NCBI GenBank assembly: GCA_032718475.1
Contig: JAUCBJ010000753.1
Coordinates: 1 to 63,898 of the forward strand
Origin: Nemertoderma westbladi
Lineage: Eukaryota > Animalia > Xenacoelomorpha
Reading direction: 5' to 3'
DNA length: 63,898 nucleotides
The position numbers and the translations under genes were made by a program. Each line of letters starts with the position of its first letter. The first letter of the stretch is position 1. A model generated the notes under the pieces. The model ran no database searches, was not told the DNA's origin, and saw only the letters and a program-made list of their open reading frames with translations. Positions 1 through 63,898 of the stretch are shown one piece after another.

Positions 1-941
1 TACATGTTCTACGCATGTCCTTAGATCATTATAATGATGATGGGGTGATGATAACTCCACCTACTGGCTCCAGAAGTCGAGGAAATCCTGCCAAGTACCT
101 AACTGATCTAAACTTTGCTGATGACTTAGGAGTACTCTCAGAATCATTAGAGGGAGCCCAACGGCTCCTCAGCTCATTAGAACATGCTGCTTCTAATGTT
201 GGTCTTTTTATTAACTCCAGAAAGACCAAAATTCTGACAGTTAACTTTGAAAGTCCTCAGCAAGTCTCTGATCGGATGAGCATAAGCTCAAAGGATGGTA
301 TGCTTGAGCATGTGGACGACTTCTGTTACCTGGGATCATGGATCCGGAAGTCAGATGAGGACCTTCGAATACGTAAGGGAAAGGCATGGGCAGCCTTGAA
401 TAGGCTTTCCAGGATTTGGAAGTCACCTAGAATTAATCGGAAACTTAAGGTCCGATTATTTAAAGCAGCAGTAGTTCCAGTACTCCTCTACGGGAGTCCA
501 TGCTGGGCTCTAACTGCTGAGGACACCATATCTCTGGATGGCACATTCACAAGAATGCTACGCCGGGTACATTGTGTCAAGTACAATGCATACATCTCCA
601 ACCAGACACTATATAACATTGGAGGTGTCTCATTGGTTCCCCCAAGCTTGACACTAGAACAAAATCGCCTCCGCTTTGCAGGACATTGCTTTCGCCGTGA
701 GGACCAGCCAGTGCATAATCTTGTACTTTGGCAGCCTCATGGAGTGAATAAGCATGGTGGACAGCCCATGACTTTCTTGAGACGCATCTTAAAGGACACT
801 GGCCTTAAAGATGCGGATGATCTAGCAAAAGTCATGGGTGATAGGGAGTTGTGGCGGTGCAATTTTGTTGACAAGCCGGCACAGCATTCTTAAAAATGCA
901 GCTGCAATGCAGCATGCCGATCCTAGTAGTAGTAGTAGTAG
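1..941 (+). mobile_element. RTE-clade-like non-LTR retrotransposon, 3' part (RT C-terminus, ORF 15..893) with (TAG)n tail
   Basis: ORF has RT motifs LNFADDL, FCYLGS, KVRLFKAAVVPVLLYGS, RLRFAGHCFR; ends in tagtagtagtagtagtag at 924-941; 5' end lies outside the window. Confidence 0.9.
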
Positions 942-3900
942 CCATTTGCTCCATGTTCACCACGGCATGAATAATAGTCAGCAGAATACCTAATTTGAGA
1001 AAAATACATTGTATCTAGTTCTGCCTTCAAACTACTTAATACTGAAATTATATGGGGATATCAATGTATTTATAATCAATGTATTTTTCAAACGTTGAAA
1101 AAAGTACTGATTGCTTGCATTTTCCCCAGTATTTGTTTCAAATTCTGCAATACCTGGCATAAGTCGATGTGCTGCAGGATCATGATTATATGGGAATGCC
1201 CTTGTCTGGAATATTGTTGGAAGAAGTGGATATGTTTTGTCTGGCCTCCAGCTTTGGACATCTTCCAAATACCTTTTTGAACCGAGAGCATCACTTTTCT
1301 GCTTTTTCCAGAAAGCTCTAGAGTCTGGAATATTACTTTTAAATTGCAAAAGTTCATTTGCAACCGTTTGACGAGTAAGTGGCATATTTAAAAGATCATT
1401 TCTAGTTGGCAATATATTATCTTTCCCTAAATTACGAAAAGCCAATGAAGCATTTAGTTTGCCTCTACCCCTTTTATCTTTGTTATAAAAATGAAATGCA
1501 AGTTCCTCACATTGTGCAGCACGTGGGTTCTTAAAAAGCCAATGTTCATAAGTTTTCTCCCAGGTAGATTTTGGAAATTTTATATCTCTCCTTCTATCCT
1601 GAAATGCACACCCATCTCCACTTAGGAATACAAATGGAAAGGCTCGTGGAAGATATCCTGGTGTATTTTCAGGTATGGGAGATGATTTATCAACACCTGG
1701 AAACTCTAACCTCTGTAAAATGGTACTTTAGACAGTTCCAGCTATTATCTCGCCAGGTCGTTCACTGACATATTCAATGTTACCTACATGTGCCATGGCA
1801 TTACCCTGTCCCTCATCATTGGAGTAGTCACGGGATAAAATTTCAACTTCCTCACAAACCATTCCCAAAAAATCAAATTTTGTTGACTGACCCTGGCCAT
1901 TATTTCCGAGGTTAATATTTTGGTCATTGTTACCCATTGATGTAGCATTAGGATCAAAGTAATTTCTCTGTAAAGCAAAGTTAACTATGGTTCTCAGAGT
2001 AATTGGTGTCACTTCGTCACCACCATTGTCATGGTCCAATATATCACTATTATGGAATTGTTTAATCAAACTCCATAAATCATCTACAAACTTGAGTGTA
2101 TTACCCTGAGAATCACTTTCAAGGAGAACTTCCAACTTATATTTTTCTAATAGAGCTGCACCCAATTCCATGCTGGAAGTTATCCAATGTTTAAAAACCG
2201 GAATAGTCAATTCTCTATCAGCCCTTGCCAATAATTGATTATCATCAATTATTCGCAAACCAATTGGCATTCCTTGTTGATTACCATGACCATTCTCTAA
2301 CTGAGATTGCAATAATTCCATATTCGCATTAGAAAATGTACACCAGTTATTAGCACATGTGCTCTCCTTACAATATAAGTAATATGGCCTTTTGAAACCT
2401 GTTGCAGGACATACCATATCCCTTTCCATAAAATGTTTTGCCCTTTTTATTTTATCCATATTTACGGTAGCCTCATGAATGACTTTGCCATCTGTTTTTG
2501 ACACCATGACAACGAATGGCATACTAGAAAAGTCCCACCATGGCAAATTTTTAGCTTGTAATGGTTGCTTTAAGTTGTAACAAATTGAACCATGTTTTGT
2601 GAATGGTATATTGTTCTTTTTGTTACGATAAATATGAACTGATAATAATGTTGGTGACAATACCATACGTTCAGCCTTTGTTAATGTATCCACAAAAGCT
2701 TCATATTCCACATCTCCAAATACATCTAAAGACATTAGATTAGCAGATGAATATGGATTTAAATCAATTAAATTAGTATTCCACTCCTCCATGTTGTCAC
2801 TACAATTACTATTTGGTGGTGTATTATCTGCCTCTGGTGGTTTTGAATATTTTGGGAATACAGTACTATCTACTACATTATAAAATGACTCACAGTTTGT
2901 ACAGATCCCGTCAACCTCTCTATCACTTGAAACATAAACATTAGAGTCAGTGAACTTGTCTGAAAGTGTTATACAATATTCACTTATGACTTGTGATTTT
3001 TGAAGGATTTCAAGTAAATTAGTATCTTCAAGTCTTACATTATTTTTTAATTCTGGAACTATTTTCATCATTTCATTTTTAATCCTGGAAGCTATTTAAA
3101 TCCTTATCAAATCCTGGAGTCTGTCTACCACAAGCAATACAATGTAAACGTTTTAAGTTATCATAGACAGCATGCATATTTCTCAGACCAATCAAACTTG
3201 TTATTTCCAAGTTTGCAGTGAAATCTTCTGATGAACTGTTTGAAGGATTTTCAAGCCATTGGTTCAATACTTGGCCTGATGTGGTTCTTTTATATTGATT
3301 TTTGCAACATCTAATGGTGGGATTGTATTATCAGCAATAAATCGACCACTAGATGAAATATTACCCAATTGTATTTGTGACTGAGAAATCTTGCCAACGC
3401 GGCTAAGTGTTGTTGCCAAACATGATGTTTGAGGTGCACAAACTTGTTTCACTTCAAAGTTAATAATGTCATTGACACGTTCACATACTTTAACTTTGAC
3501 AACCAAACCAGTGTTATTTGTATACAGAATATAACGCTTGTCATTAGCCAGCTCACATGCTGCGATTAGTTCAACATCTTGAGAAGTTGAACAATCTACA
3601 TTCACCAAAAGATTACACTCAAAATGAATTGTTATTTTTCTCCCTCCATATTCATAGAAACCCGAATGGAACTTAGCAGCTGCTTTACTGTCAATAAGCC
3701 GCGTTTTATCACAGACTTTGCAGGTTCTTAAAAAACAACGTTCCTGAAAAGATGTATTTGTGACCTCAGCTGGTTCAATAACAACATTAGCTGGATTAAT
3801 ATTTGAAAGCGATTTTTGAACCTTGTGTTGTACATATGAGACATCATATGTCATTCTACTTGTATTCCCCCTATCCTCGTGACATTGTGGGCCAGAATAT

Positions 3901-5422
3901 AATTCAAAAAGATGTGGATGCCTTTCTATATGATTTGATATATCACGGTTCACCTTTTGTAACATATTCTCAAATGTGTCTGCATCTATTCTTGGAGTAT
4001 TAAAGTTTCCCTGAAAATCGTTCATTGTTGCAACTCCAAACCGATTCTTAACTTCGTAATTGAAGTCCTTTAATCGATAATACTTTAAATTACCTTTACC
4101 ATAGTAGTACAATTTAGATGTATTTTGTCGATCTTTGTACGATTGTGGACCAATATATGGTTCAAGAGAAAAACTCTCGCGAAATAACTTATGGTCAAGG
4201 AAATAGGAATTCACACGTTGCAGTATATCAAGAAAAAGTGACTCATTATTGAGAACTGTTTCTACATTGTGACCTTGGTTTTTTAACACCTTTTTGAAAT
4301 GTATCCAAGAAAACCATTTATAAGTAGTAATGTTGTGGTTTGGAAAACCATGATTTTAAAAATTGTTAAGATAAATACTACTTACAGTTTTATTACTAGA
4401 TGTCCCATACAGTATTTTACACATTTTGCTATCATTATAACACCAGCTAGTAATATTATCAGCCTCAGCACACTCGTAATCAGTAAGTACACCTTTGATT
4501 ATAATATCATTATTGCCAATACAAGCCTCAATATCAGATAAAGAAATATATTTATATTTATTACTGGTCCTCTGGTTTTCTCTTTCTAGAATTCTGATTT
4601 CCTTCACCACTAATTGTATATGGTATCGCACTTGATTCACATTCATTTGTATTAGTTTCCAATGTATGTTTACCATCAAACAGTTCTGTAATTTTAGATG
4701 GTAATTTTCTCTTTCTAGGACGACCACGGCCACCCACACCACCCATTACGAGATCAATTTTGGTTAATTCAAAATGTTTCACTGGTTTCCTGTATTAGTC
4801 ATACTAGAACCCAACTCATCATCACCAGAACTTCCGTAAATTTTATCATGTTCACTTCTATATCTTTGCTCTAATTTGCGTAGGTCTATAAAATATTTTT
4901 CATTTTCCAGACCACTTCCAAAACTTTTTACAGTTGTTTGTACATTTGCATTTATACAATTCTGCCTTCTAATACACCTGACAGAACAAAACCTTCTAAA
5001 ATGACACATAGATTGTATTAAGATTGATATTTCTTTTGAACACATTTCACATACAGGATATTTTGCTTTCTGGCTGATTTTCTTGCACGGCACAGATGTT
5101 TGATGTTTTATTTCCTTATTGAGAGAATTTAGACATTTTCGATTTATCTGTCTCGTTTTCAGACAAGTAGGAGGTGCCATGGAGACAACTAACTCACAAG
5201 GCCTACAATACAACTTACCTACTCGGCCAGAATAAATACCCAGACACTTTCTACACTTTGTCAATAATTCAGTAGGCCTACTGTTTTCTGCAGTTCGTTT
5301 AGAACCAACAGAAGCAACAAACTGTGTTTTGCTTCTACGTTCCCCACACTTTCCACAAAAGACCATTCCTCTGGCAACAAACTTTCTGATTACAGTGCAC
5401 TTGTCCCTTTTCTTTTTGGTTG
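942..5422 (-). pseudogene. Divergent Helitron-like Rep-helicase gene, N-terminal part (fragmented ORFs 4779..5453, 4561..4782, 3264..4289, 1728..3071, 1032..1445)
   Basis: Minus-strand fragments read FPFVFLSGDG..R, IPDSRAFWKKQKSD (cf. Helitron GSxxYW..D), IFQTRAFPYNHDP (motif I-like) and YYSCRGEHGANG (cf. R-x-EFQ-x-RG preceding the HUH), where the RTE LINE cuts it; upstream are an AT-hook GRGRPRK and FCS-like and zf-CW-like Cys clusters. Confidence 0.65.
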
Positions 5423-6557
5423 GATAATACAATCCCACCATTAGATGTTGCAAAAATCAATATAAAAGAACCACATCAGGCCAAGTATTGTATCCAATGG
5501 CTTGAAAATCCTTCAAACAGTTCATCAGAAGATTTCACTGCAAACTTGGAAATAACAAGTTTGATTGGTCTGAGAAATATGCATGCTGTCTATGATAACT
5601 TAAAACTTTTACATTGTATTGCTTGTGGTAGATAGACTCCAGGATTTGATAAGGATTTAAATAGCCTTGTAGTTCCAGAATTAAAAAATAATGTAAGACT
5701 TGAAGATACTAATTTACTTGAAATCCTTCAAAAATCACAAGTCATAAGTGAATATTGTATAACACTTTCAGACAAGTTCACTGACTCTAATGTTTATGTT
5801 TCAAGTGATAGAGAGGTTGACGGGATCTGTACAAACTGTGAGTCATTTTATAATGTAGTAGATAGTACTGTATTCCCAAAATATTCAAAACCACCAGAGG
5901 CAGATAATACACCACCAAATAGTAATTGTAGTGACAACATGGAGGAGTGGAATACTAATTTAATTGATTTAAATCCATATTCATCTGCTAATCTAATGTC
6001 TTTAGATGTATTTGGAGATGTGGAATATGAAGCTTTTGTGGATACATTAACAAAGGCTGAACGTATGGTATTGTCACCAACATTATTATCAGTTCATATT
6101 TATCGTAACAAAAAGAACAATATACCATTCACAAAACATGGTTCAATTTGTTACTACTTAAAGCAACCATTACAAGCTAAAAATTTGCCATGGTGGGACT
6201 TTTCTAGTATGCCATTCGTTGTCATGGTGTCAAAAACAGATGGCAAAGTCATTCATGAGGCTACCGTAAATATGGATATAATAAAAAGGGCAAAACATTT
6301 TATGGAAAGGGATATGGTATGTCCTGCAACAGGTTTCAAAAGGCCATATTACTTATATTGTAAGGAGAGCACATGTGCTAATAACTGGTGTACATTTTCT
6401 AATGCGAATATGGAATTATTGCAATCTCAGTTAGAGAATGGTCATGGTAATCAACAAGGAATGCCAATTGGTTTGCGAATAATTGATGATAATCAATTAT
6501 TGGCAAGGGCTGATAGAGAATTGACTATTCCGGTTTTTAAACATTGGATAACTTCCA
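5423..6557 (+). repeat. Inverted duplication of 2174..3332 (part of the Helitron-like gene; gives ORFs 5420..5635 and 5939..6577)
   Basis: Translations are almost identical to 3079..3267 and 1728..3071 on the opposite strand; both breakpoints traced by eye. Confidence 0.95.
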
Positions 6558-6569
6558 TAGAATGGATAA

Positions 6570-8840
6570 AACCATAGAATGGTTCATACCCATATCCTCA
6601 CTGACACCTAGCTGAAAACCAGGATCGGCCAAATAATGCAAAGAGATCTCTACCCATTGCTTATTTGACAGACAACCACCCCTGTGTTTCGCCCTTATCT
6701 TTGCCCAAAAAATGGGTTGCGATCCAGTCTACATTATCCTCACGAATTATTAATTCAACGAAATTATGAAATTAGTCTCACTCTCACACTTAAAACGGTT
6801 AAGGATGTCCTTTCCTTTAGTTTTTACCAAAGAATTGTAAACCCTGAAAATAATGTATATATAAATGGCCTCAATGACGGCAAATAACGTTACTGCTATT
6901 GTTTCATGACTCGCAGTGTGAACTCCATATAAGTTGAGACTGTGATTGTTGCAGTTCACAATTATCACCTTATGGTTTCTATCAATAATCCCTTCCCTTG
7001 GACACCAGTTATAAATTGTTCATGATGTACCTTGTCCAGTGTAGAATCGAAAATCATTCCATAATATCTGAAATAAAATAATATATTTATTTATTACTGA
7101 TAGCTACTTGGGAAAAAAGTAGTACTTTTTATCACTATGCTTAAGGTATTATATTTACCGACAGGCATAGTGGTTAATAAAGAATAATGGATAATTAATA
7201 AAGGATCTAGTTGCTTCACGAAGTTTGATCAATGAAGACCAAATACAATTGGAGTTGAATCTATCTACATCTGTTTCTGTTCGAAATGCCATGGTGATGA
7301 AGAGGGCAATTGTAGAGAATCAGAACTTGGGTGAATCCGCTCACTCGACCTGATGCAGTTCTTTTCCCTACTAACTTTTTAAATAGTAATTCTAGGTCTA
7401 ATTCTAGTGATAATTTCAAGTCACCACAGAACAACGAAATGAAATGTCTTTAAATACATCACTTACATATCTGGCGAGCCAATCAGTACCATCAGGTACT
7501 TTGTACTGATAGTAATGATGGTACTTCCACATATTAGATCGGGATCTGGCGACTGGTTGGACCTTCCACCCATATGTAAGTTCGATTCTTTGGTACTGCG
7601 GCCTGATCTCCGCAATTATACTGGTGTCAGTGTCATCACTATAATCGAAATCATTTTATCTTTTCCAAAATGGAAGGATCAGTACGGTAGAAAGGTTTTA
7701 AATATGAATGTATGGAACTATTCCCATGTGGCACACTGGATAGCTTACTGTTGTATTCCCCACAATATTCGACAAGGTATAACTTGGTTAAGGCCTTTTC
7801 ATCATTTTCGAGACTAGTATGAGTAGTTTTATGGGTTGTATAAAACGTGATACGTTTCTTAATCTTGCTATCAGCTTTTAAGTTTGTGTAATATCTATGC
7901 ATTGAAATTACATCGCTAGTTTCAGGTTGAGGGTTAATTTCATCGAATGTGAAATGTTTACCTTTCTTAAATTTTAGAATAGCAATATTTACCATGTTTA
8001 TAGTAAATGCTCTCAAGAATTTGTACACCTAATTTCTCTTGCCGAATAAACAATTGGTTTACAGTATACTACGGGAATCCCAAGCTCCACAATCATCTGC
8101 ATAGTAGGATTTTGATTTTCCATGATTGGGTGTATTGTTTACTACAAAATAAACATTGTTCTTGTTGCCACGGGGACCTGTATCATAACACTCGATGGGT
8201 CATTCAATTTATCTATTACGAAATCTATGGTCATAAACCTTACCAGCAACTGGCAATTTAGGAAAGCTACAGTTAATTTCCTTATCTGAGGAGTTATGTA
8301 AAGTTTCTGTAATATCTTTCTCATTATCTCCATTAATATTTATACCATCAGCCACGGCGTTGATATCCTCAGCAACATCAACTGGAGTGGGCAATAAAGA
8401 ATATCGTTGGTATGTTCGGAACTTTGAGAAATTATAGTTTTCTTTAGAAGGGGGGCAAAATGGTTGGGTGTCCAGGTTTTAACTGAAACGTCGCCCCCAC
8501 TGAGAACATAACAATAATTTGAGAAGTGTTGTCTAATTCTGTATCTGTGTACTGTAGTTAGGGTGCAAATCATGTACTTTAGTTCGAATGGAGTTTTTAT
8601 CATACAGTATTCATTTATTCATAGTCACTTATTTACTGAGTAAATACATAAAATACAAGTTCGAAAACTCTTATGCAATTTTTACTTATCCCATTGAATT
8701 CAGAACCCTCACAAATCCGTATAATGCAGGAAACAAAGTGACACGACACAATCAATTGATATATTTGATGGTTTTTTTATGGAAGTTTGCACCCACTTCC
8801 ATAAAATATGAGTTTGAGATGTCTTGTTAGATAATTATTA
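6570..8840 (-). repeat. Arm A (left) of the large inverted repeat; inverted copy of 52472..54712 (MULE-like, Harbinger-like and piggyBac-like remnants)
   Basis: aaaccatagaatggttcatacccatatcctca is the reverse complement of ~54681-54712; ORF 8588..8830(+) is near-identical to 52482..52724(-). Confidence 0.93.
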
Positions 8841-8856
8841 ATTTTATTATATATAA

Positions 8857-9265
8857 TTTTGTTACATTATGTCAACTTATCAGCGTTCGGTTTGTGAAGA
8901 AAGGATTTTATGGTTGCTCATTTATACATTTTAATCATGTACTATATCGAATATAAGTGAAATTTATTAACAGGTACACTGGTACACAGTATTAATTATA
9001 CATTTAAATCTAATTAAAGTTTATTGGAAGATTTTTGAGTTTATTGGATTGTTTAAACAATTATTTACATCCAGCAGCTAGTCCCGTCACTGCAAATTGG
9101 ATAATCATTAACATAAATGGAAATAATATATTCTGGAATACGGTAATTGAAGTTGTTTCCATGTCATTGATTACTTTGCAACGTTCCGTCCTATAGGCCG
9201 CAACGCTGCTGCAGCATTATGAGTAATTCACTAGAACGCTGTTAAGTTGACATAATGTAACAAAA
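8857..9265. mobile_element. MITE-like element with ~32-bp terminal inverted repeats
   Basis: ttttgttacattatgtcaacttatcagcgttc at 8857 vs gaacgctgttaagttgacataatgtaacaaaa ending at 9265 (1 mismatch); TA-rich flanks; non-coding. Confidence 0.7.
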
Positions 9266-10479
9266 TATATTGTAACAAACATTTTATTTTTTTTATTTTT
9301 AGATAATCTAAATAATATTTGTCATTTGGGTGTCTCCAAGGGGACATTGTCTTGTAAGAACCATTATATTTTTTAGTGGCCCTTTATGAACAGTGACTAA
9401 TTAAGGTCATTTCGAACTTTTGGCTCAAATGGAACATGGTCTTGCATGGGCCATTGCCTTTTCAAAGGCGTTTGATAACAATTGGCTAATATCGGGCCAC
9501 ATTATAGTTGAGTGGCTCCAAGCGACACTATCCAATATGGTCCATTTCAGATTTGAATGGCTTTAAGGGAAAATTGCCTAATATATATGAAATATATTTC
9601 ATATTTAAGTGGCTCTAATGGACAATGCATGTATATTTATACATTAATTTTAGGGGATCTCGCTTGTTTCACGAGTATCTCTGCATCACTCAGGCAATGA
9701 TCTAGAATCAGTCCCTTTATTACTTTGCCACTTTAAAGTAATCTGTGGGCCATAAATATGGGTGGTTGTTCAAGGCTGTCCAAGTACATGATGCAACTGA
9801 TGGTCCTCTCAGCACTGGCAAACAAGTGATCTTGGTACCCTCCTGCACTATATTCATGCACATTATCAGGTAATTACATTTAACTGCTAGAAAAATCATT
9901 TCTACTCACATTCATTTCATCACAAGGTAATTCGGTTTATATACTCATACTCAATTCGGTATACACTATTGATTGATGCCAATTATTTTTTTCATATATT
10001 CTTACCATGCCATGATAATCACATATTTTTTATTACATAGGAGAACAATCGACCCTTTTTCACTAATCTAGAGTTATTTTAATTTACTAGTAATCAAAAG
10101 TGAGGTTTATAATGAGTTGGGAGAATCATGAAAACAAAATGCTCTACATGTTTTTCCCCATGTAATACCCATCTTTCATAGTTTTAAAGATATAACGGTT
10201 TAATTACAGAATTCATAAAATTACAAGAAATCTGTTTGACCGAGATCTAAAACAGTATGACTCCAGAAATTTAAAAATGGAAATATTTTGTATTTCATAT
10301 ATACTGTTAAGAAACTGCATACATGTGCACAGAATTGCAAACAGGTACCCTACCGGTACACAAAATACATTTGTAGGCCTACAGTTGTTGTGAAATATTG
10401 TAATAAATATTGTAATAATACAGACAGATATAGAATTGCTGTGATGCCGAAAAGAAGGCTTCTATTAGATTTAGAGGAA

Positions 10480-11120
10480 TTCCTCCAATCCAACAGTTCA
10501 AAAAGCCTGATGCCTTCATCACTATAACATGCAATCCAAACTGGCCTGAGATTGAGTTATTGCTCCCAGGTCATTGCGCAGAGGACTGGCCAGATATTGT
10601 GTCCCAAGTATTCAGGGTGAAGTTTTGCTGTATTATTAGCGAAATATGGGATATCACGTTTTCGAGTTAAAGAAATGCATGCCCACCTCCGCATAATACT
10701 TTGTTCTCAAGACTGGTTTACTATGGCGATCAAGTCAACAACGTAATCAGCACCAAATTACCTCTGGATCCAATACAATTCTCTGAGGGTCCATGAGAAA
10801 TAGAGAGCAGGCTCATTGGCTTCTAGATTTAGTGCTAAACCTTATGGTGCACAAATGTAGGCCAGCGTGCAAACAATCAAGCAGGTATTGTAAAAAAGGA
10901 TAAGTGGGACGGTAATACCTTCTATCCAGAATATTGGTGGCGACCAGGTGGGGCTGTTAACCTAAGGGTTGATCTGTCAACAATCAGTGGGTTGTCCCAT
11001 ACTCTGCCTATGTAATACTTCGGTATGAATGTCACATAAATTTTGAAGTATGTATTTCACCTCATACTGTTAAATATTTGTTCAAATATATACAATACAT
11101 AAAGGAGGTGATCATCTAAT
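10480..11120 (+). pseudogene. Classical Helitron Rep (HUH) domain remnant; degraded sequence probably continues to ~13.1 kb
   Basis: Manual translation gives PDAFITITCNPNWPEI..LPG..AEDWPDIVSQVFRVK, MVHKCRPAC, NQWVVPYS...RYECHINFEVC.SPHTVKYLFKY..KGGD, canonical Helitron Rep motifs with many stops and frameshifts. Confidence 0.85.
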
Positions 11121-11439
11121 TATTTTCATTTATATTTTGTTGCATATCATGACCGATATTGCTTTGTATTCTACACTACTGTACGTGATTCCATCTACAA
11201 CATTCCAATTATTTTTGAGATTTCATAATGTATGTCATCCACATTCAATTACCATATTTTTTCCCGCGTTACTACTGTACGGGTACGCGTACCATGCAAA
11301 TCTGTAGTGATTTTCTGTTTTTACATTTACTTTAATTCATTAATTCGTTGAAGAAGGCACTAGGGCAGAAATCGATTGGTGACATATATCACATTTTTTA
11401 TATTTAGTCAGAGTGAGATAGACCCCTAGTTCCCAACTA

Positions 11440-11723
11440 GTTTGATATCAACATCATGAAATCAAAAGTAGAAGAGATGATACAAATCACATTTCGTGAA
11501 ATGTAATTTTCAAAAAAGTGCCAAAAGTTGGGTTAAAAATGGTACTATAACTCGAAAATCTCCTTCTCAACTTCTCAATATTTCTAAAAACCGTTTTCAC
11601 TATTAGGAAGGTGATAAATTTTTAGGAAAAGTCATAAAATTTCACATTCTCCAACTGCATTTGTTATAACAAAAAAACCACGGGGGTCATATTGACCCCC
11701 AACCCCGGATTTAATAGGGTTAA
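11440..11723. mobile_element. Terminal fragment of the piggyBac-like non-autonomous family seen at 60483..62025 (mirrored at ~41166..41450)
   Basis: Ends gggggtcatattgaccccc...atttaatagggTTAA, the same terminus as ~61985-62029. Confidence 0.7.
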
Positions 11724-13230
11724 ACAATGCCATTTGCCACTGAGCTCTTTCAATTAGAATCAACCACATTGCCAAAGGAAATACAGGGTGCATTCCATGG
11801 CATTTCATGGCCTTAGATATTGTGGGGTGAGTCATCTCTATCGATTCCTCTTTGGGAAATGTAGGGGTTTCTAATGTCAGTGCTAAAATTTACACATGCT
11901 TCGTGTACTACTCCAATCATCATTATGACAGTGAATAATGTGGAATCAGCAGACAAATGTGATGAAGATGATGTTTCTCTGCCCCAACTTTCGAACTATA
12001 GATATTTGGATTTAACTATGGTCGAGCTCTTTATTCCTATAAATCAGTCCATTCGCTTTCCTAACAAATGCTGAGCTCTAGCTAGTATCACTCAACAAAT
12101 GCAACAAATGTGATGATTGGGACTCCAGTATCACTCAACAAATGCAAGAATAAAAACTCAGTTTTGTTGATGGGCATACATACTATTAATCAATTTCAAA
12201 ACAACACAAGTAGTACGTAATATGCAATATTCACTATGGCCATACATACGTAGGGCCTACTACAATACAATAATTTTTTTTAGCATAAATGTTATTCAAA
12301 ATGACTCTCATGCTGTATCCTGCTTCAATGATGGAAAATCTTCGAGAGGTCATGTTCTCAAGAATATGGGAATTGTTCAATGAATGGTCTCTCTTATCTT
12401 GATAGAATTCGAGTAGACAAAGCCAATAGTGAATTATTTAAGATAGAATCTTCGGCAAAAGGAGGCAACAAAAGGAAGGAGCGAGTCAATGAAGAAGACG
12501 ATAATGAATATGGGGCTGGTCAATTCTAGTTAATAATGTTGAACCATCCTTTATCTACATCTCCCTCAGTCATCATAGTCATCATTTATATCACCTAATA
12601 CCTCTTGAATCTTGAGAAATCGCATTATATATGTTACATTTTACTCTTGGTCATTTTTTTTAAACTCCGAACTTTAAACTTGATTTACTCAGAATCATGA
12701 ATTCACGGATACAATTACTAAAGAGATCAAGGCAGTGCACCATTACTATACTTCATACGAAGATCCCACATCTCAGCATATAGATTGCCCTGCATCGTGG
12801 TATAAGTTTATAAAGAAAGATCCTAGCTATACAGACAAACCTGTGGAAATAGCCCCCTTATGTTATTAAACAGTGAGGAAATCACCAATGGGCGTATGAC
12901 CTATAGAATGGCATCAGAAACGTTTTAAGTATAAGGATAAACTGTATCGGACAATCAAGAAGAAGCTCGTTCATTGACAGGGCAGGGGCTACTTCATTGA
13001 CAGCTGTGGGGGAAGGAGTTAAGATGAAATACCTTATAGTGCTGGCAGAATGGGGGTTTCATTTTTTATAATTCATATCTAAAAATGATTTGTCAAACTG
13101 CTAAAAAAATATGCAGACTGCCAAGATCATGCCAAAAAATAGGCACAATATACATTGGCAAATTGGTATGATTATATATTTTGTCAAATTATATTGCTAA
13201 AATATTTAGTTAGTATAGTATAGTTAGTAG

Positions 13231-16200
13231 CATTATTATTAAACATGGTGAAATATTATAAAGATGTTAACATCGGAGAAAAACAACAAGGTACACTTAC
13301 GGTAAAACCAGGTACACTAATAGTTGAATTGAGATCAGAAAAACACGAATGAATAAAATTAGTGACCAATGCATCTTAAGAAAATAAAAACGGACTTTAA
13401 GTACATACTAAAGAGAAAAATCAAGCAGAAATTTAAACAGAAATGAAGTAAAAATATTGAAATTATGTATGTAAATACTATAAACAGTACACTAGAGCAG
13501 CATATTATTAAAAATTTACAAATCTTATAAAAACATAACAATATGCCATATTAAATTAAAAACGTATACATGAGTTCCAAGTAGTACAATAGAACAAATG
13601 ACATTATTACAAATATAGATATAGAAGGCAGATAACAATTAATAGTATGTAGAAATTATAATAGATATGATAAAAACATAAAGTAGAACAGATAAAAACA
13701 TATATTATATTTACAAATAAAATTACAATAATTACACTAAATTCCGGTTAAATTTACAAAAAGAAAGTAGGTTAATTTCTTTGAGGTCTTAGAGAAAATA
13801 ACAGTTTATTACGGCAATTTACAACTTCAGCTGGAAGCGAGTTCCAAATGGGCACGGCACACTCTGTGGGAAAAATTATTTTTGCACATCTGCAAGCGCG
13901 ACTGTTTATGAAACAGTTTATGGTCGTGACCTCTCAACCCACCCCTAGGGGCCACGGTAAAGAAGTCAGCAAAGTTTAGGTCGACTTCGTTGTTCGAAAG
14001 AGCGAAGGTCATCTTGAGGTCAAAAATTATGTGGCGCACTTCCAGGGGTTGAAGTTGTAATACGTTAATTCGATTCAAATATCTTACTGTACAATCCAAA
14101 TTACAACGTTTAAAAAGGCGATGCGTAAAATATCTCTATACCCGCTCAAGTAAGTCTATACAACCTAAATGAAAAGGAGACCATATAGGCGTACAGTACT
14201 CTAATAAGGGACGCACATAGGATTTAAAAGCCGTAATTAATGCAGAACGATTCGAAGTTAAAAAGCACTTGAAAATCAAATTTGTCATTTTTAGGGCCTT
14301 GGCCTTGTTCGCGACAGTAAACATTGAAATTAAGAGAACTACACATTGTAATACCCAGGTCTCTACAGGAAGTGTCAATCTTTAAACATTTACCACCTAA
14401 CATGTACTGCGTATCATTTTGGTCTGCCGAACCGATGTAAAGCACGGTGCACTTATGAGCAGCAATTTTGAGTTGCCATGTATCAGCCCACTTTTCCAAA
14501 GCAGATAAAGCTTCAGCGAGTTGCAAATTATCGGACGAGCGCGCATACAGCTTTACATCATCGGCGAACAATTTGCATGATACACTATTACCAATTATAT
14601 CAGGATGGTCATTAATAAATAACACAAACAATATTGGGCCAAGTACGCTACCTTGAGGGGTACCGGATAGTACATAGCAGATCTCCAGAATCTCCAGATA
14701 TACCATATGCCAATAATTTAGATAATAATTTCCTATGTACAACAGAATCAAATGCTTTCGCAAAATCAATATAAATTGTGTCCGTGCTCTTTCGACTATC
14801 TAATAAATTGCACCAATCAGTTGTACATTCCAATAATTGAGTACAGGTAGACCGTTTCTTTAGGAATCCATGTTGCGATTTAGATATGAGTTTATGAGAA
14901 TATAAATAATCGAGCAATTCGTCCTTTATACACATCTCCATAATTTTTCATGCAATACAGGTCAAAGAAACAGGTCTGTAATTGTACGGGTCGGCAGCCT
15001 CCCCCTTCTTATAGATTGGAACTATGAATGCTGTTAACCAAATAGTAGGTAGACAATGGCTACTAAACGATATTTGGAAAATTGCCGCTAGAGGAGCTGC
15101 CAAGCACTGTGATAATCTAAGAGAAGATCATACTGGGGAAACCATCAGGCGCACGACTCGATTTACCTTCAAGTTTACGTAATATACAGGATACGTTTAC
15201 CTGACTAAAATCAACATGAGACATAGAAATATGATTGGGAACACGCCGCTCAAAATTTGGTGTAGCACTGTTATCAACGGAAAAGTTTTCTGAGGATACC
15301 TTTGATAGAATACGGGCTTTCTCAATATCATCTACCACGGTTGCACCTTTAAATTTAAACAGTGAAACACCAGAATTAAGGTTACGTTTCGAATTGATAT
15401 ATGAAAAAATATCACCGATATTGCCCGAACTAATAATCTTGTTTTCCCGAATGCAGGCTGCCCTGAAGCATGCCTGGGATACAGCTTTGGCGCATTTCTT
15501 ATATTCAGAACTACCAGTTACGGTATGACGTCGCCGCCATAAGCGTTTTTTCTTGCGTTGTAATAAACGAACAAAATCAGGGAAAACCTTCTTCTTGCGC
15601 ACTGTCACAAAACTCTTAAAAGTAACAAATCTTTCTAAACCTGTACGTAGTGTAGTGTAGCACTAAAAAAATCCCAAAAATCATCAACAGAAATACATGA
15701 ATCAAAATTAGTGTTCCAATCAATACTTTCCATAAATATGGAGAATTCACTGTAGTTACCATTCTTAAAATCATAATAACCTATGTTATCATCAGATGAC
15801 GGGCTATGATCAGCAATGATTTTAATATAAAATATTAAAAATTACAGATGCATGGTCACTAGTACTAAAATTATCAGTAACATCTACATTAGAAACAAAC
15901 ATATCCTCACTGGAAAAAACTAGATCTAGAATATTATTATCGCAGGTGGGTTTTAATTGTAACTGAGTTAAACCACTTTCCATAAAACACTGGTTTAGTA
16001 AGTCGTAGTTAGCATATGTAGGTAGGATGTGTTAAGTTAAGCCAATCGAAATCTGGTAAATTAAAATCACCATTCACGACACATGGGTTATTTACTTGAC
16101 AGAGAAGATGCATTCGGACAAGAGTTTATCAGTTTCAATGTTCCTGATCGATATATACATATAAACCGACAGGGGGAGCTTCCAACTAGATCGATCGCTA

Positions 16201-16565
16201 CCACCTCAGTATCTACAAAGCGAGCCGGTAGTTGTACCGGGACGCATTTGATGTCCGACCGGACAAGGACGGCAACTCCACCACCTACGAACAGCTTCCC
16301 GTTTATGGTACTGCTGCTCAGCCTGTAGTCGGGTAAGATCATGGTCGATCTAAACCCCAGTATGCGCACTGCGCAGTAGATTTCCGGAGTTTTTTCTTTT
16401 GTTCCATGATATTATTCTTGGAATCCATGCTAGAGAGGCGGACAATGAAACGCGTAGGTTTATTATCCTTCGCCGGTAGACTGGAAACTACTGAAAATAC
16501 CACATCTTTCTGATCGAACTCTGACTCCAACAGAGAAGAGATTTATCCTTTGTTAGAATCGTCGG
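13231..16565 (-). mobile_element. CR1-group LINE (ORF1 remnant, APE endonuclease, RT), degraded
   Basis: GGGVAVLVRSD (EN), QHGFLKKRST, YIDFAKAFDSVVH, GTPQGSVLGPILFVLFIND, FADDVK, YVRPLLEYCTPIWSP, LRGHDHKLF; ORF1-like 16339..16530; low-coordinate (3' UTR) boundary approximate. Confidence 0.88.
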
Positions 16566-16865
16566 TAAAAAATATTTAGTTTAATATCTTACACCCTTGT
16601 TACACCTGGTACGAAGTTTCAGAATTTAGTTGTATCATGTACTCGGTCTATATAGTCCCGCTCTCAAAAAGCATTCCTTTGATCAAACATTGATCAAACT
16701 TTGATCAATATGTACCATGTAATATTGAAATGTACCAGGCTTATAAAGCCTGCCATTGAGTTATACCAAAGGCGCTGCAATTCAAAGTCTAGATTCCCAC
16801 TGAGCCATGTGTCAATCAAGCAGCCCTCTTTCCCTCTCTCTCTGTGTGTAATGGTCCACATGCTC

Positions 16866-17610
16866 TGTGGGGCGAGCCACGAAGTGAGCAAAGCCTTAGC
16901 ATATGGGTACCACCATTAACAAGTTGTCTGTCGTCGTCGTCGTAAATTTTTGATCGCTAATAACTCGGTTATTCCTTGATGAAATTAAACAAAACTTGGT
17001 ATGTATGTAGTCCGGCAAAAGCTTAGAAAGAATCTCAAGTTTGGTCAAAAATGAACGAACTTAACGAGTTTACAGTGGATACATAAATATAATAATAATA
17101 AAATAATACATAAATCAGCAGTCACTCTCACAGTTTCGAGACTTTGCACAGTTATAAAGGACGTTAGTCTCCGTTTAGGGATACTATTTTAAGACAAAAC
17201 AGGATGAGCACAACGAGGCTAATGAAGGCCATAAATCAGCAGTCACTCTCACAGTTTCGAGACTTTGCACAGTTATAAAGGACGTTAGTCTCCGTTTAGG
17301 GATACTATTTTAAGACAAAACAGGATGAGCACAACGAGGCTAATGAAGGAGAAGAGTATTGTAAAACTAAAAATGTCATACTTAACTTAAATAGCCCTAG
17401 TTAGAAGGTTTACAAATGACAGTTAAAGTGTGTAAGGGGAAACTGAAATGGATCTCTATTGTTACAACTAGTTTATCACAAACTGATAGCATCGCCTTCA
17501 CTCATATATATTTTAGGAAAGACAGTTTTCGTATATCTAATGGAGATTAGTATAATGTACTTTCTAATTTAGGCTCTCGTGCTGCGCGAAGGCCCCACGA
17601 ACATGTAAAG
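16866..17610 (+). mobile_element. Non-autonomous repeat, probably Helentron-associated (DINE-1/HINE-like); related copies at ~37460..38070(-) and ~31790..32435(-)
   Basis: Shared terminus tgtggggcgagccacgaagtgag, GTC/GTCT microsatellite, gatgaaatt..aacttggt core and gcgcgaaggccccacgaa subterminal motif; the family label is an inference. Confidence 0.5.
17108..17349 (+). repeat. Tandem duplication of ~120 bp, left arm only
   Basis: cataaatcagcagtcactctc...gaggctaatgaagg occurs twice; a single copy lies in the right arm at ~37720-37841. Confidence 0.9.
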
Positions 17611-18460
17611 GATGTCTGCAGAGCACGCAGGACACCACGTCCATATCATACCTCAATCAATCAATCAATATATATTTATTAGCCTTTAAAACTTGAACCA
17701 GCATGCTGATTCAAGGCAGTTAACATGTATATTGCACTATACATAACAACTGATAATAAAAAGATGCCCAAGTCGACGGGCAAAAATTGTTTTAACCAAT
17801 TCGTAAAATGGCCGGTATATCTACTGTACATACATACCATATTGCAATATAAATAAACATTTATCTGGAAATCAATAGTTAAGACCAGGCCTAGTCATAC
17901 ATCGTAAGCAAAGAAGCAAAACGCACACACACACACACAAAAAAAAATATTAGAATCATATTATTTAAGGGGAAGTCTACTCACTCACTCACGTCCATAA
18001 TCTGGTCTACACACACAAATCACATATTGTATTCGCGAGAAAAATATCGTTCCCTCATATTATTTCAAGGCACACTATCCATACTAGAGCATTTAACCTA
18101 TGGTGGATTGTTCTGTTACGTAACGGCTGATCTATCGTATTGTTTCATGTAGTGTGTTTTTAGTTGCGATATAAATTTATTTTGAAATATTTTGTCACGG
18201 AATAAGTTGTTTTTGCGATTCCATATTCTAGAGCATGCTATAAGAAATTAATAATGTCCTATTTGTTTCTAGTTTTTGGGATCTTGATTTTTTTGGTGCG
18301 ATTGTTTATGATTTTATTGGATATATTAAATTGTTGTATAAATGGTAGTTTCAATTGTTTAAACAATAGGTTTGTTCTTTTAGTTAAGCTTCTCTAACAG
18401 TATAAGCTACTCAGTTACTTGATTAGGCCTAGGTAGGTTTATTAGGCCGGTACCCTACAA

Positions 18461-18672
18461 CTACTACTACTACTACTACTACTACTAGGATCAGCATGCT
18501 GCATTGCAGCTGCATTTTTAAGAATGCTGTGCCGGCTTGTCAACAAAATTGCACCGCCACAACTCCCTATCACCCATGACATTTGCTAGATCATCCGCAT
18601 CTTTAAGGCCAGTGTCCTTTAAGATGCGTCTCAAGAAATTCATGGGCTGTCCACCATGCTTATTCACTCCAT
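18461..18672 (-). mobile_element. 5'-truncated copy of the same RTE LINE (3' end plus tail)
   Basis: (CTA)n followed by the reverse complement of ~738-925. Confidence 0.92.
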
Positions 18673-19309
18673 AACATTATGTGTCGATTGTCGTGACAAT
18701 TGTCGATTTAGTTGTACTAGACAGCTAGAGGCATGTTTTAACTTTGACTTTTAAGACCAAATTATCAGTATTATGAAGCTACTGTATTGTGTATGGCCTG
18801 TATTTCACAAGCCAAGACTTTGTCCTAATTGCGATGTGACAGATTGCTAAGTATATGTGAATAATTCTTATTGTAGGCTTTCTTAGAGGTGTTCTGGCCT
18901 TTTGGGTCTCATTTTGGGTTCATTGAAACTGCAATGTATAATTTAGTTGCAGAATAATCACATTTTATGACCAAATCATCAGTACTTTTGCAGTCATGGT
19001 GTATATTTCATATTACAATTCAAGATCTTGTGCTATTGCGAGGTGATATATCTGTATATATATATATATCACTTTGTTGACTTTTAGTGGTGGTATTTGA
19101 CTAATTTTATGCTTATTGGAAATGCAATGGTATACTTCAGGGTGTACTTGACCCATAACACCACTAAAAAACCTAAAATGAGAAACACTCTCACAGCTAA
19201 TGCTTCGCTATGATAGTATCTTGTTGCAAAACGCCCCATCGCAACGTTAACGATGATCGCGATTGTAGTGGGATAACTTTTGTAGCATTGAGCATTGGGT
19301 AGACTTCAA

Positions 19310-20602
19310 CCAAATTAAAAAAAAATTCCATTGCGAGACTGCTCCATGGAAATCAGAGTGGGTTCCGTAAAGGTCGTGGGACCATGGAGCCCATTTTGGC
19401 AATTAAAAGGATAATTGAAGAGTTATCAAAAAAGAAAGACAGGCTGTTATCTTTGTTGACTTCTTCAAGGCCTTTGATTCAGTCTCTCGCTCATGTATGT
19501 TCGGCATACTTTCATTATATAGGATTCCTGATGAAATTATTGCAGCAATCAGATCAGTAGTATATGATGGTTCAACAACATTTGAGTCTACTGTTGATGG
19601 TGACACAGAACCATTTTAAGTATTATGGGGAGTCCTCCAAGGAGACACACTTGCGCCATTCTTGTTCATAATTGTGGTTGATAATTGTGGCATGTCTTCA
19701 GATCATCATAATGATGATGGGGTGATGGTAACTCCACCTACTGGCTCCAGAAGTCAAGGAAATCCTGCCAAGTACCTAACTGATTTATACTTTGCTGATG
19801 ACTTAGGAGTACCCTCAGAATCACTAGAGGGAGCCCAACGGCTCTTCAGCTCATTAGAACAGGCTGCTTCTAGTGTGGGTCTTTTTATTAACTCAAAAAA
19901 GACCAAAATTTTGACAGTTAACTTTGAAAGTCCTCAGCAAGTCTTGGTAAGGGTGGTATGCTTTAGCATGTGGACGACTTCTGTTACCTGGGATCATGGA
20001 TCCAGGAAGTCAGGTGAGGGAGGACCTTCGAATACATAATGGAAAGGCATGGGCAGCCTTGAATAGGCTTTCCAGGATTTGGAAGTCACAGAGGATTAAT
20101 TGGAAACTTAAGGTCCGATTATTTAGAGCAGCAGTAGTTCCAGTACTCCTCTATGGGAGTCCATGCTGGGCTCTAACTGCTGAGGACACCAAATCTCTGG
20201 ATGGCACCTTCACAAAAATGCTACGCCAGGGTTCATTGTGTCAAGTACAATGCACAGCACACATCTCCAACCAGACACTATATAACATTGGAGGTATCTC
20301 ATTGGTTCCCCCCAACTTGATACTAGAACAAAGTCACCTCCGATTTGCAGGACACTGCTTTCACCATGAGGACCAGCCAGAGCATAATCTTGTGCTTTGG
20401 CAGCCTCATGGAGTGAATAAGCATGGTGGACAGCCGATGACGTCTCAAGAAACGCATCTTAAAGGACACGCATGGGCCTTGAAGATGCGGATGATCTAGC
20501 AAATGTCATGGGTGATAGGGAGTTGTGGTGGTGCAATTTTGTTGACAAGCCGGCACAGCATTCTTAAAAATGCAGCATGCCAATCCTAGTAGTACTAGTA
20601 GT
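19310..20602 (+). mobile_element. RTE-clade LINE, more diverged copy (RT domain to tail)
   Basis: NQSGFRKGRGT, FVDFFKAFDSV, GVLQGDTLAPFLFIIVVD, YFADDL; ORFs 19662..20039 and 19996..20499 parallel 15..893; agtagtactagtagt tail. Confidence 0.9.
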
Positions 20603-20732
20603 ATGTATTTGGCTCTCCAACATGACTATGTCAACTCCTGCCACAATCACCATAACCGAATGACGCTACGGCAAAGAACAAGAATGCAACAAAGTTCGAA
20701 CAGGTTGCTGGACAGAAAGCTGCAGAACAGGT

Positions 20733-20763
20733 TGCTGGACCAGGTACCGGTACTGGTCCAGCA
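20733..20763. repeat. 31-bp near-perfect GC-rich palindrome
   Basis: tgctggacca-g-gtaccggtac-tggtccagca (one bulged base). Confidence 0.85.
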
Positions 20764-20924
20764 GTACTACTGCAGTAAGGACAATTCAAACCAAACATAT
20801 CCTGCACAGCACAATAATGAAATACAGCAATTCAAAAAAACGCTGGAGAATGGAATTTCAGTTTGAAACCAAGGGGAGGGAAGTTTGAAATTCTTGTGAG
20901 TGGTTCAATATTTTGACAAAATTT

Positions 20925-21082
20925 GACAATTAATATGCTCAAACAAAGAGACTGCTAATAAATATTCCAAAACGCTGAGACTGCTAATTAATATTCCCAA
21001 ACAAAGATACTGCTAATTAATATGCTCAAATAAAGGTACTGCTAATTAATATTCCCAAACAAAGATACTGCTAATTAATATT
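20925..21082 (+). repeat. Tandem repeat, ~29-bp unit, ~5 copies
   Basis: aaacaaagatactgctaattaatattccc variants. Confidence 0.85.
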
Positions 21083-21488
21083 AGATCAAGGACCACACTT
21101 CCTCCTCTCTCCCTCCCCAAACTTGGCACATCGTCAGCCCAACCTAGGAATTCCTTTTTGATTCTCTTTTTTATTGGGGTATCGGTGTCACTCTCCATAA
21201 TAGCAACAACAGCAGCAGCAGTGGCACAGAGGTACTACGAAAAGCTTTCCTGTCTCTTTAATGTTACTGTCTCTTCTTGATCTCGATCTTCAAGTTTCCC
21301 TGTATTTCTATGGGGGTTTCTAGGGGGGCCTCACTGGAAAGAGTCGTCATACTTTGTGTTTATTCCCTGACCTAACTGTCGAAGGAAACTTTACTTTTAA
21401 ATAAATATATTTTTTTAATAGTACGTAAATAACTTATTTTTTAGGCTTTTTATTATGGTTATATTAATATTATATTTGTTTGTTTTAG

Positions 21489-21824
21489 ACTCGGACTCCT
21501 CAGCCTCACTCAGTTCTTCAGGCACCTCCATCGCCTCTCCAACCTCTCTACCACCAGGGTCCTACTCCATCGCCTCCCCAAGCGCTCCACCACCGGGGTC
21601 CCACTCCATCGCCTCGCCAAGCGCTCCACCACCGGGGTCCTACTCCATCGCCTTGCCAAGCGCTCCACCACCGGGGTCCTACTCCATCGCCTCGCCAAGC
21701 GCTCCACCACCGGGGTCCTACTCCATCGCCTCCCCAAGCGCTCCACCACCGGGGTCCCACTGTGTCCCGGATGTGTCCCAAACGCTTGGGGCAACTCCTA
21801 CAGTGGGACCCGCTATGGAAACTA
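21489..21824 (+). CDS. Putative Ser/Pro-rich exon with a 39-bp repeat x6 (SIASPSAPPPGSY), possibly spliced to the Helitron-like ORF
   Basis: Flanked by a ttgttttAG acceptor and GTGAGT donor; open, GC-rich island in AT-rich DNA; phase 1-1. Confidence 0.5.
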
Positions 21825-22037
21825 GTGAGTTTATTTAAATCAATAATATTTTGTTGTTTTAATATTTATTTTTCAGCTCTTTAGGAATTTATTATCGAAA
21901 CGGGTTAATATAAATTATAATATATTAGTAATATTTGAGTTTCACATGAAAGAGAAATTTATGTATCACAATGTTTTTGGGTGTCTTTGTGTATCAAAGT
22001 ATCAAGTGCCGGAATGTTTGCCAAAAGCCGCCTATTG

Positions 22038-22200
22038 TGAATATTGGACATAATTTTTATGTCAACCTTTTTGGTAAAGTCGGAATATTGGACATAATTT
22101 TTATGTCAACCTTTTTGGTAAAGTCGGAATATTGGACATAATTTTTATGTCAACGTTAACGTTTGACGTTAACGTTTGTCAAACGCTAACGTTTGACACA
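22038..22200. repeat. 44-bp tandem repeat (2 full copies plus a partial) with internal dyad, followed by clustered palindromes
   Basis: gaatattggacataatttttatgtcaacctttttggtaaagtcg; then gtcaacgttaacgtttgac and gtcaaacgctaacgtttgac. Confidence 0.85.
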
Positions 22201-23482
22201 CACACGTCTTTGTCTCACCCGCGCACTTTAACTCATAATATAGACTACTGGTCCACCACTCATTGTAACGACATCTTCATTAACACCTCCATTATCTCAT
22301 TAACTTTTCTATTAATTTATTATTTTCATTACAGATTCATTAATTTCTCCACATTCATCATCATCATCATTAGTTTACAAACAGAATATAAGTATCTTTA
22401 TATATTTACTTTGATTGGGTTTATAATTCCAATGTAAATAAATATGCTGATGTTGTTTTTTGTGAATCAACTTTGACATTCGTAACTCATTTTCTATTGA
22501 GATATTTGAATTAAGATATAAAATTATTATTGTGGAATGAAATAACGGGGAGATTTTATCTTATCAAATTAATTGTGATAGTTAATTAATAAAAGAGTCT
22601 TAGTCAGCGAAACCTCTGTAGATGAGACACTTATATTTGATATCCGCTTGTCTGTCTGTTAGTTTGTCTGTGTGTTGGGGTGTCTGTGTGTTTAATGATT
22701 AAAATTTGTTATTATAGTTATTTATTAGCTAAAAATTGTATCACAGACTCGGCTTGATCTGTTCAATAGGGCGCGTTTAAGTTGCTAATTTATTAAATTA
22801 ATTTCCGTGAGTTTATATTAATGAAATTCTAAAAGGGGACGGGCAGAATTACTGGAGTTATGACGAGTCAAAGTTATTCCACAGATTAAATAAACACTGA
22901 GGATATTATTTATACATGTTTTTACCCACTGACTGTGAGTTGTTTGCTTGGTAGTTTCTTAATGTTTCCTGTAACATAGTATTGTGTTACTTGGGTGGAA
23001 TAATGTAATATATCTGTTCAATCAATGAAAGCTTATGCACTGTTATAATTATTATATTAATTATAAGTTAAATTATGTATTAATTGTATGCCTGACTGTC
23101 TGTCTACTTTTCTGTTTGTTTGTCTGTTTGTCATGCTTGTCTGTTTGTTTGTCTGTTTGTGTTATAGTTAACATGTTTCTTGCTATTGAGCAACTAATTT
23201 TGCACTGCTTACTGATCAACGTTTATTCTGAGCCATTTACGTAGTTAGTTACCATCCAGCATTCCTCTGTTTTGATTTAGTTAACAAGGGTTACTGTTTT
23301 GTTTTTAATTGTTTTTTATTAAGTGTATTAGATTACAATAATTAACGATGATAAATTCATTCATAACGACGATTAAAAATGATATATTTTGAAATTCAAT
23401 AACATCAACTTCCATGGTGTAAGATTCTGTTTCTGAAACTTTTTCTGATATTATCTATTTATATTTTTCAGATCCGAATCCG

Positions 23483-26326
23483 ATGGTGGTTAACTTCACA
23501 AACACCGGGCGGACTATTGGCCTGGCTGCTGCCCAATTGGGACTTATTCAACTAGAATGCGGCGGTGACGACGGGGACTGCATGTTTGCCTCGATAGTCA
23601 CCGCCGTGTACTTAGGAACTGGACACTTGTACAATGTAGGTGAGTTGTGTAATACGGCCGCCAATTTTTTCAACGATAATCCAGAGTATCGGGGATTTTT
23701 GGAGATGGGGGGGAAGACATACCCAAGGTATATAGAGGACCTACGTCACGGAAGGGAATGGGGAACCCATGCAATATTGTGTGCCCTTTCATATTCATTG
23801 GGTTACAGTTTCAATATTCATACGTGGGATGGGCAAATGGGTAACGACATTATCATCGGGGCAGCGGGGGTGGTTATTCATCTGGGTTTCGTTCCGGGCC
23901 ACTATACTGCATTGGTTCCCCATTTCCAGCAACCGAGGGGACATTTCTACGCCCAACCGGATATGGAAAGGAATCGTGGGGTGGGTAATGTAGGTAGGCC
24001 AAGTAGTGTAGGGGGGCCGAGTAGTGTAGGGGGGCCAAGTAGTGTCGGGGGGCCGAGTAGTGTAGGGGGGCCGAGTAGTGTAGGGGGACCGAGTAGTGTA
24101 TGGGGACCAAGTAGTGTAGGGGGACCAAGTAGTGTAGGGGGACCGAGTAGTGTAGGGGGGCCGAGTAGTGTAGGGGGGCCAAGTAGTGTAGGGGGACCGA
24201 GTAGTGTATGGGGACCAAGTAGTGTAGGGGGGCCGAGTAGTGTAGGGGTACCGAGTAGTGTAGGGGGACCGAGTAGTGTAGGGGGGCCGAGTGATGTAGG
24301 TAGGGATAGTATTGGGCACAGTTTCTATGTAGGTAGGGGAAGTAGTTTAGTAGAAAAGTTAGGGAATCAAACACTTAGGGGGTACCAACCATACATAAGG
24401 GACAATATTAGGTTGGAATGTATTTGGGTAGAACGGGAAAATGGTAGAGTAGAAGTTGTAGAAGTGGTAAGGGTTGTAGGATCGGTTGGGGCTAGTAGTG
24501 AGGTAGTAGATAGGTGTAGTAATTGTAAGAGGGCTAGTGTTTCTGGGATGGTGGTTGAATTGGGGGTATATAATGGGGAACGTAGAAATAGGAAGTATGG
24601 GGAACTGGGGAACAGAAGGGGAACATTTACAGTTTGTGGGGAATGTAGGCGGTACATTAGTGTAGGTTTAGGGGGTAGTAGAGATGCAAAATGGGCAAAC
24701 GCTTGGCCATCGTACCTGTGGGATTTACTCAAAAAGTCTAGGGATGGGGGAATTTACAAAATTATACCGGAAAGTTTAAGGGAATCATGGTGGGGGGTCA
24801 GGGATCAATTTTCAAATGAGGTGCGGGAACATTTGGGTGATAGGGCAATTTTTAGGGACATAACATTGATAAGGGAGTGGTTTATAAGGGAGGTGGGTAC
24901 ATTACAGGATGGTGCGATGGCCAATGCGTTGGATTCATTTCCTTATCCGGTTGTGAAATGTCCTCTCGGTTGCCATGAATTTATCGAACGCTGCAATTTG
25001 CAACCATTTCATAATTTTATCCATAAATTTGTACCAGGTTTTAAGGAATTTCGCCCAAAGCCCTACATGTCTCGAGGTGTTCGACCGGACTGGCCTCGAG
25101 ACAGTTCCCATTTAGATTGGGCTGTCCAACCTTCCTTAGTGATCACTGAAAATGAGGGACTCTGTATGGCCTTCTGTGAGCACCACACCAACGCTACACG
25201 GACATACATACACGCACCAAGACACCCGGGGAATGACAACAGCTTACAACACTTAGAACGACTGGCACCAGTGACAGTAGTACCACAACTAGTACGGGAG
25301 GGTAGAGTAGGGGACATGACGGCTAGTAACGACGTAGTTAAGGGGGTAGGGGGGTACTTCGGCATCTCCACTTGCTCCTTAATTTCGGACCCAGATTGCC
25401 ACGTGGTTGACGAGCGGCTGGGCAAATCGGAGACTCTTGTTCTAGAGAACAGATCCGATATTGCCCAGTCCGTTTCCAACCGCGCGTTTCTGGGTCCGGA
25501 ATTTGTGGAGCAAATGACGTTGCCACGGACACCACGGCATAATACAGAGGACGTACAGGACTGCATACGGGGGGCGACGACTGTACCATGTGACGAGGCT
25601 CTGTTCCAATGGCAAAATTACACGACACGGGACAGGGGGTGGGACCAGTACCACAACTACAGTTTGCCATTGGCGCATCCTAATGACGACTTTGGAATGA
25701 CGCCTTTTACTGAACTCAATACTGACATAACTGTTTTAGGGACTCTAGTTAGGATACTTTGTCATTCCCCACTGACACACCGAACTTTACAGACACTAGT
25801 AGATAGGAATCCGACGGCCAAGACATTACTGACAGAGGTGACGGGGGATCTTAAAACGGGGGTTCAACACAAACTGACATATTCAACTGACAAACTAATA
25901 CAGGACAAACTGACGGAACTGAATGTACCGACGACAGACGGGGTGTTCCAGAAGGCCACATCGATTCTGACTCATTTTCAGGGGATTTCTCGTAGGGCGA
26001 ATATAAATATACCAACCGGGGGGGACATTGACATATTTACAAGGGAAGGGGGGCGGTTGTTCACTGGGGGGCTCAACTTTGATGATGGGGAATACTACGT
26101 TCAGATGATGGGGAGTAGGGAAGGGATCATTTTTAGATGGGGGGATAGGTTGCAGTTCTGGAATGTAAATGGGGATAGGGTGGGCACAGACGTACAGGTT
26201 AGGGATAATATTATTTATAAAAGATTTTCGTTTATTGTTTTGGTTAAAAGGGGGGCGGTAGGTGTTGACCTTAGCAGTCAGTTGGTTCACCACGCTGCAA
26301 ATGTTTTGTGCGGATCACCCAGATAA
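23483..26326 (+). CDS. N-terminal part: OTU-family cysteine protease domain, VGGPSS repeats, Cys-rich (Zn-finger) regions
   Basis: OTU Cys box GDDGDCMFASI, EWGTHAIL, His box GHYTAL; CSNC..CGEC; VKCPLGCHEF. Confidence 0.8.
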   Translation: MVVNFTNTGRTIGLAAAQLGLIQLECGGDDGDCMFASIVTAVYLGTGHLYNVGELCNTAANFFNDNPEYRGFLEMGGKTYPRYIEDLRHGREWGTHAILCALSYSLGYSFNIHTWDGQMGNDIIIGAAGVVIHLGFVPGHYTALVPHFQQPRGHFYAQPDMERNRGVGNVGRPSSVGGPSSVGGPSSVGGPSSVGGPSSVGGPSSVWGPSSVGGPSSVGGPSSVGGPSSVGGPSSVGGPSSVWGPSSVGGPSSVGVPSSVGGPSSVGGPSDVGRDSIGHSFYVGRGSSLVEKLGNQTLRGYQPYIRDNIRLECIWVERENGRVEVVEVVRVVGSVGASSEVVDRCSNCKRASVSGMVVELGVYNGERRNRKYGELGNRRGTFTVCGECRRYISVGLGGSRDAKWANAWPSYLWDLLKKSRDGGIYKIIPESLRESWWGVRDQFSNEVREHLGDRAIFRDITLIREWFIREVGTLQDGAMANALDSFPYPVVKCPLGCHEFIERCNLQPFHNFIHKFVPGFKEFRPKPYMSRGVRPDWPRDSSHLDWAVQPSLVITENEGLCMAFCEHHTNATRTYIHAPRHPGNDNSLQHLERLAPVTVVPQLVREGRVGDMTASNDVVKGVGGYFGISTCSLISDPDCHVVDERLGKSETLVLENRSDIAQSVSNRAFLGPEFVEQMTLPRTPRHNTEDVQDCIRGATTVPCDEALFQWQNYTTRDRGWDQYHNYSLPLAHPNDDFGMTPFTELNTDITVLGTLVRILCHSPLTHRTLQTLVDRNPTAKTLLTEVTGDLKTGVQHKLTYSTDKLIQDKLTELNVPTTDGVFQKATSILTHFQGISRRANINIPTGGDIDIFTREGGRLFTGGLNFDDGEYYVQMMGSREGIIFRWGDRLQFWNVNGDRVGTDVQVRDNIIYKRFSFIVLVKRGAVGVDLSSQLVHHAANVLCGSPR
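23990..24295 (+). repeat. 18-bp coding minisatellite, 17 copies (VGGPSS)
   Basis: gtagggggrccragtagt units; the VWG variant recurs at units 7 and 13. Confidence 0.95.
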
Positions 26327-26746
26327 TCTTTTGGTCAAGGGAACAGATGTTGAGCCCGTACCGTGTTCCTATGATGGTTGTACCAGAACATCCCGCTGGC
26401 GCTGCCCATTTGGCTTACAGGTTTTCGGGGTCCACTGTGCCACCGCAGTTTGTCAATGGCATGGCGCTCCACTTTTAAGAAAAAGTGATAAAACATTAGT
26501 GGTGGATTCCCGATTACAAGAAGTACGATCTGGTTTGGGTAGGACCAGATCTCCAGTTCTGGAGGATCCTGCACCCCTCCCTGTACCCCAATCCCCTGAC
26601 TCTGCACCCCTCCCTGTACCCCAATCCCCTGAGTCGGCACCCCTCCCTGAACCCGAACTCCCTGAGGACCTGGCGGCATTCCTAGACTCCGACTCCGAAT
26701 ATGAAGAGATGTTGACATAGAGACCGCCGCAGTTGACGACCGAATT

Positions 26747-27421
26747 GTGCTGGGAATGTACGACAATCTGGATATAGAGGAACCCGAGGACAGCGACACC
26801 TTGTACTCCCGGGGTGACAGGGTTCCTCTATACGACACCAGCCAATCCACCCGCCTCCATGTACTCCTTAACGAGGGATGGGGTCTCCTCCACCGCCGGG
26901 TCTCTCAGTACTCCCACAACACCTTCAACAAAATCATGTACCACATTACCTCGTTGAGTGGTGAAGGATCTGTGCCGTTGTTATATCCTGAAGCCATATT
27001 GTATCCGCGGATCTTTTGGCACTGCGACTATGCCAAGTCAGCGACGGGAGCTCTGCCATCAATTTTATTTTCTGATCGGGATAACGCTCCTAGAGGTTAT
27101 GCCCCGTTGCAGGATCATAATCTAATCAGGCTCAGGGATATGGACCTTCCTACTGCCCAGAATAAATGCTTTCAAACTTTTCTATTTGAGGCAAAAATTA
27201 ATACCCAATTAAATCACATTTCGTCGACAATGGTATTCAAACGGGGGCCGGAATTTTTAACGGATAATCAAAATGTTTTTACTTCATGTGGGGAAGAAAA
27301 TAAAATAAAATTCGACGAACTGGACAGTAGGAGGAAAGTAAATGAACTGTCAGCCTTGATTGGAGAACAAAATTGGGATTATTTTTTGACGGCGACCTGC
27401 AACGACTCACACATGGGGTAG
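26747..27421 (+). CDS. Pre-Rep region up to HUH motif I
   Basis: PLLYPEAILYPRIFW, DSRRKVNELSA, YFLTATCN (motif I, cf. FxTxTCN). Confidence 0.75.
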   Translation: MLGMYDNLDIEEPEDSDTLYSRGDRVPLYDTSQSTRLHVLLNEGWGLLHRRVSQYSHNTFNKIMYHITSLSGEGSVPLLYPEAILYPRIFWHCDYAKSATGALPSILFSDRDNAPRGYAPLQDHNLIRLRDMDLPTAQNKCFQTFLFEAKINTQLNHISSTMVFKRGPEFLTDNQNVFTSCGEENKIKFDELDSRRKVNELSALIGEQNWDYFLTATCNDSHMG

Positions 27422-30400
27422 CACCTCTATATCGGGCTGTGCTTAGAACTGCAGCACAAATTGGCGCAGTTCAAAGTTTACAAGAATTAATCGAAGCCCA
27501 CGCAGTTATTTTGGCCCGGGCGTGGCACCGGTCGGCTAACTTTTTAATGAAATGGATTGAACACAGCCCACAGCAACCTTGCGGTCCTGTTAGGTTCATC
27601 TGGTGGCGGTTTGAATTTCAGGGCCAAAACGCTTTGGGAAACAAACCGCACATTCATTGTGGTATCACTTTACATAAGGAAGACAAAGCCAAGACGCTGA
27701 GTCGCATTTGTTGTCAGTCGAGGAGTTTATTTGAGGAAGAATTTGAATCAGATTTTGAAACTTTACATAGGGATGGGTTAGTTAAGGACTGGGGTGACTT
27801 CAGAACTTTTTTAAATAGGTTACAATTTTTACAGACTCATAGCTGCCATAAAGGTAAGGCCCGTTGCCAGAAAGTTCGTGCTAATGGTGACACTTTTTGT
27901 CGGTACACTCGGTACCTAGAACGTTCCGAAGCAGTGTTCATTGAACGCAAAAACATTTTTTCAAACGAAACCATGGATATCATGGAGTGTCTTGGACTGA
28001 CAACAATGGATGGTGAAGGGGAACGTTTATTGCACCAAGATTTCCGGGCTGGAAAATATCATTACCCGGCCTGTAGTGATGAGTTTTTTGTCCCCACCAT
28101 CCCACGCCTATTTACTTTTACACGTTCTTGTACTAACGTACAAGTATGTGATAGGCGTTTCATGGTTAGCTATCTGATTAAATATGCTGCTGGCAAAGAG
28201 GAAAGGGCCAAGGTCCTTTTCAATGAGTCAGTAGCAGAAAAAGGCAAGGTTACTGTTGATGTGCTACCCCTTGTCCATGAAAAAATTTCCGGCGCACAGA
28301 TGGCATCTCAAGAAAAAGGGAAGAGGGAACAGGTATACACGTCACGAAACTTCTCCCAATACGAGGTAATTTGGCACGCCCTGGGGCTAGAATACTGTAA
28401 CACCAACGTCGAATTTAAACACGTATCGACTCTAGCCCCAGGGTACAGACCCGGATTCCATAACCGTAACCCCGGCAATAAGAAGCGCAAACTCATCGAA
28501 ATCCAAGAAGATGGGCAGACCCTGAGACCGGTGAGCACACGTGTCGATCTCCCTCAAGAACGGCAGTTCACCGAGTCTCAGGTTATGCTCATCGACGACT
28601 ACATCCTCAGTCCCTATTACGCCGACTCATTGACCAAATTCAACCTGCGTCCTCCAGAACTGCGAGTATTCAACCAATTGGGAATGTACCACAAATGTTT
28701 TATCACAGAATCTTTCCAAGGGGAGTGGTCATTCTCAAGCGAACTCGGTGAGTCACGGTGGGTGGATGGAATAGGGCATCTTGTTAAAGTTCGAGCTTCT
28801 GGTATTGCAACTGCTGTTAGCTTTTTAACTGAAATTGCGGGAAGGGGGGAGCCATTGGCTGGGGAACTTTTAGCGGCAGTCTTTGGACCTATAATTCAAA
28901 ATCAACCAGAGTACGTAAGTCGTTATGTTGATTTGGCGTCTACAAAGCCTGTTGTGATTGTCTATTCCAATGTAACACCAATGCAGACCGAAAAATTTAT
29001 CATACATGTCCTAATGTCTATGGGACATATTTCTAACGAGATTGACCTGTATTCCATAGGCAATCTGTTGGAATGTTTTCAGAAGGCAAAGCTGGTTGCT
29101 GATTGGCGTAATGTGACGGAGGCTGAGTCTCTCAAAATTTGTCATGATTACGTCACTCAGCAGCTCCAGTATAAGCCTATCAGTACTAGACAGTTTGAAA
29201 AACTGTTAATGGCTTCCAACTCTGTATTAAAATCCTTTTTGGCTGGGGACGGTCTGAAATATACAAACATGCCTTTGGTGTTGGAATTGCTGTTCCAAGC
29301 TGCACTTTCCACTGACCTGGCGAATCAGGAGTTTACTCGTCACGCCAACTTAATAAAGGGTTTCAGGGAACAGGGGGTTTCTAACCTACCTGATGATAAC
29401 TTATGCCAAGTTTCAGGTAACATTTTACCACAGGACTGGGAAGCAGTCATAAATCAATGTCCGTTACAAAATGTTGAGTCAGTATTGGAACAGCGAGCTT
29501 GTTTAGATTTTTGTAAACAAGCAATAGACAAAATCAAAGATCCTGCAACCACATTTGTGGAATCTCCGGTTATTGTAGGCACCCCGGGAACAGGGAAGAC
29601 TCACGTACTCCTGACAGCAGGCGCCTATGCCTTAGCTCGAAATTTAAAAGTTGCCCTTATTTCACTCACTGCCCGGAGGTCCCGTGTGCTCGGCGGAATG
29701 CATTACCATCGATTCCTTAGCCTTGGTAGCCAAGGAACAGCCACCAAAAAGATGGTAAGTGCGTTAGCCGAGCAAAGCCTAATGAGGTTAGCTAAGAGCA
29801 AAGTGCGGCTGGCAGTCCTGCAGCGTGTGGACGTGATTCTAGTCGACGAAATCGGCCTGTTTAGTGCAGAAGATTTTGCCGTACTAGATCACGTCCTCCG
29901 AAAGGTCAAGGATGTGGATGTTCCGTTCGGTGGCACTCTGCTAATCGCCAGTGGCGACCCGGCACAGTTGCCACCTGTATCGGGACTTCCCATCTGGCTG
30001 TCACCGCACTTTCTGACAACCTTCAGGATAGCCCGACTCAATCAATACGTCCGTGCTGGGGGGGACGCCGATCTGCGGCGCTTGTTAGAGCTTCTCCGGC
30101 GCCCTTCCCTCACCGACGTGGAGATTGAGTCGGCTATTGAAATCATACGAACGCGGTGCGAGCGCAACATTGTTCCTTCCTGGGAAGACGTACCAGAAGA
30201 TTACACCTCCCTGGTTGGTACGCACAAAGCTGAGGAACATGCCACTGAGGCCTTCCTAACCAAACTGAAGGCTAGGGTCAACTTGGAGGGGGGTTCATTT
30301 TTTTCTAGGGATGAGATGCAATGTGGGGTGGATTCTTGGGGGCTAGCTTCAACTAGGGTAACTCAGGCACTGGAAAGGGAGGTCATGGACAGGCGGGAAA

Positions 30401-31047
30401 TTTATTTACACAAGGGGGGGATCATGCGGTTAACTTACAATGGGGCAGTTGGGGGGTACGTATTTTCCCAGGGGCAATTGGTGGTAGTTGAGGGTCTACC
30501 AGTGGACACAGATCCATGGGAGGAACAGAGAGTCATGGTCCGTCTAGCGCCGCCACAAGAGACACATATCGACGTAAACAATATCAGCCACTTCCCACTG
30601 ATATCTTTACGTCGACATGTGTCTATTGATATCCAAGTAGGGTCAGACCTACAAAAGGCCCATCGCGAACAGTGGCCCCTACTTTATGTGCTAGCCATGA
30701 CTCTGCACAGGGTTTTGGGAGAAACATGTGAGAAAGTAGCATGTCAAATACGCCATAAACTGAATAAAAAAGGACGGACACATGACCCTGACGACATTTG
30801 GAATCTATGGCTCAAAGAACAACTTTTAGTTTTGGTATCCAGGGTCCGTACTCTGGATAACCTAATGTTTGTTGGAAACTTGGATGACAACATCAAAGCA
30901 ATCCGTTCCTTACTCAAGGTGCTGTCAATCTATGCTAAATTTATTTCGCGTATGATTGACAGCAGGGATTTCCAAAAGTTGCCCTCCCACGCGACAATTT
31001 ATATAACATTGCGGCCAATAACCCCATCCCTCCTTATCGTAGACTGA
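27373..31047 (+). CDS. HUH (Y2) Rep endonuclease plus SF1B Pif1-like helicase
   Basis: WWRFEFQ..GNKPHIH (motif II), YLIKYAAG (motif III), GTPGTGKT Walker A, LVDEIG Walker B, FGG..SGDPAQLPPV, VLVSRVR. Confidence 0.93.
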   Translation: MGLFFDGDLQRLTHGVAPLYRAVLRTAAQIGAVQSLQELIEAHAVILARAWHRSANFLMKWIEHSPQQPCGPVRFIWWRFEFQGQNALGNKPHIHCGITLHKEDKAKTLSRICCQSRSLFEEEFESDFETLHRDGLVKDWGDFRTFLNRLQFLQTHSCHKGKARCQKVRANGDTFCRYTRYLERSEAVFIERKNIFSNETMDIMECLGLTTMDGEGERLLHQDFRAGKYHYPACSDEFFVPTIPRLFTFTRSCTNVQVCDRRFMVSYLIKYAAGKEERAKVLFNESVAEKGKVTVDVLPLVHEKISGAQMASQEKGKREQVYTSRNFSQYEVIWHALGLEYCNTNVEFKHVSTLAPGYRPGFHNRNPGNKKRKLIEIQEDGQTLRPVSTRVDLPQERQFTESQVMLIDDYILSPYYADSLTKFNLRPPELRVFNQLGMYHKCFITESFQGEWSFSSELGESRWVDGIGHLVKVRASGIATAVSFLTEIAGRGEPLAGELLAAVFGPIIQNQPEYVSRYVDLASTKPVVIVYSNVTPMQTEKFIIHVLMSMGHISNEIDLYSIGNLLECFQKAKLVADWRNVTEAESLKICHDYVTQQLQYKPISTRQFEKLLMASNSVLKSFLAGDGLKYTNMPLVLELLFQAALSTDLANQEFTRHANLIKGFREQGVSNLPDDNLCQVSGNILPQDWEAVINQCPLQNVESVLEQRACLDFCKQAIDKIKDPATTFVESPVIVGTPGTGKTHVLLTAGAYALARNLKVALISLTARRSRVLGGMHYHRFLSLGSQGTATKKMVSALAEQSLMRLAKSKVRLAVLQRVDVILVDEIGLFSAEDFAVLDHVLRKVKDVDVPFGGTLLIASGDPAQLPPVSGLPIWLSPHFLTTFRIARLNQYVRAGGDADLRRLLELLRRPSLTDVEIESAIEIIRTRCERNIVPSWEDVPEDYTSLVGTHKAEEHATEAFLTKLKARVNLEGGSFFSRDEMQCGVDSWGLASTRVTQALEREVMDRREIYLHKGGIMRLTYNGAVGGYVFSQGQLVVVEGLPVDTDPWEEQRVMVRLAPPQETHIDVNNISHFPLISLRRHVSIDIQVGSDLQKAHREQWPLLYVLAMTLHRVLGETCEKVACQIRHKLNKKGRTHDPDDIWNLWLKEQLLVLVSRVRTLDNLMFVGNLDDNIKAIRSLLKVLSIYAKFISRMIDSRDFQKLPSHATIYITLRPITPSLLIVD

Positions 31048-31394
31048 TCCCTAACACGTCTACGGGATTTGTCTACTGTATTGAGTCCATAGATTTCCTC
31101 AACCATTACATAGGCGAGGCTGCTAATCTAAAAAAGCAGCTTCGCAGACACAATTCTGAGGGAGTCTCAGACCATTACTGTAGGTCATTAGGTAGGTGGT
31201 TCGTGACCTTTTACATTACAGGATTTCCCGGTGGGGGTCGTGACCCACAGAACATCCTACGGCGGTGCAATTTGAGGACAAGCATTCGGGACGCGTTAGT
31301 CGCAAATACAACGTCCGCCCAAATTGTACAGGCTGCTATGGATGTTCTACATGACGAACACTACGACGAACTGACACTGGTAAGTATGAGGTAG
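30972..31394 (+). CDS. C-terminal GIY-YIG (SLX1-like) nuclease domain, reached by frameshift
   Basis: Manual translation in the frame of ORF 31203: GFVYCIESIDFLNHYIGEAANLKKQLRRHNSEG...GRWFVTFYITGF. Confidence 0.8.
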   Translation, partial: PKVALPRDNLYNIAANNPIPPYRRLIPNTSTGFVYCIESIDFLNHYIGEAANLKKQLRRHNSEGVSDHYCRSLGRWFVTFYITGFPGGGRDPQNILRRCNLRTSIRDALVANTTSAQIVQAAMDVLHDEHYDELTLVSMR

Positions 31395-31789
31395 GATTTA
31401 TTTCTCGCATGTTTCTCCCAAAACCTAAATATTTTATTCACGGAAACCAAAAATATTTATTTTTAACTAATTTATTTATTTAATTTAATTATTTATTTAA
31501 TATTAATTATTAATATTATATTTTACTTAATTTATTTCGGAAATAAGAACCCAAATAATCGATACATTTCTTTGTATAGTTGACCACCTATTGGTATTAC
31601 TGTTTATCTGCTTTACTGTTTATTTGCTTATGTTCATCAGTACATCATAATACAGTGAAACTGAAACTCAGCTACAAACTCTTTTCACCTGCTTTTATAA
31701 ACCACAAAGATAGGCCCACAATAATATGCTGGTTACCCACCCATGAAGGCGGGTATTCCAACTAGTCATATATAATTCCAGAGGACTTT

Positions 31790-32435
31790 CAACTTTACAC
31801 GTTCATGGGGCCTTCGCGCAGCATGAGGCCCAGTTATGAGATACAAATCAAAATCGAGCGACTGTATCACAAAATCAGTATTTAACTTTATAAATTAGTA
31901 AAATTTAGAAATTTAACCACACCACCAATCAATCAAAGAAAGAGGGACAGTGTACGTGTTCAGCCCTTTTGCTCTCCACCTTTTGCCCTGCAAATCACTT
32001 GAACTAATTAAAAACTATAATAGAATGGGGTATGTGGATTACATCTGTATAATTTTTAAGTATAATTATTGAAGTCTTATACTGTAAAACAATTAATTTC
32101 CTTTAACAGGCAGGTTGAAAGTGCTGTTTTTACCGTAATCAATTTAATTAACTAATTAACTGCTATTATCTTAGCTTCTCGAAGGCCACACGAAAATTCA
32201 ACTGGGAAGATTTCTAAACTTTTACCAAACAACATGTGAACCAAGTTTGGATAGATTTCATCGAAGATTGGCCGAGTTATTAACGTTTAAAATTGAACAC
32301 TGCAAAAAAAGCGACAGAACGACAGGTTGATTAATGGTACCACTACGTTAAGGATCACTCACTTCGTGGCTCGCCCCACAGGTTGATTAATGGTACCACT
32401 ACGCAAGGCTCACTCACTTCGTGGCTCGCCCCACA
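31790..32435 (-). mobile_element. Diverged member of the HINE-like family; terminal ~56 bp tandemly duplicated
   Basis: tttacacgttcatgggggccttcgcgcagca and cactcacttcgtggctcgccccaca (twice) are shared with 16866..17610. Confidence 0.6.
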
Positions 32436-32525
32436 GTATTCACTGTGAATCTATACTCCACAATAAATGTTTTTAGGCAATGAAGTTGGTAGGTTAATAG
32501 TTTCTGAGCATCCTTGTAATTCAGT

Positions 32526-34782
32526 ATGAAGATTTGGGAGCACCTTCTTACACAAGTCCAAATAAGACTATTTCTCTACCACATTAACAAGCGCGAAATT
32601 GCGCTAAGGTCCGCGTCTACTAATGCATGAAATGTCTCCTTGAATGGCTTAAATACCAATCTTACACCAAAAATTTATTCACCAAAATTGAGGATTTAAC
32701 TCGATACTTAGAGTTTCCAATTTTCACACTCTGCCAACTGAGCCACTGGGGCCGTATCAAGGCCTTACTTATACAAAACGCATTGATTATTATTATAATA
32801 ACATATAATATTATTATAACGCATTGCTTTGGCAGATAGCATGGCCGGAAACAGCACCGCCAATTTCGACAAAAGATGGGGTTGTAGCCTTTGAGCAAGC
32901 AAAGGATATACTTTCACAGTTTGGTTTCATGGACAGCAGCGTAGCGGCTGAGAAAATACGACAGCTTATTACATCCAGGTCCAAGAGTATCTTAACATCT
33001 AAGAAAATGGTTGACGGTATGTTTGACGTCAGTTACCTATTCGCATCAAGATCATTCGACATCAGTTTCGACATTTGACAAGATTGTGTGTCCGCTAAGC
33101 CTTTGGCGATTAATAAGATGAAACGTAACTATCATGTCGCCTTCGAAGCTCCAGAGTGTGAAAGGAAATCTAAACTATTCAAATTAGTAACCAACGACAC
33201 CGTTCAGGGGAAATCCCTAATTAGTTTCGTAGACAGCAATCTGGGTGACGAAGTGGAACTCTCCACTATTAAAACACTATTCGGCGTATCTACTCGTCTC
33301 TCTCACGGGAATGAGCATATCACCATCATACCTGAAAGAGACGTGAGTATGCCTCATTTACATTCCGGGTTGGGATTTAAGATCACTCTTTATGATACTG
33401 GTGGAGGAGACGAAATCATAACTGGGAAATATCGTCCCAGGAATATTGAAAACATAGTTTCCTATCGGTTAGTAAGGTCGGGTGGTATAACACTTGAAAG
33501 TCAAGAGATTAAGTCTCTAACAATTAACAAACGAGTTGAAAACTTATCCAAGTTTAATGTCTTTGATATGCTATTCGAACTATAGCCTACTTTTGCAGGG
33601 TGGTTGACTACCAGATACCTTCCAAATCGACCTACTTAAAGGGTGCAGTGCACAGATTGTACCTAAAGAACATGTCGAAGTTCTGTAATCATTATGGAGT
33701 ACTTACAGGGAACCCTGGGGTAAACAACAACTGTATAGTCAATGCTGCATGCACTATGGAAAAAATTTCCTTGAGTCACAACCTCCAAGTAGAGGATAAT
33801 GTTCCAACGTTTGAAATGTCAGTAGAGGATAATCTATCTTTAAAACGAAAGGTTGATGGCTGCACAATTTATGAGCCGAGTCCAAAATTACGAAGCAGTT
33901 TCAAAACTTACAGCTCTACAGACGTGTTTAGCGACCTCTCCGAAGAGGAGATTGTAACATTAAAGACAGTAGGAAGATGGCTGACAGGCGCAGACAGAAA
34001 CGGCAGGAGTTTAATTTTCGACTACTACCACAAGTCGGAATTAGAAGATAAGGACGCTAAACAGCATTATGGAATTAATAACTGGAGGATAATACGGTGG
34101 GTGAAGGAAGCTGCTAAAATCGTGGCTATTGATAATCCAAAAGGGTCCGAGAGTGGGATGAGGTGCTTCTGTACTGCAATACAACCTGATCCATTATGGC
34201 ATTATACAATGTTATTGGCCTCCATCCCCATTAGCAAGGAAGTCTACCAGAGATCGTTAGGCGAAATGGTTCATTTTGAACTGCCTATGTGGTATTATCT
34301 AAAGAAGCGTGCCTTTCGTATCGGACAACCAACACCTGTGTTTTTCATGCTAGGGACCAACTCCCTGCTTGTATGTGGCGAACTAATGCTACCGATTGCC
34401 AATAAACCATTCTTAAACAAATACGTCTTTGTACGCAACACGACTGAGGTCGGGATGTCAACGACAGCGTTTATGGATAAAAACCTCGATATAGGGATCG
34501 TAACAATAAAAGATAAAAACTACGTATTTTGTAGGAGACGACAAGATGAATATACAATTGAGGCCAATATTGCGGCGACTACGTATAGAGGGCAAGATTT
34601 AATATCTAATTTAATATTTAGTATTCAGGTTAGATGAGGAAGATGTCCCAGAGCCTGAAACAATGGCTGAAGTTATAGACAATAGAGTTTATCGGGAAAA
34701 TTCCAGTGTTGATTCAGACATGGATTCAAACTCTTCAGATGAAGATGGTCCGGACAGCGATTTCTCAGCTGCTTCTAGCTGA
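32526..34782 (+). pseudogene. PB2: Endogenous viral element: orthomyxo/Articulavirales-like PB2 (cap-binding polymerase subunit)
   Basis: Collinear resemblance to recalled influenza A PB2: IALRSASTNA(MK)~PALRMKWMMAMK; QNALLWQIAWPE~QDVIMEVVFPNE; STIKTLFGVSTRLS~DICKAAMGLRISSS; HRLYLKNMSKFCNHYG~LRHFQKDAKVLFQNWG; MSVEDNLSLKRKVDG~VSIDRFLRVRDQRG; GQPTPVFFMLGTNSLLVCG~GNSPVFNYNKTTKRLTVLG; YVFCRRRQD~VLVMKRKRD. Intronless, with several lesions. Confidence 0.75.
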
Positions 34783-34954
34783 ATGGACTAACGTGATAAA
34801 TTGTCTAAGTCCTCCCATTAACGGAGGTGTTCGGTAAATGATTATACCAAAACCAAAGTGGAAATTAAAAACATCACCAGCATCAATGGAGTGAATACTA
34901 GATGCGTCGCTATGCAGACCTAAAAATGGTAAAGTAATATATGAGTGAATGGTG

Positions 34955-35352
34955 CTAGAGCTGTGAGCGCAATATGGATGAAATCACATTCAATATAAAC
35001 AGCCAAGCTGAAACCAGTTGATCAGCAAATATAACTGATGGTATTAACTTACATTCTGGTACCTCAGATTTGTTCCATGGTTTATCTTCAAATGCAGCCT
35101 TATATATTATATTATATCCTATTATAGGACTTATAGCCAGAGGACGACCAGCCCCTAAATGTGACACACGGACCCCTTCCTGGAACTTATTGTTGCACCA
35201 TCTCTCGAGAGTGCTCTTTGTAATTTTAAATTGCACAGCTACTGACCTAGAAGTTTTACCTCTTTGTTATTCTCCTTGTAGTACTTTACAGTACTTCTTA
35301 TATCAGCTTCTGTAACCAATCGAACTTTCTTTTTTCTATAGATTCGAGGCAT
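34955..35352 (-). pseudogene. pogo/CENP-B-like transposase N-terminal HTH remnant
   Basis: MPRIYRKKK...QFKITKSTLERW...GAGRPLAISP; a pogo-like terminus (..cctggtttaccctata) lies at ~38360-38376. Confidence 0.45.
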
Positions 35353-35632
35353 CATTCAGCAATTAATTAGGCAATTAGGTCTGTAGGTTTAATTAATTTC
35401 ACACGTTTATAGTGGATATTGTACCCAGTGCAGTAGGCCTAAGCTAAACCAGTAAACTATTATCCGAAGTTAGAACTGTCAGACTAGATGCAAAGTCAGA
35501 AAGTCACGAAGTTTTTTTAAAAGATTACAGCCGTAATGGACATTAGACAGGGCAGTATGCAAATACTTATAAACTGTTGATAGCTAAGTAAAAACTAGGC
35601 ACTGAACCTATACCACTAAGACTATACTTGAC

Positions 35633-38288
35633 TGTTGTAGGGTACCGGCCTAATAAACCTACCTAGGCCTAATCAAGTAACTGAGTAGCTTATACTGTTA
35701 GAGAAGCTTAACTAAAAGAACAAACCTAAGGTTTAAACAATTGAAACTACCATTTATACAACAATTTAATATATCCAATAAAATCATAAACAATCGCACC
35801 AAAAAAATCAAGATCCCAAAAACTAGAAACAAATACGGACATTATTCATTTCTTATAGCATGCTCTAGAATATGGAATCGCAAAAACAACTTATTCCGTG
35901 ACTAAATATTTCAAAATAAATTTATATCGCAACTAAAAACACACTACATGAAACAATACGATAGATCAGCCGTTATGTAACGTCGTGTTCGTTGCTCAGT
36001 GTACGATTAGTTTATGTTGTTCAGATTTATAACAAGTTTATGTTTCTTTCACACTATTGGTATTGTAGGACATTTGAGTATAGTGGCGCTTATCATTAGG
36101 TAACTGAATTTAATAATTTCGATAATAATATATATATATATAACAGAACAATCCACCTATAATGGATTTTCCCTAACTGTAACCGAGTTATACAATTAGT
36201 GAGTCTAACCTTGTAGATAGCAGCTTCTGATGCATCTTTGTCACATTCTTTTTCCTCCATTAGTCCCCAGATGTCTTCGTCCATACTGTCTAACTTCTCA
36301 CTGTAACAGTTCAGGATTGTGATCTTTGAGAGCCTCTCCTCTCTAGTGAGCTGATCAATGTCGTCGGCGTCGTGAATAGTGATCGTCACTGCCGATCTTT
36401 TCCCACCTCTCGAACGTATCAACCATTTGAGATAATCAGCCATGATTAGGAATGTTGTCACACAAATGTTTCCAATGTATCAAATTGACACAATTAATTG
36501 AAAGTGATACTGTGTTACTTTTAGAGTTTGATTGAGTTCATAATTGAATAAGGTACTCCCCCAAGTGGGAGTCCTTTTGAAATAATGTACAATTAAATTA
36601 AATTATTTTTATCGGGCACCATATAATGGATTTTCCCCAACTGGAAGTTCCAAAATAGAAAATTGTTTTTCTTTAATATAACAACGTAAACTCTATATTC
36701 AATATTGTGACAGTGAACTTTACAAAATGGTGCATTACACATTATTTTCTACTGAGTTCAAACAGATACATGATTTACAACTACAAAGGATACGGAATGT
36801 ATATTTACTTAGACACTAATCTAGCAATTTATTATAACCAACTGGATTGGCCCCAAACAAACGTATATTGGATGTGGGATATATTATTGATAGATAAATG
36901 TAGTCTCTAACTAAGTTTAACGGACTCTAATTAATTATATAAATTTATACATGACACCACCATAGGTTAAATGCTCTAGTATGAATAGTGTGCCTTGAAA
37001 TAATATGAGTGGAACAATATTTTTCTCGCGAATACAATATGTGATTTGTGTGTGTAGATCAGATTATGGACGTGAGTGAGTGAGTAGACTTCCCCTTCAA
37101 TAATATGATTCTAATATTTTTTTTTGTGTGTGTGTGTGCGTTTTGCTTCTTTGCTTGCGATGTATGACTAGGCCTGGTCTTAAATATTGATTTCCAGGTA
37201 AATGTTTATTTATATTGCAATATGGTATGTATGTACAGTAGATATACCGGCCATTTTACGAATTGGTTAAAACAATTTTTGCCCGTCAACTTTGGCATCT
37301 TTTTATTATCAGTTGTTATGTATAGTGCAATATACATGTTAACTGCCTTCAATCAGCATGCTGGTTAAAGTTTTAAAGGCTAATAAATATATATTGATTG
37401 ATTGATTGATTGATTGAGGTATGATATGGACGTGGTGTCCTGCGTGCTCTGCAGACATCCTTTACACGTTCGTGGGGCCTTCGCGCAGCACAAGAGTCTA
37501 AATTAGAAAGTACATTATACTAATCTCCATTAGATATACGAAAACTGTCTTTCCTAAAATATATATGAGTGAAGGCGGTGCTATCAGTTTGTGATAAACT
37601 AGTTGTAAAAGTAGAGATCCATTTCAGTTTCCCCTTACACACTTTAACTGTCATTTGTAAACCTTCTAACTAGGGCTATTTAAGTTAAGAATGACATTTT
37701 TAGTTTTACAATACTCTTCTCCTTCATTAGCCTCGTTGTGCTCATCCTGTTTTTGTCTTAAAATAGTTTCCCTAAACGGAGACTAACGACCTTTATAACT
37801 GTGCAAAGTCTCGAAACTGTGAGAGTAACTGCTGATTTATGGCAGATGGATACTCGTATCCACTGTAAACTCGTTAAGTTCGTTCATTTTTGACCAAACT
37901 TGAGATTCTTTCTAAACTTTTTCCGGACTACATACATACCAAGTTTTGTTTAATTTCATCAAGGAATAACCAAGTTATTAGCGATCAAAAATTTACGACG
38001 ACGACGACAGACAACTTGTTAATGGTGGTACCCATATGCTAAGGCTTCGCTCACTTGTGGCTCGCCCCACAGAGCAAGTGGACCATTGGTATAACTCAAT
38101 GGTAGGATTTATAAGCCTGGTACATTTCAATATTTGATCAAATATTGATCAAAGTTTGATCAATGTTTGATCAAAGGAATGCTTTTTGAGAGCGGGACTG
38201 TATAGACCGAGTACATGATACAACTAAATTCTGAAACTTCGTACCAGTTGTAACAAGGGTGTACGATATTAAACTAAATATTTTTTAA
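35633..38288 (-). repeat. Arm C (right); inverted copy of 16566..18460 with two extra insertions
   Basis: Reverse-complement identity; insertions at ~35983-36140 and 36158-36956. Confidence 0.95.
36158..36956 (-). mobile_element. Internally deleted LTR retrotransposon (BEL/Pao-like): 5' LTR 36622..36956, PBS, gag start, fused to the end of the 3' LTR
   Basis: 5-bp TSD CCACC at 36153-57 and 36957-61; LTR starts TGTCA; PBS TGGTGCCCGA at 36612-21; LTR end gggaaaatccattata repeated; gag-like RSRGGKRSAVT..LDSMDEDI. Confidence 0.8.
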
Positions 38289-39657
38289 CATTTTTTTGCT
38301 AAAAATTATGTCCCAAATTTTACCCCTTCCTTGTCCCGATTTCCCCATGTCCCCAATTATCCTGGTTTACCCTATACTCTTATTGCGATACATTGAATTA
38401 ACATCTTATACAAAGGTTTTGTAGACAGATACTAGAAGAATTCATTCATCTTCCAGTTCAGTTGAATAACTTTTTGTATTAGGTGTCACAAGTGCAAAAC
38501 GAACGTTTGGTCGCTTGTTTAATTTAGCAAAGAGGTGAGTCTAATCAAGTGTTACATACCAGTACCATACAGGATCAAATTAGCAGTAGGCCTACTTTTT
38601 TTTATTAACTTATAGTCTAGGCAGATCAGGCCTAGCCTAGCCTTCTTTTAATTTAGCCTATTTGTTTGGAAACTGTTCAAAGTTATTAATTTGATTATTT
38701 AATAAACTGGTGGTAAAGTGGTAGGTCAAATAGGTTAATAATTACATTATTTGTAATACCGGTGTATATTACAGTAATTCATTACTGCATTGGGCCTGAT
38801 AACATTTTACAAATAATAATTGCATTATTTGTAATTTGGGAACCCGTTTCTTGCTTAAATGGTAGGCCTAATGCTATACTACAGTATAATAGGCCTACAG
38901 TAATATATATTTCGTACTGACTACTAGCAGACTATCTTTATATATTTTATAGTTAAGTTCATTTTGCATACCGATAATCCGTACCTGCCTTTACTTGTGA
39001 CACATAGGCCTAATTCATAAATATTTATCCCAGTAAATCATGGGAGACGTAGATCACACCATATTGGGGGTGCCTTCTTAAGTTTCGTTTCTGGATTTGT
39101 CTGATGGGTAAGTTTATTTAGCTTTATTACATTTTGTTTCATATGAGAATGGGAAACGTTGTTGGGTAGTATCACAAATTATATTTCATACTGTATATAT
39201 CTCTATAAAATTATGAATGTCTGTTTGTTTGCCACCTAAAGGGTTTCAAGCGGGAAAAGTTAATAATAATCTGTAACTGCATTTGTTTGTGTAATCCTGG
39301 GAGTAATCTGGTCGAAAAATTTTTCATTTCCTCAACTTTTAGCAAACGCAGAAATCTGATTGGATATTAAGCCCAATCTCTAATACTGAAGCCAATAATC
39401 CCTTGCTCTTGCTGGCTGTAAGAAGACTAGAAAGCCTGTGGACTTTCAGCCATGGACTTTCTAGTTACACCACAAGCTGGCACAAAGTTAAAAAATAAGT
39501 GTGTTTCAGTTGAATAAAAGTCACATGAACTCCCTCCCTTTGAGAATGTATTTCTGCTTAATGAGTTTACCCAGTGACAATAATAATAAGATGTACCAAA
39601 TCATTCTGAACAAAACAATTAATTTCAACCAATAAAAGTTGTAAATTACGCTCTAAT

Positions 39658-42600
39658 ACTAACTAACTATACTATAACTAACTAAATATTTTAGCAATAT
39701 AATTTGACAAAATATATAATCATACCAATTTGCCAATGTATATTGTGCCTATTTTTTGGCATGATCTTGGCAGTCTGCATATTTTTTTAGTAGTTTGACA
39801 AATCATTTTTAGATATGAATTATAAAAAATGAAACCCCCATTCTGCCAGCACTATAAGGTATTTCATCTTAACTCCTTCCCCCACAGCTGTCAATGAAGT
39901 AGCCCCTGCCCTGTCAATGAACGAGATTCTTCTTGATTGTCCGATACAGTTTATCCTTATACTTAAAACGTTTCTGATGCCATTCTATAGGTCATACGCC
40001 CATTGGTGATTTCCTCACTGTTTAATAACATAAGGGGGCTATTTCCACAGGTTTGTCTGTATAGCTAGGATCATTCTTTATAAACTTATACCACAATGCA
40101 GGGCAATCTATATGCTGAGATGTGGGTTCTTCGTATGAAGTATAGTAATGGTGCACTGCCTTGATCTCTTTAATAATTGTATCCGTGAATTCATGATTCT
40201 GAGTAAATCAAGTTTAAAGTTCGGAGTTTAAAAAAAATGACCAAGAGTAAAATGTAACATATATAATGCGATTTCTCAAGATTCAAGAGGTATTAGGTGA
40301 TATAAATGATGACTATGATGACTGAGGGAGATGTTGATAAAGGATGGTTCAACATTATTAACTAGAATTGACCAGCCCCATATTCATTATCGTCTTCTTC
40401 ATTGACTCGCTCCTTCCTTTTGTTGCCTCCTTTTGCCGAAGATTCTATCTTAAATAATTCACTATTGGCTTTGTCTACTCGAATTCTATCAAGATAAGAG
40501 AGACCATTCATTGAACAATTCCCATATTCATGAGAACATGACCTCTCGAAGATTTTCCATCATTGAAGCAGGATACAGCATGAGAGTCATTTTGAATAAC
40601 ATTTATGCTAAAAAAAATTATTGTATTGTAGTAGGCCCTACGTATATGTATGGCCATAGTGAATATTGCATATTACGTACTACTTGTGTTGTTTTGAAAT
40701 TGATTAATAGTATGCCCATCAACAAAACTGCGTTTTTATTCTTGCATTTGTTGAGTGATACTGGAGTCCCAATCATCACATTTGTTGCATTTGTTGAGTG
40801 ATACTAGCTAGAGCTCAGCATTTGTTAGGAAAGCGAATGGACTGATTTATAGGAATAAAGAGCTTGACCATAGTTAAATCCAAATATCTATAGTTCGAAA
40901 GTTGGGGCAGAGAAACATCATCTTCATCACATTTGTCTGCTGATTCCACATCATTCACTGTCATAATGATGATTGGAGTAGTACACGAAGCATGTGTAAA
41001 TTTTAGCACTGACATTAGAAACCCCTACATTTCCCAAAGAGGAATCGATAGAGATGACTCACCCCACAATATCTAAGGCCATGAAATGCCATGGAATGCA
41101 CCCTGTATTTCCTTTGGCAATGTGGTTGATTCTAATTGAAAGAGCTCAGTGGCAAATGGCATTGTTTAACCCTATTAAATCCGGGGGGGGGGGGGTCAAT
41201 ATGACCCCCGTGGTTTTTTTGTTATAACAAATGCAGTTGGAGAATGTGAAATTTTATGACTTTTCCTAAAAATTTATCACCTTCCTAATAGTGAAAACGG
41301 TTTTTAGAAATATTGAGAAGTTGAGAAGGAGATTTTCGAGTTATAGTACCATTTTTAACCCTACTTTTGGCACTTTTTTGAAAATTACATTTCACGAAAT
41401 GTGATTTGTATCATCTCTTCTACTTTTGATTTCATGATGTTGATATCAAACTAGTTGGGAACTAGGGGTCTATCTCACTCTAACTAAATATAAAAAATGT
41501 AATATATGTCACCAATCGATTTCTGCCCTAGTGCCTTCTTCAACGAATTAATGAATTAAAGTAAATGTAAAAACAGAAAATCACAACAGATTTGCATGGT
41601 ACGCGTACCCGTACAGTAGTAACGCGGGAAAAAATATGGTAATTGAATGCGGATGACGTACATTATGAAATCTCAAAAACAATTGGAATGTTGTAGATGG
41701 AATCACGTACAGTAGTGTAGAATACAAAGCAATATCGGTCATGATATGCAACAAAATATAAATGAAAATAATTAGATGATCACCTCCTTTATGTATTGTA
41801 TATATTTGAACAAATATTTAACAGTATGAGGTGAAATACATACTTCAAAGTTTATGTGACATTCATACCGAAGTATTACATAGGCAGAGTATGGCACAAC
41901 CCACTGATTGTTGACAGATCAACCCTTAGGTTAACAGCCCCACCTGGTCGCCACCAATATTCTGGATAGAAGGTATTACCGTCCCACTTATCCTTTTTTA
42001 CAATACCTGCTTGATTGTTTGCACGCTGGCCTACATTTGTGCACCATAAGGTTTAGCACTAAATCTAGAAGCCAATGAGCCTGCTCTCTATTTCTCATGG
42101 ACCCTCAGAGAATTGTATTGGATCCAGAGGTAATTTGGTGCTGATTACGTTGTCGACTTGATCAGCCATAGTAAACCGGTCTTGAGAACAAAGTATTATG
42201 CGGAGGTGGGCATGCATTTATGTAACTCGAAAACGTGATATCCCATATTTCGCTAATAATACAGCAAAACTTCACCCTGAATACTTGGGACACAATATCT
42301 GGCCAGTCCTATGCGCATTGACCTGGGAGCAATAACTCCATCTCAGGCCAGTTTGGATTGCATGTTATAGTGATGAAGGCATCAGGCTTTTTGAACTGTC
42401 GGATTGGAGGAATTCCTCTAAATCTAATAGAAGCCTTCTTTTCGGCATCACAGCAATTCTATATCTGTCTGTATTATTACAATATTTCACAACTGTAGGC
42501 CTACAAATGTATTTTGTGTACCGGTAGGTACCTGTTTGCAATTCTGTGCACATGTATGCAGTTTCTTAACAGTATATATGAAATACAAAATATTTCCATT

Positions 42601-42887
42601 TTTAAATTTCTGGAGTCATACTGTTTTAGATCTCGGTCAAACAGATTTCTTGTAATTTTATAAATTTTATGAATTCTGTAATTAAACCGTTATATCTTTA
42701 AAACTATGAAAGATGGGTATTACATGGGGAAAAACATGTAGAGCATTTTGTTTTCACGATTCTCCCAACTCATTATAAACCTCACTTTTGATTACTAGTA
42801 AATTAAAATACCTCTAGATTAGTGAAAAAGGGTCGATTGTTCTCCTATGTAATAAAAAATATGTGATTATCATGGCATGGTAAGAAA
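39658..42887 (-). repeat. Arm B (right); includes the mirrored Helitron Rep remnant at ~41770..42410
   Basis: Reverse complement of 9998..13228. Confidence 0.95.
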
Positions 42888-44779
42888 ATTTTAGTAAATT
42901 TTTTTTACCGGATTCTGGATCAAAATTTAATGGTCATTATTTAGTTCTTGAATTATAGCCGACAATGCCCATCCACATTCATGTGGGTTAGTAACATGCA
43001 CACACTGATTGGTGGGTCCTATTTCCTCCCATCTATCACAGAGCCAGCCACCACATGTTGACGTCAACACACAGCGGCAGTCTAACATCAAATTTAAATT
43101 TGTTAATAGAAACTGTTGGAAACCTAATTTTCCTTCCAATGACAATTCCCCCAAATGGGAGGAATCCTGGCCATGGCATGGGTGTGGCACTGTGGCAGCC
43201 CAAAAGGGAGGAATCCTAGCCATGGTATGGGTGGAGTGGGTAAAATGTTAGGACCATGCTAGAAACTCATCAATAAGATGTTCCTTTATTGCTTCTACAG
43301 AATACAGATCTGATACTGAAATCTTTAAACTTGAGAAGACTCCCGACTCCCTTGAATTATCAGTAAAGATAACAAAACATCTCATCTCGCCTCCACTAAA
43401 TAACCCATAACGAATATACAATCGTATATTGGCTCCTCCAGTATTCTTTTAGCTCCAGCTACTTAAACTGTTTTAGAGTACCCTTAGTAGCAGCTATATT
43501 TATCCAACATAGTTGATGGCCTTGTGACATGTTGCAAACAGACTCTTTCCTTCAGGAGAGATTCCATATCTGTTGAGTTATCCTGTAATTCAGCTAGTGT
43601 GATTACTTCAATCTGCGCCATCTAAAAATATTTATGTTAAAATATATAATCTATATACAGGAATGCTGTTTACGAATGAAGTTGAATGATGTTTTACTGT
43701 TTAGTAAAATCATTGGATTTCAAAATTATACAGTAAAATTAATTAATGAAATTAATAAGGGGATTTATGTATAAGCAGTTATTATATTAATAATTTGCTG
43801 AAGACAGTTCGGCAATAAATGGGCAAATAAGACATGAAGGAGTGGTACCTGGTAGTGCGATGGAGGCAGTGTGGTGGCATGTACATTATAAAGCTATAAA
43901 GCTGCTTAGTTATAGTCTGGTTATAAAGCATGGAATGGGGTCGGTGTTTCGTATATATAAGATTGTGAAACCCATGAGACGGTTGATATGTTTTTATTTG
44001 ACAACTTCATTATAATATTTGTGTTCAAATATTTGTCTAAAAAAGTAACCGGGCGGTTAAATATGAAATGGTGATATCAACTGTAATAAGAAAAAAATAA
44101 AACATGAGCTGTAATAATCTGTGCTAGCAATTACAGTTGGATCAAATTAATAAATAAGAAAAAAATAGGCCCTATCTATACATATTATATAAGAAAATAT
44201 GAAAAATTAATTTAATCAATAAAATTAATAATTGTATTAATATCCATTTTCAATTAATATATTTAAATAATATTCCTTGTAAACATCTTCATCCTCGTAT
44301 TTTTCATGAAACTTTACTAGAACAAGCTTTCTTAGGCAGGTGATACTCACAGCATCTTCCCATTGGATATATCCTAGTAACTCACCTAATACTGCCACCT
44401 GATTGGTTAATCTAGAATTACCTTCCACTATAAAAGCAGGAACAATTGAGAAATTTGTAACTTTTTTATAAGTTTTTAAGTTGTCTCTTAATTTTGCTTT
44501 CTGTAATTTTTGTGCAGCTACTGCACACTCATAATTTTACTAAATTTATAAACCAGCTATATTTAACCAAAACAGTTCTTTTAAGAGCTAACGTTCTGCA
44601 TTGCAATACCAATATTTTACTTAAAATTATAGATTTATCATACCTTTGTAAACAACTATTACTCAATCGTATTGGTCAAACACGAACTATTGCTCAATCG
44701 GTGTACTAAGTAATACGGAAGAAGCCAGTCATAAATTATCGTACACGAGACATAAAGTAAAATTAATTAAAGAACTATC

Positions 44780-47069
44780 CACAGAGTCCCTAGCAATTCT
44801 ATTGGGCCATTCTGATATATTAATTAAGCCAGAGGATGTCAAGGATGAGACAGTCTGTTTTCATCATGAAAAATACTTCCTGGATAAGTTTTCTTCCTTT
44901 CAAAAAAACTGTTGTGATCCATTTCAAACTCATAAACAGCTTGTTAAGAAAGACCTGTGAGAAATTGATCTAGACCTTTCTGTGTACCTTAATTCTGCAT
45001 TTCCTCAACGAAATTTTAAACCTGGCGAAAAGTTATGTACAAACTGCAGGAAAGGAGTCAATGACAAGCAGAAAACGGATATTATTTGTGAGGATAGTCA
45101 TAGCTCACTCTCATCTGCTGATTCTGAAACGGAGTACTTAGAAGCTCGAGACAATCTCAATCTAACAGTTACATATCTTGGGATTAGTCCAATTAAATCC
45201 CATAGTGCTTCTGGACCACGAGAATTGTATGGGAAATGCAAAGCAGCTGAGATTGATGATGCAGTTAGATCAAAACTACATAAGGCAATAAATTTAGAAC
45301 ACACAATGCCTTGCAGTCTTCCTCTACGATGGAACCAGTTTCTGAAAATTGTTCAGATTGTAGTAGACTTGTAACAGGATTAAAAGTTCAAGTTTCACTA
45401 GCAAATACTACAAAGAAAAAAATTAAACTTCTTACACTTGCTTCTCAGAGTTGGACAATACAGAAAGTGGTGTGTGAATTTCAAGTGACAAATTGGACTG
45501 CTAAGCAAGCTCGAAAATTACGCAATGACCACGGGTTACTTCCAAATGTAGAAAAGAAACAAGGATCCAGAACAATTAGTAAGGAAACTGTAGACATAGT
45601 CTCATCTTTTTACCAAGATGATGAATTTTCAAGGCAGTGCCCAGGAAAAAAAAATTTTAATCAGTTTACTCAGATGATTTAAAAAAACCATATCCAAAAA
45701 AGGCTTATTTTAACAAATCTGAGTGAGCTGTATATCGAATTTAAGAAGAGACACCAACTGTGTAAACTTGGTTTCTCCAAATTTTACGAACTACGACCAA
45801 AGTGGTGTATTACAGTTTCAGATTACGGAGCACACAGTACCTGTGTTTGCCTGTAGCTCCCTTCCCTTGTTTCTGCGCTTGAGCATGTATTTTCTGATAA
45901 TGACATTGAATTGGATTCAGAAATTAAATATAGACAATGGACCTCTAACTCTGAACTTGTTGTCAAGCTAAGCACTGTTGATGAGTATATTGATTTTGCT
46001 TCTAAGCTAATTTATAATGTTTTGCCACATTCATTCATATCTAAAATGCAATCAGAAAGGCTTTCAAAGTTAAAAGAAGAACTATCATCCTCAGACTGCA
46101 AAATCCTCTTAGACTTCGCTGAGAATTACAGTTTTGTTTGTCAAGATGCTGTTCAAGGGTATCACTGGGACAACATACAGGCAACTGTTCATCCTTATGT
46201 TGTTTACCTTAAAGATACAAGTTCAACAAAATTGGTGTCCTACAGTTACTGTGTAATTGGTGATGAGAGAGATCATGGAGTAGGCACTGTACATACATTT
46301 CTAAGCACATTAATGCGCCATATAAAGAATCAGTTTCCCCAAATTCAAGGTACAGTTCATTACTTTTCTGATGGTTCTTCGCAACAGTATAAGAATTGTA
46401 AAAACTTTACAAACCTTTGTATGCATGCACCATGCAGACTTTGCTGTAGAAGCTGAGTGGAATTTTTTTGCCACATCCCATGGGAAAAGTACTTGTGATG
46501 GCATAGGAGGAACCACCAAAAGGTTGGTTGCCATGTCAAATGTCAAAAATGTCCACTACTTTTATATTTCTAAAGAAGAAGTTGCACAACATACTTCTAA
46601 AATAACTTCAAGACTTACTGATGCAGCAACAGTATCTGGCCCATGGAGTCATCATAAATTTGTTCCTATTGCAGGAGATTCGAATCATCTAAAAATGTTT
46701 AGAATCTCTGCTGATTCTGACTTCACCATCGTGTCACCTACATCATATTTGTCACCATTTTCAGCTGAGGTAGATATAGGAACAGGAAAGTGGGTTTCAG
46801 TAATATATGATAAGGCCTGGTACTTAGGAATTGTAGAAGATCATTCTGATGAATATAATGATATATATGTCACATTCATGTACCAAGCACAACAATCCTC
46901 TAAACTAAACTGGAAATGCCTGCACAGAAGGATGAGTGTTGGGTTCCAAAATATGATAAAAGGTATTGATGCACCCCTCCTAACTAGCATTAGTGGTAGA
47001 ATATACCAATTTCCAAGCAATGAAGTGGAATGTATTGAAAAAATGGCTTCTCTCAAAAATCGTATTTAA
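44780..47069 (+). pseudogene. Sola (probably Sola2)-like DDD transposase, fragmented
   Basis: CCDPFQTH..KLCTNCR, FYQDDEFSRQCPG, LDFAENYSFVCQDAVQGYHW, FSDGSSQQYKN, WNFFATSHGKSTCDGIGGTTKR. Confidence 0.7.
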
Positions 47070-47129
47070 ATGAGCTTAAATGGAAGCTATATATCCAACT
47101 AGAGTACCTAATGGTCACATTAGGAACAC

Positions 47130-48750
47130 ATACAGAACCAAGTGCTTCACCTGACCCTTGCTCTCAATCAACCTATCAAACTCTTCAGCTAATGAGCAAC
47201 TTTGAGCTGAAGAGATATGCGCTTTAAGATAGCCTTGATACCAGCTACGACAGTTGTTGTCCCACGCAAGAAGGGTCTTATGCTAGGTAAAGCCTGTATC
47301 ATTCTCTGCTGCATCTGTAACTTCTTCTCTATCTGCCCACAAACTTTCAACATTGCGTTATCTAATTTCTCACAGCAATGACTGTTGCAAAGGAGATGCT
47401 TAGGTTTATATTCAGTTCCAAACTTTTCAGAAACAATATCTTGGACCAATAGATTCTTCACCACTGAGTCTGTCATAAAACTATCAGTCTTCATCCATAA
47501 ATCTACAGCTTTCATATCAGATGCATCATCCATAGAGACAGCTGCTGCCATTTTTTCATAGGATTCTATGATCAGTCTAGCGATATTCTGGCGATCTTCA
47601 TATGCAAAAAATATTGAACGTAATTGGAACAGTTGAATTGTTTGTTTTGATTCCTTGGTAGACAAATTGATTAGGACTACCAGCGATTCACCATCTATTC
47701 AACTTCTTGAAGTCGAGTTGAAGTGGCATGTAGCAACATTGTCATTAGATTTATTGAGAAAAGCCAAACCAGCATCCCGCTCTTCTGTAGCAGCTTGACG
47801 TTGCTTGTAGTTATTAATAACTTTTGTAGATGGAAGGACCCATCTATAATCTCTATATTCATTCCTCAGCTCTGTGGGGAGATTTTGCACTAGCAACTCT
47901 TCTTCTCTTGGTAAATGGGTCTAAATGATGGTCAGTGGCATTCGACTGACTTTGCTGGTATTCTTCTGGTGACAGGTAATAGTTATGATTGTAGAGCATG
48001 TTGCACGTTTTTTGAACTGCAACTCGAGATAGTTCAGCAGATCTGTTGCAGCTGAAACTGATGCACATGCTGATTTAATGTTGTCATTACAATCCCGAAA
48101 GAGTTATCTTCTCATCAACTCTAGAGAATCCTGAGCGCGAATGATGTTGAGATAAGCGGAGAGCATCTCTAGATGTTCCTGGAATTTCATCACCCCCTGT
48201 CAATTCTTCTCAAATCATCAATTTGTTGTCGTGCTGCTACTATCTCATTCAGCTTTTGTCTTTCATACTCCTCATCGATTTCCTTATCATTGATATACCC
48301 AACGCTAACACGCTTAGCCGACCTCGGATTATAGTAAAATATTTTCTCTGGATTATCAAACTCATCTGGGCTAGAAGAATTTTTTAAACAATCAAACAGT
48401 TGATTGTTGTCTCCATGGAATCTCCAGGTTCTCAAACGTTCTCTCTGTGATTTCCCAGCTAAAGCTGATTTCACTTTCCCCTTTGACATTACCTCATTCG
48501 AGTAGCTCTTCAAGCCATTACGAATATGTTTCTTGATTGTGTTCATAAGAGAAACATGTTCATGTCCAAAGGCCTTCGACCAAATTTCTATCAGTGATGA
48601 TACATAACAATTTATAGTAGTGGTTCTGTGTGGATGTTCATTGCTTGGGGTGCCTCCAGGAGATTCCTCATATATATCAATTATTACCTCATTAAACCAT
48701 GGTAGCTTCTGTCCCAGATTTCAATTTCTTTCTTTCATCTTCTGAAACAT
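47130..48750 (-). pseudogene. hAT-like DDE transposase remnant
   Basis: HFNSTSRS.IDG, FFAYEDRQNI, FMTDSVVKN, HLLCNSH (CxxH); superfamily assignment tentative. Confidence 0.55.
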
Positions 48751-51329
48751 CTTTCAATTTATGCATTATAATTATCAATGTCTACAAATTCATAGTTATA
48801 AAATGTTTAACATTAGTATAGGCCTAAGTGAATTAGTTAAAGACCAATCTATGTATTTTTACAGAGTACATGAGTATGTAAGAACACGTAAATCACTAGA
48901 CCTACCACTACCAGTAATGTAATTTGATGCGGTAGGATAGAAGACTTTTTGGGGGCTGCCAACATAACTTAAATTTATTAATAATGTAATTTTTGTTGTT
49001 TTTACTCAAGATATATCCTATAGAAGACATTCTTGGTATGTTCACTGAATTTTAAAACTATGACCCGAAATAAGGTACATACAGCCTACACCTACATAAA
49101 ATCAGAATAGTTATTAATTCTTACAATAATTCTTACTAGATAGAAACCTGTGTATTAATCGGAATATCCAGAAGATTTAAATAATGAAATAAAATTGAGT
49201 AATATAATATATAATAATGAAATATCTAAAACTCTTTCAAATAATTCTGATACACATGTTAAAAACAATTAATGAAATCCGACTAATATAATATAATCGT
49301 CATGTGGCAATAAAAAGGCTCTATCTCAAATTTTTAAATTTAAACAAAATGTTCCAGAACATCGTGTATTTATTAAATAGAATAAATGGCTTTCAGCGAA
49401 CAATACTTCTTTCAATCTTTGAACGCCTATATCTCAGCTGTTTCTCGCGATTTCATAAAAGACACTTTTTTTAAAACGCCTATAAAAAAAATTTAAAGGC
49501 AAAATCGAAAATTCCGGCTTCATGGGGTCAACCAATTTGAGTTGAACTAGTTGTGTTTCAAATTTCAAGCAATATGACAAAGATTTGTAGAAAAATCTGG
49601 GGGGGGTCCGCGTCATCAGAAAATGACACTTTATTACGGTTCATGGTCATGATCTAAGAGACAAATGTCGTGCTGCATTTGTGGGGCTAATTCTAAGGGC
49701 CTAACCCTAATGTATGAGGCGATGGGAATTGCATGTTTAATGCAATACTTATTTCTTATCCTACGATAGCACGATGTCCAAATGATATGATGATAAGCGT
49801 AAAAACATTTCTTCTTTCAAAAAAAGAGAAATTTTCACCTAAATATTGTTCATCTGATTATGAACCACGTACTTATGACTAATTTGTCAATCAGTTGACA
49901 AATCAATATGTTTTTGGCAATTCGATTGTACTGGAAGCCCTTGGCATATTCTCTATCGATGATTATTTGTAGTTCTTACTTCAGAATCGATTTCTGGTCG
50001 AATTCATTTTCAGCATGTAGGCATGTCTGATACACCTGAGGTTTTACCTGAGAATTTATCTGAGCACTGCGTAGTGATGTCAAATATGTAGCAGCCAATC
50101 ACAGCCGATTTTCAAAATTGGCTTCCCAGGCTTACTTAAATCCGCAATTTTGATCATTTCCACATGTTTTTACAAAAAAACAAAAACAAACCCCGCCTCA
50201 CGATTCAGGGCACTTTGTTACCCCTTATTCAATTTTTTTCTAGCCCAACAATTTTTTTGCGCACCAACCCTATTATGTAAATCTAAATGTCGAAATGGCT
50301 TTGATATTGTTTTTATGTAGTTAAAGAAAAATATTAGACTGTGGTGTAAGAAAAATATTCATCCATAGCATGTACTGGTGGTACAACCCACTAAATTTAT
50401 ATTTCAGATTTCAGTGTATTCAGATTTCAGTGCATGTTGCAACACCTTCGAGTCCTTGTCTAGAGGGAAAAGGTCGAAGCATCATCGAAGCACAGGTGGA
50501 GGAGATGGGCATAAAGGCGTTCTGAATCATTTATCTGAAACCCGGTTTTTTAGTTCAGCATAATATGTAGAATGGAAACGCATTGCTAAGGTGTTATTTA
50601 TAAACAGAAGCAAAAACGAGCTGAATTCAATGATTTCGATGATCCTCTGCAATACAAACTTCGAGGGAATATAAACATAACTTTTCTAGTTTTAATTTTA
50701 TTTTATTTGATTTTGTTTTTTTTATTTTTTTTTTATTTTGAAATTTGTTTTAATTGATTTTATTTACTTATTTTATTTTATTGAATTTCTTTAAATCTCA
50801 ATAAAAACATAATTTTTTGGGAATGTCACGGGTTGAGGCACAAAACTAACACTAACCAAAAATAATAAACCAAGTATACACGTCTCCTCTCCATAGCCAG
50901 TACAAATAACTGTACAAAGCCGTTAATTAATAAAAATAATAACCAAAATAATAAACAATCTGAGACAAGTTTAGATGACATATCGAATCTGTAGTGCTGT
51001 TTATTGTAATTATTTAGTTTCATTAAAAAAAAATTTCATTTTTAGCAGGATTTTGTTATAACCTTATTACTAATGATCGATATCCTAAAACCTTACATGA
51101 ATGGTGATGAACGAATTACAAGGGCATAATGTCTACCCTTGGAAGACATCAATATGGTTGCCCAAGCTTGGACAGTGGTTGGATGTTATATCGGGAGAAG
51201 CGAAGGTTAATGGGGATTACACCATCCTTCCCACATTCGGTAAAGAACATCCTCTATACTACGAACTCCTCTCGATGATACTATTATAAACTATAAAAAT
51301 GGGTGGAAATTCATAGTGTGGAATTATGC

Positions 51330-53900
51330 CTCCACGCTCACAATATCATGTGGGGCGTGCCATAAAAACTGTGTAACCAGTGTTATATTATGTGGAACAT
51401 GTTATTCTTGGTTCCATAGTAAATGCAAAATTAATAATAAATAATTAATTAATAACTTAATTTGGAACATTTAGATACTTTAGATAAAATACCACAAGAT
51501 TATTTGTGCAGCAAGTGCACTAATGAGCCAGGTGGAGAATTTAATTATTTTAAAGCACTACATAGATTACGCATCACCGTAGCTCAAGGAAACGAGTGCC
51601 TTAAAGAGGCAACCATATTATAAACTATACTTCAGAGAACTGAATCAATCCAAAAATTAGAAATACCTGAGGTTCGACTAGTTAATAATATTATTGACTA
51701 TGTCAACAACCATGCTATGGATTTATTAATAAAAAACAATTGAGAAAAGCCAATGGCAATTGTTTTTTTCACTCACTTCCAAAGGCAATTAATGGAACCG
51801 AAAACGTAAGTTTTGAAATTCGAGCACGCACTTATATAGAAATGATTATCAACAAGCCGTTCTATATTAAAAATTATTCAACACTAAACAAGGTTTCGGA
51901 GCCAAACTATTCAACACTAAACAAGGTTTCGGAGCCAGATAGTGCATTAAAATAAATTCATAAAAATCTTTGCTGGATCTATCGGCAAGAGAATGAAATT
52001 GGGATTTTTATCCCAGAACAAAACCTAATAGTCAGGGTGCAAATTGAATTTAGTTTTGATTGAGTGCTGCTTCAAATGTCATGTGAATCTGAAATTTTAT
52101 GACTTTCCTAAAAATCCATTGTCTTCCTAATACAGTAAACGGTTTTGAAAAATATTGAGAAGTTTTCGAGTTATAGCACCATTTTTTAACCCTACTTTTG
52201 GCACTTTTTTGAGACGTTTTTTTGAAAATTACATTTCATGAAATATGAATTGTACAGTAACATCTCTATTTTTGATTTACACCGATTTTTTGGTATTTCC
52301 AATTAGATAGAATTCATATAAATTTATTTCGAAATTTAAATCGTGTTTTTTTCGGCGGGTGCCAAATTTTAGTGTCAACACCAAAATATGAAATACATTG
52401 ATTTTGTAAATTTCTCGCGTTTTAGACGTTTATGAATTGATTTCTGATCAATGTTCTGAATTCAATGGAATAAATAATTATCTAACAAGACATCTCAAAC
52501 TCATATTTTATGGAAGTGGGTGCAAACTTCCATAAAAAAGCCATCAAATATATCAATTGATTGTGTCGTGTCACTTTGTTTCGTGCGTTATATGGGTTTG
52601 TGAGGGTTCTGAATTCAATGGGATAAGTAAAAATTGCATAAGAGTTTTCGAACTTGTATTTTATGTATTTACTCAGTAAATAAGTGACTATGAATAAATG
52701 AATACTGTATGATAAAAACTCCATTCGAACTAAAGTACATGATTTGCACCCTAACTACAGTACACAGATACAGAATTAGACAACACTTCTCAAATTATTG
52801 TTATGTTCAGTGGGGGCGACATTTCAGTTAAAACCTGGACACCCAACCATTTTGTCCTCATTCTAAAGAAAACTATAATTTCCCAAAGTCCCGAACATAC
52901 CAGCGATATTCTTTATTGCCCCCTCCAGTTGATGTTGCTGAGGATATCAACGCCGTGGCTGATGGTATAAATATTAATGGAGATAATGAGAAAGATATTA
53001 CAGAAACTTTACATAACTCCTCAGGAAATTAACTGTAGCTTTCCTAAATTGCCAGTTGCTGGTAAGGTTTATGACCATAGATTTCGTAATAGATAAATTG
53101 AATGACCCATCGAGTGTTATATATGATACAGGTCCACATGGCAACAAGAACAATGTTTATTTTGTAGTAAACAATACACCCAATCACGGAAAATCAAAAT
53201 CCTACTATGCAGATGATTGTGGGGTTTGGGATTCCCGTAGTATACTGTAAACCAATTGTTTTTTCGGCAAGAGAAATTAGGCGTACAAATTCTTGAGAGC
53301 GTTTACTATAAACACGGGAAATATTGCTATTCTATTAGGAAAGGTAAAAATTTCACATTCGATGAAATTAACCCTCAACCTGAAACTAGCGATGTAATTT
53401 CAATGAATAGATATTACACAAACTTAAAAGCTGATAGCAAGTTTAAGAAACGTATCACTTTTTATACAAACCATTAAACTACTCATACTAGACTCGAATA
53501 TGATGAAAAGGCCTTAACCAAGTTATACCTTGTCGAATATTGTATACAACAGTAAGCTATCCAGTGTGCCACATGGGAATAGTTCCATACATTCAAATTT
53601 AAAACCTTTCTACCGTACTGATCCTTCCATTTTGGAAAAGATAAAATGATTTCGATTATAGTGATGACACTGAAACCAGTATAATTGCGGAGATCAGGCC
53701 GCAGTACCAAGGAATCGAACTTACATATGGGTGGAAGGTCCAAGCAGTCACCAGATCCTGATCTAATATGTGGATGTGGAAGAAAGTACCTGATGGTACT
53801 GATTGGCTCGCCAGATATGTAAGTGACGTATTTAAAGACATTTCATTTCGTTGTTCTGTGGTGACTTGAAATTATCACTAGAATTAGACCTAGAATTACT
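51330..53900 (+). pseudogene. Decayed transposon-type gene: PHD finger + vertnin/OTU-like domain + MULE-associated N-terminal domain
   Basis: CGACHKNC..ILCGTCYSWFHSKC..YLCSKC; ANGNCFFHSL..E..FEIRART.IEM; WTPNHF; YADDCGVW; RYYTNLK..KKRITF..PHGNS..PFYRTDPS; interrupted by a piggyBac-like fragment. Confidence 0.6.
52085..52660 (-). mobile_element. Fragment of the piggyBac-like non-autonomous family
   Basis: Reverse-complement similarity to ~61210-61940, including the internal repeats. Confidence 0.75.
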
Positions 53901-54712
53901 ATTTAAACAGTTAGTAGGGAAAAGAACTGCATCAGGTGGAGTGAGCGGATTCACTCAAGTTCTGATTCTCTACAATTGCCCTCTTCATCACCATGGCATT
54001 TCGAACAGAAACAGATGTAGATAGATTCAACTCCAATTGTATTTGGTCTTCATTGATCAAACTTCGTGAAGCAACTAGATCCTTTATTAATTATCCATTA
54101 TTCGTTATTACCCACTATGCCTGTCGGTAAATATAATACCTTGAGCATAGTGATAAAAAGTACCACTTTTTTCCCAAGCTATCAGTAATAAATTAATATA
54201 TTATTTTATTTCAGATATTATGGAATGATTTTCGATTCTACACTGGACAAGGTACATCATGAACAATTTATAACTGGTGTCCAAGGGAATGGTTTATTGA
54301 TAGAAACCATAAGGTGATAATTGTGAACTGCAACAATCACAGTCTCAACTTAGATGGAGTTCACACTGCGAGTCATGAAACAATAGCAGTAACGTTATTT
54401 GCCGTCATTGAGGCCATTTATACATTATTTTCATGGTTTACAATTCTTTGGTAAAAACTAAAGGAAAGGACATCCTTAACCGTTTCAAGTGTGAGAGTGA
54501 GACTAATTTCATAATTTCATTGAATTAATATTTCGTGAGGATAATGTAGACTGGATCGCAACCCATTTTTTGGGCAAAGATAAGGGCGAAACACAGGGGT
54601 GGTTGTCTGTCAAATAAGCAATGGGTAGAGATCTCTTTGCATTATTTGGACGATCCTGGTTTTTTTCAGCTAGGTGTTGGTGAGGATATGGGTATGAACC
54701 ATTCTATGGTTT
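52472..54712 (+). repeat. Arm A (right); inverted copy of 6570..8840
   Basis: Paired ORFs, e.g. 53256..53477(+) vs 7651..8028(-) and 53483..53743(-) vs 7515..7817(+). Confidence 0.93.
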
Positions 54713-54765
54713 GTAGAACGTTTCATTCCACTATTGCCAAAATAGTGGAAAAGAAACATCATTGG
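54590..54765 (+). pseudogene. PIF/Harbinger-like transposase HTH fragment
   Basis: LHYLDDPGFFQLGVGEDMGMNHSMVCRTFHSTIAKI resembles the HARBI1-type L.FLA.G.FQ..VG...G..Q.TV.R pattern. Confidence 0.5.
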
Positions 54766-55318
54766 AAAAAGTTAGGTATAACTACAATTCATAGAATAAG
54801 GAATCAGCTGGGATGGGTTTCAGCAAATATGAAATATTGCCAGATGGTTCGTGAGGTGAACAAAGTGAAATTATTAGCATTTGTTAATAATTTGAAAGGT
54901 GAGTTACAACCTTTTAGTTAGGGAATACTGAATAATGTGAATACTAATACTATAAGTACTGTATAAAATGTGTTATAATATATATAATTAATAAAGTCTA
55001 ATTAAAAAGACTAATAGAATTAATAAGACTTACAGTTGGCCTACAGCACAGTGTACTACAGTACTGAGTACTGTCAGACTGATGCTGGTTCAGTGTTGAC
55101 TGTTTTATGTTATGTTTGTTATATTAACTAGCTGACTGGAGGCCCCCCAAACATGTTGATCCCCACATTTATACAGTAGGCATAAATTTAATAATGAGGA
55201 TTCCTTAGTATTAATGGCTAAATTTTAGTTTTATGAACTACTGCTATGTTAAATAATATTGCTGAGCAGGAACAACGGGAACTGGATGAAGTATTCGGGC
55301 TGAGTGAGGTAGTCGAGA

Positions 55319-56800
55319 ATGAGGGAGTCGACGACTGATGTCATTGTAGATGACCCACGTATTACTGTTAATGAAGCTGATGGCGAGTTGAAATTTTCAA
55401 ACATCGAAGTGGATATTATGTTTGAGAAATCAGAAACCAATAATGAAGAAGCTGTCAAGGTATTTCAGTTTATAGAAGAAACATGTGGGTGTACTCTGGG
55501 ATCCAATAATACGCCATGTTCCACGATATTTACTCGGAAGATTGTAGAGGAAAGGCGGAATAATTACTTTGAACTTTCAAAGAACGAGTTTTGTGTTTTA
55601 ACGCACTTTGAGGTTGGTACAAAATGTGAGGGAATGAATAATCTATATCAAACTGGTATTGGAATATAACATAGGTCTAGTCAAATTTCAGAATGTGACT
55701 GGGATCCTCAGGAATACATCCCATACTGTTTCTGAGGACTTTTTATTTGTAAGAAACTTTTTTGGATTGGGGCCTAAATGATACCATAATTTACGTGATC
55801 ACTTCCGTAAGAATGGTGTGTCTGTGTGGGTCCATGGTTTAGTTGGACATGTGTCAAACTCCTGCAAAGATTCGGCTACCATTATTACTAATATGGTCCG
55901 TTTTAGAAACAACATTGCAGATCGTAGTGTGATACCAATACCGGGAAGGATTCCTGCGTTTAGGAATTTTAAAGTGATGCAGTTACCGAGTTCAATGTCT
56001 AAAATGTCCATACACTGTAATTATTCTAAGCATTGCGAGGCCTGTGACTATAAACAGCCCATGCATTACACAACTTTTATTAGGGTGTGGAATATAGATT
56101 TGTGCCTTACATTGGAACAATGTCGTTGTCTCAAGATCTATGTGAGATTTGTAAGATAAACGTAAAATGTAAGATAAAAGTTGCTACAGCCCATTTAGAA
56201 GATGCATGCAATGCCAGGAAGCAATATAAGGAATTTCAAAAAGCTGCGGTATTTGAAGGAAGGTCTATGATCTCCTTTGATTACTCTCAGAATCGTTCTT
56301 ATCCAGGGTGTCCACAGCAAGTCAGATCAATATTTTTTCAGATACCCCGGCATTGTGGACTTTTTGTATTTATGATACTTTATGTATGACGAAGTCCAAA
56401 ACAAACAACTTAATGTGTTGATTGATGAAGCAGACATGGCTGGTAAGGGCGATGATGCAACTATTAGCCTTCTTCATTACCACCTTTCTCAAGGTTGCTA
56501 TAGCAAACTGGATCTTAAAGCAGGCAATACTGTTACGCAAAACAAAAACAATGCGATGCTACAATATCTAATATGGCGTGTATGTGTTAATATGTTAATT
56601 GGCATGTGGCTAAAGGACTAAACACTGAAATAACCTTGACCTTCATGGTTTTGGGGCACACAAAATTTGCTCCAGAGCGGTGATTCGGACTGATAAGAAG
56701 AGGTTTGCCACTTGTGATGTTGACACATTCGATGACATCAAGATTATCATCCTATATTCTACTATGGCGGGTAGTACTGAGGTTGTAGAAACGTGGCATA
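55319..56800 (+). pseudogene. Sola1-like DDD transposase remnant
   Basis: SFDYSQN..P..PQQ..FFQIPRHCGLF, LIDEAD.AGKG..ATISLLH, QNKNNAMLQYLIWR, FMVLGHTKFAPE. Confidence 0.6.
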
Positions 56801-58102
56801 CTGTGACATCTTTATGTCGTTATTATCTTCTATGTCTTTTTATCTGTGACATATTATGTGGCTTATTAAACATATACTTTTATAAACATAGTCTCCACAG
56901 TATTAATGTTGGCATTAATGTAGCCAAAACACTGTATACCTAACCGTCATTCAGCTTACATTAGCAGAGTGACACTGTGTACCTAACAGTCATTCAGCTT
57001 ACATTAGCAGAGTGAGTAACTTGTAGATATTCCCATAGAATGCATTGGGAAGAGTTATTCAGCTGAGGCGGTAATAGATTGATTACAAACTAACCCAAAA
57101 AGTTGGCAACCTCATCGATTTATACTAAGCCTGTATAGAAATCCACAAACTAAACCAACCAGTTAAAGTTTGCTTTGCCTGAGTAGAAGGGCCTAACAAA
57201 CAGTATGGGTGTACTAAGTACAATAATCTTGGCAACCTCATTGATTTATACTAAGCATTGTGTAGAACACCCCATGCCTGAAGTAGCTCAATGACTTTGA
57301 AAAATACCCATGGCCAATTTTTGTTTTTAGAGTATTGCTTATATCAATAGAAGTGAAAAAAAAATTAAATTTAAAATATTTGGTCGGGGTCTTTAATTTT
57401 TAAAAAGATTTTCAAATTTTTTTCAAAATTTTGAAAAATACTGGCTATGCAAAACATTTTTTAAAAATACCCAAGGTATGTTATGATTTTAAAATACTCG
57501 AGATATTAATAAAAGTTAAAAAAATGCAAATTTATAATATTTGGTCGAGGTCTTCAAATTTTATAGAGATTTCATATTTTTCAAACTTTTGAAAAATACC
57601 GGCTGTGCCAAACATTTTTTAAAAATACCCAAAGTAGGTTATGATTTTAAAACACGGGTTAAATCAATAGAAGTTAAAAAATGTAAATTAAACTTATTTG
57701 GTTGGGGTCTGTCTTCGATTTATTTTTAAGAATAACAAAATTTATAAACACATAGATTTTATGTTGTAATTTATGTTTTTTATGTTATTTCAAAAGATGT
57801 GAAAAACGCTTTTAAACAGAAAAAATTACACAAAAAAAGCTTTTAACCAAATTACCAATGAATCAAATTACCATGGTTATAGGGAATATTGAATCCTTAT
57901 AATGTATGTGGATTTCATTGGATATGCTTTACTTAATTAATTAATATTGTATTTAGGCGGGAAATTTGAAAGTTTAAATGTCTGCCTACTGCTGTACTGT
58001 TGCAGGTGTAGGGAGATAGCTGACCTACTTTACTGATTATTGTAGTAATCTCACCATACTCTTAGTAGGCCTACAGTGTTGCAAATTTCAGAGTTGTCAA
58101 TT

Positions 58103-60070
58103 ATGCCTAATATTAGTAAGTCACATAATGATAATAGGCAAGTTGTTTGCTTACTGTGTATGAAGAAGGCTAAGGAAATGCGTATAATGACTGAAAAGCT
58201 GTATGTACTGATTGAAAAACACTGTATGGTAGGTTATGACAGAGAAGATGGCAGGTTGCCTAATGCTATATGTGCTAATTGTCGTTTTACCTTACTCGAT
58301 TATGAAAAAGGAGTTTTCAAACGTCGTATTGAACTGTATGACCATTCATTATTGAGTAAACCTCCATTAACTATACGAAGCCGGAGAAGTTTTCTTAGTT
58401 CTCCTGAAAGTGGGTGTGAGTGTAATATTTGCGTAATAGCAAGCACAACCACCAATCCTTCTGTATTATTTGGTGCGAAGAAAAAGTCCTGAGGTAGACC
58501 TCAGCTAGAAATCAACCCAGGGTTGGAGATAGTTCACCCTCCTACTGTCATCAAGATATGTGGGAACTGCTTTAGTCAAATTGGAAAAGGCACATCACAT
58601 GACTGTACAAGACGTGAGCGTTTTTATAATACTAAAAATTTGGTTACTTTATCTTCACCAACTGCTCTGGAAAAACTCTCAGCTTCAGTCATTAAAAATA
58701 AGTTTGCTGTCACTGATTCAGCTGAAGTGGAACTTCCTACACCATCTGGACATAAGATACAAGTTCTAAAATCTACAAATACAAATGATAATGCAAACGA
58801 TTCTGCACTAATTACAGCTAATGACATCTCAAAAATTCAACAAGATCTTAATTGGAGCACAAGGAAAACCCATCAACTTGCGCTGAATATTCGCAACAGC
58901 TGTTGGGTCTCGTAATACAATTGAAGTTGGCTTGATGCGCAAATTACACTATGTAGATCATCAATTGGATAACTTCTTTGCAGCTAGTCAAGAGCGATTT
59001 GTCAAAACACTAAAGAATGAAGTTGTTGATCGTCCAACTCGGTGGATGGTAGTATGCAAGAACACATCGGGATTTATAAAACATATTATTGAGAAACGCA
59101 ATATTGATATTTCAGATGACAACACTGTCATTAAAATAGGTATTGATGGTGGAGGCGGATTTTTTTAAATCTGCTTATCCATTCTATCAATAAATGATGT
59201 CCCTGCCGTTAAGAAACCTAGATTAAACTATGATAATGGAATGGTTTCAAAGTCCAACCGGGATTCATCAGTAAAGAAACTTTTCTTATTGGGAATTGTT
59301 CCTGATATCCAAGAAAATTATGAAAACCTTTTATTCATATGGCAAGATAAACTTAACAGTAAATACACCTTTGCAACTGATTTAAAATTGATTAACATTC
59401 TTCTTGGAATTATGTCCCACAGTAGTAGTCACCCTTGTAGTTGGTGCAATGTGCACAAAGATAATTTGGCCAATAAAGGAAAAGTTAGAACACTGAAATC
59501 CCTCACCGATTCTTTCTGGGATTATTATGATTCTGGACGGAACAGAAATGACTCCAAGGCGTTTTTTTTACAATGCCATCCACCCTCCCATCATCCATGG
59601 TAGAGATCTATCAACCCCGATTCTTCATTTGTTTCCACCCCCAGAACTTCATCTTCTCACAGGACCGTTCAATACCATGTATGACGGCCTTCAGCAGGTT
59701 TGGCCTGAGAGCGAAGAATGGCTAAAAGTCTGCTATGTTCAACGTGAAGCAATGCATTGGGGTTGTTTTACAGGGAACAGTTGCCGGCGACTTCTACAGA
59801 AGATAGGGAAGCTGGACGAGTTGGGGCCACCATCTTGCAAACCATATGTCGCTGCTTTCCAGAGCTTTAACTCGGTTGTTACGTCTTGCTACAGCACACA
59901 TTTGGATCCACAATTCGAAGACTGCATTGAGGATTTTAAATTGAAATATATGGCTCTTGGTATTTCGGTTACACCTAAAGTACATGCCGTATTCCATCAT
60001 ATTTCTGAATTCTGTGTCTTTGTTGAACATGGTCTTGGTTCTTGGAGTGAACAGTCATCCGAGTCGGTCG
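58103..60070 (+). pseudogene. Chapaev transposase (Chapa Zn finger plus catalytic core), fragmented and C-terminally truncated
   Basis: H......VCLLC..LPNAICANC, KIGIDGGGGF, QENYENL, TDLKLINILLG..HPCSWC, PPELHLLTG, TPKVHAVFHH, SEQSSES. Confidence 0.85.
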
Positions 60071-60482
60071 GTATAATTCGCGTCATTTATAGGTCTTATA
60101 TGTGTTTTAAAAAATATGTTTTACAATTATCTGAATAAAATATGTAAAATACCGAACAAAATATTTTAAATTTAATTTTTTAAATTCTATTGATATAAAT
60201 TGTACTTTAAAATCATAATTTTTCATTGATATTTTTCAAAATTTTTAAAAACTTGAATATCTTTATAAAATTGGAAGACCCCGACCAAATACGTTTGATT
60301 TATATTTTTTAACTTATATTGATATAATCCGTGTTTTAAAATCATAACCTACCTTGGGTATTTTTAAAAAATGATTGGCACAGCCAGTATTTTTCAAAAT
60401 TTTGAAAAAATTTCAAAATCTCTGTAAAATTTCAAGACCTCGACCAAATATTATAAATTTGCATTTTTTTAACTTCTATTAA

Positions 60483-62025
60483 CCCTATTAGTACCGGGCT
60501 ATAAAATGTTGTACAAATACCGGGGGGGGGGGGTCATATTGACCCCCCCCCCCCCCCCACCCCCCCCCTCTAAAATCTACAAATATTTACGAAAACGTCT
60601 GATTTTTTGTTTGTACATAGGTATCACTTGTCTGGATCCGACCGAAAAAAAAAAATTTCGAAAAATTGTACTGGGGTGGTTATATTGCAGCACCAAAATT
60701 ACAAGTAGTGCACAATTTTCACAAAATCTGAAAGTTACATTTTCGGCTAATTATTTTTCAATACAGGTTTTCTGGGGTGCAAAATACATTGGAAAATATT
60801 TAAAAATGATATGATTACTATAAATGGCTGTTTAGTCCTCTCTGCGTAGGAAAAAAATGAAAAAAACAAGTAACCAGCACTTTTCAGTTAGAACACAAAA
60901 TTTTTAATTCACTTATACAATGCTATAAATTCACATTAACACTAATGGAATACATTTATAATATGCCAGATCATTGCTACTTGTATTTTTCGGCGTAATT
61001 TGGCAAATTTTGGTGCTAGCACCAAATTTCGTAGCCATCACCAAAAAGTACAAGTTTGCGATGTCCAGTGCTGTTGTTATTCATTCCATCGGATTCAGGA
61101 CCCTCATAAACCCGTATAACGCAAGAAACAAGGTGATACAATCTACTTATCAATTTGCATATTTTCCAAAATTTGGTGCTGGCACAACAATTTTCACCCA
61201 CCGGCGAAAAATACAAGTTTGAGAACTCTTATGAAATTTTTACTGATTCCATTGAATTCAGAACCATCACAAACCCGTATAACGCAAGAAACAAGGTGAC
61301 ACAATCAATTGATATATTTGATGGTTTTCAAAATTTGGTGCTAGCACCACATTTTGCACCCACATCCGAAAAATACAAGTTTGAGATGTCTAGTTCGATA
61401 ATAATATTTTCCATTGAATTCAGAACAGCCATAAACCTCTAAAACGCAAGAAATAAATTGTCACAAGATTCACAAGTTTTCAAAATTTCGTGCTAGCACC
61501 AAAATTTGCACACAGCACCGAAACATACAAGTTTGATACGCTTGGTGCAACTCGATATATTTCATCGAATCCAGAACCTCAAAAAACCCCAATTGCGTAA
61601 AAAACAAGTTTCAAACAATCAATTTACAAAATTGACTTATTTCAAAATTTGGTGCTGGCACCAAAATTTGGCACCCATCGAAAAAAACAAGTTTGAAATT
61701 TCTAAATCAATTTATATGAATTCCATCCAATTTCTAACACCAAAAAACCGGTGTAAATCAGAAATAGAGATGTTACAATTCATATTTAATGAAATGTAAT
61801 TTTCAAAAAACGTCTCAAAAAAAGTGCTAAAGGTAGGGTTAAAAAATGGTGCTATAACTCGAAAAGTACCCAATATTTTTGAAAACGGTTTTCACTACCA
61901 TGAAGACAATAGATTTTTAGGAAAAGTCATAAAATTTCAGATTCTCAACTGCGTTTGTTTCAGAATTATAATAAAAAAACCACGGGGGGGGTCATATTGA
62001 CCCCCCCCCCCCGGGTTTAATAGGG
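60483..62025. mobile_element. piggyBac-like non-autonomous element inserted in the Chapaev right TIR; internal ~110-120-bp tandem repeats (~61000-61720)
   Basis: TTAA at 60479-82 and 62026-29; termini CCCTATTA...TAATAGGG; subterminal GGGGTCATATTGACCCC dyads. Confidence 0.82.
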
Positions 62026-62985
62026 TTAACATCACCTGTGTTTTAAAATCATAACCTACCTTGGGTATTTTTAAAAATGTTTGGCATAGCCAGTATTTTT
62101 CAAAATTTTGAAAAAAATGTGAAAATTGCAATAAAATTTGAAGACCCCGACCAAATATTTTAAATTTAATTTTTTTTCACTTCTATTGATATAAGCAATA
62201 CTCTAAAACAAAAATTGGCCATGGGTATTTTTCAAAGTCATTGAGCTACTTCAGGCACGGGGTGAGAAATCCATTACATAAGCCATCATTCATCATGACA
62301 CCAGCTGTTATTGGTGTTATTTTCCATTGCGTCTATGGCGTTTTTTCATTTACATCTATTTTTTGAGCACATGGCTCATGGACGAAATAGAGGAACATAC
62401 CAGGGACCTTAGAATCGTGGTATCTAGCCACTGTGAAAATTACATCAAAATTGTTAGTTAGAGTAGTATTGGCTGTAGATCAGCCAGCCAGCCAGCCATT
62501 CAGTCAATCAGCGAACAATTCTTACAGAAAGTAACCTGTTGGTTCCTAACTAGTGACGGGCCTAGCAGCCCGATAAGGAAACATACTTTTTATTTCAAAT
62601 AAAAAGACAACAAGAAATAGTATAGATCTAATTATGTAAAAATACAATCATATTTTATACAATAATTACTAAGAAATTTGATCTATTATTATTATTGTTA
62701 TTAATATTCATAACAACATGCGCACAAAGTGCTATAGTTGAAAATTGCCCGGTTCAGATTGTGCACAGAATACTTAACATAATAATGAACATACAGTAGG
62801 TTATAATGTATGCATAGGTACCGAAAAAAGAAACCATGAAAACCCAATCAATTTCAATTTATAACTAATATTATTATACAATACCAGACTTTTATAATAA
62901 CACATAATATCTACTAGGATTACATTAATAATTATGGAATTAATAAATGAAAACTGCGGTAGTAGCTCTAATTTATATTATACTT

Positions 62986-63290
62986 TCAAGGTAGGAATTC
63001 AGACCGACGTTTAAACGCCTTAAAAACATATATGCTGAATTGCTTTGTTTTGTTCTGAGTTGGTAAAGCTAATAACTCAAATAATTTACCAATTGTAGGT
63101 AATCTTGTGTATTTAGCGGGAAGAAATTTCTCCCCCAGGGATTTATAAAGCGGACACTTCAACATGAAATGGTATTCGTCCTCAACCTCCCCCAGATCGC
63201 AAAGTTGGCACAATCCCTCGCCACGCGGAATATTGTGCCAACGACCAAGCTCGACCTGCAGATAATTAGTTGCTTAATTATAGAACAAAA
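62986..63290 (-). mobile_element. L2/Crack-like LINE ORF2 3' fragment
   Basis: LQVELGRWHNIPR..LCQLCDLGEVEDEYHFMLKCPLY. Confidence 0.75.
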
Positions 63291-63898
63291 TCAACCTGCA
63301 AATTGTGAAGACCTCGTTTTGGAATTTCGAAACCATGCTGGTCCGATGCTCAAAGTCGAGTTTAGTTAATAAATTGAAAACGATATCAATTTATATGCAC
63401 CCAGTAATAAGAAATCCTTATGAATTTAATCAAATATAAATTATTCTAGAAAAATTTCCTCAAAAAGTATGAAGTCTTGTCAAGAAGTCAAGTCAAGAAA
63501 TTATCCAGACTTCAATGTCATGCCAATAAACAGACTTGGTGTAATATTTCTGACATGGGAAAGGAAAAGCCAAATTTTTTAAAGTCATAAAGATTTTGAT
63601 AAAAATATTTATAGAACTTGAACATTGAATAGTTTGGCCATACCATGGAACAAAGTTTTACATCTGTAGGGTAATTCCAATATTTTACTGATTCTGAAGC
63701 TGCCCCTGTTGTGTCTGGTGCATTGGAGAGTGGAGTTGTAACAATGGGGACATGTGTGGAAGGGGTGTGGATTGGTGAGGTAGTAGTGGAGACTGGTGTT
63801 GTAGTAAAGGTGGAGGTGGCTTTGGGAAAGCGTTATCTTTTGAAGTAGGGGCTTATGCAATCCAACTTCTACTTATTCGATCACATTGAAAATGTTGC

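Follow-up and report, generated by a model that had tools for sequence, protein, structure and literature searches.

The locus: an insertion within a host repeat

The window, a 63,898-nucleotide stretch of genomic DNA from Nemertoderma westbladi (contig JAUCBJ010000753.1), carries at about 32780–34841 a discrete insertion of 2.07 kb within a high-copy host repeat (Table 1). The coding content of the insert amounts to about 600 codons, interrupted by a single stop and a single change of frame, and an acidic tail. Open frames in and next to it lie at 32624–32839, 32809–33078, 33079–33585 and 33567–34637, and the acidic frame lies at 34615–34782.

Table 1. Features of the insert and its borders
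Feature	Position	Strand	Basis and remarks
Host repeat, left part, interrupted	32586–32768	.	Depth about 8,000–16,000 from numerous contigs, with loose ends at 32586; contains most of the frames 32526–32627 and 32624–32839; no PB2 likeness
Left copy of imperfect 11/12-base duplication (putative target-site duplication)	32769–32779	+	Sequence and core-skipping join in contigs
5' junction: 9-base word twice (32777–32785, 32818–32826) flanking filler	32777–32826	+	Sequence
Piece 1, lid/N2-like region, aligned to influenza A PB2 ~158–250	32818–33075	+	Frames, alignment; ended by in-frame stop 33076–33078
Piece 2, mid domain and beginning of cap-binding-like region; best-supported part	33079–33585	+	p=0.002; HMMER P 4e-4; P 0.011
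Piece 3, after the frame change: cap-binding-like end, link, 627-like and NLS-like regions	33600–34637	+	Alignment; 21/5000 shuffles as high
Acidic, serine-rich 47-codon tail in another frame	34639–34782	+	Frame, composition (15 D/E, 10 S)
3' non-coding end of insert, no poly(A), no recognisable segment terminus	34783–34841	+	Comparison with full segments
Host repeat, rest, with right copy of the duplication (34842–34853)	34842–34900 (end approximate)	.	Contigs, junction sequence

Of the six runs listed as matches, three public ones from two studies (2019 and 2023) contained 84–93% of the sequence words of 32400–35000; the kind of run was guessed as DNA, and one of the three may be the source of the window itself. 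Contigs binned over 31900–35500 gave a summed depth of about 8,000–16,000 across 32505–32746 in runs X1–X3 and a low, even depth of 22–131 in the core bins (32868–34440), and over 31900–32504 the depth rose to several hundred thousand. The stretch 31900–32436 is a very high-copy, unclassified repeat whose end is a tandem duplication of 55 bases (32322–32436), and ends related to it occur at 16865–16912 and 38026–38072.

Contigs in three of four runs (X1, X2 and X3) join 32765 directly to 34844, skipping 2078 bases, and comparable joins across the insert are also present in X3 and X5. These joins, compared at 85% likeness, may represent other repeat copies rather than an empty allele; whether empty allele or paralogous copy, they show the repeat running on where the core is missing. 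An X2 contig of 2268 bases spans both junctions with 0 differences, and each junction is also crossed by contigs of X1 and X3, in support of the integration that an earlier sequence-only reading of the locus had inferred. The insert is therefore hardly an assembly chimera or a contaminant: the repeat context is prone to misjoins and the run kinds were guessed ('DNA?'), but contigs of two studies cross the junctions, the copies vary by substitutions and small gaps, and a stop and a frame change indicate decay in DNA. Of the features that define a non-retroviral endogenous viral element (EVE), presence in DNA, joining to host sequence and a core-free site in the contigs were found. The conserved termini and poly(A) signal of an Articulavirales segment were not found, and the 5' end is truncated.

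A word of 11/12 bases is imperfectly repeated on both sides of the insert. At the 5' junction the two 9-base words enclose a filler of 32 bases that is 97% AT, an arrangement we infer to be a scar of end-joining. The full natural segments used for comparison end in an A run and a short terminus, whereas the 3' end of the insert has neither, the longest A run in the 61-base 3' stretch being 3. A target-primed LINE insertion is possible, with 5' truncation and an imperfect duplication present, yet poly(A) is missing. A short inverted repeat (possible hairpin) is seen at 34812–34828 in the 3' non-coding end.

Remnants of mobile elements abound in the window, among them a PIF1/GIY-YIG element and two reverse-transcriptase fragments. 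The former is a largely intact Helitron-like element (23423–31394, +) that stops about 1.4 kb short of the insert, without evident connection to it; it holds a PIF1 helicase within a 1233-aa ORF, an overlapping GIY-YIG frame, and a 967-aa ORF that has an 18-base tandem array and an OTU-like match slightly below cut-off. The RVT_1 remnants lie on opposite strands at 14224–14799 (−) and 19620–20499 (+). A series of long broken frames occupies 1032–5456 (−), and part of 1728–3095 recurs almost identically, in inverted orientation, at 5636–6577 (+); neither region gave a Pfam match. Runs of broken frames at 44961–48720 and 58049–60138 resemble DNA-transposon remnants, with no Pfam match above cut-off, and satellite-like arrays with a period of about 158–163 bases are found at 57343–57710 and 61004–61704.

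Similarity to the PB2 polymerase subunit

The PB2-like path begins at 32818 and runs for 255 codons with one in-frame stop, changes frame near 33567–33600 and continues for 345 codons to 34637. We compared this path end to end with 17 natural PB2 proteins from influenza A–D, fish and amphibian influenza-like viruses, thogotoviruses and quaranjaviruses, where the names of fetched viral loci were assigned from their motifs and the domain boundaries were those of influenza A PB2. The insert matches influenza A PB2 residues ~158–759, at 9–14% identity to each of the 17 proteins. In this targeted global test it outscored all 4000 shuffles and all 174 real decoys. Each half was also tested by itself, and its score was reached by 0 of 15000 shuffles for one half and by 21 of 5000 for the other. 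The likeness is collinear over the lid, mid-link, cap-binding, 627 and NLS regions, with uneven support per domain, and appears in the targeted global test only. Judged by alignment, the motif order exceeds chance in that test, yet is invisible to standard local searches. Piece 2 ranked first among 1126 frames of the window (E 0.24). In piece 3 the basic word RRRQD aligns with KRKRD of influenza A PB2, but the NLS profile alone does not land there. The acidic tail is possibly a C-terminal extension.

The sequence-only reading had described a near-full-length gene with deletions near the N-terminus, read along one path of ~700 aa from ATG 32526. The frames exist but form no single path, and PB2 residues 1–157 are absent altogether. 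The frames taken for them, 32526 (32526–32627) and 32627 (32624–32839), resemble PB2 residues 1–157 (p=0.14) and 35–60 (p=0.51) at chance level and belong to the host repeat, as follows from their high depth, the core-skipping joins and a site within the 32627 frame that is variable in 77–99 contigs per run. We read the absence of residues 1–157 as truncation of a fragment, which lowers the case for a full PB2 gene but not for a PB2-derived one. Of the six motif groups that had been reported in order, five (lid, cap-binding, cap-627 link, 627 and NLS) are collinear in the alignment, and the N-terminal one drops out. The broader proposal, integration of a PB2-like gene from an undescribed Articulavirales-type lineage, gains support from the targeted profile tests and the junction-crossing contigs.

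Blind searches returned no match to the insert in Pfam, PDB sequences, viral contigs or metagenome contigs, and no relative of piece 3, the only piece used as query, among 1.84 billion protein representatives. Neither a curated PB2 profile nor a significant local match was found, but a true quaranjavirus PB2 and the isavirus PB2 also fail, or nearly fail, in Pfam. In the controls, a genuine quaranjavirus PB2 reached Pfam at E 0.08 only, with a best PDB match confined to residues 35–356 in the N-terminal part, much of which is absent from the insert, and isavirus PB2 had no Pfam match. Since true distant PB2s behave in this way, the failure of blind searches is weak evidence against PB2, including the missing profile or structural match to PB2 that the sequence-only reading had named as a refutation. 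Fold prediction gave no usable model (pLDDT 33 without and 46 with PB2 rows), and structure searches yielded nothing significant; because the second model was built with PB2 rows, its weak PB2 rows are circular. Two viral contigs (L001 and L008), caught by chance via a PB2 motif, encode unrelated ORFs of RNA-polymerase-like type that contain a GDD motif.

The insert could be real and yet stem from an orphan RNA or from a gene of some other, unknown RNA virus, its PB2 likeness being a chance collinear match chosen post hoc. We consider this unlikely, given that two non-overlapping halves both score where predicted, two profiles from different genera agree, the length and end point fit PB2, and genuine distant PB2s go unnoticed by Pfam as well. 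A processed copy of a host cellular or transposon gene, e.g. a PAS-like protein, is very improbable. Flanking duplication and 5' truncation would suit a retrocopy, and Atlas features pointed weakly to PAS-like clusters (scores of 0.85–0.91 to PAS/TraJ clusters), but these matches share just 106–143 of 256 features, below the guide value of 170. In addition, a Pfam PAS match and poly(A) are absent, the protein search with piece 3 found no relative, the core depth is low and even, and no parent copy occurs among the contig pieces listed.

Origin and fate of the insert

The insertion with its junctions and breaks, together with the above-chance collinear similarity to PB2 residues ~158–759, is probably explained by a decaying endogenous Articulavirales PB2 fragment, 5'-truncated and broken, from a deeply divergent unknown lineage and likely functionless. 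RNA of a viral PB2 segment would have been copied by a host reverse transcriptase, probably of a retroelement, and the incomplete cDNA joined into a break in the host repeat by end-joining. Such joining would have left the imperfect short duplication and the AT-rich filler between the two 9-base words, and the insert, passed on via the germ line, would now drift as a pseudogene.

The N-terminal region of influenza PB2 binds PB1; as this region is missing, a working PB2 cannot be made from the insert. Relative to the window copy, the copies in sample S1 show a few substitutions and small gaps, also around some breaks. In X3 the difference rates of insert (8 in 1821 bases) and flank (3 in 827 bases) are alike, and 1 of 8 substitutions falls in the third codon position, a share that fits neutral drift after insertion. 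A variant compatible with PB2 origin, in which the host keeps the EVE in use as a small-RNA template or truncated protein, seems quite unlikely. The S1 differences imply that not all breaks need be common to all copies, and mosquito EVEs are known to be transcribed (PMC10956553), but a third-position excess is absent among the substitutions, neither a start codon context nor a promoter is shown, and mobile remnants lie nearby on both strands.

Lineage and comparison with known viruses and EVEs

In a quick PB2 tree, which had no isavirus row, the insert nested in none of the influenza, thogotovirus and quaranjavirus groups and had a long branch (3.49); it fell weakly beside the thogotoviruses (72), a placement that is unsure and carries a long-branch warning. 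The CpG observed/expected ratio is 0.88 in the insert; host DNA has 0.59, and all 8 natural segments compared fall at 0.29–0.54. We infer a source virus without vertebrate-type CpG pressure, although the value could also count against PB2. It is conceivable, at somewhat less than an even chance, that the insert is the PB2 fossil, preserved in a non-arthropod animal, of an Articulavirales lineage at family level that has so far yielded no recognised PB2, as with the aquatic-invertebrate clades known from PB1 only. If so, missing PB2 segments could be sought with it as a seed, and BLAST-based screens would be shown to overlook such EVEs. Most of what is known of deep Articulavirales lineages comes from PB1, and for some of them PB2 could not be identified (PMC10636315); a PB2 at 9–14% identity samples the missing sequence space and can serve as query for libraries with an orphan PB1. 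A germ-line insertion also links virus to host more firmly than a metatranscriptome could. The main value of the insert is as a probe for PB2 diversity beyond the reach of current searches.

PB2-derived EVEs as a class are already known, two having been described in the moth Chilo suppressalis (PMC12810003), and orthomyxovirus EVEs are reported in a firefly (PMC6191289); a partial literature survey yielded no report of a PB2 EVE this divergent. Like insect orthomyxovirus-derived EVEs, the insert is a fragment of one segment integrated in an animal genome, with stops and frameshifts. The 223 orthomyxovirus EVE matches of Aedes are mostly NP, and the segments listed are NP, PB1, GP and two hypothetical proteins, with no PB2 (PMC10956553). 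They are 26–91% identical to known viruses, whereas the insert, at its far lower identity to every PB2 tested, escapes BLAST-type screens.

Among exogenous viruses, the tunicate influenza-like PB2s cluster with influenza C/D, and the supplements of that study may contain a relative (bioRxiv 10.1101/2024.12.15.628590); new invertebrate clades have been recognised from PB1 (PMC12277240). TiLV PB2 keeps its domain order although highly divergent (PMC10709604). The divergent aquatic Articulavirales, including 'Cnidenomoviridae', the sturgeon and carp influenza-like viruses (PMC10636315) and the tunicate viruses, are likewise deep, several of them in non-arthropod hosts, and the about 100 additional C-terminal residues of sturgeon and carp PB2 (PMC10636315) resemble the possible tail of the insert. 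Compared with PB2 of influenza A–D, fish and amphibian viruses, thogotoviruses and quaranjaviruses, the insert lacks residues 1–157, is not CpG-depleted and has a possible acidic tail, but shares with them the order lid, mid, cap-binding, link, 627 and NLS, a similar length from ~158 and a basic word at the NLS place.
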